A DNA stretch of 48,157 nucleotides from Candidatus Nanohalobium sp. (GCA_042217555.1 JBDGSL010000054.1:1-48157); one strand, 5' to 3'. Counted from the stretch's first letter, positions 1-48,157 are shown. Notes: a model not told the origin generated them from the letters alone. Numbers and translations: made by a program.

Positions 1-2
1 AT

Positions 3-38
3 TACGTCTGTGGTAGAGGAGGTCTTATTTCCCACAAT
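3..38 (+). mobile_element. C-terminal end of an intein in Cdc6
   Basis: In-frame YVCGRGGLISHN followed by Thr (39-41): block F/G pattern with HN|T junction, at the place where the Walker A GK|T is expected. Confidence 0.8.
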
Positions 39-1040
39 ACTTTGATTGTTAAGCATGTTGCTGAGGAGTTGAAGACTGTTGCGCAGGATAAGGAGATTGA
101 TCTTAATGTTCTGTATATTAACTGTAAGATGAAGAAGGTTGCGGATACTGAGTACCGTCTTCTGGCTAAGCTGGCGAGACAGCTAGGTGAGGATGTTCCT
201 TCGACAGGTCTGCCTACTGATGAGATTTATAACCGGTTTTTTGAGGCTTTGAAGGAGCAGAAAGGTGTTGTTATTATTGCGCTGGATGAGATCGATGCGT
301 TGGTTAAGAAGGTGGGGGATGAGTTTCTTTACAATCTTACGAGGATTAATGATGATCTGGATGAGACCAAGGTTTCTATTCTGGGCATCTCTAACGACTT
401 GAATTTCACTGAGTATATGGATTCTCGTGTTAAGTCTTCTCTGTCGGAGGAGGAGATTATTTTTCCTCCGTATAATGCTATTGAGTTGAGGGAGATACTT
501 CAGGATCGTACTGAGAAGGCTTTTGTTGATGATGCGTTGAAGGATGGTGTTATCTCGAAGTGTTCTGCTCTTGCTGCTCAGGAGCATGGTGATGCTCGTC
601 GGGCCCTGGATCTTTTGAGGGTTGCTGGTGAGCTTGCGGAGAGAGGTGAGAGTGATCAGGTGGTTAAGGATCATGTTGATAATGCGCAGGACAAGATTGA
701 GAGGGATAGAGTGGTTGAGACTGTTAGAAGCCAGCCTAAGCATTCGAAGCTTGTCTTGTATACTATACTGGAGATGACGGAGGATGAGGACAAGATCGCG
801 ACCGGTGATGTCTACAGCGAGTACAAGGAGCTGTGTGACGAGGTTGATGTCTCAGAGCTGACTCAGAGACGTGTTTCCGGCCTTATCTCGGAGCTTGATA
901 TGCTTGGTGTGATAAATGCCAAGGTTATATCCAAGGGCCGTTACGGGAGGACGCGTCAGATAAGTGTTGATCTGTCTGAAAATATACGTGAACAGCTTAA
1001 GGATATGGTAGAGGACAAGTTCTACCTGGAAGATGAGTAA
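3..1040 (+). CDS. cdc6: Orc1/Cdc6 replication initiator, 5'-truncated by window edge; first codons are the C-terminal end of an intein
   Basis: Walker B IIALDEID, sensor-1 GISND, HGDARRALDLLR, C-terminal wHTH ending ISKGRYGRTR. Frame is open from position 3 (YVCGRGGLISHN|TLIVKHV). Confidence 0.95.
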   Translation, partial: YVCGRGGLISHNTLIVKHVAEELKTVAQDKEIDLNVLYINCKMKKVADTEYRLLAKLARQLGEDVPSTGLPTDEIYNRFFEALKEQKGVVIIALDEIDALVKKVGDEFLYNLTRINDDLDETKVSILGISNDLNFTEYMDSRVKSSLSEEEIIFPPYNAIELREILQDRTEKAFVDDALKDGVISKCSALAAQEHGDARRALDLLRVAGELAERGESDQVVKDHVDNAQDKIERDRVVETVRSQPKHSKLVLYTILEMTEDEDKIATGDVYSEYKELCDEVDVSELTQRRVSGLISELDMLGVINAKVISKGRYGRTRQISVDLSENIREQLKDMVEDKFYLEDE

Positions 1041-1082
1041 AAACTTTTTGAATTTTGTTGCCTTGGGAGGGGATTTCGGTCT

Positions 1083-2624
1083 TTGAATGAAGAAGCAGTT
1101 AAACAGTTGACGCGGCAGGGTTGCATGGTTGAGAAAGATGCAGCTGAGGAAATTACAGAGGAGGATGTAGAGGCTATAAAGAGTCTTGATGCTACTCCGA
1201 TGTTTGTCTCTAAAGGCATGGTTGACAGGCTGAGGGATAAGAGAGAGCGTGATGTTTCTTCCGGAGGTTCGGTTAAAACAGTTCAGAAGCAAAAAGTCGA
1301 TGTGGAAGAAGTTCAGGATGAGGACAGTGAGCTGGCAGAGGAGTTCGAGAGAACAGGCTCCAATTTCTCCAAGGACAAGACCGTGACGATAAGGGATACC
1401 GGTTCAAGAGATGAGATAGAAACCAAGGTAGAGGTGATGGACAAGTCAGATATCACCAAGGAGGAGAAAGATGTACCGGAGTTCCTCAAGTACTACAACG
1501 ACCGTTACGACAGGATGAAGAAGCTGCTTACAAGAAGACAGGAGCTTCGTTCCGCTACTACTCTCAACAGGCTTGAGAGAAGAGACGAAGGCGACGAGGC
1601 TGCTACAGTAGGTTTTGTAAGAGACAAGTACTCCACGAACTCAGGTAAATACATAGTCGAGCTTGAGGACAAGACAGGGACTTTCAAGGCTCTTGTGGAT
1701 GAAAGAGAAGGTGATAGACTGGTTCCTGATGAAGTCATAGGTGTGAGAGGTAGTATGGGAGGCGATATAATCTACGCTGATTCAGTGATAAGGCCTGATC
1801 TCCCGATACCTCAGAACAGCACTAACTCCACGAAAGACAGGGTTCAGGCCGCTTATATCTCTGATTTCCATATGGGTTCGGAAGACACACTTCACAAGAG
1901 GCTTGACCGTTTTGCACACTGGCTTTCATCCGACAGCCACAGTATAGGATACGTTTTCATACTAGGTGACCTGGTCGAAGGTGTAGGTGTATACCCGGGA
2001 CAGGAGGACGAGCTGGAGGTAGCGGATATCTACAGGCAGTACGGCCTGTTTGAGGAATGGTTCCAGAAGATCCCGGAAGACATTCAGGTTATCGTAAGTC
2101 CAGGAAACCACGATATCACCCGGTTAGCGGAGCCTCAGCCAGGTTTCCCGGACGATGTTTTCCCTGAGATAGCAGATTACGACAACTTTCACCGTGTTCA
2201 AAACCCTCAGATGGTCCGTGTTCACGGTATAAGAAGTAAAGGTGTTAAGAACCTGATGTATCATGGTTACAGCTTCGATGATCACGTTGACAGGATAAAG
2301 GAACTCAGGGAGAAAGCATACGACGAACCTCACCACGTCATGATCGACCTGTTGAAGAGAAGACACCTGGCTCCGACGTACGGAAGCAACATGCTTTCAC
2401 CAGAAGGAAAGGACAACCTCGTGATAGAGGAAAAACCTGACGTCATGGTCTCAGGGCACTTCCACAGCCACGCAAACAGTACATATAAAGGAGTCAACGT
2501 CATCTGCGCATCCACCTTCCAGGCCCAGACAGACTTCCAGAAACGAGTCGGCCACGAACCCGACCCAGGAAAAGTCACAGTACTCGACTTGAAAACACGT
2601 AAGACAGAGGTGAAACAGTTCTAA
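1083..2624 (+). CDS. polB: DNA polymerase D small (proofreading exonuclease) subunit DP1
   Basis: OB-fold, then calcineurin-like motifs SDFHMG, GDLVEG, GNHD, YHG, GHFH; GVGVYPGQ and RRHLAPTYG signatures; lies between cdc6 and DP2. Confidence 0.95.
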   Translation: MNEEAVKQLTRQGCMVEKDAAEEITEEDVEAIKSLDATPMFVSKGMVDRLRDKRERDVSSGGSVKTVQKQKVDVEEVQDEDSELAEEFERTGSNFSKDKTVTIRDTGSRDEIETKVEVMDKSDITKEEKDVPEFLKYYNDRYDRMKKLLTRRQELRSATTLNRLERRDEGDEAATVGFVRDKYSTNSGKYIVELEDKTGTFKALVDEREGDRLVPDEVIGVRGSMGGDIIYADSVIRPDLPIPQNSTNSTKDRVQAAYISDFHMGSEDTLHKRLDRFAHWLSSDSHSIGYVFILGDLVEGVGVYPGQEDELEVADIYRQYGLFEEWFQKIPEDIQVIVSPGNHDITRLAEPQPGFPDDVFPEIADYDNFHRVQNPQMVRVHGIRSKGVKNLMYHGYSFDDHVDRIKELREKAYDEPHHVMIDLLKRRHLAPTYGSNMLSPEGKDNLVIEEKPDVMVSGHFHSHANSTYKGVNVICASTFQAQTDFQKRVGHEPDPGKVTVLDLKTRKTEVKQF

Positions 2625-2691
2625 TGGGCGTAGTTTCGCGACGAGAAATAGAGCGTTCAGAGGAACGCACTCCGCAAATTGGTGATATTTC

Positions 2692-5600
2692 ATGGATGTA
2701 GACGACTACTTCAACCGTTTGAGAGAAGAGACTGATAAGGCGTACGATCTTGCTGAGAAGGCGCGTGACCAGTCAAAGGACCCTGAGCAGCGTATCGACA
2801 TACCTATTGCCACAGATCTCCCTGAGAAGGCATCCAGCCTGGTCATAGCCGCTATGTTTGAGGAGCTTGAGGATCAAGGTGTTGCGGAGAGGATAAGGGA
2901 TCTTGAAGACGAGTACGGTAAAAACGATGAGAGAGTGTCGTTCCAGATCGCCAGGGAGATTGCAGAGGGAGAGTTCTACGAGTTTGAGTCAAAGGAGAGG
3001 GCCTGCGACGCAGGGATAAGGGTAGGAGTCTCCTACATGACGGGAGGAATCACTACAGCGCCTCTTGAAGGTATAGGCGACATAAAGATCCGGGAAAACG
3101 ACGACGGCAGTGAGTACCTGGCTGTGTACTACTCCGGACCTATCAGATCTGCCGGAGGAACCGCTTCCGCCATGAGCGTCTTGCTTGCGGACTACGTCAG
3201 GATAGGCGTGGGTCTGGACAGGTTCAAGCCTTCAGAGACTGTCGTGAAAAGATATGCTACAGAGGTCGAGGACTACTACAACCGTGTTACAGCCAAGCAG
3301 TACAACCCTACGCGTGAAGAGACGGAGAAGATCGCGTCTAACGTTCCGGTTGAAGTTACAGGGTCTCCGACAGAGGATCTCGACGTCTCGAACTACAAGG
3401 ATCTTGACCGTATAGACACTAACAGGATCAGAGGTGGTATGTGCCTCGTATACCTCGACGGTCTCCCGTTGAAGGCTCCGAAGATAAAGAAACGTATCAA
3501 GAAATGGGGAGAGGAGTTCGGGCTTGAGCACTGGGAGTGGGTGAAGGATTATCTGGAGCTTCAGAAAGAGATCCACTCCTCAGAGGATGAAGAAGATGAA
3601 GATGCTGATGAGGACTCGAAGAAAGAAGAATACACTCCAAGCGACAAGTACCTTGGCTCTCTCACTGCAGGAAGACCTGTGTTTGCTCACCCTGGCAGGA
3701 AAGGAGGTTTCCGTCTTCGCTACGGTCATTCCAGGACCAACGGTCTGGCCGCAACAAGCTTTCATCCGGCGACTATGGAGATAACAGAGCGTTTCCTGGC
3801 CATAGGAACCCAGATGAAGATGGAGTACCCTGGAAAGGCGACTGTAGGTACGCCATGCGACGCAGTACATCCACCGGTTGTCAGGCTGGATAACGGCGAT
3901 GTTGTGAAGGTTGAGACACGTGAAAAGGCCCGTGAACTGGAGAAAAAGATAGAAAAAATTCTTTTCCTCGGCGATGTGCTTGTTCCGTACGGTGAGTTTG
4001 TGGAGAACGGCAAGAAGCTGCTGCCATCTCCCTACGTCGAGGAGTGGTGGGAGAAAGAGCTGGAGAAGGCTCTGGAGGAGCAGGACGTCAAGCTTGGCAA
4101 GAGCTTTGACGGCAGAACGCCGACACCCGAGGAAGCGTTCAAGATAAGCGATGTACTAGGCATTCCGCTGCATCCGCGCTGGCAGTACCACTGGAACGAG
4201 ACCTCTCCAGACAGGTTCAGATCTCTGTTTGAGGAGATAAATGAAGGAAATATCGAAACTCAGAAAGCAAAGAACTGCCTTGAAGACATACTTGTAGAGC
4301 ACAGAACAGATGAGGACGAGATCAGGGTTCGGGAGGACGACCTGAAAGTTCTGAAGAAGCTTCTCAGAGTTGATGAAGATTACTCAGATGATCTGGAAGG
4401 CCTTGAGAATGGTGAAGATGTACAGGAGTTTGTCTCGGAGATTTCGGGCTACGAGCACAGGGACCAGGCACCTCACTACATCGGAGGAAGGATGGGCCGA
4501 CCGGAAAAGGCGGAGAAAAGGACCTTGAACGGTGATCCACAGCTGCTGTTCCCCTGTGGAAAAGAGGAAGGTGGCAGGATGCGCAACATCTCCGCCTCAT
4601 ACACTCAGACGATGCACGGCGAGCAGGGCATCGTCAAGGAATCCATAATCCATAATAAGTGCCCTGAGTGCGGCGAGATGACATACTACTCTTTCTGCCG
4701 TGACTGTGGTGTTCCTGCAGAGGAGAGATGGTTCTGCACCGACTGCGGCAAGGAGTTCGAGGAGGAACAGGAGTCCTGCTCCAGCTGCGGTAACGAAAGA
4801 TTCAACAGGTACAGAAACACAGAGATAGACGTCCAGGAACTGATGGATAACTCACTGGAGAACCTGGACATGAACCAGCCTCCTGAGCTCCTGAAATCCT
4901 TCAGAGGAATGACATCGAAGCACAAGCATGTGGAACCGATTGAGAAAGGTCTTCTCAGGGAGAAATACGGCCTATACGTCAACAAGGATGCAACCGTAAG
5001 ATACGACGCCTCTGACCTTCCGATGACCCATTTCAAGCCGAAGGAGATCAATGTATCCGTGGAGAAGCTGCGTGAGATCGGGTACGATCAGGATTACAGG
5101 GGAGAACCTCTGCAAAGACGTGATCAGATCGTTGAGCTGAAGCCCCAGGATATAATCATTCCTGACAGCGACAAGACCCTTTCCGCAGCGAACTACATGA
5201 TGAAGGTATGCGACTTTGTTGACGATCTGCTGGAGCAGTTCTACGACCTTCCTCCGTTCTACGAGATGGAAGATAAGGAGGATCTTGTGGGAGAACTCGT
5301 AATCGGACTGGCCCCACACACATCCGGAGGAACCGTTGGACGTATAATAGGGTTCACAGACGCCAAAGGCATCTACGCTCACCCTTACTGGCACGCAGGG
5401 AAGAGAAGGAACTGTTTCCATCCAGAAACAGAAATTGAATTTAGAGATGAGAAAGGTTGGCAGAAAAAGAGGATTGACGAGTTTGTTGAGGAAAGAATTT
5501 CTAACCCAAGGGAAGACGATTTCGGAAATAAGATAGAGGAAGATGTAGAAAATGTCACGGTAAAATCCGTTAATAAAGAAGGTGAAAAAGTAGAGAAAGA

Positions 5601-8151
5601 AGTGCAAGCAGTTTCTAAACATCAGAACACGGAATTACTGAAGATAACTACTGAGACAGGCCATTCGATAAAGGTAACTCCTGATCACAAAATGCAGGTG
5701 TTCAATAAGGATAAGGTAGAGAAGATTCGGGCTAAGAACTTGAATGAAGGTGACGCAATACCGGTCGTGGAAGAAGAGGTTAGGAAAGCTGAAGTAGACT
5801 CTATAGAACCTGTAAATGAAGAAATAGAAAATACGTACTGCCTGACTGTAAAAGACACTCATTCGGTAATAGTTAACGGTATTGGAACAGGACAATGTGA
5901 TGGAGACGAAGACGCCATATTGATGATGATGGACGGCCTTCTGAACTTCTCTAGACAGTTCTTGCCGGACATGACAGGAGCGCGTAGTATTACCAAAGAT
6001 ACGCGGCTAGTGGTCAGGAGAAATGGCGAGGTCAGAGCGCCGAGAGCTGATGAACTTATTGACGAAATTCTTGATAATGAAGGGTTTGAAACCAGGGAAG
6101 ACGGCTTTGAGGTCAACAGAGATTTCAGTGATGACATCGAGGCCGTCTCGTTTGACAGAGATTCCGGTGAGGTCGAGTTCAGGGATGTTTCTGCGTTGAT
6201 CAGGCATGAGAACGATAAAGAGGTCTTTGAGGTCAATACCTCGCGTGGAAAGATTTCCGTGACTGGTGATCACAGTGTTTTCGTCACGGAGGGAGATGAG
6301 ATTGAGGCCAGGCCTGTCAGGGAGCTCGAGGAGGGAGACTGTATAGTAGTTCCTTCTAACCCTGAGCTGGAGGCTGAAGGTCTTGAAGATGAGATTGATT
6401 TATTTGAGCTGCTGCCGGACGATGAATGCTATGTGAAGGTTCCTGAGGATGAACTCGAGGAACTGGGTCCGGAGATCAAGGCCGAAGCAGGAGAAGAGGT
6501 AAAGGATGAGTATGGAGAGCACAATATATACAGGTACAGGACAGGTAGAAGGGATGCTCCCCTGGAGTTCTACAGGGATGTCGGTGTAGTACCTTCCTGC
6601 AAGGTCAGGCTGAGAGCCAATACCGATCCTGTGTACAGGTTCATCGAGAACTCGGCAGAGCTTTACCGCCTGCTGGGCTACCTGCTTTCCGAAGGCGACC
6701 TGGACAGGGGAAGGATTACAAATACTGGCGAAGACGTGATTGAAGACGTCGAGCACTGCATACGTGAGCTTACCGGTGTAGATCCAAGGACGCACGTGGA
6801 CAACAGAGACGGAAAAAAGAAATGCTACTGGGTCGATACTCCTGCGGTTCTGATGCGGGCTCTGGAAGAGTTAGGCCTTGAAAGGGAGAAGTTCGACGAA
6901 AAAAGCATACCTTCGTTTGTGTTCGGAGCCGAAGAAGAGAAAGTGGAGGAGTTCATACAGGCCTATCGTGCGGGAGACGGCTCGATCTACGGGGAGAAAG
7001 GTTTCTCCAAGCTCTACACGAAGAGCGGCGAGATGGCCACACAGCTCTCACTGCTTGTCAGGAAACTGGGCTTCAAGTCTTCGACCAGACAGGCGGGCGA
7101 GACGTGGGAGGTCCTTTATTCCGAATGGACTGACAAGGATCCTTACTGGCCTCTCTGGGACGTTCTTGATGAAGGCAGAGAAGTGCTCAGAGAAGAAGGT
7201 GCTGATTATGAGGAGATAAAGCAGTCTTTCTCCAATGACAGGAAGAACGACAGGATGAAAACTGCATCCAAACAGAGAGTAGAGGAACTTTACGGTAAAG
7301 GCCTTGATTCGCTGGAAAAGCCAGTCGAGGAGGATGTATCTGTTGAGAGAGTTAAGGAAGTGGAGAGGGGGGATTACGGCGATGACTATGTTTATGATCT
7401 GGAGGTTCCAGGGAACCAGAACTTCCTGTGTGGTCCACATCCTGTATTCGCACACAACACCATGGATGCGCCGTTAATCCTCTCTACGGTTTTGAATCCT
7501 GATGAGGTCGACGATGAGGCGTGGGCGATTGAGACTGTTGATGAGTATCCGCTAGGTTTCTACGAGGAGACACAGGAGTACAAGGAGCCGTGGGATTTGA
7601 ATGTAGATATTGAGATCGGTGAGGATATTGTGCATAGTGATGAGCCTTTTAGGCACGGCTTCACGCATGATTCCTCGGATGTGGAGAACGGCCCGGTCCA
7701 GTCCGAGTACGTTACACTGGATGAGATGAGTGAGAAGACTTCTGCTCAGCTGGGTCTTGGTGAGAAGACGCTTGCGGCTGATGAGGATGCTACTGCCGAG
7801 CTTTTGCTTCAGAAGCATTTTTTGCCGGATATCCGAGGTAATCTGCGTTCTTTTTCTTCTCAGGAGATGCGTTGCGTTGACTGCAACGAGAAGTTCAGGC
7901 GTGTTCCTTTGACCAACCAGACGATTGCGCCTTCGGGTAAGACTACTGCTCAGTGCCCTGAGTGCGGTGGCAAGGTTCTGTTGACGATTTCGGAGGGAAC
8001 TATCAAGAAGTACATGCAGCCTTCGAAGGATATTATTGATGAGTATGAGATCAGTCCGTATATGCGGCAGCAGATTATTATTCTGAATAAGACGTTGCAG
8101 AGCCTGTTTGGTAAGGATCAGCGTCAGAGCGGTTTGAAGCAGTTTACATAG
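2692..8151 (+). CDS. polC: DNA polymerase D large subunit DP2 with two inteins
   Basis: GPIRSAGGT, GGFRLRYG, GGRMGRPEKA, Zn-finger Cys clusters, catalytic KRRN..CDGDED, MDAPL, C-terminal PIP-like QSGLKQF. Confidence 0.97.
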   Translation: MDVDDYFNRLREETDKAYDLAEKARDQSKDPEQRIDIPIATDLPEKASSLVIAAMFEELEDQGVAERIRDLEDEYGKNDERVSFQIAREIAEGEFYEFESKERACDAGIRVGVSYMTGGITTAPLEGIGDIKIRENDDGSEYLAVYYSGPIRSAGGTASAMSVLLADYVRIGVGLDRFKPSETVVKRYATEVEDYYNRVTAKQYNPTREETEKIASNVPVEVTGSPTEDLDVSNYKDLDRIDTNRIRGGMCLVYLDGLPLKAPKIKKRIKKWGEEFGLEHWEWVKDYLELQKEIHSSEDEEDEDADEDSKKEEYTPSDKYLGSLTAGRPVFAHPGRKGGFRLRYGHSRTNGLAATSFHPATMEITERFLAIGTQMKMEYPGKATVGTPCDAVHPPVVRLDNGDVVKVETREKARELEKKIEKILFLGDVLVPYGEFVENGKKLLPSPYVEEWWEKELEKALEEQDVKLGKSFDGRTPTPEEAFKISDVLGIPLHPRWQYHWNETSPDRFRSLFEEINEGNIETQKAKNCLEDILVEHRTDEDEIRVREDDLKVLKKLLRVDEDYSDDLEGLENGEDVQEFVSEISGYEHRDQAPHYIGGRMGRPEKAEKRTLNGDPQLLFPCGKEEGGRMRNISASYTQTMHGEQGIVKESIIHNKCPECGEMTYYSFCRDCGVPAEERWFCTDCGKEFEEEQESCSSCGNERFNRYRNTEIDVQELMDNSLENLDMNQPPELLKSFRGMTSKHKHVEPIEKGLLREKYGLYVNKDATVRYDASDLPMTHFKPKEINVSVEKLREIGYDQDYRGEPLQRRDQIVELKPQDIIIPDSDKTLSAANYMMKVCDFVDDLLEQFYDLPPFYEMEDKEDLVGELVIGLAPHTSGGTVGRIIGFTDAKGIYAHPYWHAGKRRNCFHPETEIEFRDEKGWQKKRIDEFVEERISNPREDDFGNKIEEDVENVTVKSVNKEGEKVEKEVQAVSKHQNTELLKITTETGHSIKVTPDHKMQVFNKDKVEKIRAKNLNEGDAIPVVEEEVRKAEVDSIEPVNEEIENTYCLTVKDTHSVIVNGIGTGQCDGDEDAILMMMDGLLNFSRQFLPDMTGARSITKDTRLVVRRNGEVRAPRADELIDEILDNEGFETREDGFEVNRDFSDDIEAVSFDRDSGEVEFRDVSALIRHENDKEVFEVNTSRGKISVTGDHSVFVTEGDEIEARPVRELEEGDCIVVPSNPELEAEGLEDEIDLFELLPDDECYVKVPEDELEELGPEIKAEAGEEVKDEYGEHNIYRYRTGRRDAPLEFYRDVGVVPSCKVRLRANTDPVYRFIENSAELYRLLGYLLSEGDLDRGRITNTGEDVIEDVEHCIRELTGVDPRTHVDNRDGKKKCYWVDTPAVLMRALEELGLEREKFDEKSIPSFVFGAEEEKVEEFIQAYRAGDGSIYGEKGFSKLYTKSGEMATQLSLLVRKLGFKSSTRQAGETWEVLYSEWTDKDPYWPLWDVLDEGREVLREEGADYEEIKQSFSNDRKNDRMKTASKQRVEELYGKGLDSLEKPVEEDVSVERVKEVERGDYGDDYVYDLEVPGNQNFLCGPHPVFAHNTMDAPLILSTVLNPDEVDDEAWAIETVDEYPLGFYEETQEYKEPWDLNVDIEIGEDIVHSDEPFRHGFTHDSSDVENGPVQSEYVTLDEMSEKTSAQLGLGEKTLAADEDATAELLLQKHFLPDIRGNLRSFSSQEMRCVDCNEKFRRVPLTNQTIAPSGKTTAQCPECGGKVLLTISEGTIKKYMQPSKDIIDEYEISPYMRQQIIILNKTLQSLFGKDQRQSGLKQFT
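5413..5895 (+). mobile_element. Mini-intein (161 aa, Cys1...Gln) in DP2
   Basis: GKRRN|CFHPETEI...VTPDHK...YCLTV...NGIGTGQ|CDGDED. No endonuclease domain; more AT-rich than the flanks. Confidence 0.93.
5986..7458 (+). mobile_element. Full-length intein (491 aa, Ser1...His-Asn) with LAGLIDADG homing endonuclease in DP2
   Basis: PDMTGAR|SITKDT...SVTGDHSVF...LLGYLLSEGD...FIQAYRAGDGS...YVYDLEV..NFL..FAHN|TMDAPL. Confidence 0.93.
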
Positions 8152-8214
8152 AGAATTTTTTGATGGAGGTGAGAGGGCTAGGTTTTTAGGTTTTCGAGTG
8201 TATGAGTATTTATT

Positions 8215-8745
8215 ATGGCAGAACAAGTTCCGATTAAGGAGGTTATGACTGATGGTGTTATCGCGATTGAAAAGGATAAGAGTATTGTTGAAGCCTCCCA
8301 GCTTCTTGAAGATGAGGAGATAAGAGGCCTGATAGTTGTTGACGGCGGTGAGGCAGTGGGTGTTATCGTCTGCAGGGATATAGCCTACCAGGTTGTGGCT
8401 GAAGGTAAGGATCCTGCTGACACCTCTGTTGAAGAGGTTATGAGCAGTGATCTGATTGTTGCAGAGGAAGATGAAGTCCTCAACGATATAGCGATGGCGA
8501 TGGTCAGAAACGATGTCTCACGTGTGCCTGTAGTCAGGGAGGATATGCTGGTAGGTATTGTCACACAGAGTGATATCCTGAGGGCGTGGCCTGGCTTCGC
8601 AGAGATCATGGAGGAAGAGGAAGAGCTTGAGGCAGAAGCATCTCCACGGCCTGAGACACGTTCCGGTTACTGTGAATCCTGTGAGAACTACTCCGAAGAC
8701 CTGCAGAAGGTTGAAGGGATGTGGGTCTGTCCGGAGTGTAGGTAA
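8215..8745 (+). CDS. CBS-pair protein with C-terminal zinc ribbon
   Basis: Two CBS domains (VMT..., RVPVV..LVGIVTQSDIL) and CESC...CPEC. Confidence 0.88.
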   Translation: MAEQVPIKEVMTDGVIAIEKDKSIVEASQLLEDEEIRGLIVVDGGEAVGVIVCRDIAYQVVAEGKDPADTSVEEVMSSDLIVAEEDEVLNDIAMAMVRNDVSRVPVVREDMLVGIVTQSDILRAWPGFAEIMEEEEELEAEASPRPETRSGYCESCENYSEDLQKVEGMWVCPECR

Positions 8746-8830
8746 GAAACCGGGTTTTTTCTTCCTTCTTTCTTTTTTCTACGATACTTTTTTACCTAGG
8801 TCTCTGGTTAATTGTTTTTTGTGTATCGGG

Positions 8831-9286
8831 ATGAAGATTGTTGAGGATGTTGTGAGACGCCGGCAGACTTTGAAGGTTGAGAGCCCTGAGACTGCGTATT
8901 CTGAGTTGAGAGATCTTCTTAACCACAGGGTTTCGCTTAACCATGTCCATGAGGAGAAGTACTACCATGATGTGGATGAAGGCGTGGTCAGGGCTAAGAT
9001 AGAGGCTGATGTAGGTTTCGACCGTTTCACTGTGGGTAAACATGAGATATTTGTGACTATTGACAGGGAGAGCCGGAAGCTTGATATACAGATAAAGGGG
9101 AAGCTGCAGACGTCTTATCCAACGGAGAAGCCATGGCAGGGCAATCTCTGGTATTACGCTTATCGGTCTCTTTTCGACAAGTTTCTTTACGGCAGTGTAA
9201 GAGAAGGCTATGAGCATGCTGTTGAGGACAAGGTTGATGAGATACTTGAGCGCGTGAGAGAGACACTGGAGGTTGATAACAGGTGA
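8831..9286 (+). CDS. Hypothetical protein, paralog 1 of a tandem trio
   Basis: Acidic ORF, ATG at 8831 after a T-rich tract; C-terminal aromatic helix similar to the next two ORFs. Confidence 0.75.
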   Translation: MKIVEDVVRRRQTLKVESPETAYSELRDLLNHRVSLNHVHEEKYYHDVDEGVVRAKIEADVGFDRFTVGKHEIFVTIDRESRKLDIQIKGKLQTSYPTEKPWQGNLWYYAYRSLFDKFLYGSVREGYEHAVEDKVDEILERVRETLEVDNR

Positions 9287-9928
9287 ATGCATTGGGAGGT
9301 GTTAAAGGTGGTTAAGTTCACGGAAGATGTTTTCCACAAACAGGACCACTACTTTGTCAGGGAGGATCCTGCAAGGATCTACAGGGGTTTGAAGGATTTA
9401 CTGGTGGAGGAGTTCGGTATTGACCGTATAGAGGAGGCCAAGAACGAGTTCTCTGTTTCAAGTCCGAAGGACAAGATAAGGATGCATGCTTTCAAGGAGA
9501 AAAGCCCTCACACAGTGATACATTACAACCTGCAGTTCCGTGTTAAAAGCCCTAAAAGAATTTACAAGATGGAGCGTTCTGAAGACATACTTAAGGCACG
9601 GGTGAAGACTTCAGCCGAGGTAATCACGCGTTATCCCAGCTATGAGGATATTTCCTGGCTTCCAGATCCTCCCAGGGAGGTGCCGGGCCGTAACGTTGGA
9701 AAGTCCGGTTTGAAGGCGGAAGAGGTCTCCCGTTTCCAGAGGTCTAAGCTTTACAAGGTACTGGTCGGTGTATGGTACAACAAGTTCTACAGCAAAGAGA
9801 TAGAAAGGTACGAGGAGGAGGCAGAGGAAACCCTTCTGCATCTTCACGATCTTATGAGGGAGAAGTTTGGAGTGCAAAAAACCATTGGTAGAAGCGATGC
9901 GTCGCATTACAGGCCCCCGTGGAAGTGA
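9287..9928 (+). CDS. Hypothetical protein, paralog 2 (start may be GTG 9308)
   Basis: Operonic ORF; GGAGGTG SD upstream of 9308. Confidence 0.75.
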   Translation: MHWEVLKVVKFTEDVFHKQDHYFVREDPARIYRGLKDLLVEEFGIDRIEEAKNEFSVSSPKDKIRMHAFKEKSPHTVIHYNLQFRVKSPKRIYKMERSEDILKARVKTSAEVITRYPSYEDISWLPDPPREVPGRNVGKSGLKAEEVSRFQRSKLYKVLVGVWYNKFYSKEIERYEEEAEETLLHLHDLMREKFGVQKTIGRSDASHYRPPWK

Positions 9929-9934
9929 TGAAAA

Positions 9935-10624
9935 ATGTCGGAAGATAAGGACTTAAGCTGGTTGAAGAAGCATGTTATGCCGTGGCTACATACGCCAAAC
10001 AACTACAGTAATGACTATGAGAGAGAGCATTTTGAGGAAGGTGATGACATCTGGAGTGACTTCCATCTCTTCCATGAGGACTGGATAGAAGTGGTGAACA
10101 AGAAGGAGTGGTATGAGGCACCGCATGTTCCACAGATATACACGGATCACAAGAAGATAGTGAAGCAGAACATGGGTTTGAACCGGCCGTTTGAGGAGTT
10201 CTACTTCGAGAACCTTGGCAGCGGATCTTTTGCATCCAACATGTACGTGGACGGTGACGGCCTTCCCAGTGGCAATGGAGACTTCAGGATAGATATAGAG
10301 ATAGAGACACAGAGCCCTCCTTCAGGAGAGAACGACGCTGCACTGGTAGAGTACTTTGTAAGAGGGAAACTGTCCTATGACGTGCCTCAGGGCGTAACTT
10401 TTCTTCCACGTTTCCTGGCCTACCCTTTAAACAGGTTCTTCAAATGGGCATTCCTCGAGTTCCTGGCAGAGGAACAGATTGAATACGACGGTGAATACGT
10501 TAGGGAACGTGTAAACGAGTACTTCCAGTACATCAGAAAATACCACGGGGAGGAACCTTTACAGGCTAAGTCAAGACAGGCAGCGTTCAAACCATCGGTC
10601 GAAGACGGAGTCTTCTTCCAGTGA
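9935..10624 (+). CDS. Hypothetical protein, paralog 3
   Basis: Operonic acidic ORF with similar C-terminal helix. Confidence 0.75.
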   Translation: MSEDKDLSWLKKHVMPWLHTPNNYSNDYEREHFEEGDDIWSDFHLFHEDWIEVVNKKEWYEAPHVPQIYTDHKKIVKQNMGLNRPFEEFYFENLGSGSFASNMYVDGDGLPSGNGDFRIDIEIETQSPPSGENDAALVEYFVRGKLSYDVPQGVTFLPRFLAYPLNRFFKWAFLEFLAEEQIEYDGEYVRERVNEYFQYIRKYHGEEPLQAKSRQAAFKPSVEDGVFFQ

Positions 10625-10649
10625 TTATTTCCTGACTCCGGGAGGGTTT

Positions 10650-10947
10650 TCAGACATAGACTTCGCCCGTTTCTTCAACTTTCCGGATGAACATGCTGTC
10701 CTGCTTCTCCCTGAACTCTCCCTCGGTCTTGATCAGCGGGCCATGAAGACCTCATGCTTGACGCTGACGTCAAAGGCTAAATCCTCGACTTTTTCCCGTT
10801 GCTCTTTGTCCTCCACGACGACCAGGACGTCGACGTCGCTTTCGTCATCTTCCTCGCCGCGGGGCCACGCTACCATACAGAACCAGCTTCTCCAGAGAGT
10901 TATCCATCAGTTCCTGGACGTCTATCTCTGTGTTTCGACTCTGTCAT
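10650..10947 (-). pseudogene. Minimal nucleotidyltransferase (MNT) pseudogene
   Basis: Reassembled across frameshifts: MTESKHR...LEKLVLYGSVA(R)GEEDDESDVDVLVVVED...ETGEVYV*, i.e. the GS-x-D-x-D motif. Two frameshifts and a foreign patch; no HEPN partner seen. Confidence 0.8.
10897..10936 (-). repeat. 40-nt exact inverted copy of DP2 positions 4814-4853
   Basis: GAAACACAGAGATAGACGTCCAGGAACTGATGGATAACTC on + at 4814-4853 and on - at 10936-10897. Confidence 0.9.
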
Positions 10948-11021
10948 AGAAGGAACTGGCCGTTAAGAAAATACCGGGATTCCCTCGCCACTTATTACAT
11001 TTCAGGTAACTAACACCTGTA

Positions 11022-11096
11022 TTGGCTGCCCACTGGTCAGCAGGCAGGACCGGAAAAGGGACCCGGGATGATAGCTCTGTGTTACCGGGCAGCCAA
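11022..11096. ncRNA. Candidate structured small RNA / long hairpin
   Basis: 10-bp perfect stem TTGGCTGCCC/GGGCAGCCAA closing further pairable segments; T7 run 3' on +, ACA just 3' of the stem on -. Confidence 0.35.
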
Positions 11097-11155
11097 ATCC
11101 TTTTTTTGGTAAAAAGCAACCGGTTTTTTAAACAACCAGGGTTTTTGTGTACTAT

Positions 11156-11422
11156 ATGAAACGGTTTTACACGCTGCTGGTAGTTTTATCACTGGTTCCT
11201 CAGGTAGCGGGTTTCGGCTTCGGTTTCACAGGGGATTTCGCCAGTGACTCACCTGAAGATGACTACCTGCAGCAGGTATCCGGGCAGGATCCTGTTGACA
11301 GGAAGGATATAGAGAGACGTATAGAGGAAGAAGTTGAGAACAGGACGGAGAGGATGAAGAAGAAAGAAGATAAAGTTAGTTCCGGGTTCCTGTCTGATAT
11401 AGTAGGGAGTATATTTGGATGA
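11156..11422 (+). CDS. Hypothetical secreted/membrane-anchored protein
   Basis: MKRFYTLLVVLSLVPQVAG signal-like N-terminus. Confidence 0.65.
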   Translation: MKRFYTLLVVLSLVPQVAGFGFGFTGDFASDSPEDDYLQQVSGQDPVDRKDIERRIEEEVENRTERMKKKEDKVSSGFLSDIVGSIFG

Positions 11423-11667
11423 CAGACTTCTATGTCAAGGTAAAACCCGGTCAGAGCCATAGAGACCTCGAGATGAAAACCTTTCCTACCTTCCTACTTG
11501 AAGAACCTGCCGAGAACGGTAGGGCTAACGCAGAGCTTCTATCAAGACTTGAAGAGATACTGGGTCAGAGACCTGCAATAGTATCAGGCCATAACTCCAG
11601 GAGGAAGAAGCTGAGGGTCGACATGGCCGAGGAAAAAGTCCAAGACAGGATTGAACAGGCAGTTTGA
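11419..11667 (+). CDS. DUF167/YggU (UPF0235) family protein
   Basis: YVKVKPG...PAENGRANAELL...IVSGHNSRRK. Confidence 0.88.
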   Translation: MTDFYVKVKPGQSHRDLEMKTFPTFLLEEPAENGRANAELLSRLEEILGQRPAIVSGHNSRRKKLRVDMAEEKVQDRIEQAV

Positions 11668-11739
11668 ACGTCCACCTTTCCGTGTTTATCAAGTAGAAAA
11701 AAAGAGAGAGGGGAAGGAGGGAGTGATGGAGAGAGGTTT

Positions 11740-12474
11740 TTAGATCATTGCTTTGATGTAGGGTACGAGGTACATGATGGTTACTCCTGTGGAGAAGATG
11801 ACTAGGTGTTTGTAGACTCCGTCTTCTTCTTTGAATCTTGGTAGGAGGTCGCTTCCTGCGATGTAGACGAAGTTTCCGATGACCAGTGGTAGGAGTACTG
11901 TATTGATGTTTGATGCGGCTGTGGAGAGGAGGAAGACTGTTCCTGCGCCGATGAACATGAAGATGCTTATGGCTATGTTGAACAGCAGTGCTTTCTGCCT
12001 GGTGAATCCGCTGTGGACAAGCACCCCGAAGTCTCCTGCTTCTTTCGGTATCTTGTGTGCGATAACTGCTACGGTCGCTGCGATACCTGCCGGCACACCT
12101 GCAAGGAAGCTTGAAGCTATCAGAACTCCATCCAGCACGTTGTGGACTGCGTCCCCCGCTACCAGTACATAGGAGAATGCTTCGATATGGTGTTCCTGTT
12201 CGTGGCAGTGCCAGTGGATCATCCTCTCCATGAGAAGCGAAAAAATCATTCCAACTATGATGGTCAGGCCCGTAACCCTTCCATAGTTGAACTTGTTCGC
12301 CAACCTGAACACGAGGTGTATAAACACTCCTCCAAATATCGATCCTGCGGAAAGAGAGATCAGGTAAGGTGTCAGTTTTTTCATCCTCTCCTCACTCAAC
12401 GCCAGGAAAAGAGCGCCAAGCCCGGAGAAAACAGACGTTACAACAAGACTTGCCAGTGCCAAGTTGAATACCAT
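11740..12474 (-). CDS. ZIP family zinc/metal transporter
   Basis: Multi-TM, His-rich loop HWHCHEQEHH, GDAVHNVLDG, AHKIPKEAGDF. Confidence 0.92.
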   Translation of the reverse strand: MVFNLALASLVVTSVFSGLGALFLALSEERMKKLTPYLISLSAGSIFGGVFIHLVFRLANKFNYGRVTGLTIIVGMIFSLLMERMIHWHCHEQEHHIEAFSYVLVAGDAVHNVLDGVLIASSFLAGVPAGIAATVAVIAHKIPKEAGDFGVLVHSGFTRQKALLFNIAISIFMFIGAGTVFLLSTAASNINTVLLPLVIGNFVYIAGSDLLPRFKEEDGVYKHLVIFSTGVTIMYLVPYIKAMI

Positions 12475-12527
12475 GAAAACAAAACTGCCATTAATAAGTT
12501 TTTAAAACACGCTATTAATCCTGGTTT

Positions 12528-12914
12528 ATGGAGATAATAAGCCTGTCCATCGACGACGAGACACTGGACAAAATCGAAGAGATACAGGAAGAAGCCAGCT
12601 TCAACGGCCGCAGCGAACTAATCAGAAAAGCAGTAGAAAACCTGCATCAGGAAACCAGTAAAAGAGAAGAACTGGAAGGCCACCTGAACGCAGTGATAGT
12701 AGCCCGACACTCACATGACGAAGAGTACAAGATAGCAGAGATCTCACACCGGTTCGACAACGTCATAACCACACAGCTCCACAGCAAAGTAGACAGAGAG
12801 AAATGCCTCGAAGTATTCAACACAGACGGAAAAGCCTCAGAAGTAATAGAGTTCTACAACAAACTAGAAGGATCAAGACACACAGAATCAGTAAACATAT
12901 TGCCGCAAAACTAG
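12528..12914 (+). CDS. NikR-like CopG/RHH metal-responsive regulator
   Basis: IISLSID...GRSELIRKA RHH domain plus ACT-like domain with TQLHS..C LEV; divergent from the ZIP gene. Confidence 0.85.
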   Translation: MEIISLSIDDETLDKIEEIQEEASFNGRSELIRKAVENLHQETSKREELEGHLNAVIVARHSHDEEYKIAEISHRFDNVITTQLHSKVDREKCLEVFNTDGKASEVIEFYNKLEGSRHTESVNILPQN

Positions 12915-13020
12915 CTCTCACATCAACAACCTGTAAAACAAGCACCCGCCTCTCGACCGGTTGACCAGTCACTTCTACCACTGCTTCAACCCTCTCCAAC
13001 AGGCGAAACCCACCATCTAT

Positions 13021-13165
13021 CACTCACAAAAAACAGAGAGTGTTCTATATTAACGAACAAACTACTTGTTTGGTAAAATTGAACATTCGTACTTCTTTAA
13101 AATCTTTTGATGTTACTTCCGAGTTATTTTCTTCTAGATGAGTGTTTGCCTTGAACGAACACTCT
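13021..13165. repeat. Left arm of ~145-bp imperfect inverted repeat; contains palindromic sites 1-3
   Basis: Starts CACTCACAAAAA; sites at 13037-13063, 13063-13089, 13139-13165; aligns to the reverse complement of 15059-15204. Confidence 0.8.
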
Positions 13166-13373
13166 TGTGTTGAGACCTCTGATCGCCGCCAATAGGACCG
13201 TATGGTCTAGGCTTAACCTTTCAGGACCGTCAGGTATTTCCGTCATGGTCTGATCTTTCCGAATGACTGTGTGCTGAGCTAGGGAATCTTTTCAATGAGT
13301 TTCTCTCTTCATGCCTGGAGGATCTCGCGGTTTCCCTCTGAAGCCCTCGTTTTTTTGGACGCGCCAACCACGT

Positions 13374-13400
13374 TGAGTGTTCAAACTATGTGAACACTCA
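13374..13400. promoter_or_regulatory. Perfect palindromic site TGAGTGTTC-N9-GAACACTCA
   Basis: TGAGTGTTC aaactatgt GAACACTCA. Confidence 0.75.
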
Positions 13401-13642
13401 TTTTCTGGAGGAAAATGAAGGAAAAGGCCTATAATAAAGAAGGTATGTGAGGCATGCAGCAGATAGCACCAGGAAGTTCACACGTCGAAGTTATACTTCC
13501 TTTATGATATGGCTTAATTGGATCGCGACCCCTTGAACATTCCAATAGACAGGGTTGAAAACCACATACTCCCAGAACCGCGATATATCTTCTTTATTAT
13601 GGCATTTTCCAAGATTTTGAAAATGCACACTCCAAAATTCTC

Positions 13643-13669
13643 TGAGTGTTCAAACAACTTACACACTCA
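13643..13669. promoter_or_regulatory. Palindromic site copy
   Basis: TGAGTGTTC aaacaactt ACACACTCA. Confidence 0.7.
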
Positions 13670-13738
13670 TTAACTTCTAACAGTCAACGACCGAAATAGA
13701 GACAAAAAGTTAAAAGGAGACCTGAAAAACAATAAAAT

Positions 13739-14779
13739 ATGCAGAAAAAACTAAAACAAGTCGAAAACACTACTGAAGACAGCAGCAAAGTATTAACCTC
13801 AATCTTCGTATATAGGAAAGTATTAGAAGACGCAAACCGGGCTTATCCAAAAGATTTTTGGAATAGTAATATAGAACAAAAGGCTGAAAAGCTACTGAGA
13901 GATTATGCAAGCAGGAATAACATTAATCCTGGTCAGATAGCTTACAGAGATATACCAGATCTTGTAAAGAAGGCAAAACTCCAGAAACCGGTAAATAAAG
14001 CATACTTAGGAAACCCTTATCTACTGATCTTAGACTCCTTCGAACAAGTCACTCCAGAAGATCTACGATGGAACATACATCCCAACCCTGACCCAAACGA
14101 GATAGAAGCGCTAAGAAACCAATACTGCTGCATGTGGAAGGCAATATCTAACTATTACGACACTAAAAATAGGGAGCTAAAGAAGATAGCAGGCAAAGAA
14201 AACACGAAGATAGAAAAATCAGTTATAGACGCTCCCGTACTAGAAACACTTCTGTTCTGGCTTGAAATAAAGAGAATAAAGCAAGGGAAAAGCACCTACG
14301 AAAAACTAATAGACAAAATGGCAGACATAGGCTGGCAAAAGGAAAGAACAGACAAATACCTCAACAGATACGATATCAAAAGACAAATTGGAAGATTCAA
14401 AACAGCAAAGAAAACGCAACGACCGCTGAAACAACACAACGGCAAACTATATCCTACAGAACAACTAGTAGCAAACAAAATAAGAAAAGAAAAACTACAG
14501 AAGATCAAAGGATACGGTGCAGACTTCCTAAACCAAGAAACAAACACAATAATAGAAGTGAAAAAGAAACTATCCACAGTAAATATAACAAACGCAGCAA
14601 TACAACTAAACTACGCAGAAGATCATCTAGAAGGAAACTACAACAAGGCCATATACACGGAGACTCTCGACTTCCCAGGAAACCAATATAGCAGCTACAA
14701 AAAATACATCAAACACTATAATATCGAAATTTACGAGTATAACGACTCTAGAGAGGAGTTTGAGCTTGTTAAGTCTTAG
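13739..14779 (+). CDS. Basic protein with putative DUF4046-like N-terminus and C-terminal PD-(D/E)xK nuclease-like domain
   Basis: E..VA...GADF(x8)IIEVKK...AAIQLNY motif; YPKDFWN...GNPY N-terminal pattern; Lys/Asn-rich and AT-rich. Confidence 0.65.
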   Translation: MQKKLKQVENTTEDSSKVLTSIFVYRKVLEDANRAYPKDFWNSNIEQKAEKLLRDYASRNNINPGQIAYRDIPDLVKKAKLQKPVNKAYLGNPYLLILDSFEQVTPEDLRWNIHPNPDPNEIEALRNQYCCMWKAISNYYDTKNRELKKIAGKENTKIEKSVIDAPVLETLLFWLEIKRIKQGKSTYEKLIDKMADIGWQKERTDKYLNRYDIKRQIGRFKTAKKTQRPLKQHNGKLYPTEQLVANKIRKEKLQKIKGYGADFLNQETNTIIEVKKKLSTVNITNAAIQLNYAEDHLEGNYNKAIYTETLDFPGNQYSSYKKYIKHYNIEIYEYNDSREEFELVKS

Positions 14780-14803
14780 TTGTTCGTAGGTGTTGAACAC
14801 TCA
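14777..14803. promoter_or_regulatory. Palindromic site copy spanning two convergent stop codons
   Basis: TAGTTGTTC gtaggtgtt GAACACTCA; begins with the TAG of the + gene and ends with the TCA of the - gene. Confidence 0.65.
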
Positions 14804-15082
14804 TTCTTTATTCATCTTTCCGTCTGTTCTCTCATTTAGCACTCTGAGTATGATGTCTCGGTTGTTTTCGGTGTAGAGGATGTTGGCGATGCCTCTGTCG
14901 GATTCTGTGACTGAGATGCCCAGGCCCATCTGATCGAATGTTTCCTTTAACTTGGTGTAGAGGCAGCTGTCGCCGTGTATTATGAACCGCTCGCCGTCGT
15001 CCTCGATTTTCGTTATTCTCACATGGTTTTCTTGATGTCGGTAATTAATCAAACTTGCAGGTTGTTCGCTAAGTATGAACAC
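14801..15082 (-). CDS. Hypothetical protein (true start may be internal)
   Basis: 93-aa ORF with protein-like composition, inside the inverted-arm element. Confidence 0.5.
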   Translation of the reverse strand: MFILSEQPASLINYRHQENHVRITKIEDDGERFIIHGDSCLYTKLKETFDQMGLGISVTESDRGIANILYTENNRDIILRVLNERTDGKMNKE

Positions 15083-15204
15083 ACATTAAGCAGTGTTTTT
15101 TCTTTTAAGTAAAAACAAAAGGTTTGTAAAAGGTATGAGTGTTCGCTGTTTTTCAACACTCTGTTGTTTGTGTTTTTTGAACAGTCCTGGTGTTTTTGTG
15201 AGTG
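15059..15204. repeat. Right arm of imperfect inverted repeat; contains palindromic sites 7-9
   Basis: Sites at 15059-15085, 15136-15162, 15161-15187; ends TTTTTGTGAGTG (15193-15204). Confidence 0.8.
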
Positions 15205-15259
15205 TCAGGTTTCCTTTCTGTCTCTATATGGTTGTGGTAGCTGGTGAGGGGAAGGGTGT

Positions 15260-15535
15260 TCAGTCGAGTTGTCGGAGCTGGTGTATTAGGGTGCTCAGTG
15301 TTTCTGCTGTTTTCTTTCCCTGTTCTGTGAGTTCTACCTGTTTTCTACGTCCTTTTCTGTGTGATTGGGCCAGGTTGTGGTCCTCGAGTCTGTTGATTGT
15401 CCTGGCAGTGTGTGAGTACGTTGAGTCCACGTCCTGTGCTATCTGTGAGGGGTAGTTGTCCCTGGACGGGTTGTTGAGGTGTATAAGTATCTTGGCTGGT
15501 TTGGTGTGGAGAAAAAGTTCCTCTGTATCTGTCAA
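15260..15535 (-). CDS. MarR-like winged-helix DNA-binding protein
   Basis: LFLHTKPAKIL...YPSQIAQDVDSTYSHTARTINRLE...KGRRKQVELTEQG. Confidence 0.85.
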   Translation of the reverse strand: MTDTEELFLHTKPAKILIHLNNPSRDNYPSQIAQDVDSTYSHTARTINRLEDHNLAQSHRKGRRKQVELTEQGKKTAETLSTLIHQLRQLD

Positions 15536-15676
15536 GTATTGAAGCCCCTGATGTATGTTTGTGTCTGCTGCTTCTTATTTCTGACGGTGTTTTGAACTGG
15601 TTTTACGGTTGTTTTGATTCGGTGAATCCTTCGAGTTTAAAACCATTCTGGTGGAGTATTTTTGTGTGATCTAAGA

Positions 15677-15874
15677 ATGGAATTCTCTATCTCAAAGATG
15701 AAGGATTTGGTCAAGAGTCAAGGTGGTAAAAGGGTTTCAGAGAACAGTGCAGAGGAACTTGCTGATGTACTTGAGACGTTTGCTGGTGATGTCGCTGAAG
15801 AGGCTATCGCCGTTGCTGAGGAAGATGGCCGGAAGACTGTAAGGGCGGAAGATGTTCGGGAGGCCCTTCAGTAA
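15677..15874 (+). CDS. Archaeal histone (acidic variant)
   Basis: Histone fold with RVS...A.EL...GRKTVRAEDV. Confidence 0.88.
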   Translation: MEFSISKMKDLVKSQGGKRVSENSAEELADVLETFAGDVAEEAIAVAEEDGRKTVRAEDVREALQ

Positions 15875-15963
15875 AATTTTTTCTTTACAATTTCCCTTTC
15901 TGTATTTTTCTGTAGTGTGTTTTTTCCATCAGGGATTTAATGATTACATCCGGTTCGTTTTGT

Positions 15964-16959
15964 ATGGAAGTTGAGGATGTTATCGAGACGATTGTGGATG
16001 AGTCAGAGCTTGATGAGGATGAAGTAAAGGATGAAATTGATGAAAAAATGGAAGAGTTCTCCGGTCTTGTAAGTGAGGAGGGTGCGGCTCACCTGGTTGC
16101 CAAGGAGTACGGTGTTCAGGTGGCTGAAGAGGGAGCGGAGGATCTGAAGATAGATAATATTGTTCCTGATATGCGGAAGGTTCATCTTACGGCCCGTGTT
16201 GTGGGTGTCTCTGACCTGAACACGTTTGAGAGGGATGAGGATGAAGAGGATGGAAAGGTTCAGAACCTGGTGCTTGGTGATGATACCGGTACGATAAGAG
16301 TGACTCTGTGGGATGAGCAGACTGAGATAGCTGAAAAAATAGAAGAAGGTGACCCGATTGAAATAGCAGGCGCTTACAGCGTTGAGGACAACCAGGGAGA
16401 TGCAGAGCTTAGACTAGGTGACGAGGCCCAGGTTAAGATGGCGGAGGAAGATGACGTACCTGAGGTTGAAGCACAGACCGGTACGGAGGAAGTTCCTATC
16501 AGGGAGATAACGACTGAAGGCAACAGTTACAGGGTCAGGGGCATGCTGATGAAGGTGTATACTTCCAACCCGTTCTACCGTGTTCACCCTGAGACAGGAG
16601 ATACTGTAAGAGAAGACGAAGATGGCAACTATGTAACGGATGATGGGGAAGAAGTGGATGAGCCGGAAGGAAGACTTGCAGTCTCCGGGGTTATGGATGA
16701 CGGAACCGAGACGATGAGAGTTGTCTTCTTCGGCGACCAGGCCCGAGAAGTCCTGGAAGTAAGCGAGGAAACCGAGAAAGAGATGGATAACGAAAGAGTA
16801 GAGGAAGCCGCAGAAGAAGCTGCAGGAAAACAGCTTATACTGGAGGGCAGAACACGTTACAACGACTACTTCGACCGCATAGAACTTCTTGCCAACCAGG
16901 TCGAAGAAGTTGAGACAACGGAAGAAATCGAGAGAATGCTTGAAGTAATGGAAGCTTAA
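15964..16959 (+). CDS. rpa: Replication protein A (OB-fold ssDNA-binding)
   Basis: GLVSEEGAAHLVA N-terminal domain, GDDTGTIRVTLW and DDGTETMRVVFFG OB folds. Confidence 0.9.
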   Translation: MEVEDVIETIVDESELDEDEVKDEIDEKMEEFSGLVSEEGAAHLVAKEYGVQVAEEGAEDLKIDNIVPDMRKVHLTARVVGVSDLNTFERDEDEEDGKVQNLVLGDDTGTIRVTLWDEQTEIAEKIEEGDPIEIAGAYSVEDNQGDAELRLGDEAQVKMAEEDDVPEVEAQTGTEEVPIREITTEGNSYRVRGMLMKVYTSNPFYRVHPETGDTVREDEDGNYVTDDGEEVDEPEGRLAVSGVMDDGTETMRVVFFGDQAREVLEVSEETEKEMDNERVEEAAEEAAGKQLILEGRTRYNDYFDRIELLANQVEEVETTEEIERMLEVMEA

Positions 16960-16974
16960 AGGTGAATGCTAATT

Positions 16975-17925
16975 ATGTCAGAAGAACAAGACGTTGAACT
17001 GGAAGACATTAAAGGAGTAGGCGGTAAAACAGCGGAAAAGCTTAGAGATGCAGGTTACGAAGAGCTGATGTCTATAGCGACGATGAGTTCCGGTGAACTA
17101 GGCGAGGTAGCTGATCTCGGTGACAAGAAGGCTCAAAGCATTATCACGGAGGCAAGGAAGCATCTGGACCTCGGCTTCGAATCAGGTAGGGACAAGTATG
17201 AAAAGAGAGAGAAGATGCAGAGGATTACGACAAGCAGTGATAATGTTGACGATGTTCTTGGGGGCGGAGTGGAGACGCAGTGCATCACTGAGTTCTATGG
17301 AGAATATGGCTCCGCAAAGACACAGATGAGTCACCAGCTCTCATGCAACGTCCAGCTACCGGAAGAGGAAGGAGGCCTGGGAAGAGAGGCTGTCTACCTC
17401 GACACGGAAGACACCTTCACGCCTACAAGGATCGAACAGATGGCAGAAGCCAATGATCAGGATCCGGAAGAAGTACTTGAAGGAATCCATGTCGCCCGGG
17501 CTTTCAACTCAGACCACCAGATGCTGCTTGCAGACGAGGCACAGGAGATCTGTCAGAACAACGACGTAGGCCTTATCATCGTTGACTCACTGACGGCACA
17601 GTTCAGGTCAGACTACGTAGGACGTGGAGAACTGGCTAAGAGACAGCAGAAACTGAACAAGCACATGACAACACTGCTCAGACTTGCCAACAGTCACAAC
17701 GCTGCTGTAGTAGTTACGAACCAGGTCATGTCAAACCCTGACCAGATGTTCGGAGATCCGACAAAAGCCATCGGAGGCCACATAGTCGCACACAACTCCG
17801 CTGTCAGAGTCTACCTCAGAAAAAGCAAGAAGGACAAGAGGATTGCAAGGCTCGTCGACAGCCCTTACATGCCGGAAGGAGAAGCAGTATTCAAAGTCAA
17901 AGATGAAGGAATAATCGACGGCTAG
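16975..17925 (+). CDS. radA: DNA repair/recombination protein RadA
   Basis: N-terminal HhH, GEYGSAKT Walker A variant, IIVDSL, GRGELAKRQQ, RIARLVDSP. Confidence 0.97.
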   Translation: MSEEQDVELEDIKGVGGKTAEKLRDAGYEELMSIATMSSGELGEVADLGDKKAQSIITEARKHLDLGFESGRDKYEKREKMQRITTSSDNVDDVLGGGVETQCITEFYGEYGSAKTQMSHQLSCNVQLPEEEGGLGREAVYLDTEDTFTPTRIEQMAEANDQDPEEVLEGIHVARAFNSDHQMLLADEAQEICQNNDVGLIIVDSLTAQFRSDYVGRGELAKRQQKLNKHMTTLLRLANSHNAAVVVTNQVMSNPDQMFGDPTKAIGGHIVAHNSAVRVYLRKSKKDKRIARLVDSPYMPEGEAVFKVKDEGIIDG

Positions 17926-17970
17926 TTTTCCAGGTATGATTCAGGAGGGATTTGTTCCCTCAATTCATTT

Positions 17971-18255
17971 TCACTTTTTTAGCGCTTGACTTACTTCTTC
18001 TTGTGAATCGGCTGAGTGTACGGTTCCATTAGCCTGTTTAAGATACTCAATTGCATTCTCTGGAAGGGCACCGTTGATCGAGATATCAAAGCTTTCTCTT
18101 ACATCTTCTCCATCGTACATAGTAGGCCCAACTACTGTGTAGAAGTCTACTTCTTTACTGTCTCTGTTTATTTCCAGAACTTCTGCGCAATCGTCAAATT
18201 CGTAATGGTTTACAAATTTCAGACTGTACTCTGTCCAAAATAACCTAGTGGCCAT
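17971..18255 (-). CDS. Hypothetical protein
   Basis: Acidic 94-aa ORF with AGGTGA SD. Confidence 0.6.
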   Translation of the reverse strand: MATRLFWTEYSLKFVNHYEFDDCAEVLEINRDSKEVDFYTVVGPTMYDGEDVRESFDISINGALPENAIEYLKQANGTVHSADSQEEVSQALKK

Positions 18256-18407
18256 CTCACCTTCTTCGTTTTTGGATTCATATAACTGTATAAATTTGTG
18301 CTTGAGAGATCGCAGGTATCAATATACTAATGGTAGTAGAAAAGTAGAAATCATAGAATATCGTCTTCGCTGACTATGACCATATGCTACATAGAGACAT
18401 TTTTTCC

Positions 18408-18770
18408 TTATTTGAAGTCCTCTACTTCTGTGATTTCTTTTATTTCTTGGTCTGTTGTCAGTATTTTGTTTTCATTGCTGAAAGCTACCTGCAAGGCGTC
18501 GAATGTGTGTAGTCCGTGTTCTTTCATGTAGTGCGCAGCCTCCAGGTATTTGTTCATGTCAGCTTTGACCTCTATCATCATTTCGAGCGTTCCGAGTTTC
18601 TCCTTGGGATCCAGATTTTCTCTTTCACACAGTATCAGAAGTTCGTTTATCGTGACATGGCTCGTATATATTTCATCTTTCCTCTCTTCATAGACTTCTC
18701 TAGAGGACTGTTTCAGCCAGTCTGAGTCTTTTAACAATGCAAATATAAAGTCTGTGTCTGCGTAAATCAT
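18408..18770 (-). CDS. vapC: VapC PIN-domain toxin
   Basis: IYADTD, SHVTINEL, LHTFDALQVA, ILTTD acidic PIN motifs. Confidence 0.9.
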   Translation of the reverse strand: MIYADTDFIFALLKDSDWLKQSSREVYEERKDEIYTSHVTINELLILCERENLDPKEKLGTLEMMIEVKADMNKYLEAAHYMKEHGLHTFDALQVAFSNENKILTTDQEIKEITEVEDFK

Positions 18771-19000
18771 TCTTCTAGTACCTGCTTTTCTGCATCTTCC
18801 CTGACATCTTTCTTTAACTCTTCGACACTCTTGTCCTCTAGCTTCTCCTTCTCCTGGAACTTTTCCACAGGATTTTCCGGTAATGGCATAAACACAAGTC
18901 CATCCTTAGTATCTATGATTCTAAAATCATCTCCGTACTGCTCACGAAGGCTTTTTGGAATGTATACTCTGCCCTGATCATCAACACTAGCAACAGCCAT
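18767..19000 (-). CDS. vapB: AbrB/MazE-type antitoxin (VapB)
   Basis: VDDQGRVYIPKSLRE; 4-nt overlap with the PIN gene. Confidence 0.88.
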   Translation of the reverse strand: MAVASVDDQGRVYIPKSLREQYGDDFRIIDTKDGLVFMPLPENPVEKFQEKEKLEDKSVEELKKDVREDAEKQVLEE

Positions 19001-19229
19001 AATACCACTAACCAAATTTTATTTCCAATAACTTAAACATATTTCCATTGCCTCCAGGTTCTAGAGGGACAACAAATTTTTACTACAGATAGGACGACCT
19101 GAGGTTCTTTCCCCTAACTTTTCTCTTCAAATCATCTAATATGAAGTAAGCAATGGATGAAGCAGGAAAATAGGTTTTACCTTAGCTAGTCTAGAGAGCA
19201 GGTTGTTTAAGATTGGGAAAGAGGAGTTT

Positions 19230-19490
19230 TTAGAGGATGTCGTCTTCGCTGACTATGACGAAGTCTCCTACGCTTCTGACTGCTGAGAAGGGTATGATGC
19301 TTCTTCCTTTCTTGTCGGATTGGAGCTGTTCTTCGTCCAGGTGCTGTGTTGTGTCGGTTACTAGCAGGTTCATGAGTTCGCCTGTGTCTCCGACGAAGGA
19401 GAGGTCGTTGACTGTACCGAATTTTTTACCGTGTTCTTCGGATACTACTGTTTTACCGGTTATTTCTTTTCCGCGTGGTGTGGCTGGCAC
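19230..19490 (-). CDS. PRC-barrel protein (CdpB-like)
   Basis: GKTVVSEE.GKKFGTV.DL...IIPFSAVRSVGDFVIV. Confidence 0.88.
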   Translation of the reverse strand: MPATPRGKEITGKTVVSEEHGKKFGTVNDLSFVGDTGELMNLLVTDTTQHLDEEQLQSDKKGRSIIPFSAVRSVGDFVIVSEDDIL

Positions 19491-19545
19491 TGGTTTTGTT
19501 CACCTTACAGTACAGTTTTTAGGGATGGAGAGTTAAAAACTTTCC

Positions 19546-20079
19546 ATGCGTGCGTTCACAGCGGTCGATGTAGAGGATGACAAGCTTCTGAAGCAACTGG
19601 TGGAGATACGAGAGGAGCTGAATCACGGTTTCAACCCTGTGCCCCGGGAGAAGATGCATTTAACGCTTCAGTTCTTTCAGGACCTGCAGGAAGAGGATGT
19701 GGATGAACTGGTTTCGGCCATGAAGGATGTAAGTACCGGGCCTTTCTCGGCCGATGTCAAGGGTGTAGGAGTGTTTCCCTCCCGCCGAAATGTACGGGTT
19801 GTATGGGCCGGCGTGAAATCAGATGAACTTCATGAACTGAAACGTCAGGTCTCTGATCACCGGGTGGATGCGGACAACCGGTACGACTTCAAACCACATA
19901 TCACACTGGCACGTGTCAATAGGATATCAAGGAGCGACAGGAAAAGCTTCAGAAAAGGCCTGGAGAGAAGGGAGAACAGTTTCTTCGGAGAACTGTCTGT
20001 GGAAAAGGTGAAGCTTTTTGAAAGCGTTCAGACAGGAGATGGCACCAGTTATAGGGTTCTGGAAGGTGTTCATCTGTGA
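19546..20079 (+). CDS. thpR: RNA 2',3'-cyclic phosphodiesterase (2H family)
   Basis: MRAFTAVD, two HxT motifs (MHLTLQF, PHITLAR), RVVWAG. Confidence 0.92.
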   Translation: MRAFTAVDVEDDKLLKQLVEIREELNHGFNPVPREKMHLTLQFFQDLQEEDVDELVSAMKDVSTGPFSADVKGVGVFPSRRNVRVVWAGVKSDELHELKRQVSDHRVDADNRYDFKPHITLARVNRISRSDRKSFRKGLERRENSFFGELSVEKVKLFESVQTGDGTSYRVLEGVHL

Positions 20080-20417
20080 AAAGATCTTTTTTCGCCCGGC
20101 TATGTCTTCTGACCTCTGTACTGGGCCTGCTGGTTATGCACGTATCCACAGTTTTTATCCAGCCTGAAGCTGTTTCACCAGGAGAGTTAAGCAGAACAGA
20201 TGCAGGAGAAACTGTCAGAGTTACGGGGAATGTTTCCGGCTTCTACAGCACTGATTCAGGGTCTTTCTTCACTTTGAAAGGTTCTGAAGGCGGTGTCAAA
20301 GTAGCGGATTTTAAGGGTAGACGTCTTGAGAACGGTGAAAGGGTTTCGGTCTCCGGCAGTGTCAAACTTTACAGAGGGGAGATGGAGATTGTTTCGACTG
20401 AAATCGAACAGAAATGA
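20076..20417 (+). CDS. Membrane-anchored OB-fold protein
   Basis: N-terminal TM; VRVTGNV...VSVSGSVKLYRGEMEI. Confidence 0.75.
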   Translation: MKRSFFARLCLLTSVLGLLVMHVSTVFIQPEAVSPGELSRTDAGETVRVTGNVSGFYSTDSGSFFTLKGSEGGVKVADFKGRRLENGERVSVSGSVKLYRGEMEIVSTEIEQK

Positions 20418-20486
20418 AAAGATGTTAAAGTAAGCAGAAAGCACTGCACTTTCTGTGTCCCTGATAGATCTGGATCATGGTTTTCC

Positions 20487-21060
20487 GTGGAGTCTCCCGG
20501 GGTAAGAGGGAGGGAAAGAGCTGTAAAACTGCTGGAGGATGTCGACCTGGGAGATAGAACACAGCATCGTCCCAGTGAACTTTCTGGAGGGCAGAGACAG
20601 AGAGTATCGATAGCCCGGGCACTGGCAAACGACCCTGAAATCGTCCTGGCAGATGAACTTACAGGAAACCTGGATACAGACACAGGAGCCAGGATAATGC
20701 AGCTTCTGACAGAGCTGAACGAGGAGGGAAAAACAATAGTTATGGTTACACACGATCCGAAAGACGCAGAGTACGCAGATAGACAGGAGTTTGTCACTGT
20801 TCTCGGAATGCCTACTGATGCACGAGAGCTTATCAAGGAGAGCTGGGCTCTGGAACTGGATGAAGGCAGAGGTATAGAGCCAACGGACAAGTCCAACATA
20901 GTCATCGGCAGCGCCGTCGCCAGGAACCACTTCGGAGAGGAGATAGACCTCAGATCAAAACTGAAGGTAAATAGCGAAGACTTCCGCGTAGTCGGAACCT
21001 ACAAACCCACAGGCGATCCAAGCATAGACCAGGCTGTCGTCATGCCATACCCTCGGCCCA
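20487..21060 (+). pseudogene. Deleted ABC transporter operon: LolD/MacB-type ATPase C-half fused to a permease fragment
   Basis: [20 protein letters not shown] and MVTHD present but no Walker A; then a MacB-type core fragment (IVIGS...FRVVG...DQAVVMP). Confidence 0.75.
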
Positions 21061-21200
21061 GAACTGATCCTGGGGTCAATCATATTCTCCTTTACAGTCG
21101 GAGTACTTTCAGGAGTTTTACCGGCAAGAAGAGCAGCGAAAATGCCGCCGGCGGAAGCACTGAGATATGAGTGAAGAAAGAAAGGCAAGAAGAAAAGGTC

Positions 21201-22238
21201 CTAGAAGTGTTCTGGAAGGGTTTCAAAGCAGTCTTCCATGAACTCTACTGTAGCCTCCAGGTCGGAAAGCTTCAGAACTTCCGTGGCCGAATGCATGTTC
21301 CTCAGAGGCACTCCGATAGAACCTGTAGGGATACCCTCTCTGACAAGGTAGATGTTCGCAGCATCCGTGGCACCTCCTTCCCAGACACCGGGCTGGTAAT
21401 CATGTTCCTTTTCTTCTGCAGTGTCTCTAAGCCAGTCCTTCACTGTTTCAGGAGTGATAAGCCCTCTTCCCTTTGACTGAACCATGGTGATCTCAACTCC
21501 TTCACCCATCTCCAGATCGGACTCCTGCTGTTCAATACCGGGTACGTCTCCAGCGATCGAGACATCAACGGCCAGGGCCACGTCAGGGTCAAGGCCGAAG
21601 GCAGCAGTCTTGGCTCCCTTCAAACCTACCTCTTCCTGAGTTGAAAAGACAACAGCAAGCTCGTACCCTCCTTCAAACCGTTTTAAAGCCTCTACAGCTG
21701 CGGCACAACCTACCCTGTTGTCCATTGCCATAGAAGTGACGTAGTCTTCCTGAAGCTCCTTAAAACTTCTCTCAAACGTGATGTAATCTCCTACACGTAT
21801 ACCTGCGTCTTCTACTTCTTCCTCATCCTCTGCACCTATGTCAATAAACAGGCTGTCTTCATCGGGCAGATCCTCCCTCTTCTCCTTATCCATGAGGTGA
21901 GTAGGTTTCATACCTATCACTCCTGTCACATCGCCGTTCTCTGCGTGTACAGTAACCCGCTGGTTCATTAAAGACTGAGTGGTCACCCCGCCAACCTTGG
22001 AAAATCGGATAAAACCATTCTCATCGACTGTCTGAACAGTAAGCCCGATCTGGTCCATGTGGGCGGCGATCATCAACGTCTTCCCGCCTTCACCCTTCCT
22101 GGCAACCAGGTTACCGAAGTCGTCAACTTCAACAGAGTCAGCATGATCCTCTACTTTTTCCCGGATTTTCTCTCTTATCCTGTGCTCATCCCCGGAGACG
22201 CCCGGAGTCTCAACCAGTTCCTTCAGAAGCTGCTTCAT
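21201..22238 (-). CDS. M42 family (TET) aminopeptidase
   Basis: AAHMDQIG, MDNRVG, STQEEVGLKGA, VDV, GGATDA, RNMHS. Confidence 0.93.
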   Translation of the reverse strand: MKQLLKELVETPGVSGDEHRIREKIREKVEDHADSVEVDDFGNLVARKGEGGKTLMIAAHMDQIGLTVQTVDENGFIRFSKVGGVTTQSLMNQRVTVHAENGDVTGVIGMKPTHLMDKEKREDLPDEDSLFIDIGAEDEEEVEDAGIRVGDYITFERSFKELQEDYVTSMAMDNRVGCAAAVEALKRFEGGYELAVVFSTQEEVGLKGAKTAAFGLDPDVALAVDVSIAGDVPGIEQQESDLEMGEGVEITMVQSKGRGLITPETVKDWLRDTAEEKEHDYQPGVWEGGATDAANIYLVREGIPTGSIGVPLRNMHSATEVLKLSDLEATVEFMEDCFETLPEHF

Positions 22239-22292
22239 AACTGAAGAGTTTGCATATCAAGCTTTAAACTGTAACCGTCCCAGTCTACAAAC

Positions 22293-22673
22293 ATGATACG
22301 ATACCTGGCAGCACTCCTCCTGCTGCTGCCGTTCCTTGACTTCTACCTTTTGATCCAGGTAGCAGAAGTTATAGGCCTACTTGAAGCAGTAGCATTCTCA
22401 GTAGCTACAGGAGTACTCGGAGCAGCACTGATAAAGAGAGAAGGCCGATACGTGATGAAAAAACTTCAGATGTCGGTAACAGGTGAAGAAGCTGCCAGAA
22501 ACTTCGCAGAAGGATTTATACTCGTAATCTCGGGCCTGATGCTTCTAAGCCCCGGCTTCCTTACAGACGGGTTAGGAGCACTTATCTCATTCCGGCCTAT
22601 CCGTGAAAGAACAGTGGCGAAGATAACAGAAAGATTCAGAACAGATATACAGGTAGAGTTCCAGGTTTTCTAA
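22293..22673 (+). CDS. fxsA: FxsA family membrane protein
   Basis: LLLPFLDFYLLI...LLSPGFLTDGLG. Confidence 0.85.
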   Translation: MIRYLAALLLLLPFLDFYLLIQVAEVIGLLEAVAFSVATGVLGAALIKREGRYVMKKLQMSVTGEEAARNFAEGFILVISGLMLLSPGFLTDGLGALISFRPIRERTVAKITERFRTDIQVEFQVF

Positions 22674-22677
22674 AACT

Positions 22678-23778
22678 TCACGACTTCTCCGCTAATCTAA
22701 GCATAACTTCAGACATCTCCTCAACCCTTGACTTCAAATCCTCAAACTCGTCTCTTTCAACACCTTCAGAACCTTCAACACTGTCCAACCGTTTCTCAAG
22801 GCTGCTGAACCGTTCCTCCACCCCATTAACAAGCTCTAACTCCTCAGAACCTGCGATATACGCCTCATCACTCTCCATATCAGTTTTTAAATCTTCCAAT
22901 TCTTCATCAAGACGCATCTCGAACTCCTCTCTCAACTCATCGACTTTCCTTTCAAGCATGGCCTCCTCCACAACGTCCTCAACCTCATCACTCTCTAGCT
23001 CAGACCTCAGATCTTCTATCGACTGTCTGATCTCCTCGGAACGACTTTCCAGCCTCAGATCGAACTCTTCACGTAGATTTTCTATTCTTCTCTCAACACT
23101 GGAGACATCAGCTTTCTCATCAAGCTCCTCACGGGAAACCCTGTCCTTAAGACTCTCCACTTCACTGTTCAAGACTTCAAGTCTCTCCAGCCGCTCCCTT
23201 CTAATATCCTCAAGCTTTTCCTCCAAACCGGAAACATCTACAACTTCATCAAACCGTACAGAACCAATCTCATCTTCCAGAAGATCCAGACGCTTCCCAA
23301 GATCTTTCAAAGACTCACTTAACTCCTTTTCACTGCTTTCAACACTGCTAACCCTGTTTTCAACCTGTCTGATTCTTCTCTCCTCGGCCTCAACAGCCTC
23401 TTCAACTATATTTTCACGTAACTCCTCGGCACTCATCTCAAGCCCGGCCTCAAGACGATCCACAGCAGCCTCAAGCAACTCCACACGATCCTCAAGCTCC
23501 TCACCACCCATCTCAGGCCTCTCAACCTCCCTCTCAACACTGGAAACATCAACAGCCTCCTCCAACTCCAACTCACGAACATCCTCAGCATGCCTCTCAA
23601 ATATAACCTTCTGCCTATCACGCAAATCCTCAACAACACTCTCCAAACGATCAACCTGCTCAATCAACTCCTCAGGACTACGCATATCCTCAACATCAAC
23701 CTCACCACGCCTGTCCTTAACACTCTCAACAGAAGAACTCACAGCATCCTCCACATCAGAACCACCAAGCAAACCCAT
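22678..23778 (-). CDS. Acidic coiled-coil protein
   Basis: Heptad-rich E/L/R sequence with recurring DVS(S/G)(V/L)E; likely ATG at 23778. Confidence 0.7.
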   Translation of the reverse strand: MGLLGGSDVEDAVSSSVESVKDRRGEVDVEDMRSPEELIEQVDRLESVVEDLRDRQKVIFERHAEDVRELELEEAVDVSSVEREVERPEMGGEELEDRVELLEAAVDRLEAGLEMSAEELRENIVEEAVEAEERRIRQVENRVSSVESSEKELSESLKDLGKRLDLLEDEIGSVRFDEVVDVSGLEEKLEDIRRERLERLEVLNSEVESLKDRVSREELDEKADVSSVERRIENLREEFDLRLESRSEEIRQSIEDLRSELESDEVEDVVEEAMLERKVDELREEFEMRLDEELEDLKTDMESDEAYIAGSEELELVNGVEERFSSLEKRLDSVEGSEGVERDEFEDLKSRVEEMSEVMLRLAEKS

Positions 23779-23836
23779 CAAAACAGAAATTAACACTGCC
23801 AATTTAAACAACTTACTACCAAAACAACCAAACAAA

Positions 23837-24090
23837 GCCTCGGTGGCTCAGCCTGGCTAGAGCGGTCCCCTCGTAAGGTTACGCTCTCCATGAAACTCCT
23901 CTGGAGTTTCGGTGAACGCACAAAATTACTGTGTGATTTTGGAGTACATCGCAAGAAGCCATTCGGAGAATGGTTTACAGGAAGATTTCGGATTCGAACG
24001 CACATGAGAATGGAACCATGGTGACCGCGAGGTCATCAGGCTCCGACCTAAGATAGGGACAGGTCCCGGGTTCAAATCCCGGCCGGGGCT
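23837..24090 (+). tRNA. tRNA-Thr(CGT) with 179-nt intron at 37/38 (23876-24054)
   Basis: Acceptor GCCTCGG/CCGGGGC+T, D arm GCTC..GAGC, anticodon stem GTCCC/GGGAC, loop CT-CGT-A|A, T arm CCGGG-TTCAAAT-CCCGG; relaxed BHB at the junctions. Confidence 0.9.
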
Positions 24091-24160
24091 CATCGAATCT
24101 TATTCTGTATCCCACGGAGGTTGGTATCAACCCCACAAGACCCAATAAAGGGTGTGGGAT

Positions 24161-24670
24161 ATGACAAAAGACTACAATACAGACGATATAGACGATAAGC
24201 TCGAAGAATTGCAAAACCTGGAGGAGATTTCTGACTCCAACAAAAATCTTCTAACTGAATTTGTCCAGTACTTGAGAGCCGACAGTGATGTTTCCTGTCA
24301 GAGACAGTACAAGTACCTTTACACCTTCAAGACACTTCTCACAAGCGACAATAAGGAAGATGAAGCCTTCATACAATTTGATTTAGAGGAAGCATCTAAA
24401 GACGATATGCGGAAGGCGGTAGGGAAGATACAGGCCTCAAGCTATAGTGAATGGTCTAAAAGAGACATGAAAGTCAGTTTAAAGAAGCTCTTCAGGACCA
24501 TACACGAGGAAGAAACTGAAAGACCTAAACGAATCAAGAAAATTCTGAATGCTCAGTTCATGAAGACAGGAAAAAAGATCGAAAACAAGAAGGAGACCCT
24601 GATGCTAGTTTATGGGCTACGAAACCCTTTAAGCCCAAGAATATGCATTGGGAAACCTATGAAGAACTAA
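24161..24670 (+). pseudogene. Truncated tyrosine integrase (N-terminal domain only)
   Basis: Next to the tRNA 3' end; SNKNLLTEF..YL...LEEASKDD.....YSEWSKRDMKVSLKKLFR pattern; no catalytic R/H-x-x-R/Y region. Confidence 0.65.
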
Positions 24671-24802
24671 TAAAGGAATGGGAGTGCTGGGATAAGTTAC
24701 ACAACATACTTGGCCTTGAGAAAATGACGGACTTTGTGGATGATTGTAAAGATACTATTAACTAAGAAAATAGAAGAAAGAAGGAAAGTTCCTTAATTGA
24801 AA

Positions 24803-25138
24803 TTAATTGGTGATTACGTTAATCGGTTCCGTCCTACCCAGATTTCTCATAAACTCTTCAACTTCTTCTTCGTCTTCTTCTAGAACTTTTTCTGCTTCAA
24901 CGAATCTTTGCTGACCTCTTTCATAGACATCTTCTGGATCTGCATAGCCAGCTACCAGAGTAGAAACTGTGTCAGACTTTTGATGATAAACTTCTCTTGC
25001 CACAACGGTCCTGTCTTCATCTAAATCAAAGAATTCAGCCTCATAAGCTTTCGGCCCCGTTGGTGCTAAGACTGTTTCAGGTTTTTCGTTCTCAGTTACT
25101 CGAAATTCGTAGGTTTCGTCATCAGTCATTTGATCCAC
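24803..25138 (-). CDS. Hypothetical acidic protein
   Basis: 111-aa acidic ORF. Confidence 0.65.
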   Translation of the reverse strand: MDQMTDDETYEFRVTENEKPETVLAPTGPKAYEAEFFDLDEDRTVVAREVYHQKSDTVSTLVAGYADPEDVYERGQQRFVEAEKVLEEDEEEVEEFMRNLGRTEPINVITN

Positions 25139-25321
25139 CGTATGTTGTTATGGTAAAGTAACACTTAAATAAATTAGGGGGGGTGTTCTTTATCGGCTTT
25201 GTTCAAAAACTTGTCGAAAATACAAGCTTACGGATGCAGATAGAAGTTACAACAAATGACATTTTGTTGTAAACTGAGTTTTCAAGTCAAAAAAGCTTGT
25301 CATTGAGATTTTTGTGCTATC

Positions 25322-26404
25322 TTAGATAAAGTCCTTTACGGTTTCGAAGAAGTTTTTCTGCTGTTCTGGTTCTCTGGTTAGTTCTTCTAGTTTTTCGGTT
25401 CCGTCTGTGTTTACTGGTATCTGGACGTCGATTTTGAGGTAGAGGTCGCCTTTTTTTCTTCTGCGTCTCTGGCTTGGCATGCCTTTGTTCTGTACTCTGA
25501 GGACTTGGCCGGGCTGTGTGCCTTCCGGTATTTCTATCTTCAGTTTTCCTTCCGGGTGCTGTATCTTGGCTTCTTTTCCGAGTGCTGCGTCGCCGGCTCC
25601 TACTTTCAGAGTGGTGTACAGGTCACTGTCTCTTCTCTCTATCAGTTCGTCTTCTTCTACGTGTACGATGAGGTAGAGGTCGCCGTTTCGGCCATTTCTT
25701 GACTCGTGGCCTTTTCCGTTCAGTTTAAGCCTTTGACCGTCTTTCACTCCTGGTGGTATGTCTACGCTGATCGTCTCTTTCTGGTCTGTAAGGCCTTCCC
25801 CGCTGCACTCCGAGCATTTCTCCTCAGGGATTTCTCCTGTACCGTTACATTTCGGGCACTCCTGTACTGTCTGCGTCCTGCCGAAGATCGACTGTTCTAT
25901 TTTTCGGACTCTTCCCTGTCCGTTGCACTCGGGACATGTCGATGTCTCACCGTTTTCCGCACCGCTTCCTCCGCATTCAGGACACTGCTGTTTCCTCTCT
26001 ACTTCGAAGGTTTTCTCAACGCCGGAGTACGCATCCTCCAGGGTAACTGTAGTACTCATTTTCATGTCCTGGCCTCTACCCTGTCTTCTTCTGCGGCCGC
26101 CGCCGAAGCCTCCACCTCCGAATATCTCCTCGAACAGATCCTGGAAGTTGGAGGCAGCCTGTCGCTGACCTCTCCCAGCGTGACCTTCCACACCCTGTTT
26201 GCCGAACCTGTCGTACTTCTTTCTCTTATCCTCGTCGGAGAGAACGTCGTACGCCTTGTTTATCTTCTTGAACTTCTCCTCATCCGCTTCCTCGGAGTTG
26301 GAGTCAGGATGGTATTTTTTCGCCTTCTTCCTGTAAGCCTTCTTTATCTCGTCCTGAGAAGCGTCTTCATCGACGCCTAAAAGTTCGTAGTATTCTTTCG
26401 CCAT
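25322..26404 (-). CDS. dnaJ: Chaperone DnaJ
   Basis: HPD J-domain, G/F region, four CxxCxGxG repeats. Confidence 0.97.
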
Positions 26405-26490
26405 CGAACTTCACAAAGTTCGATCATGTGGAGCTGCGCTTCGGCAGCTCTCGGTAAGATTTTGAAGGAAAGAGTATGGAGAAGAGGTCA

Positions 26491-28431
26491 TTATTCTTCC
26501 TTCTCCTCTTCCTGGTCGGTGTCGACTTCTTCGTAGTCCGCATCGACTACGTCTTCTCCCGAGTTTCCTCCTTGTCCGGCTACGTCTCCCATGTTCATGT
26601 TCTGGGCTGCTTCTTTAAGGTCTTCTTCGCTCATGTTGGAAGGGTCAAAGCCTGCGCCTCCCATTCCGCCGGGAGCACCTTCTCCACCGTACATCTCCTG
26701 GCCGATCTCCTGTAACTCGTTTTCCAGGTCTTCGATAGCGGAGTCGATGTGTTCCGAGGCTTCTTCCAGGTCGTCGATGTCTTCTGCTTCTTCTTTGGCG
26801 TCTTCTACGTCTTCGATCGCGTCTTCAATCGAGTCTATGACTTCTTCGTCGACCTGGTCTTCGAAGTTGTCGATCTGGGTCTCTGCCTGTGAGACGATGC
26901 TGTCGGCTTTGTTCTTGGTTTCGATGAACTCACGTTTCAGCTCGTCTTCTTCCTCGTGTTTCTCTGCTTCCTCCTTCATCTCTTCGATTTCTTCATCGTC
27001 GAGCCGGGAAGCATCGTCGATTGAAATTGAGGCTTCTTCTCCGCTCTGCTGCTCCTCTGCGGAGACGTTGAGGATTCCATCTGCGTCGATCTCGAATGTT
27101 ACTTCGATCTGTGGCTGTCCGGCTGGTGCTGGAGGGATGCCCTGTAGGTTGAACTGTCCGAGGGACTTGTTGTCCTGTGCCATCTCCCTTTCTCCCTGTA
27201 CAACGTGTACGGTTACCATGGACTGGTTGTCCTGCGCTGTAGTGAATGTCTTGGACTCTTCTGCCGGGATTGTCGTGTTTTTCTCGATAAGGGTTTCTGT
27301 GAGGCCTCCTTTGACTTCGACACCCAGTGAAAGCGGTGCTACGTCAAGTAGTAGCATGTCGTCCATCTCTCCCGAGATGCTTCCGGCCTGGACTGCTGCG
27401 CCCTGTGCGACTGCTTCGGCAGGGTTGACTGACTGATCTGGCTCCATGCCTGTGATGGCCTGTACGTGTTCTCTGACTGCGGGAACTCTGGTTGTTCCTC
27501 CGACGAGGATTACTTCGTCAATATCTGATTTCTCTATTTCTGCGTCTTCGATTGCTGTCTCTGTCGGCTCTGTGGTTCTCTGGATCAGGTCTTCTGTGAG
27601 GTCCTCGAACTTTGAACGGGTTAGTTCGTAGTCTATATTGTATGTTTCGCCGTCTTCCTGGTGGATGAACGGTATGTTGATCGTAGTCTGTTTTCGGCTG
27701 GAGAGTTCTTTCTTGGCTTCCTCTGCGTTTTCACGGATCCGCTGCATCGCCTCGTCCTCATCTGAGAGATCGATGCTGTTCTCATCTTCAAACTTCTCCA
27801 GCACCCAGTCTATTATCTCCTGGTCGAAGTCGTCTCCACCCAGATCGTTGTCTCCTTCGGTGCTCTGCACTTCGTAGATTCCGTCTCCCATCTCCAGAAC
27901 GGTTACGTCAAATGTTCCTCCTCCAAAGTCGTAGACAAGAACAGTCTTCTCCGATTCGTCGTCAAGTCCGTATGCCAGTGCGGCAGCTGTCGGCTCGTTC
28001 AGAATTCTCTCCACTTCAAGGCCTGCAATCTCTCCCGCATCTTTCGTAGCCTGTCTCTGAGCATCATTAAAGTGTGCAGGAACTGTGATAACAGCTTTTT
28101 CCACTTCTTCTCCTAGTTTGTCCTCCGCATTGTTCTTCAGCTTCTGCAGAATCATCGAGGAGATCTGCTGTGGCGTGTAGTCATCTCCTTCAAGATCTAC
28201 CTCGTAATCTTCTCCCATGTGCCGCTTGATCGACTTTACAGTATTCTCTTCATTTGTCAGTAACTGGTTCTTCGCCGGCTTACCGACCAGGCGTTCGCCG
28301 TCGTCAAAAGCCACTATCGAAGGTGTGACACGTTCACCTTCTGCATTTTCAATTATTTCTGGTTCTCCATCTTTAATGTGTGCCATTGCACTTCTTGTTG
28401 TACCGAGGTCAATACCGAGGATCTTAGCCAT
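26491..28431 (-). CDS. dnaK: Chaperone DnaK (Hsp70)
   Basis: [33 protein letters not shown]. Confidence 0.98.
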
Positions 28432-28499
28432 TTTCTGTTTTCACCTACAACTGTTTTTGTTTACGTGAATAAAAATTTTAAACGGAACCGTTCTAGGCT

Positions 28500-29009
28500 T
28501 CACTTGTTCCATTCTTCTCTGAGGATGCTGTTTACGATGAGGTCTTTGTGTTCTCCGTTGAGGTAGAGGAAGTCTCTTTTTGTTGATTCGTGTTTGAATC
28601 CGAGTTTTTCGTGTAGTTTTCTTGAGGCGTGGTTGTCTTCTAGGAAGTTGCCTTCGAAGCGGTGTACTTCGAGCTGGTTGAAGGCGTAGTCGATTATAAG
28701 TTCTCCGGCCGTTGTTCCAATACCCTGACCTGTTTTTTCCGGTGTGACGTATATTCTCCAGTCGCAGCAGCTGCCTTCTTTGTGGATGCTTACGTGGCCG
28801 GCTTTTTCGCCTTTGTATTCGATTATGAACTCGACTATATTCTCTTTCTTCGACTTGGCCTCGAAACCGTCTTGTATATCTTCCATGTTGCTTGGGTAGA
28901 AGACTCCCATTCCATCTTTGGCCTCCTCAGTTAGGCACAGCTCTCTATAAAACTCCAGGTCTTTCTCTTCTACAGGCCTTAAGGCGACATCTTCTGATTC
29001 CAGAAACAT
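28500..29009 (-). CDS. GNAT acetyltransferase (RimJ/RimL-like)
   Basis: GQGIGT, NHASRKLHEKLGF, SILREEW. Confidence 0.9.
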   Translation of the reverse strand: MFLESEDVALRPVEEKDLEFYRELCLTEEAKDGMGVFYPSNMEDIQDGFEAKSKKENIVEFIIEYKGEKAGHVSIHKEGSCCDWRIYVTPEKTGQGIGTTAGELIIDYAFNQLEVHRFEGNFLEDNHASRKLHEKLGFKHESTKRDFLYLNGEHKDLIVNSILREEWNK

Positions 29010-29533
29010 TAGAACTCGTCCTCCAGGATGCTGTAGTACTCAACATCCCTGTATTCTCCTTTTTTGAACTTTTCCTTTCGATGAGTTCCCTCGTGTTTGA
29101 AGCCCAGTGACTCCAGCAGGTTTCTACCTGCCTCGTTAAACTCGAATAGACTGGCCTCAATTCGGTGCAGCCTCAGATTCTCAAAACCGTGCCTGAGAAC
29201 CAGTTGACAGGCCTCAAATGCATAACCTTTTCCCCGGTGTTCGGGAAGAATCTTAACCTGTAGACCGGCTTTTCCAGACTTTTTATCTATACTCAGTAGG
29301 TTTACAAGGCCGACAGCCTCTCCCCTGGCGTAGATCAACAGATCTATCCGATTGTTGCCTTTGATCTTTTCTTCGAAAAACTCTTCCTCCGTCTCGATAT
29401 TTGCCGGCCCGTCCCCATCAACATATTCTCTTACCTGAGGGTTGTTATCCAGTTCCTTCAGAAACTTCAGGTCTTCCCTTTCAACAGTCCTCAAATCAAC
29501 ACTATCTCCTTCCAGAAAAGTTGCTCCTGGCAT
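29009..29533 (-). CDS. GNAT acetyltransferase (RimJ/RimL-like)
   Basis: MPGATFLEG, HRGKGYA, NEAGRNLLESLGFKHEG. Confidence 0.9.
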   Translation of the reverse strand: MPGATFLEGDSVDLRTVEREDLKFLKELDNNPQVREYVDGDGPANIETEEEFFEEKIKGNNRIDLLIYARGEAVGLVNLLSIDKKSGKAGLQVKILPEHRGKGYAFEACQLVLRHGFENLRLHRIEASLFEFNEAGRNLLESLGFKHEGTHRKEKFKKGEYRDVEYYSILEDEF

Positions 29534-29565
29534 AAACATCTTTCCTTCCCGAGAAGTTAAATTTT

Positions 29566-30066
29566 TTACTCGTCGCCCTCCTTCTCGCTTACAACTACTT
29601 CTGCAGGTCTTAGGACTTTTTCTCCGTACATATAACCGGGTCTTTTCTGCTCCAGGATCTTTCTCTCTTCTTCGTGTTCTCTGGTTTCTACCGCGTTGTG
29701 AATGTTTGGGTCGAATTCTTCTCCTTCTGCGTCGATTCTCTGGAGGCCTTTCTTCTCCAGGGCTTCGTACAGCTGGTCTGACACCATTTTTACTCCCTGA
29801 AGTAGTGTGGAGTCTTCATCTGCGGACATGATCGCCCGCTCCAGGTTATCCATCACTGAGATGAGGTCTTCGGCTAGTTTCTCCCTTGCTACTTCCTTTG
29901 CTTTCTCTTTTCTCTCGTCTTCCTTCTTCTTGTAGTTTTTGAGGTCGGCTCTGGCTTTTTTTGCTTTGTTTTCCCATTTTTTTCTTTCTTTTTCTGTTTT
30001 CTGTAGTTCTTCTTCTATCTGCTGGAGTGCTTCTTCCAGTTGTTTTCGGGAGAGGTCTTCGTACAT
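29566..30066 (-). CDS. grpE: Nucleotide exchange factor GrpE
   Basis: ADLKNYKK, DNLERA, FDPNIHNAV, GY...VLRPAEVVVS. Confidence 0.95.
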   Translation of the reverse strand: MYEDLSRKQLEEALQQIEEELQKTEKERKKWENKAKKARADLKNYKKKEDERKEKAKEVAREKLAEDLISVMDNLERAIMSADEDSTLLQGVKMVSDQLYEALEKKGLQRIDAEGEEFDPNIHNAVETREHEEERKILEQKRPGYMYGEKVLRPAEVVVSEKEGDE

Positions 30067-30104
30067 GTTATTCGTTTTTAACGGGTTGAAGACTTAAGAA
30101 GGGT

Positions 30105-30518
30105 TCAGAAGTTGAAGCAGCTGTACTTGAGGGTGTGCTCTCCATCTGTCATCTGTATCAGTGTTTCGTCTTCGAATTTTTTGGTTATGTTTACGGTGAA
30201 GGTCTCTGTTGAGTCGACTATGGAGGGTTTTATTGTGTAGGTGGAGCTGTCCTGCTGAGATCCGTTGAGGAGTAATGTCATTTCGGAGGCATTCATGGCG
30301 CTGGATGCGCTGTTCCGGACGATCAGGTGGGTGTTGCCGTACTGATGGTAGCAGTGATCGACCTGAAGTGCGTCCATGTTCAACGGGAGGTCGACACTGG
30401 TTGATGATTCTGCGCTTTTCATCTTGTCCTGGAAAACCGTGTAAATCGTGCCTGTGGCTGCCATTGTCACTGTTATCAGAAGTACGGTTGCTACTACAGG
30501 TGTGACTCCTTTCCTCAT
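30105..30518 (-). CDS. Type IV pilin/archaellin-like protein with class III signal peptide
   Basis: MRKG|VTPVVATVLLITVTMAA. Confidence 0.85.
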   Translation of the reverse strand: MRKGVTPVVATVLLITVTMAATGTIYTVFQDKMKSAESSTSVDLPLNMDALQVDHCYHQYGNTHLIVRNSASSAMNASEMTLLLNGSQQDSSTYTIKPSIVDSTETFTVNITKKFEDETLIQMTDGEHTLKYSCFNF

Positions 30519-30596
30519 GTAACCGGTTTTGGCACTCATCGTTTTTAGATAAGGTGGGAGAGATTACAAAAAGAACGGTTTGTTAATAAAGAAGGT

Positions 30597-31067
30597 ATGG
30601 GAGAACATCCTTTTGTTGATGAGACTGCGCGGAAGACTTCGACTATAGTCACTAAACACTCTATTGCGATACCGGAGGATGAGCAGAAGTACAGGAAAAG
30701 TGACAGGGCCTGGAACTGGGAGAAGATCGTTGACCTTTTCTTCCCGGAGGAGCAAAGTCCTAGGAGAAACAAGTACGCGAAGATATTTCTGAGAGAGCTG
30801 AAGAAAGAGGGAGAGATAGATTCGGAGAAGCTGAACGCCTTCGACGAATGGGGCCACGAGAAAGGCAAATCCAACCTGAAGAACAATATACTTCCCAAAC
30901 TGAGACGTCTGGGCGTTATAAAGTACGAGTACCTGGAGTACCGCAGTCAGCGTGAAGGCTCGCAGGGCCGCAGAAAAGTCATAAAACCAGCCAGATCTTT
31001 TACTTCGATACTTGACTCTATGGCCAATGGCTGGGCTGCATTTGAGTCCGCAGCATTCCAGGACTGA
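30597..31067 (+). CDS. Hypothetical protein, possibly winged-helix regulator
   Basis: NLKNNILPKLRRLGVI helix/wing-like segment. Confidence 0.6.
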   Translation: MGEHPFVDETARKTSTIVTKHSIAIPEDEQKYRKSDRAWNWEKIVDLFFPEEQSPRRNKYAKIFLRELKKEGEIDSEKLNAFDEWGHEKGKSNLKNNILPKLRRLGVIKYEYLEYRSQREGSQGRRKVIKPARSFTSILDSMANGWAAFESAAFQD

Positions 31068-31072
31068 ACTTT

Positions 31073-31183
31073 TTAGAGAGCTGGAGCTACTTCAGGCTCT
31101 GGCTGAACCTTTCTTACTTCCTGCTCCTGTTCCATGTGCTGGGCTTCAAGTTCAACTTCGAAGTCGCGTGCATTCGCATCCAT
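31073..31183 (-). CDS. Small acidic protein (36 aa)
   Basis: AGGTGA SD, then MDANARDFEVELEAQHMEQEQEVRKVQPEPEVAPAL*; not in the ORF track. Confidence 0.5.
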   Translation of the reverse strand: MDANARDFEVELEAQHMEQEQEVRKVQPEPEVAPAL

Positions 31184-31583
31184 CGATTAATTCACCTTTT
31201 ATGCTGCGGTAAACCGGTTTTTACAGTAAACATGTGGTTTAACAGTGGCCGTGGAGCAGCCCTCACCTTTACTATCGGCAAGGACTACTCCCTGGAAGCC
31301 AGCTCCCTGAAATGGTCTTGCAGAGGATAGAGAAACTGAAGCTTCCTACGTGCAGAACTTTTACCGGAGTTGTTCACGGTCCGCCCCTGGTTTTTTTGAC
31401 CCGGTCAAAGGCCAGGGCATCATCCCGCTTTACTCTACCAGATAGTTAATAATGGAGAATTTGGCCCTGGACACGTGTTTATAGCTGGAGCTCACCAGAT
31501 CCATCCACATGTCTCCGGTGATAGTATGCTCCAGAACCATGCTTTTCAACCAAGTATTACTGTCCCGGGTTTAAAAAACTTTC

Positions 31584-32333
31584 TCAGTCTATATGTGGTT
31601 CGAAAACTTCTGCTCTCAACTGTTTATGAGCTAGTTCAAGCAGGTCCTGAAGGTTCCTGGTGTCATACTTATTATACTTCAGAAGTTTGTTAAGGTGTTC
31701 TCTGTTACCTGTTTTCTCGTACTTCTTCCAGAGCCTGACTGCCTCTCTGCCATCGATATCTTCCAGCTCTCTTTCCACTCCGAGATCTTTCTCTATCTGC
31801 TTTAATCCACCGGAGTAGCCCAGACGTTTGAAGATGTACATAAGATCGATATGCGGGTTTTCGATTTCCAGGTCAAAGTTGTGTTCCAGGAACGGCTGGT
31901 CGAAACGCTTGCCGTTGAAGGATACAAGTAGAGAGGATTCAAAGAGTTCTTCCTTAAGGTTCTCCTGGGTCAGGTTCTCTCCTCTGACAAAGGTTTTGGT
32001 CTCTCCACCTCTGTGCATAGCTATCGTCGTGACCTTATTCCTGTCTTTGTCAAGGCCGGTGGTCTCGATATCAAAGAAGCAGACTGAATCTTCAAAGTTG
32101 CGGTAACTTCTCCACAGACTCTTGTTCGGAAATTTGGTGCCGAAGAACTTTTCGTTCCCTACTTCCAGGTTTTTCCTGGCTTTTTCAATAAAGTTTTCGA
32201 CTTTTTCCCTGTTTCTTACACTGGGGTTCCCATCCTCGATGTCTTCCCAGTGAGTGTATCCTTTTTTCCACAGTTTTTTCTCGGTTTTCTTACCTATACC
32301 CGGAGCCATTATGAAACTGTTTTCGATCCTCAA
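31584..32333 (-). CDS. YprB-like RNase H-fold exonuclease
   Basis: N-terminal PGIGKKTE, FFDIETTGL, SFNGKRFDQP, HIDL, YNKYD. Confidence 0.88.
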   Translation of the reverse strand: MRIENSFIMAPGIGKKTEKKLWKKGYTHWEDIEDGNPSVRNREKVENFIEKARKNLEVGNEKFFGTKFPNKSLWRSYRNFEDSVCFFDIETTGLDKDRNKVTTIAMHRGGETKTFVRGENLTQENLKEELFESSLLVSFNGKRFDQPFLEHNFDLEIENPHIDLMYIFKRLGYSGGLKQIEKDLGVERELEDIDGREAVRLWKKYEKTGNREHLNKLLKYNKYDTRNLQDLLELAHKQLRAEVFEPHID

Positions 32334-32393
32334 GAGGAGTTCACTAGAAAAAGATGGGTGAAAGAAGGAGTTAAAAGATTGTCTTCCCTGTTC

Positions 32394-32591
32394 TCACTGG
32401 GAAGCTCTGACGTCGTCTGCCTGCACCGTCTTTCTGTCAGCGTGCTCTGCAAGCTGTTTAGCCTCTCTTGCTCTGTCCTTTGCGTGGCCCTCCAGCTCAT
32501 CTCTGAGTTCTTTGACTGCATCTTCGGAAACTCTTGAAGCTCCTGACTGTTTGATGATTCTCTTTACCGGTGCAAGTGGTAGTTCTGCCAT
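32394..32591 (-). CDS. Archaeal histone (canonical HMf-type)
   Basis: MAELPLAPVKRIIK..GASRVS...AEHADRKTVQADD. Confidence 0.95.
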   Translation of the reverse strand: MAELPLAPVKRIIKQSGASRVSEDAVKELRDELEGHAKDRAREAKQLAEHADRKTVQADDVRASQ

Positions 32592-32893
32592 TGTGATTGT
32601 CACCTCCTTGATTGAATGCTTCTGAAACCTATTGATTAATTCACAGCCCTCCTATAAAAACGTTTGCCTGTTTTCAGTCCTCAGAACCGGAAAGAACATC
32701 CGATATCTTCTCCCCCAGGTTTTACCCTGCCGCCTGAATCCCTCTGACCGGCCCCGGTTCGAAGACCTGTTGATTCCATGAGAGAACAGTAAAGTGTTGC
32801 TGCCGGAAGCCCTGAATCTTCGAAAGCGAAGTTTCCCAACAGGAGAAAACACGTCCCGGAAATACTTAACAGTAAGAAAGTCCTTGGAAAGGT

Positions 32894-35347
32894 GTGAAAA
32901 GGAACGTCCAGGTTATCGACGCTGACTACCAGGTGAGCGAGGAAGAAGTAACGGTCAGATGCTTCGCGAAGTCGAAAGATGGAGAGAACGTACTTTTCTA
33001 CGACAGAGAATTTTTACCTTATGTATACGTGGTGCCTGAAGAAGGAGAAGATCCGGATGAGTTAAAACAGTTGATACTGGAAGAGGAGTGGAATGAGGAG
33101 GGAGAGCCTTTACCGGTTAAAAAGGTAGAAGCACTGAAGCTTGAAGACCTGAAGAAGGAGAAAAAGGTTCTGAAGGTTTACTCCAGTATACCGGCGAAGA
33201 TACCGAAACTGAAGAACAAGTTCTGGGACCTGGAAGAAGTCAAGGAGTGCCGTGAGTTCGACATACCATTCTACAGAAGATATCTCGTGGATAAAGGCAT
33301 CAGACCTGCTTCCTGGATAGAGGTTCAGGGCCAGGAACTGACGGAGAAAGACAGTTTCAACACAGTCATCGAAGCCGATAAAGTCCGTGTAGATGAGGAA
33401 AACCCTGTGGAAAAGAATTCTCCAGATGAAACCAGGGAACCCGGCGGTTTCAAGTGGAAGAGAGCTGCTTTCGACCTTGAGGTATACCAGGAAAGGATAA
33501 TAATGGCTTCTATCTACGGTAAGGACATTAGAAAGGTCTTGACCACGGAAGACATAGAAAGAGAGTTTGTAGAGACGGTTGAATCGGAGAAACAGTTGAT
33601 AGAAAGAATCGTTGATATAGTGCAGGAGGAAGATATAGACATCCTGACAGGTTACAACACCGACGAGTTCGACTTCGATATACTCCGCAGTAGATCAAAC
33701 AAGTACAACATAACGCTGTCAATGGGCCGCGACGGAGAAAGAATGAAGTTCAATCAGAGAGGCCGTTTCAAAGGCGCTCGATTGAAGGGAAGAATGCATC
33801 TTGACCTATACCCTTTCATCGAACATGTGATCTCTCCGGGACTGGACTCGGAAACACTCGACCTTGACTCTGTCGCTGAAGAACTCCTGGGAGAAAACAA
33901 GGACGAAATGAGCTGGGAGGAGATGAAACAGGCCTGGAAGAAGAGAGAAGATCTAGAAGAGTTTGCAGACTACGCTCTGAAAGACTCTGAGCTGGCGTTC
34001 AAACTTGCAGACGAACTTGTGCCACAGATACTGGAGCTATCAAGGATAACAGGTCTGATACCGTTTGATACCTGTCGTTTAACCTATGGCCAGCTAACAG
34101 AGAACTACCTGATACGTGAAGCACATGAAAGAGGTATGATGGCCAGGAACAGGCCCTCTCAGCAATCAAGAAGGAAAAGACGTAGAGAAGGAGCGTACTC
34201 AGGAGGATTCGTATACACACCGGAAGCAGGACTCTACGAGAACATCGCATTACTGGACTTCAAGTCACTATATCCAACCGTAATGGTTTCACACAACATA
34301 TCTCCGGATACACTTGATTTAGATAATTGTGATAACCGTTTCCAGCTTGAAGAGTTTGAATACGATTTTTGCCAGGATGAACAAGGTTTCTTCCCGGAAC
34401 TTGTTGAAAAACTTGTCAGAGACCGTTCAAACTTAAAAGAAAAGATGGAAAAAGTAGATAAAGACTCTAAAAAATTCCAAAAACTTGATAACCGACAGAA
34501 AGCCGAAAAAATATTGTCAAATTCTTTCTATGGCTATCTTGGCTATAATAGCGCTCGTTGGTATTCCAGAGAATGTGCTGAGGCGATAACATATCTGGGA
34601 AGGCAGCATATACAAGACACCATAGAGAAAGCAGAGGAAAACGGTTATGAAGTAGTTTACGGCGATACTGATTCAGTATTTATAAGAAAAGAAGGTATTA
34701 GGGACGATATAGATATTTTTCTAGAGGAGATTAACAGAGATCTTCCAAGTTTCATGCAGCTGGAGTTTGAAGGCTTTTTTACCCGTGGATTCTTTACATC
34801 AACGGATTCTGGAGAGGGAGCAAAGAAGAAGTATGCTCTTCTGTCTGAGGACGGAGGGATGAAGATAACCGGTTTCGAGCAGGTCAGAAGGGACTGGAGC
34901 CCTATAGCGAAGAAGACGCAGAAGAGAGTGTTGAGAAAAGTGCTTGAGAACGATGTGGAGAAGGCTGCAGAGATAGTTCAGGAAACTATAGAAGATCTGA
35001 AGAACGGTAAGATACCGGTTGAGGAGTTAAAGATATATACTACTTTAACCAAGAAACCGGAGAAGTATGATTCGACAGCACCCCATGTCGAGGCCGCGAA
35101 GAAAGCCATCGGTAGGGGCGACGAGATACCTCCAGAAACCACGATCTCCTACGTGATAACCAGGGGAGCAGGCAACATCTCTTCCAGAGCGGAACTGGTG
35201 AAGTACGCTGAGGATTATGATCCTGACTACTACATCGACAACCAGGTTATACCGGTGGCCCTACGAGTTCTGAAAGTGTTCGGCTACACAGAAGGCCAGT
35301 TGAAAGGTAAGGGAAAACAGAGTGGTCTAGGAAGATTCGGCAGTTGA
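32894..35347 (+). CDS. polB: Family B DNA polymerase, no intein
   Basis: Exo FDLE, YNTDEFD, YALKD; Pol DFKSLYP, KILSNSFYG, YGDTDS, KKKYA; PIP KQSGLGRF. Confidence 0.97.
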   Translation: MKRNVQVIDADYQVSEEEVTVRCFAKSKDGENVLFYDREFLPYVYVVPEEGEDPDELKQLILEEEWNEEGEPLPVKKVEALKLEDLKKEKKVLKVYSSIPAKIPKLKNKFWDLEEVKECREFDIPFYRRYLVDKGIRPASWIEVQGQELTEKDSFNTVIEADKVRVDEENPVEKNSPDETREPGGFKWKRAAFDLEVYQERIIMASIYGKDIRKVLTTEDIEREFVETVESEKQLIERIVDIVQEEDIDILTGYNTDEFDFDILRSRSNKYNITLSMGRDGERMKFNQRGRFKGARLKGRMHLDLYPFIEHVISPGLDSETLDLDSVAEELLGENKDEMSWEEMKQAWKKREDLEEFADYALKDSELAFKLADELVPQILELSRITGLIPFDTCRLTYGQLTENYLIREAHERGMMARNRPSQQSRRKRRREGAYSGGFVYTPEAGLYENIALLDFKSLYPTVMVSHNISPDTLDLDNCDNRFQLEEFEYDFCQDEQGFFPELVEKLVRDRSNLKEKMEKVDKDSKKFQKLDNRQKAEKILSNSFYGYLGYNSARWYSRECAEAITYLGRQHIQDTIEKAEENGYEVVYGDTDSVFIRKEGIRDDIDIFLEEINRDLPSFMQLEFEGFFTRGFFTSTDSGEGAKKKYALLSEDGGMKITGFEQVRRDWSPIAKKTQKRVLRKVLENDVEKAAEIVQETIEDLKNGKIPVEELKIYTTLTKKPEKYDSTAPHVEAAKKAIGRGDEIPPETTISYVITRGAGNISSRAELVKYAEDYDPDYYIDNQVIPVALRVLKVFGYTEGQLKGKGKQSGLGRFGS

Positions 35348-35381
35348 GTTTTTAACCATGGCTTACCGATAAAATTTTTGC

Positions 35382-36653
35382 ATGGTCTTCGGCTTTACCG
35401 GTTTTGCAGCGAACGCAGCGATCGGACTGTTTTCAATCGTCTTACTGGTTTTTGGAGCCGAAGTCGTTGTATCCCGGATGGAGTCCGTGGCAAAATACTA
35501 CGGAGTGTCTGAAGTAGTTATCGCCATGACGATAGTTGCAGTAGGCACTTCTCTGCCTGAGCTTGCGCTCCACCTGATAGGTTCTATAAACATTCTTTTA
35601 AGCTCTGGCGCGCCTTTAAAGCTTTTTACTGCAGATATAGGTAACCTGGTGCTGGGAAACCATACTGGAACTGTTCAGGCACTGGCGGATCAGGGCCATG
35701 TAGCTGCTTCAACCGTTTCCAACTCGACCGAGGTATATCTTGAGCAGTCCGGAACTGTTCTGGGTGCAAATATCGGCAGTGATGTAGTTCAGCAGACCCT
35801 GGTACTGGGACTGGTTATAGTTTCTTCAGCGCTTATCGCGGACAGACATAGTTTCAAGTTCTCCCGCAAGTTCCTGATCAGGGATTACGCTCCCATGATG
35901 GGAACCACTTTAATGACGCTGATACTGGCCCTTAACTGGAAAGGCGTGCTGAACTTTCTTTCCGGAGGAAAGCTGTATGTTTCCGGGACTTTAACCCGTC
36001 TGGATGGGTTTATACTGGTTGGAAGTTTCCTGGCATACATGTTTTATCTTTATACAACTAGAAAAGAGGAGCTTGCAGAACAGGGTGATACAGAACCTTC
36101 TGAAAATCCGTTACTGGACTTTTTAACCGGTATAGTTGCCATGGTGATTGTTATAGGTTCTGCAGAGGTATTTCTGAGGGTTGTCGAACTGGCTGTTGAA
36201 CATACAGGTCTTTCCGGATCCATGATAGGAGTTGCCTCTGTCGGGATAGTTTCAGCCTTCCCGGAGATGACCACAGCGATTTCAGGCCTGAGACATGGAA
36301 GCGAAGGGGTTTCACTGGGGACGTTGATAGGCAGCAACATCACCAACCCCCTGTTTGCTATAGGATCGGGAGCGGTCATCTCCACCTACGCCGTTCCCCG
36401 ACCACTGGTTCTCTGGGACCTGCCGATGGAAACAGCTACAGCAGGAGTAATTCTTATCTACATGTTCTCAAAGGAGAGAATAGGCAGTCTCCTGGCAAAA
36501 CCGTTCAGGAAAATAGGTCTGGAAGAAGCGGCTGAAAGACTTGAATCTATGGAAAACAGAGTGATATCCATAGCAGGAGCATTCCTCCTGGTAGTACTCT
36601 ACATCGTGTATATCTACGTCCGCTTCCACTACTTTAAATACGACTTCACATAA
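35382..36653 (+). CDS. CaCA family Na+/Ca2+ (cation) antiporter
   Basis: Alpha repeats GTSLPE/GSD and SAFPE/GSN; multi-TM. Confidence 0.9.
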   Translation: MVFGFTGFAANAAIGLFSIVLLVFGAEVVVSRMESVAKYYGVSEVVIAMTIVAVGTSLPELALHLIGSINILLSSGAPLKLFTADIGNLVLGNHTGTVQALADQGHVAASTVSNSTEVYLEQSGTVLGANIGSDVVQQTLVLGLVIVSSALIADRHSFKFSRKFLIRDYAPMMGTTLMTLILALNWKGVLNFLSGGKLYVSGTLTRLDGFILVGSFLAYMFYLYTTRKEELAEQGDTEPSENPLLDFLTGIVAMVIVIGSAEVFLRVVELAVEHTGLSGSMIGVASVGIVSAFPEMTTAISGLRHGSEGVSLGTLIGSNITNPLFAIGSGAVISTYAVPRPLVLWDLPMETATAGVILIYMFSKERIGSLLAKPFRKIGLEEAAERLESMENRVISIAGAFLLVVLYIVYIYVRFHYFKYDFT

Positions 36654-36668
36654 AGAGGTGATGACAAA

Positions 36669-36842
36669 GTGGATAGACTGAGATCTGTGCTTTTGATCGG
36701 GTTGTTGATGGCTGCAGCTGCAACTGTTTCAATACTGATAACGCCTGAAACACGTACAGCCTGGCTGTGGGAGTTCCTACCGGCAGTAATGGCCTCGATG
36801 ATCACGACCTACGGCCTGAAAAAGATGAAAGAGAAAACATGA
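36669..36842 (+). CDS. Small two-TM membrane protein (57 aa)
   Basis: GAGGTGA SD, GTG start, two hydrophobic segments, basic tail. Confidence 0.55.
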   Translation: MDRLRSVLLIGLLMAAAATVSILITPETRTAWLWEFLPAVMASMITTYGLKKMKEKT

Positions 36843-36854
36843 GAGAACACTCTC

Positions 36855-37640
36855 CTATTTCAGTTCCGATTCTATCGCCTGTCTAATCTCCTGATAACTG
36901 GGACTCACTTCTTCACCGTTTACGTATACGGACGGAGTAGAGTCCACGCCCAGCTTCAATCCCTGGTTCTTGTCCTCTATTACTTCGTTTACACCGTTAC
37001 AGCTACTTACATCGGAGGTGTTTACACCCTGCTTAGAAGCCCAGTCCATGATCCTTTCCCTGACATTTCCCTGGTTTAAGGACTCTTGGTTGCTGAACAC
37101 TCTGGACTTCACATCCCAGAACGCTTCCTCATCCTGCCTGTGGACACATTCAAGCGTACTGGCCGCTTCCCGGGCCCATGGATGCATCTGCAGAGGAAAG
37201 TCCTTCCAGTAGAACTTTATCTTACCCGTATCTATGTAGTTGGACTTGATACGGGAGAAAACTGACTGTTCGAAGTTTCCACATGCAGGGCATTCAAAGT
37301 CTCCGAACTCCACCACTGTCACAGAAGCGTTTTCGCTGCCAAGCATAGGCTCTCCTTTAACATCTATCTCTGCAGCTTTCTTAGAGGCAGTTCCAGACGG
37401 TAATAGCTGGCTTCCCAGAAACACAGCTGCTATAAGAACTACTGCAGCACCTACACCTTGATACAGACGTCTCTTCCTTCTTTTCTGTTTCCTATCTTTT
37501 TCTTCCTCAAGTTTCTGTTTTCCTTTCTTCGCTTTCTCCCTCTGATGAGAGTTAAGCTCGTCTTCGTGTTCTTCCAGCCAGTGGGCGTGAAGCCTGTACT
37601 CGTCGTCGAACTCCTCACCGCAGAAATCACATTCGGTCAT
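36855..37640 (-). CDS. DsbA-family oxidoreductase with N-terminal C2H2 zinc finger and TM anchor
   Basis: CDFC...H...H; TM; FGDFECPAC; GVDSTPSVYVNG. Confidence 0.88.
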   Translation of the reverse strand: MTECDFCGEEFDDEYRLHAHWLEEHEDELNSHQREKAKKGKQKLEEEKDRKQKRRKRRLYQGVGAAVVLIAAVFLGSQLLPSGTASKKAAEIDVKGEPMLGSENASVTVVEFGDFECPACGNFEQSVFSRIKSNYIDTGKIKFYWKDFPLQMHPWAREAASTLECVHRQDEEAFWDVKSRVFSNQESLNQGNVRERIMDWASKQGVNTSDVSSCNGVNEVIEDKNQGLKLGVDSTPSVYVNGEEVSPSYQEIRQAIESELK

Positions 37641-37699
37641 ATGGAAAGAATGCTCTCTGCAACGGTTTAAAACTTCTTGGGTGAGAAGTCTCTGTCTGT

Positions 37700-39115
37700 T
37701 CACGGCAGGTGAACGCATTCGTCCATGGCGTCTTCACAGGCCTCTGATAGGGCCTCCGGGAACGTAGGATGTGCATGGATCGTATTGGCTATGTCGTCAA
37801 GGTACGCGTTCATCTCCAGTGCAAGGGTTGCCTCCGCTATCATGTCGGATGCACGGGCGCCAACTATCTGCACTCCGAGAAGTTTTCCTTCCGGATCGGC
37901 CACTACTTTAACGAAACCCGAGTCTTTGTTAGTGGAGAGTGCTCTGCCTGAAGCACTCATAGGAAACCTGCCGGTATTCAGTTTATCGTACTCTTCCCTG
38001 GCCTCTGTCTCGTTCAGCCCGACGGTAGCTACCTCGGGATCGGTGTACATCGCCTTGGGAATGTACTGGTTGTCGAAGGCGGCCGGTTCTCCGGCTGCAG
38101 CTTCTGCTGCTACTTTCGCCTCCCTGTAGGCTTTGTGCGCTAGCATGGGCTGTCCGGCAGCATCACCGATGCAGAAGATGTTCTCATCACCAGTCCTCAT
38201 CTGTTCGTCCGTCTTAACGAAACCGTCTCCGTCTATCTCAACGTCCGTGTTCTCAAGGCTCAGGTTATCAAGCACAGGCCCTGTCTCCCTTCCTGCTGCG
38301 ACAAGGATGTAGTCTCCTTCCAGCCTCAGTTTTTCCCCGTTCTGATCCGCTACAAGTACAGGCCTTCCATCTTCCGTGTACTCGACCTCCTCCGCTTTCG
38401 CAGAGGTGTAGATCTCGTCGTTGTATATGTCACTCGTCTCCTGTATGGAATCCACTACTTCCTCTTCAAACATGCCCAGCACACGGTCACGGGCTTCAAC
38501 AACCTTCACCTTCGAACCGAACTTGCAGAACTTCGTCACGGCCTCCATCCCTATGTAGCCTCCGCCGACCACAACTATCTCATCCGGGACCTCATCCACT
38601 TCAAGCACTTCACGTGAAGATATAACCCTGTCCTGGTCGAACCCAACTCCGGGAATCTCTAGAGGCTGTGAACCGGTGGCAATTACCGCGTTACTGAACT
38701 CGATGTTCTCTGCATTATGCTCCTCTTCAACCCTTACAGTACTTGAATCAAGGAAACGGGCCTCACCCTTCATGTACTCGACACCATGACTCTCCAGTAT
38801 ACTGAGTATGCCCTCATCCAGTTTTTCAACCGCAGAATCCTTCCAGTCCTGTACCTCTCCGAAATCAACTTCCAGGTCCTCTGCGTGAATCCCGATCTCA
38901 TCCCAGTGCTCGATATCCTTCCTGAACCCTGCAGCATGAATCAAGGCCTTGGCAGGGATACAGCCATGGTTCAGACAGACACCGCCGACTCTCTCCTTCT
39001 CAACCAGGACTACGTCAAGACCTTTCTGCGCACCTCTTACCGCCGCGCTGTAACCGCCGGGACCGGCCCCGATAACCACAAGATCCGCACCGGTCGTTAT
39101 ATCACCCACGACCAT
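37700..39115 (-). CDS. lpdA: Dihydrolipoamide dehydrogenase (E3)
   Basis: GAGPGG, GGVCLNHGCIP, HAHPTFPE. Confidence 0.96.
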   Translation of the reverse strand: MVVGDITTGADLVVIGAGPGGYSAAVRGAQKGLDVVLVEKERVGGVCLNHGCIPAKALIHAAGFRKDIEHWDEIGIHAEDLEVDFGEVQDWKDSAVEKLDEGILSILESHGVEYMKGEARFLDSSTVRVEEEHNAENIEFSNAVIATGSQPLEIPGVGFDQDRVISSREVLEVDEVPDEIVVVGGGYIGMEAVTKFCKFGSKVKVVEARDRVLGMFEEEVVDSIQETSDIYNDEIYTSAKAEEVEYTEDGRPVLVADQNGEKLRLEGDYILVAAGRETGPVLDNLSLENTDVEIDGDGFVKTDEQMRTGDENIFCIGDAAGQPMLAHKAYREAKVAAEAAAGEPAAFDNQYIPKAMYTDPEVATVGLNETEAREEYDKLNTGRFPMSASGRALSTNKDSGFVKVVADPEGKLLGVQIVGARASDMIAEATLALEMNAYLDDIANTIHAHPTFPEALSEACEDAMDECVHLP

Positions 39116-39116
39116 A

Positions 39117-40490
39117 CTAAATCTCCATCAACATCTCTTCCGGCTGCTCCAGATTTTCAATAACATCATTCATGAAACGGGCTGCTTCAGCCCCGTCTAT
39201 AACCCGGTGATCATAGCTTAAAGATAGCTTCACAGTGTTCCTCACCTCTACCTCGCCGTTAATAACTTCAGGAGTCTCCTGTATCTTGCCCAGTCCAAGT
39301 ATCGCGACCTGAGGATAGTTTATGATAGGAGTGAACCCTTCTCCTCCGATAGCTCCGATGTTCGTGATTGAGAACGTACCTGTCTCCATCTCCTCCCGGC
39401 TCAGGCTTCCGTCCTGCGCCTTCCCCACTATATCTGTAATACCGGAGGCGATCTCAACCAGGTTCTTCCTGTCCACATCTTCAATCTTCGGCACCAGAAG
39501 CCCTCTATCCGTGTCAACCGCAATATTGAAGTCGTAGTACTTTTTACGGACTATCTCATCGTTCTCCTCATCAAGCTCCGCGTTAATATTTGGATGGTCC
39601 TGCATTGCAACGTAACATGCCTTGATAACGAACGGAAGATACGTCAAATGTTCATCTATATCGTCCTTGACTTCTTCACGAAGCTCCACGAGTTTTGTGA
39701 TGTCTGCAGTGTCCATATGTGTGACGTGGGGTGCTGTGAACTTTGCCTTCTCCATCTTGCTTGCAGTGGCCTTTTTTACCCCGTTCATCTCTACGCGTTC
39801 CACTTCTCCGTTTTCCTCCACAGTATGTGTCTCTGAAGATGTCTCTTCTTCACCTGGTTCAGCAGCCTCCAGTACGTCGTTTCTCAGTACTTCTCCGCCG
39901 CGGCCTGAACCCTCTATCCGGGATATATCAACTTCTTTCTCCCTTGCCAGCCTTCTTACAGAAGGAGAAGCATTCAAACCTCTGCTTTTGTCTGAAGCTT
40001 TGGATGTAGTTTCTGAACTTGTTTCTGAGGTTTCTCTGCTCTCGATGTAGTCTTCGAGTTCCTCTTCCGTGACTCTTCCACCTGTCTTTATCTCTGCCAG
40101 GTCAATATTCTTTTCCTCTGCTTTCTTTCTGACCTTCGGCAATGCAAGCACGTCTCCAGAGGCCGAGATGCTTTTAGAGACGTCTGGAGAAGTTTTTTCA
40201 TCTTCTTCTGAACGATCTTCTTCTCTTGACCCTTCTTCTGATTGGTTTTCTTCCTTTTCATGTCTGTCAAGTATCATTATGACTTCTCCGACCTCTACCT
40301 TGTCCCCGGGCGACGCTTTCAGCTCCTCTACCTTTCCATCGGCGTGTGCCGGTATCTCAACCACTGCCTTGTCGGTCTCTGCCTCTCCTATGACCTGATC
40401 CTCCTCTATCTCATCGCCTTCCTCCACCTTCCAGTCGAGGAACTTACCCTCTGTGATTCCTTCACCGGTGTCAGGGAACTCTACTTCCAT
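39117..40490 (-). CDS. pdhC: Dihydrolipoamide acyltransferase (E2)
   Basis: Lipoyl ETDKA, two E3-binding-like segments, DHRVIDG. Confidence 0.93.
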   Translation of the reverse strand: MEVEFPDTGEGITEGKFLDWKVEEGDEIEEDQVIGEAETDKAVVEIPAHADGKVEELKASPGDKVEVGEVIMILDRHEKEENQSEEGSREEDRSEEDEKTSPDVSKSISASGDVLALPKVRKKAEEKNIDLAEIKTGGRVTEEELEDYIESRETSETSSETTSKASDKSRGLNASPSVRRLAREKEVDISRIEGSGRGGEVLRNDVLEAAEPGEEETSSETHTVEENGEVERVEMNGVKKATASKMEKAKFTAPHVTHMDTADITKLVELREEVKDDIDEHLTYLPFVIKACYVAMQDHPNINAELDEENDEIVRKKYYDFNIAVDTDRGLLVPKIEDVDRKNLVEIASGITDIVGKAQDGSLSREEMETGTFSITNIGAIGGEGFTPIINYPQVAILGLGKIQETPEVINGEVEVRNTVKLSLSYDHRVIDGAEAARFMNDVIENLEQPEEMLMEI

Positions 40491-40499
40491 TTTATCTCC

Positions 40500-41465
40500 T
40501 CAGAACTCCAGTACGCGTTCAAGGCCTTTTACAGCCCTCTTCTTGTTCGGCATGTAGTAATCTTCCAGTCTGTAGATAGGGTAAGGTACGTCAGGAGCTG
40601 CAACACGTTCCACAGGAGCCTCCATATGCAGTATAGCCTCCTCCTGTATCCTGGTCGCTATCTCAGCTCCCATACCTCCTGTCTTTGGAGCTTCATGCAG
40701 TATCATGGCTCTCCCGGTCTTCTCCACAGATTCGATTATCGTATTGTAGTCCATAGGGTGAATAGTCAAAGGATCTACAATCTCCACACTGGCATCAACC
40801 TCTTCCGCAGCCTCCTCGGCTACAGGCACCATGGCTCCCCACGCCACAAGGGTTACATCTTCTCCCTGACGTGCAATTCTTGCATCCTCCAGCTCTACCT
40901 CTTTATCACGGTCAACATCCTCCTTGAATGCTCTGTAAGTGCTTTTAGGCTCTAGAAAAATGACTGGGTCATCTCTCTGTATGGATTTACGGAGAAGAGA
41001 GTAAGTGTTCTGCGGTGTGCTAGGTATCACAACTGTAAGGCCCTGTGCATGTGAGAAAAATGTTTCAGGAGACTCCTGGTGATGTTCCAGCGCGTTGATA
41101 CCGCCACCGTACGGCGCCCTGACAGTCAACGGCACCTCGTACTCTCCACGGCTTCTGGTCCTGAAACGGGAGGCATGCTCCTTCAACTGGTGGAATGCAA
41201 GGTAGGAGAAACCGGAGAACTGCATCTCAACCACAGGCCTCATACCGTAGAGACCCATGCCGATAGCAGTACCGGCAATACCTGACTCCGCAAGAGGACT
41301 GGAAACAATCCGGTCACTTCCAAACTCCTCCTGCAAGCCTTCAGTAGCCCGGAAAACTCCTCCGTCCTCACCTACATCCTCACCGTAAACGAAGACATCC
41401 TCATCGCTTTCAAGTTCATCATGCAAAGCCTCCCTGACCGCTTCAACAATGTTCATTTTGCTCAT
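40500..41465 (-). CDS. pdhB: 2-oxoacid (pyruvate) dehydrogenase E1 beta
   Basis: GEDVG..GGVFRAT, PLAESG, EMQF, EHH. Confidence 0.93.
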   Translation of the reverse strand: MSKMNIVEAVREALHDELESDEDVFVYGEDVGEDGGVFRATEGLQEEFGSDRIVSSPLAESGIAGTAIGMGLYGMRPVVEMQFSGFSYLAFHQLKEHASRFRTRSRGEYEVPLTVRAPYGGGINALEHHQESPETFFSHAQGLTVVIPSTPQNTYSLLRKSIQRDDPVIFLEPKSTYRAFKEDVDRDKEVELEDARIARQGEDVTLVAWGAMVPVAEEAAEEVDASVEIVDPLTIHPMDYNTIIESVEKTGRAMILHEAPKTGGMGAEIATRIQEEAILHMEAPVERVAAPDVPYPIYRLEDYYMPNKKRAVKGLERVLEF

Positions 41466-42520
41466 TTTTCTTCCACCTCCTTCCTCAACCCTTCTTTCTC
41501 CTTCTTCAACATGTCGGGCATGTCATCGTACACATAATCAAACAACTCGTCAAACCCAGGATCATCCATGTTCATAGCCCTTTCCGCAGCTTCATCGACC
41601 TTTTCCCCAGCTTTCTCTCCATACCCTTCAAGCTCATCGTTCCAGATACCGTTATCCTTGAGATAATCCCTGAAACGGTTCAGAGGATCTCTCTCCTTCC
41701 ATTCCTCGACCTCATCACCGTCCCTGTAACGTGTAGAGTCATCCGAAGTCGTGTGATCCTCCAGCCGGTAAGTCACGGCCTCGACCAGTACAGGTTCTCC
41801 GTTACGCGCCTTCTCCAAGGCCTCACGAACAGCCTTTATAACTGCAAGTATATCGTTTCCATCGACCTGTAAACCCTCTATACCATATGCAAGAGCTTTC
41901 TGCGCAATAGTATCAGACATAGTCTGCCGCTCAACAGGCATCGAGATAGCATACTGGTTGTTCTGCACGAAGAAAACCGAGTGAGCATCAAAGACACCTG
42001 AAAAGTTCAATGCCTCATGGAAATCACCTTCAGACGTACTACCATCACCTGTAAAACCTAGAACTGCGTCCCCATCGTTTTTCTTCTCCATCGCCATACC
42101 TACACCCGCAACGTGAAGATTCTGAGTACCTACAGGGATCGCAACAGGCAAAGTATTCAACTCCTCAAGACCTCTGTGACCGTTCGCATCACCCATCCAC
42201 CGCTGGAAGATACCGTCCAGAGGCACATCTCTGGCGATAAAAGCCGCGCTCTCACGGAAACTTGGCACTATCCAGTCATCACTGCTCAACGCAAACACAG
42301 CCCCGATCTGAGCCGCCTCCTGACCCTTATGCGGAGCATAAGTCGATATCTCACCCCGTCTCTGAAGACTGAACGCCTTCTCATCAAACTTCCTCGCCAG
42401 AACCATCTTCCGGTACAGCTCCCGCAACTCATCATCACTGACATCAACACCGTCATCATCGTCCGCATCCATCACTTCAATCCTCTCAACAGAACCGGAG
42501 TAAACCTCTTTTCGAACCAT
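41462..42520 (-). CDS. pdhA: 2-oxoacid (pyruvate) dehydrogenase E1 alpha
   Basis: GQEA, TPP motif GDGSTSEG...NNQYAIS, YRLEDHTTSDD. Confidence 0.93.
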   Translation of the reverse strand: MVRKEVYSGSVERIEVMDADDDDGVDVSDDELRELYRKMVLARKFDEKAFSLQRRGEISTYAPHKGQEAAQIGAVFALSSDDWIVPSFRESAAFIARDVPLDGIFQRWMGDANGHRGLEELNTLPVAIPVGTQNLHVAGVGMAMEKKNDGDAVLGFTGDGSTSEGDFHEALNFSGVFDAHSVFFVQNNQYAISMPVERQTMSDTIAQKALAYGIEGLQVDGNDILAVIKAVREALEKARNGEPVLVEAVTYRLEDHTTSDDSTRYRDGDEVEEWKERDPLNRFRDYLKDNGIWNDELEGYGEKAGEKVDEAAERAMNMDDPGFDELFDYVYDDMPDMLKKEKEGLRKEVEEK

Positions 42521-43031
42521 CACACTTTCAACAAGGCCCTGCCTCGTATATAAAAAAACGTTTGTCACCAGGAAGTCAAACCCTTCTTCACTGGGTCACC
42601 GACTCAATAGAAGGCGTGGTAAGATTCGAACCCGTTACGAACTTACCTCTCAGCCTTCCCTGATACAGAAGACCCTTCAGTTCTCCCTGGTCATACGTTA
42701 TATTCATCTCAAAAGTATGGCAGTCACCGGAACTCTTGAAATCAGTAAAACTGAATTTTGGAGGAGGTAGAAGCCTGTTCTTATGGGAGATGGTTTTCTG
42801 GTTCAGGTAAGGTCGTCTCTTACTGTGTCTGCGAGTACTTCCTGGTTGCTGGCCTGGCAGTCTTCCGGTATGTATTCCACGCATCTGTCGTCTACAGTGG
42901 CTCTGTCTCCGTTGCAGTATGTTCGCACCAGGAGTTAGCTCTCATTGATCTCCAGACTGTTCTCTGTGACTTCTTCTCTATATTTCTTCATTAGTTAATC
43001 TATTTAATTCGGTGTTGGTAATCTGGTTTTT

Positions 43032-45071
43032 ATGTTGGATCAGCTTTTTTATCCTGGTTCTGTTGCGGTGGTTGGTGCTTCTAGGTATGAGGGTAAGACG
43101 GGTCATGAGGTTTTTGTGAACTTGCTTGATGGTTTTGAAGGTGATGTGGTCCCGGTTAATCCTAATGCTGAGGTGGTTGAGGGTGTTGAGGCGGTTGATG
43201 AGGTTCCTTCCGGTATGGATCTGGTGGTGGTTGCGGTTCCTGCTGGGGTTGTTCCTGAGGTTTTGAGGGATGCGGCCGGGAAGGGTGTGGATGCGGCTGT
43301 AGTTGTTTCTGCTGGTTTCTCTGAGTCGGGTAGGGGTGATCTGGAGGATGAAGTGGTTGAGGTGGCGGAGGAGAACGGTATCTCGCTTCTTGGGCCTAAC
43401 GTGCTTGGTTTGATCAATACTGAGAACTCGATGAATGCCAGTTTTGCGTCTGAGATGCCTGAGTTGGGGGATATAAGTTTTATGAGTCAGAGTGGGGCTT
43501 TCTGTACTGCTGTACTGGATTATGCTAAGGCGGAGCATATTGGTTTCCGGCATTTTGTCTCTCTGGGTAATAAGTCGGTGCTGGATGAGGTTGATTTCAT
43601 GAGAAAGTGGAGGAATGATGAGACAGGGGTTATACTGTCGTATACAGAGGGTATTGAGGATGGCAGGGAGTTTATGTGGGAGGCTGAGAAGACTTCGCGG
43701 GAGAAGCCTGTGGTCGTGGTGAAGTCCGGTAGGACGTCGGAGGGAGGTGAGGCTGCTTCCTCCCATACTGGTAGTATTGCGGGAAGTTATCAGGCTTACC
43801 AGGCTGCTTTCAGGAAGGCTGGAGTTGTGGAGGCGGAGTCAAGCCGTGACCTGCTTGACTTCGGAAGGGCTTTCTCGTACCAGTCTCTTCCACAGGGGGG
43901 GGAGGTAGCGGTGGTGACGAACGCTGGAGGGCCTGGAGTTATAACCACGGATGAGTTATCCGGTAGAGGCTTGGAACTGGCTGAGTTCTCCGCAGACACA
44001 GAGGAAGCTCTGAGAGGTGAGATGCCTGAGGAGTCGTCTCCGGCCAATCCTCTGGACGTTATAGGTGATGCAGGAAGTGAAAGGTACAGGAAAGCGCTGG
44101 AAACAGTGGTGGAGGATGAGAACGTTGATGCTGTTATCGTCCTGCTTACGCCTCAGGCTAATACAGAGGTAGTTGAGACGGCTGAAGCAGTTGTGGATAT
44201 AAGCGAAAATTCAGGGAAACCTGTCTTTGCATCTTTCATCGGGGAGAAACAGGTGGGAGAAGGAAAGAAGACTCTGGAGAGGGGAAACGTACCGGAGTTC
44301 GAGGACCCTGTGGATGCGGTTAAGACTTTGAAGGCTATGGTAGAGTACAGGAAGTTTCTTACACAGGAGAGAACTTACCGGGATGTAGAACACGACTGTG
44401 GGAAGGCCTCGGAGGCAGTTGAGAACTACTCCGGGTATATGGAGGCCCACAGTCTTCTGGATTCCTACGGCTTTACACTTCCTGAAACAGTCGAGGCAAG
44501 ATCAGTGAAGGAGGCAGGAGAGGCTGCTGAAACCGTGGGTTGCCCTGCCGCGATGAAGATAGACTCGCCGGATATATCTCACAAGACCGAACTGGACGCA
44601 GTGAAGACAGGACTTGAAAGCCGTGAAGAGGTTGAAAAAGAGTTCAACTCTATAATTGACAGTGTCTACATGGAGAGGCCGGACGCAGATATCAACGGTG
44701 TCGTGGTACAGGAACATATCGATGGACTGGAGGTAGCGGTCGGTATGAAACGTGATCCGCAGTTCGGCCCTATGATACTGGTCGGGCTTGGAGGTATATA
44801 CATTGAAGCGCTTCAAGATGTTTCTTTCGGTATAGCACCTATATCAGAGCAGGAGGCAGAGCACATGATAGAGGAACTCAGGAGCTCTGAGCTTTTTGAA
44901 GGTGTCAGAGGAGAGGAAAGCCATATGGAGCCGGTGAAAGATGCTATCATACGTCTAGGTGAACTTGCTCTTAACCATGAGGAAGTGGAAAGTCTGGACA
45001 TCAACCCGTTGATAGTGGATGAGGATGCAGCGTACGCGGCAGATATACAGGTGGAACTGGTTCAGGACTGA
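43032..45071 (+). CDS. acd: ADP-forming acetate-CoA ligase (fused alpha/beta)
   Basis: VAVVGAS, LLGPN, SQSGA, SHTGS phospho-His, TNAGG, SHKTE, DINPL. Confidence 0.93.
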   Translation: MLDQLFYPGSVAVVGASRYEGKTGHEVFVNLLDGFEGDVVPVNPNAEVVEGVEAVDEVPSGMDLVVVAVPAGVVPEVLRDAAGKGVDAAVVVSAGFSESGRGDLEDEVVEVAEENGISLLGPNVLGLINTENSMNASFASEMPELGDISFMSQSGAFCTAVLDYAKAEHIGFRHFVSLGNKSVLDEVDFMRKWRNDETGVILSYTEGIEDGREFMWEAEKTSREKPVVVVKSGRTSEGGEAASSHTGSIAGSYQAYQAAFRKAGVVEAESSRDLLDFGRAFSYQSLPQGGEVAVVTNAGGPGVITTDELSGRGLELAEFSADTEEALRGEMPEESSPANPLDVIGDAGSERYRKALETVVEDENVDAVIVLLTPQANTEVVETAEAVVDISENSGKPVFASFIGEKQVGEGKKTLERGNVPEFEDPVDAVKTLKAMVEYRKFLTQERTYRDVEHDCGKASEAVENYSGYMEAHSLLDSYGFTLPETVEARSVKEAGEAAETVGCPAAMKIDSPDISHKTELDAVKTGLESREEVEKEFNSIIDSVYMERPDADINGVVVQEHIDGLEVAVGMKRDPQFGPMILVGLGGIYIEALQDVSFGIAPISEQEAEHMIEELRSSELFEGVRGEESHMEPVKDAIIRLGELALNHEEVESLDINPLIVDEDAAYAADIQVELVQD

Positions 45072-45319
45072 TCGCTTATCGCAACGTAGTAGATGCCTTC
45101 GTCCTGGCTGTATCCGGCCTCTGCCTTTCCTGTCACACCTGTTTCCTGTGACAGCATCTCGGCTACTTCACGGTAACCTGGTTTCTCGGAACCTTCCTCG
45201 AATGCCACGTATAGAAGTACTTCGTCCCTGCTCTTGTCGACACTGGAACGGTAACGACCGTCGTAGTTTTCGTTCAGGAACTCATTGACAGAGGCTTCAA
45301 TAGGTTCTGATTTGCTCAT
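45062..45319 (-). CDS. Hypothetical protein
   Basis: 85-aa acidic ORF. Confidence 0.6.
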   Translation of the reverse strand: MSKSEPIEASVNEFLNENYDGRYRSSVDKSRDEVLLYVAFEEGSEKPGYREVAEMLSQETGVTGKAEAGYSQDEGIYYVAISDQS

Positions 45320-45397
45320 GTACTGTTTCTTTGAACCTGAATCTAATTAGAGGTTGGTTTGGAGAGGTTTTTAGTTATCCAGAAGCAATACCTGTAC

Positions 45398-46555
45398 ATG
45401 GTAGATACAGAAGAAGCACTGGAACTTCACGAACGAAACCCGGGAAAGATAGAGGTCAATCCCAGCGTCGAGATCGAAGACGCGCACGACCTTGAACTTG
45501 TCTATACTCCAGGAGTAGCAGAACCCTGTAAGCAGATAGAGGAAGATAGTGAAAAAGCTTACAGGTACACTTCAAAGGGAAACCTTGTCGCAGTAGTTTC
45601 GGATGGGAGTGCAGTTCTAGGCCTGGGAGACATAGGTGCAGAGGCCGCAATGCCGGTGATGGAAGGAAAGGCCAACCTGATGAAAAAGTTCGGCGATGTA
45701 GACGGCTTCCCTATATGTATAGATGCAGACAACGCGGACGAGATAGTGGAGCACGTTGAGAGGGAGGCTCCCACCTTCGGAGCAGTCAACCTGGAGGATA
45801 TCAAGGCTCCGAGATGCTTCAGGGTTGAGGAAGAACTGAAGGAAAAACTTGACATACCGGTTTTCCACGACGACCAGCACGGTACGGCGATAGTAGTCGG
45901 TGCTGCACTGAAGAACGCGCTGGAACTTGCAGGTAAAAACCTTGAAGATGCAAGGATAGCTATTTCCGGTGCAGGAGCATCGGGCATCGCAGTAGCCAAC
46001 TTCCTGATCGATGCAGGAGCAGAAAACATCGTCCCTGTCGACTCCACAGGTATACTCAGAGCAAACGATGAAAACAGTTACAAGGCAAAACTGGCGGAGA
46101 AGACGCAGGCCTCAGAAGAAACAGGAGATCTAGGCGACGCAATAAACGATGCAGACGTCTTCATAGGCCTTTCCGCACCTGGAATTGTATCAAAGGAGAT
46201 GATCGAATCAATGGCAGAGAAACCTATCGTATTCGCTCTTGCAAACCCTGAACCAGAGATCATGCCGAGTGAAGCAGAAGAAGCAGGGGCATTTATCACG
46301 GCCACAGGAAGAAGCGACTTCAAAAATCAGGTTAACAACTCGCTCGCGTTCCCGGGAGTATTTCGCGGAGCTCTCAATGTAAAGGCCTCAGAAATCAACG
46401 AAGAAATGAAGATAGCGGCTTCAGAAGCTATCAGAGAGTTTATAGAACCTGAAAGAGATGGTATAGTACCTACCACGCTTGACAGGGAACTGGCGATGGA
46501 GATAGCTGATGAGGTCGCAGAGGCAGCAAGAAGGTCGGGGGTTGCCAGGGAATAG
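45398..46555 (+). CDS. NAD(P)-dependent malic enzyme
   Basis: YTPGVA, DGSAVLGLG, VMEGK, NLEDI, FHDDQHGT, GAGASG, NQVNN. Confidence 0.94.
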   Translation: MVDTEEALELHERNPGKIEVNPSVEIEDAHDLELVYTPGVAEPCKQIEEDSEKAYRYTSKGNLVAVVSDGSAVLGLGDIGAEAAMPVMEGKANLMKKFGDVDGFPICIDADNADEIVEHVEREAPTFGAVNLEDIKAPRCFRVEEELKEKLDIPVFHDDQHGTAIVVGAALKNALELAGKNLEDARIAISGAGASGIAVANFLIDAGAENIVPVDSTGILRANDENSYKAKLAEKTQASEETGDLGDAINDADVFIGLSAPGIVSKEMIESMAEKPIVFALANPEPEIMPSEAEEAGAFITATGRSDFKNQVNNSLAFPGVFRGALNVKASEINEEMKIAASEAIREFIEPERDGIVPTTLDRELAMEIADEVAEAARRSGVARE

Positions 46556-46586
46556 TTTTTCACTTTTCCCATCCCTACCTACAGTC

Positions 46587-47468
46587 ATGGAAGACGAAGT
46601 AAAGCGGAGATACATCGAGGCAGGAGAAGCAGTTCAAAAAGCAAGGAAAAAAGCCAGAGAAGTTACAGAGCCGGGAAAAAACCTGAAGCAGATCGCAGAA
46701 GAAGTAGAAGCAATGATAAGAAACGAGGGACTTGAACCGGCTTTCCCCGTTAATCTTTCTCTTAACGATGCTGCAGCACATTACACTCCTTCAAGAGGCG
46801 AGGAGAGAAAAGTAGAAAGTTCTGACGTTGTCAAGATAGATATAGGTGCACATTCCGATGGCTATATCGCAGATACGGCCCTGACAGTCAACTCTGATGG
46901 AGATTACGGTGAGATGATCGAGGCCAACAGAGAGGTGCTTGAAAAAGCTCTCGAGTTCATAGAGCCTGGGGTGACGGTAGGGGAGCTAGGTACATACATA
47001 CAGAACCAGGTACCGGAAAAGTACTCTGTTGTAAGAAACCTTACCGGCCACTCACTCGGCAAGTACAGTCAGCATGCAGGTCTTTCCATACCTAATATCT
47101 CCAACGCCGACAACACGGTGCTTGAAGAAGGAGATGCAGTAGCTATAGAGCCTTTCCTTACCACGGGAGCAGGGAAGATAAAGGAAGGGAAGAAAGGAAA
47201 TATATACATACACAGAAACGGTAATCCGCGGGGGAAGACCGGTAGAAAACTTCTGAAAAGGATAAAAGAGTTCAAAGGCCTGCCGTTCACCTCCCGATGG
47301 CTTGACCTTGACGCACGCAGGAAGATGGCGCTCAAGAAACTTGTTCAGAGCGGCGCAGTCAAACATTACCCTGTCCTGAGAGAACTTGACGGCGGAACAG
47401 TCACCCAGGCCGAACACACAGTCCTCGTAGGAGTCGATGAAGGAGAAAACATAGTCACAACAAGATAA
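46587..47468 (+). CDS. map: Methionine aminopeptidase type II
   Basis: AFPVN, AAHYTP, DIGAH.DGYIAD, NLTGH, AIEPF, QAEHTV. Confidence 0.95.
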   Translation: MEDEVKRRYIEAGEAVQKARKKAREVTEPGKNLKQIAEEVEAMIRNEGLEPAFPVNLSLNDAAAHYTPSRGEERKVESSDVVKIDIGAHSDGYIADTALTVNSDGDYGEMIEANREVLEKALEFIEPGVTVGELGTYIQNQVPEKYSVVRNLTGHSLGKYSQHAGLSIPNISNADNTVLEEGDAVAIEPFLTTGAGKIKEGKKGNIYIHRNGNPRGKTGRKLLKRIKEFKGLPFTSRWLDLDARRKMALKKLVQSGAVKHYPVLRELDGGTVTQAEHTVLVGVDEGENIVTTR

Positions 47469-47495
47469 AATGAAATAAGCGGGAGGAAACCCTCT

Positions 47496-48157
47496 TTAAG
47501 CGTAGTAGTCCGGCGTATCGTCCTCGCTCTGCTCCATCTCATTCATCTTCTGAGTCATCGCACGGTACTGCTCAAGATTGTCCTCGGTCGCAGTAGGCCT
47601 TACCTCATCGATAGCGTCCTCAAAGTCCTTCATAGTTGCCTCCTCAGACTCTATATCGTTTCTCAATGAGTTCATGCCGGCTTCTCTGCAGACAGACTCG
47701 ATGTCCGAACCTACAAAGCCTTCTGTCTTTTTAGCAAGCTCATCGAGATCTACGTCATCGCTGACAGGCATATCTCTTGTATGCACCTCGAAGATCTTCC
47801 TTCTTCCCTCTTCGTCAGGAACTTCAACCTCGACGTTCCTGTCAACTCTTCCAGGCCTCATAATAGCTGGATCGATCATGTCAGGCCTGTTCGTCGCCGC
47901 GATGACGGTAACGCCTTCCAGGGACTCGATTCCATCAAGCTCTGTAAGCAACTGGTTTACTACACGGTCTCCTACACCTGAATCGCTGCTGCGGCCGCCT
48001 CTACGCGGTGCGATGGCGTCTATCTCGTCTATGAACAGGATGCAGGGAGCTACCTGCCTGGCCTTCTTGAATATCTCTCTGACTGCTTCCTCTGACTCTC
48101 CCACGTACTTGGAGTTGTGAAGCATCAGGGGTGTCTGTCCGCCGATCAGGCTTCCTG
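47496..48157 (-). CDS. cdc48: CDC48/VAT AAA ATPase, C-terminal part (5'-truncated, intein-containing)
   Basis: [40 protein letters not shown]. Confidence 0.93.
48114..48157 (-). mobile_element. C-terminal end of an intein in Cdc48
   Basis: [22 protein letters not shown] replaces the expected ...[16 protein letters not shown] junction. Confidence 0.8.

Follow-up and report, generated by a model that had tools for sequence, protein, structure and literature searches.

A single-copy hub of palindromic sites near to, and separate from, the replication origin of nanohaloarchaeal chromosomes

Our analysis revealed a hub of palindromic sites in the chromosomes of Nanohalarchaeota that is real, phylum-wide and apparently undescribed. 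It is exemplified by an element at positions 13021-15204 of a 48,157-nucleotide stretch of DNA from Candidatus Nanohalobium sp. (genome G000), which was analysed at its full length and is referred to here as the window. The proteins of G000 are acidic, in keeping with a nanohaloarchaeon. The hub combines two classes of motifs, termed P and X, in a strict geometry and with mirror symmetry; it is present in a single copy, lies close to the replication origin and is independent of oriC. Our first reading, to which we assign a probability of roughly 40%, is that of a nucleoprotein centre that organises or segregates the chromosome, be it centromere-like, SMC-loading or arm-pairing. Taken as sets, the tested features of oriC, parABS, Xer/cer, insertion sequences and non-coding RNAs are apparently not those of the hub. 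Individual features are shared, namely the origin-proximal palindrome cluster of parABS type and exchanges at the core of Xer/cer type (one inversion and one swap at X).

The following features were identified in the window, with the strand given where one was assigned.

42..1040, plus strand: 3' part of cdc6 (5' part and ORB origin on the end of contig C12, probably joined through an intein gap)
13021..13032, plus strand: left terminal motif, mirrored at 15193-15204
13037..13089: left arm tandem P pair (13037 strong, 13063 weak); the pair recurs in relatives
13090..13118: left arm AT-rich core, the segment from the pair to the single site; whole-interior inversions break here in relatives
13139..13165: left arm single P site, 76 bp past the pair
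13374..13400: central P site, perfect (18/18), left core border
13434..13448, minus strand: X site a, 15-bp pseudo-palindrome AYAWACCTYCTTTRT
13491..13505, plus strand: X site b, 57 bp past a
13516..13570: conserved short motifs in the b-to-c interval; related block in other families, compared by eye
13583..13597, plus strand: X site c, 92 bp past b; break point of core inversion and cargo swap in relatives
13643..13669: central P site, right core border
13739..14779, plus strand: 346-aa Lys-rich cargo ORF, weak DUF4046 match
14777..14803: P site at the boundary of cargo and small gene; extra copy compared with the empty G002 hub
14801..15022, minus strand: 73-aa small gene (18/41 genomes, 50-84% identity)
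15059..15085: right arm single P site
15107..15135: right arm AT-rich core
15136..15187: right arm tandem P pair (15136 strong, 15161 weak)
15260..15535, minus strand: MarR/PadR-like winged-helix (wHTH) gene, candidate P binder
15662..17925, plus strand: histone, RPA and RadA block linked to the hub

A preliminary description of this DNA had reported nine copies of a 27-bp site with an invariant 9-nt spacer, distributed over mirror-image arms. All nine P sites were recovered where it had placed them and match the consensus, in order, at 14, 12, 16, 18, 16, 15, 14, 16 and 11 of 18 positions; the spacer is invariant in length and not in sequence. P is not equally common elsewhere: five matches of at least 15/18 were found in the G000 genome, all of them inside the element, and a position weight matrix (PWM) trained on relatives and applied to the 1.31-Mb genome ranked seven sites of the element highest (21.4-29.7 bits), followed by a match of 19.1 bits. 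Taken singly, the sites at 13063 and 15161 score no higher than background (10.6 and 11.9 bits), and it is only their recurrence at the same positions in relatives that lends them credibility. The mirror symmetry proved to be far above that of shuffled sequences, with 92 of 147 alignment columns identical between the arms and a score of 117 against 23.7 ± 8.5 (maximum 59) in 2000 shuffles; with the P sites taken out, the score was 57 against 11.0 ± 6.9 (maximum 37). The terminal motif of the right end is also retained in G002, G003 and G021. A symmetric multi-site protein-binding platform, as suggested earlier, is supported as a reading.

The flip from C/A-rich DNA on the left to G/T-rich DNA on the right that had been noted before exists locally, with a GC skew of -0.56 over 12915-13020 and of +0.24 to +0.48 over 15205-15660. 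It largely reflects gene direction, since much of the positive skew stems from the minus-strand wHTH gene, and the skew is already +0.21 over 1-10600; therefore there is no replichore switch at the element. The cdc6, PolD, histone, RPA and RadA genes are neighbours as previously listed. Among other genes of the window, the PolD large subunit (2692-8151) carries an intein and LAGLIDADG domains, 10733-10876 is a nucleotidyltransferase fragment, 18408-19015 encodes a PIN and AbrB/MazE-like toxin-antitoxin pair, and ABC and MacB-like pieces are joined at 20487-21170.

The hub is conserved across the phylum. Among 29 loci of relatives that were picked by the wHTH gene alone, 19 contained at least two P sites within 1.5 kb, and in several of the others a P cluster was located 2-14 kb away. 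In a wider collection, partly selected by the motif itself, 41 of 44 loci from families f1, f3, f4 and f5 contained a P cluster, the exceptions being those of G018, G023 and G025. An exact 13-letter gapped pattern matched in 46 of 70 genomes of the phylum, compared with one match in total for the reversed control, and in complete chromosomes this pattern gave one cluster each (G003, G004, G009, G017, G020 and G021, weaker in G013). No P cluster was detected at the loci of wHTH homologues in other DPANN archaea (52 non-nanohaloarchaeal loci; 5 genomes). Across the sampled families the hub adjoins the wHTH-histone-RPA-RadA block, and it is found 13-61 kb from cdc6 in the 16 relatives that have both on one contig. 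Hubs of family f1 follow a common plan of arm, P, core, P, variable DNA, small gene and arm, and the empty form in G002 comprises about 1 kb. Contigs C9, C11 and C13 of G028 carry five copies of a near-identical 22-mer resembling a P variant, which is perhaps a repeat or the end of an insertion sequence.

This distribution bears on the possibility, raised in the preliminary description, of a mobile element (IS, MITE or Tn7-like) with multi-site ends, an explanation that would account for AT-rich cargo flanked by inverted ends in which sites are repeated. The cluster is, however, single-copy in each genome and has been kept vertically at one conserved locus throughout the families, and no empty site was seen. 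The earlier observation that no transposase is visible extends to every hub examined. Viral sequences yielded no small gene, and the P sites in 18 viral matches were all solitary. We regard a mobile element as largely refuted and extremely unlikely.

Two parts of the element had been overlooked so far, the small gene (14801-15022) and the core between the two central P sites (13401-13642). The core is a conserved block of about 200 bp that occurs once per f1 genome and holds three copies of motif X, with freely measured spacings of 55-57 and 91-92 bp; in our collection of 31 X loci the 92-bp spacing was fixed by design. The motif reads AYAW/7 bp/WTRT, and symmetric intermediates occur (AGGACCT in G011 and G052). 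At 17 bits, G017 and G020 contain exactly three X sites each, all in the core and none elsewhere, and G000 has five additional isolated matches outside the core. Copy c is reversed in G006, G007, G017 and G020 and symmetric in G011 and G052; copy a is reversed in G004 and G024, and all three copies are direct in G004. X does not occur outside family f1. The core that the P arms flank in families f3-f5 is a different one, bearing GTTGAC-N5-GTCAAC repeats together with a 121-aa gene that was detected in 14 of 16 non-f1 and 0 of 25 f1 genomes and is AF_0843 family-like by language-model features. This gene (L048:12637-13002 and orthologues) has its own 18-bp repeat array, and occurs in non-f1 hubs only. 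A structured non-coding RNA was also considered for the f1 core and rejected: the seemingly stable single-sequence fold (z -4.07) is the pairing of X a with X c and is not conserved, the consensus fold amounts to -4.35 kcal/mol with two-sided change in 1 of 11 pairs, and comparison of the core with Rfam gave nothing near the gathering score.

Of the genes within the hub, the 346-aa ORF is dispensable cargo; two of 40 relatives had a match, in each case at the hub, and the short G002 hub has none. The 73-aa protein has no Pfam or PDB sequence match and just 7 close clusters among 1.84 billion representatives. For the predicted structure of its homologue P0010 (pLDDT 82), the best fold match was the C-terminal oligomerisation domain of ArgR, tied with ACT domains (Z 8.0, rmsd 1.9 and 64 of 71 residues aligned against the ArgR domain; five ArgR entries in the top 17), and Foldseek returned nothing at E 0.001. 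An ArgR-C/ACT-like fold is, on this model, a lead and not an assignment to the family. The search for the small gene gave no match in G004, G005 and G024, which retain the core, and in some lineages it directly follows the wHTH gene, away from any P cluster. It is duplicated around the cargo in L328:186-1700 and interrupted by an insertion in G001 (L034:15139-16031), which marks an insertion hot spot. The wHTH gene has matches in 37 of 41 genomes, with generic MarR/PadR-type matches only. Its product is the obvious candidate for the P binder, yet the gene is decayed or was not found in G013, in G069 and, as far as the local copy is concerned, in G003, which has a paralogue; the P sites remain in all three. 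The hub-adjacent copy of G003 (L036:14346-14570) is decayed-looking and lies beside an inverted interior. A second Orc1 paralogue was also considered as binder, and none scored above the cut-off in G003 or G000.

The preliminary description had further proposed that the element might be a non-ORB replication origin. Upstream of cdc6, opposed ORB-type boxes and G-strings around an AT-rich stretch are present in 21 of 24 regions examined, with G019 and G020 being among the genomes used to define this pattern, and the skew switch maps there. These boxes we take to be ORBs from their consensus and position. For G000, the end of contig C12 (300-800) contains the cdc6 start, an ORB pair, G-strings and AT-rich repeats, and corresponds in synteny to the DNA left of cdc6 in G017; we infer that C12 joins the window at its start (1-42), across a gap in which cdc6 appears to carry an intein. 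With a model of two replichores based on four-fold sites split by gene direction, a skew switch placed at the hub costs 111 (G020) and 66 (G017) log-likelihood units, compared with 7 and 0 at cdc6, and the skew of the whole G020 and G017 chromosomes shows no reversal half-way. In partial windows of G009 and G013, oriC is preferred over the hub by 70 and 25 units, the best breaks lying elsewhere; the flat skew of G004 gives no preference (oriC -9.0, hub -11.3). An ORB profile found no box in the hub of G000 or in other f1 hubs, in agreement with the earlier statement that P is unlike canonical ORBs. The hub shares with archaeal oriC (ORB, G-string, DUE, cdc6) its symmetry, its AT-rich stretches and its place among replication genes. 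It differs in that the true oriC lies elsewhere, upstream of cdc6, that neither P nor X is an ORB and that no skew switch is seen at the hub. The hub is separate from oriC and is not the origin itself.

Some observations on origin-related sequences were made in addition. At the oriC of G007, G010, G020 and contig C79 (L178, L171, L073, the latter at 397.8 kb in G020, and C79), the outermost ORB has a P half-site directly next to it, and a full ORB with a G-string is found within the hub of G031 (L048:11916), G035 (L050:7370) and G027 (L203:2860). Contig C79 (260-600), with a GC content of 54%, carries a second oriC and cdc6 start and is probably contamination from another nanohaloarchaeon. The oap cluster, origin-associated in haloarchaea and recognised here by Pfam names, lies at about 643 kb in G017 (L138:3172-4607), far from the origin.

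Iteron-like repeats, AT-rich cores, the ORB in three f3/f4 hubs and the non-discriminating skew of G004 could still be taken to indicate a second origin, dormant or restricted to some lineages, that has an initiator of its own. The costs of a skew switch at the hub in G020 and G017, the preference for oriC in the G009 and G013 windows, the absence of cdc6 from the immediate neighbourhood (13-61 kb away) and the lack of ORBs in f1 hubs make this very unlikely.

An invertible element had likewise been suggested, and inversion over evolutionary time did occur, but no dedicated invertase was found. Of 28 readable f1 hubs, five (G003, G005, G021, G058 and G062) have a non-standard orientation, a count that omits G022, which was treated as a block rearrangement; the five span four clades of a 30-row RPA tree. 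Comparison of G058 with L294 shows an inverted core whose overlap falls on the 15-bp X a/c. Two further pairs, G021 and G058 as well as G003 and G002, differ by an inversion of the entire interior that breaks in the AT core of the arms. The near-identical strains L299 and L300 differ in their cargo; identity resumes exactly at X c, and at its other end the swap fades out inside the 3' portion of the small gene, in the manner of homologous replacement. No strand-changing joint was seen among contigs from three DNA runs of one study, contigs being unable to exclude such joints.

A tyrosine recombinase was not found in G017 (948 kb minus about 7 kb; best local profile E 1.1), nor was a serine recombinase detectable there, and three of four complete relatives have no resolvase. 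Tyrosine recombinase matches in other genomes are patchy. One weak conserved PF00589 match was rejected, as it belongs to a DEAD-box helicase. No recombinase was recognised among 181 of the 213 small and 120 of the 156 mid-size G017 proteins common to G000 and G020, the proteins left out being mostly ribosomal or already identified, and about a quarter of the screened proteins have no family match. G017 is a complete circular-type chromosome in which neither a tyrosine nor a serine recombinase is detectable.

These rearrangements are the main reason to consider a site-specific recombination platform of the cer/psi type. X and the similar arm cores would be the crossovers, P and the ArgR-C-like protein the synapse accessories, and an unrecognised recombinase would resolve dimers or invert or exchange the cargo. 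ArgR is an accessory factor at cer (PMC2409434). The ArgR-like best fold match of the small protein, the inversion breaks on X a/c and in the arm AT cores, the spread of non-standard hubs over four clades and the resumption of L299/L300 identity at X c would all be expected, and the platform accounts for the break points better than a centromere-like function. Dimer resolution is, moreover, unexplained because no XerA-like gene is conserved. On the other hand, no cognate recombinase was found, the symmetric X intermediates suit a point-mutating operator and not an overlap region, and X is missing outside f1 while the P arms persist. Inverted repeats can also flip without a dedicated enzyme, the L299/L300 swap fades as homologous replacement does, and a fold match of Z 8 may be just a common arrangement. 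ColE1 cer and pSC101 psi (ArgR/PepA) resemble the hub in having a core with accessory sites at fixed distance, an ArgR-C-like protein and breaks at core motifs; they differ in that no Xer was found here and that the hub has three core motifs and inverted arms in cis, and is chromosomal and origin-proximal. We hold such a platform to be a possibility of some substance, if a rather doubtful one.

Regulation or titration would be another function, with P and X as operators looping on the wHTH gene, the small gene and the histone-RPA-RadA block, or titrating a replication or cell-cycle factor away from oriC. Such titration would act in the manner of datA/DARS. Most f1 hubs have a P site ahead of the small gene, the core of the other families has TATA-like boxes together with its GTTGAC-N5-GTCAAC repeats upstream of the 121-aa gene, and both the P half-sites next to the outer ORB and the ORBs in three hubs are consistent with such a role. 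However, there is no P site in the promoter gap between the wHTH and histone genes, the hub persists upon loss of either neighbouring gene, and mirror symmetry over 1-2 kb as well as replichore-oriented copies within genes would not be expected of ordinary operators. A regulatory or titration role appears distinctly unlikely to us.

Dispersed P sites outside the hub show polarity in some lineages. In G020, 11 of 12 non-hub sites at 14 bits point toward the origin side and one points away, in genes of either direction; those within genes (9 toward, 0 away) compare with 0.75 to 1.0 under a synonymous-codon null, and other spacers give 0-5 matches. In five more complete genomes 29 sites point toward and 10 away, against 41 toward and 51 away for controls with 6- and 12-bp spacers (Fisher p = 0.002, the related genomes not being independent), and in-frame spacer controls and the synonymous-codon null weakened the polarity claim outside G020. 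No polarity was apparent in G017 by PWM (3 to 2) or among the dispersed sites of G000 (3 toward, 6 away; 1 to 4 at 14 bits). A conserved site after radA in families f3 and f4, which counts as one independent case, has oriC on one side and the hub on the other and is oriented toward the latter. KOPS, Ter and CTCF-type anchors are polar chromosome motifs. The P sites share with them the replichore orientation of dispersed copies in G020 and, more weakly, in the five other genomes; they differ in number (about 2-12 copies), in their long bipartite site, in converging on the origin side and in that polarity is undetectable in G000.

As a chromosome-organising centre, the hub might work as follows. 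A dimeric protein would bind the P palindromes and a second protein the three X sites, and the fixed spacings would let both arms fold together around the core, where the ArgR-C-like small protein could bridge them. In cells without ParB, the complex may label early-replicated DNA as the place where SMC-ScpAB is loaded or a ParA/MinD-type motor engages, and in lineages with polar dispersed P sites these may serve as anchors or stops with an orientation. Pairing of the inverted repeats would then give rise to inversions and cargo swaps as by-products. SMC and ParA/MinD-family ATPases are each encoded in five of five genomes, and ScpB adjoins SMC in G017. The ParB domain (PF02195) was found in none of the four complete relatives and has a single match on a 2.4-kb contig of G000. 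It is the presence of SMC, ScpB and ParA/MinD together with the absence of ParB that makes a ParB-free centromere or SMC loader our first reading. In bacteria, parS sites around the origin are where SMC is loaded, whereas the loader of archaeal SMC is treated as an open question (PMC11840125). The SMC proteins of G003, G013, G017 and G020 are short (about 850-935 aa), with truncated coiled coils.

Several observations weigh against a centromere-like role. The proximity to oriC may merely reflect synteny with replication genes, and the sharp break points at X fit recombination at least as well. No parA, parB or segAB gene lies beside the hub, PF13614 matches being about 70-100 kb or more away. 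The loss of the wHTH gene with sites kept, wHTH homologues without P clusters in other DPANN archaea, the missing small gene in G004, G005 and G024, the restriction of X to f1 and the non-polar sites of G000 and G017 also count against it.

Compared with known segregation systems, the hub shares with parS/ParB and the SMC loading site an origin-proximal palindrome cluster in one region per chromosome and the presence of SMC-ScpAB; it differs by the lack of a ParB domain in the complete relatives, the 27-bp site with a spacer of 9 bp, the fixed spacing of two classes of motif and the mirror arms. AspA-ParB-ParA is an archaeal segregation system. With this system and with SegAB of Saccharolobus (S1/S2 sites) the hub has in common palindromic centromere-like sites beside the gene of a small DNA-binding protein; its locus lacks a Walker-type ATPase gene, its sites are not confined to promoters and its symmetric array is far larger. 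The literature searched, mostly without subscription papers and supplements, contained no description of the element or of nanohaloarchaeal centromeres. A bolder combination, which we consider unlikely, is a ParB-free and Xer-free chromosome centre whose mirror arms would load or anchor SMC and read convergent sites in a CTCF-like manner, with additional accessory-controlled recombination via a stand-alone ArgR-like oligomeriser.

The hub touches on two open questions, how DPANN archaea segregate and fold their chromosomes and how archaeal SMC is loaded without ParB. If the recombination platform were true, it would point to an unrecognised recombinase in genomes that lack XerA. Our analysis also maps the real replication origin of these archaea, and with the hub it provides a precise, phylum-wide DNA address with two motifs and candidate proteins in a group that has cultured members.
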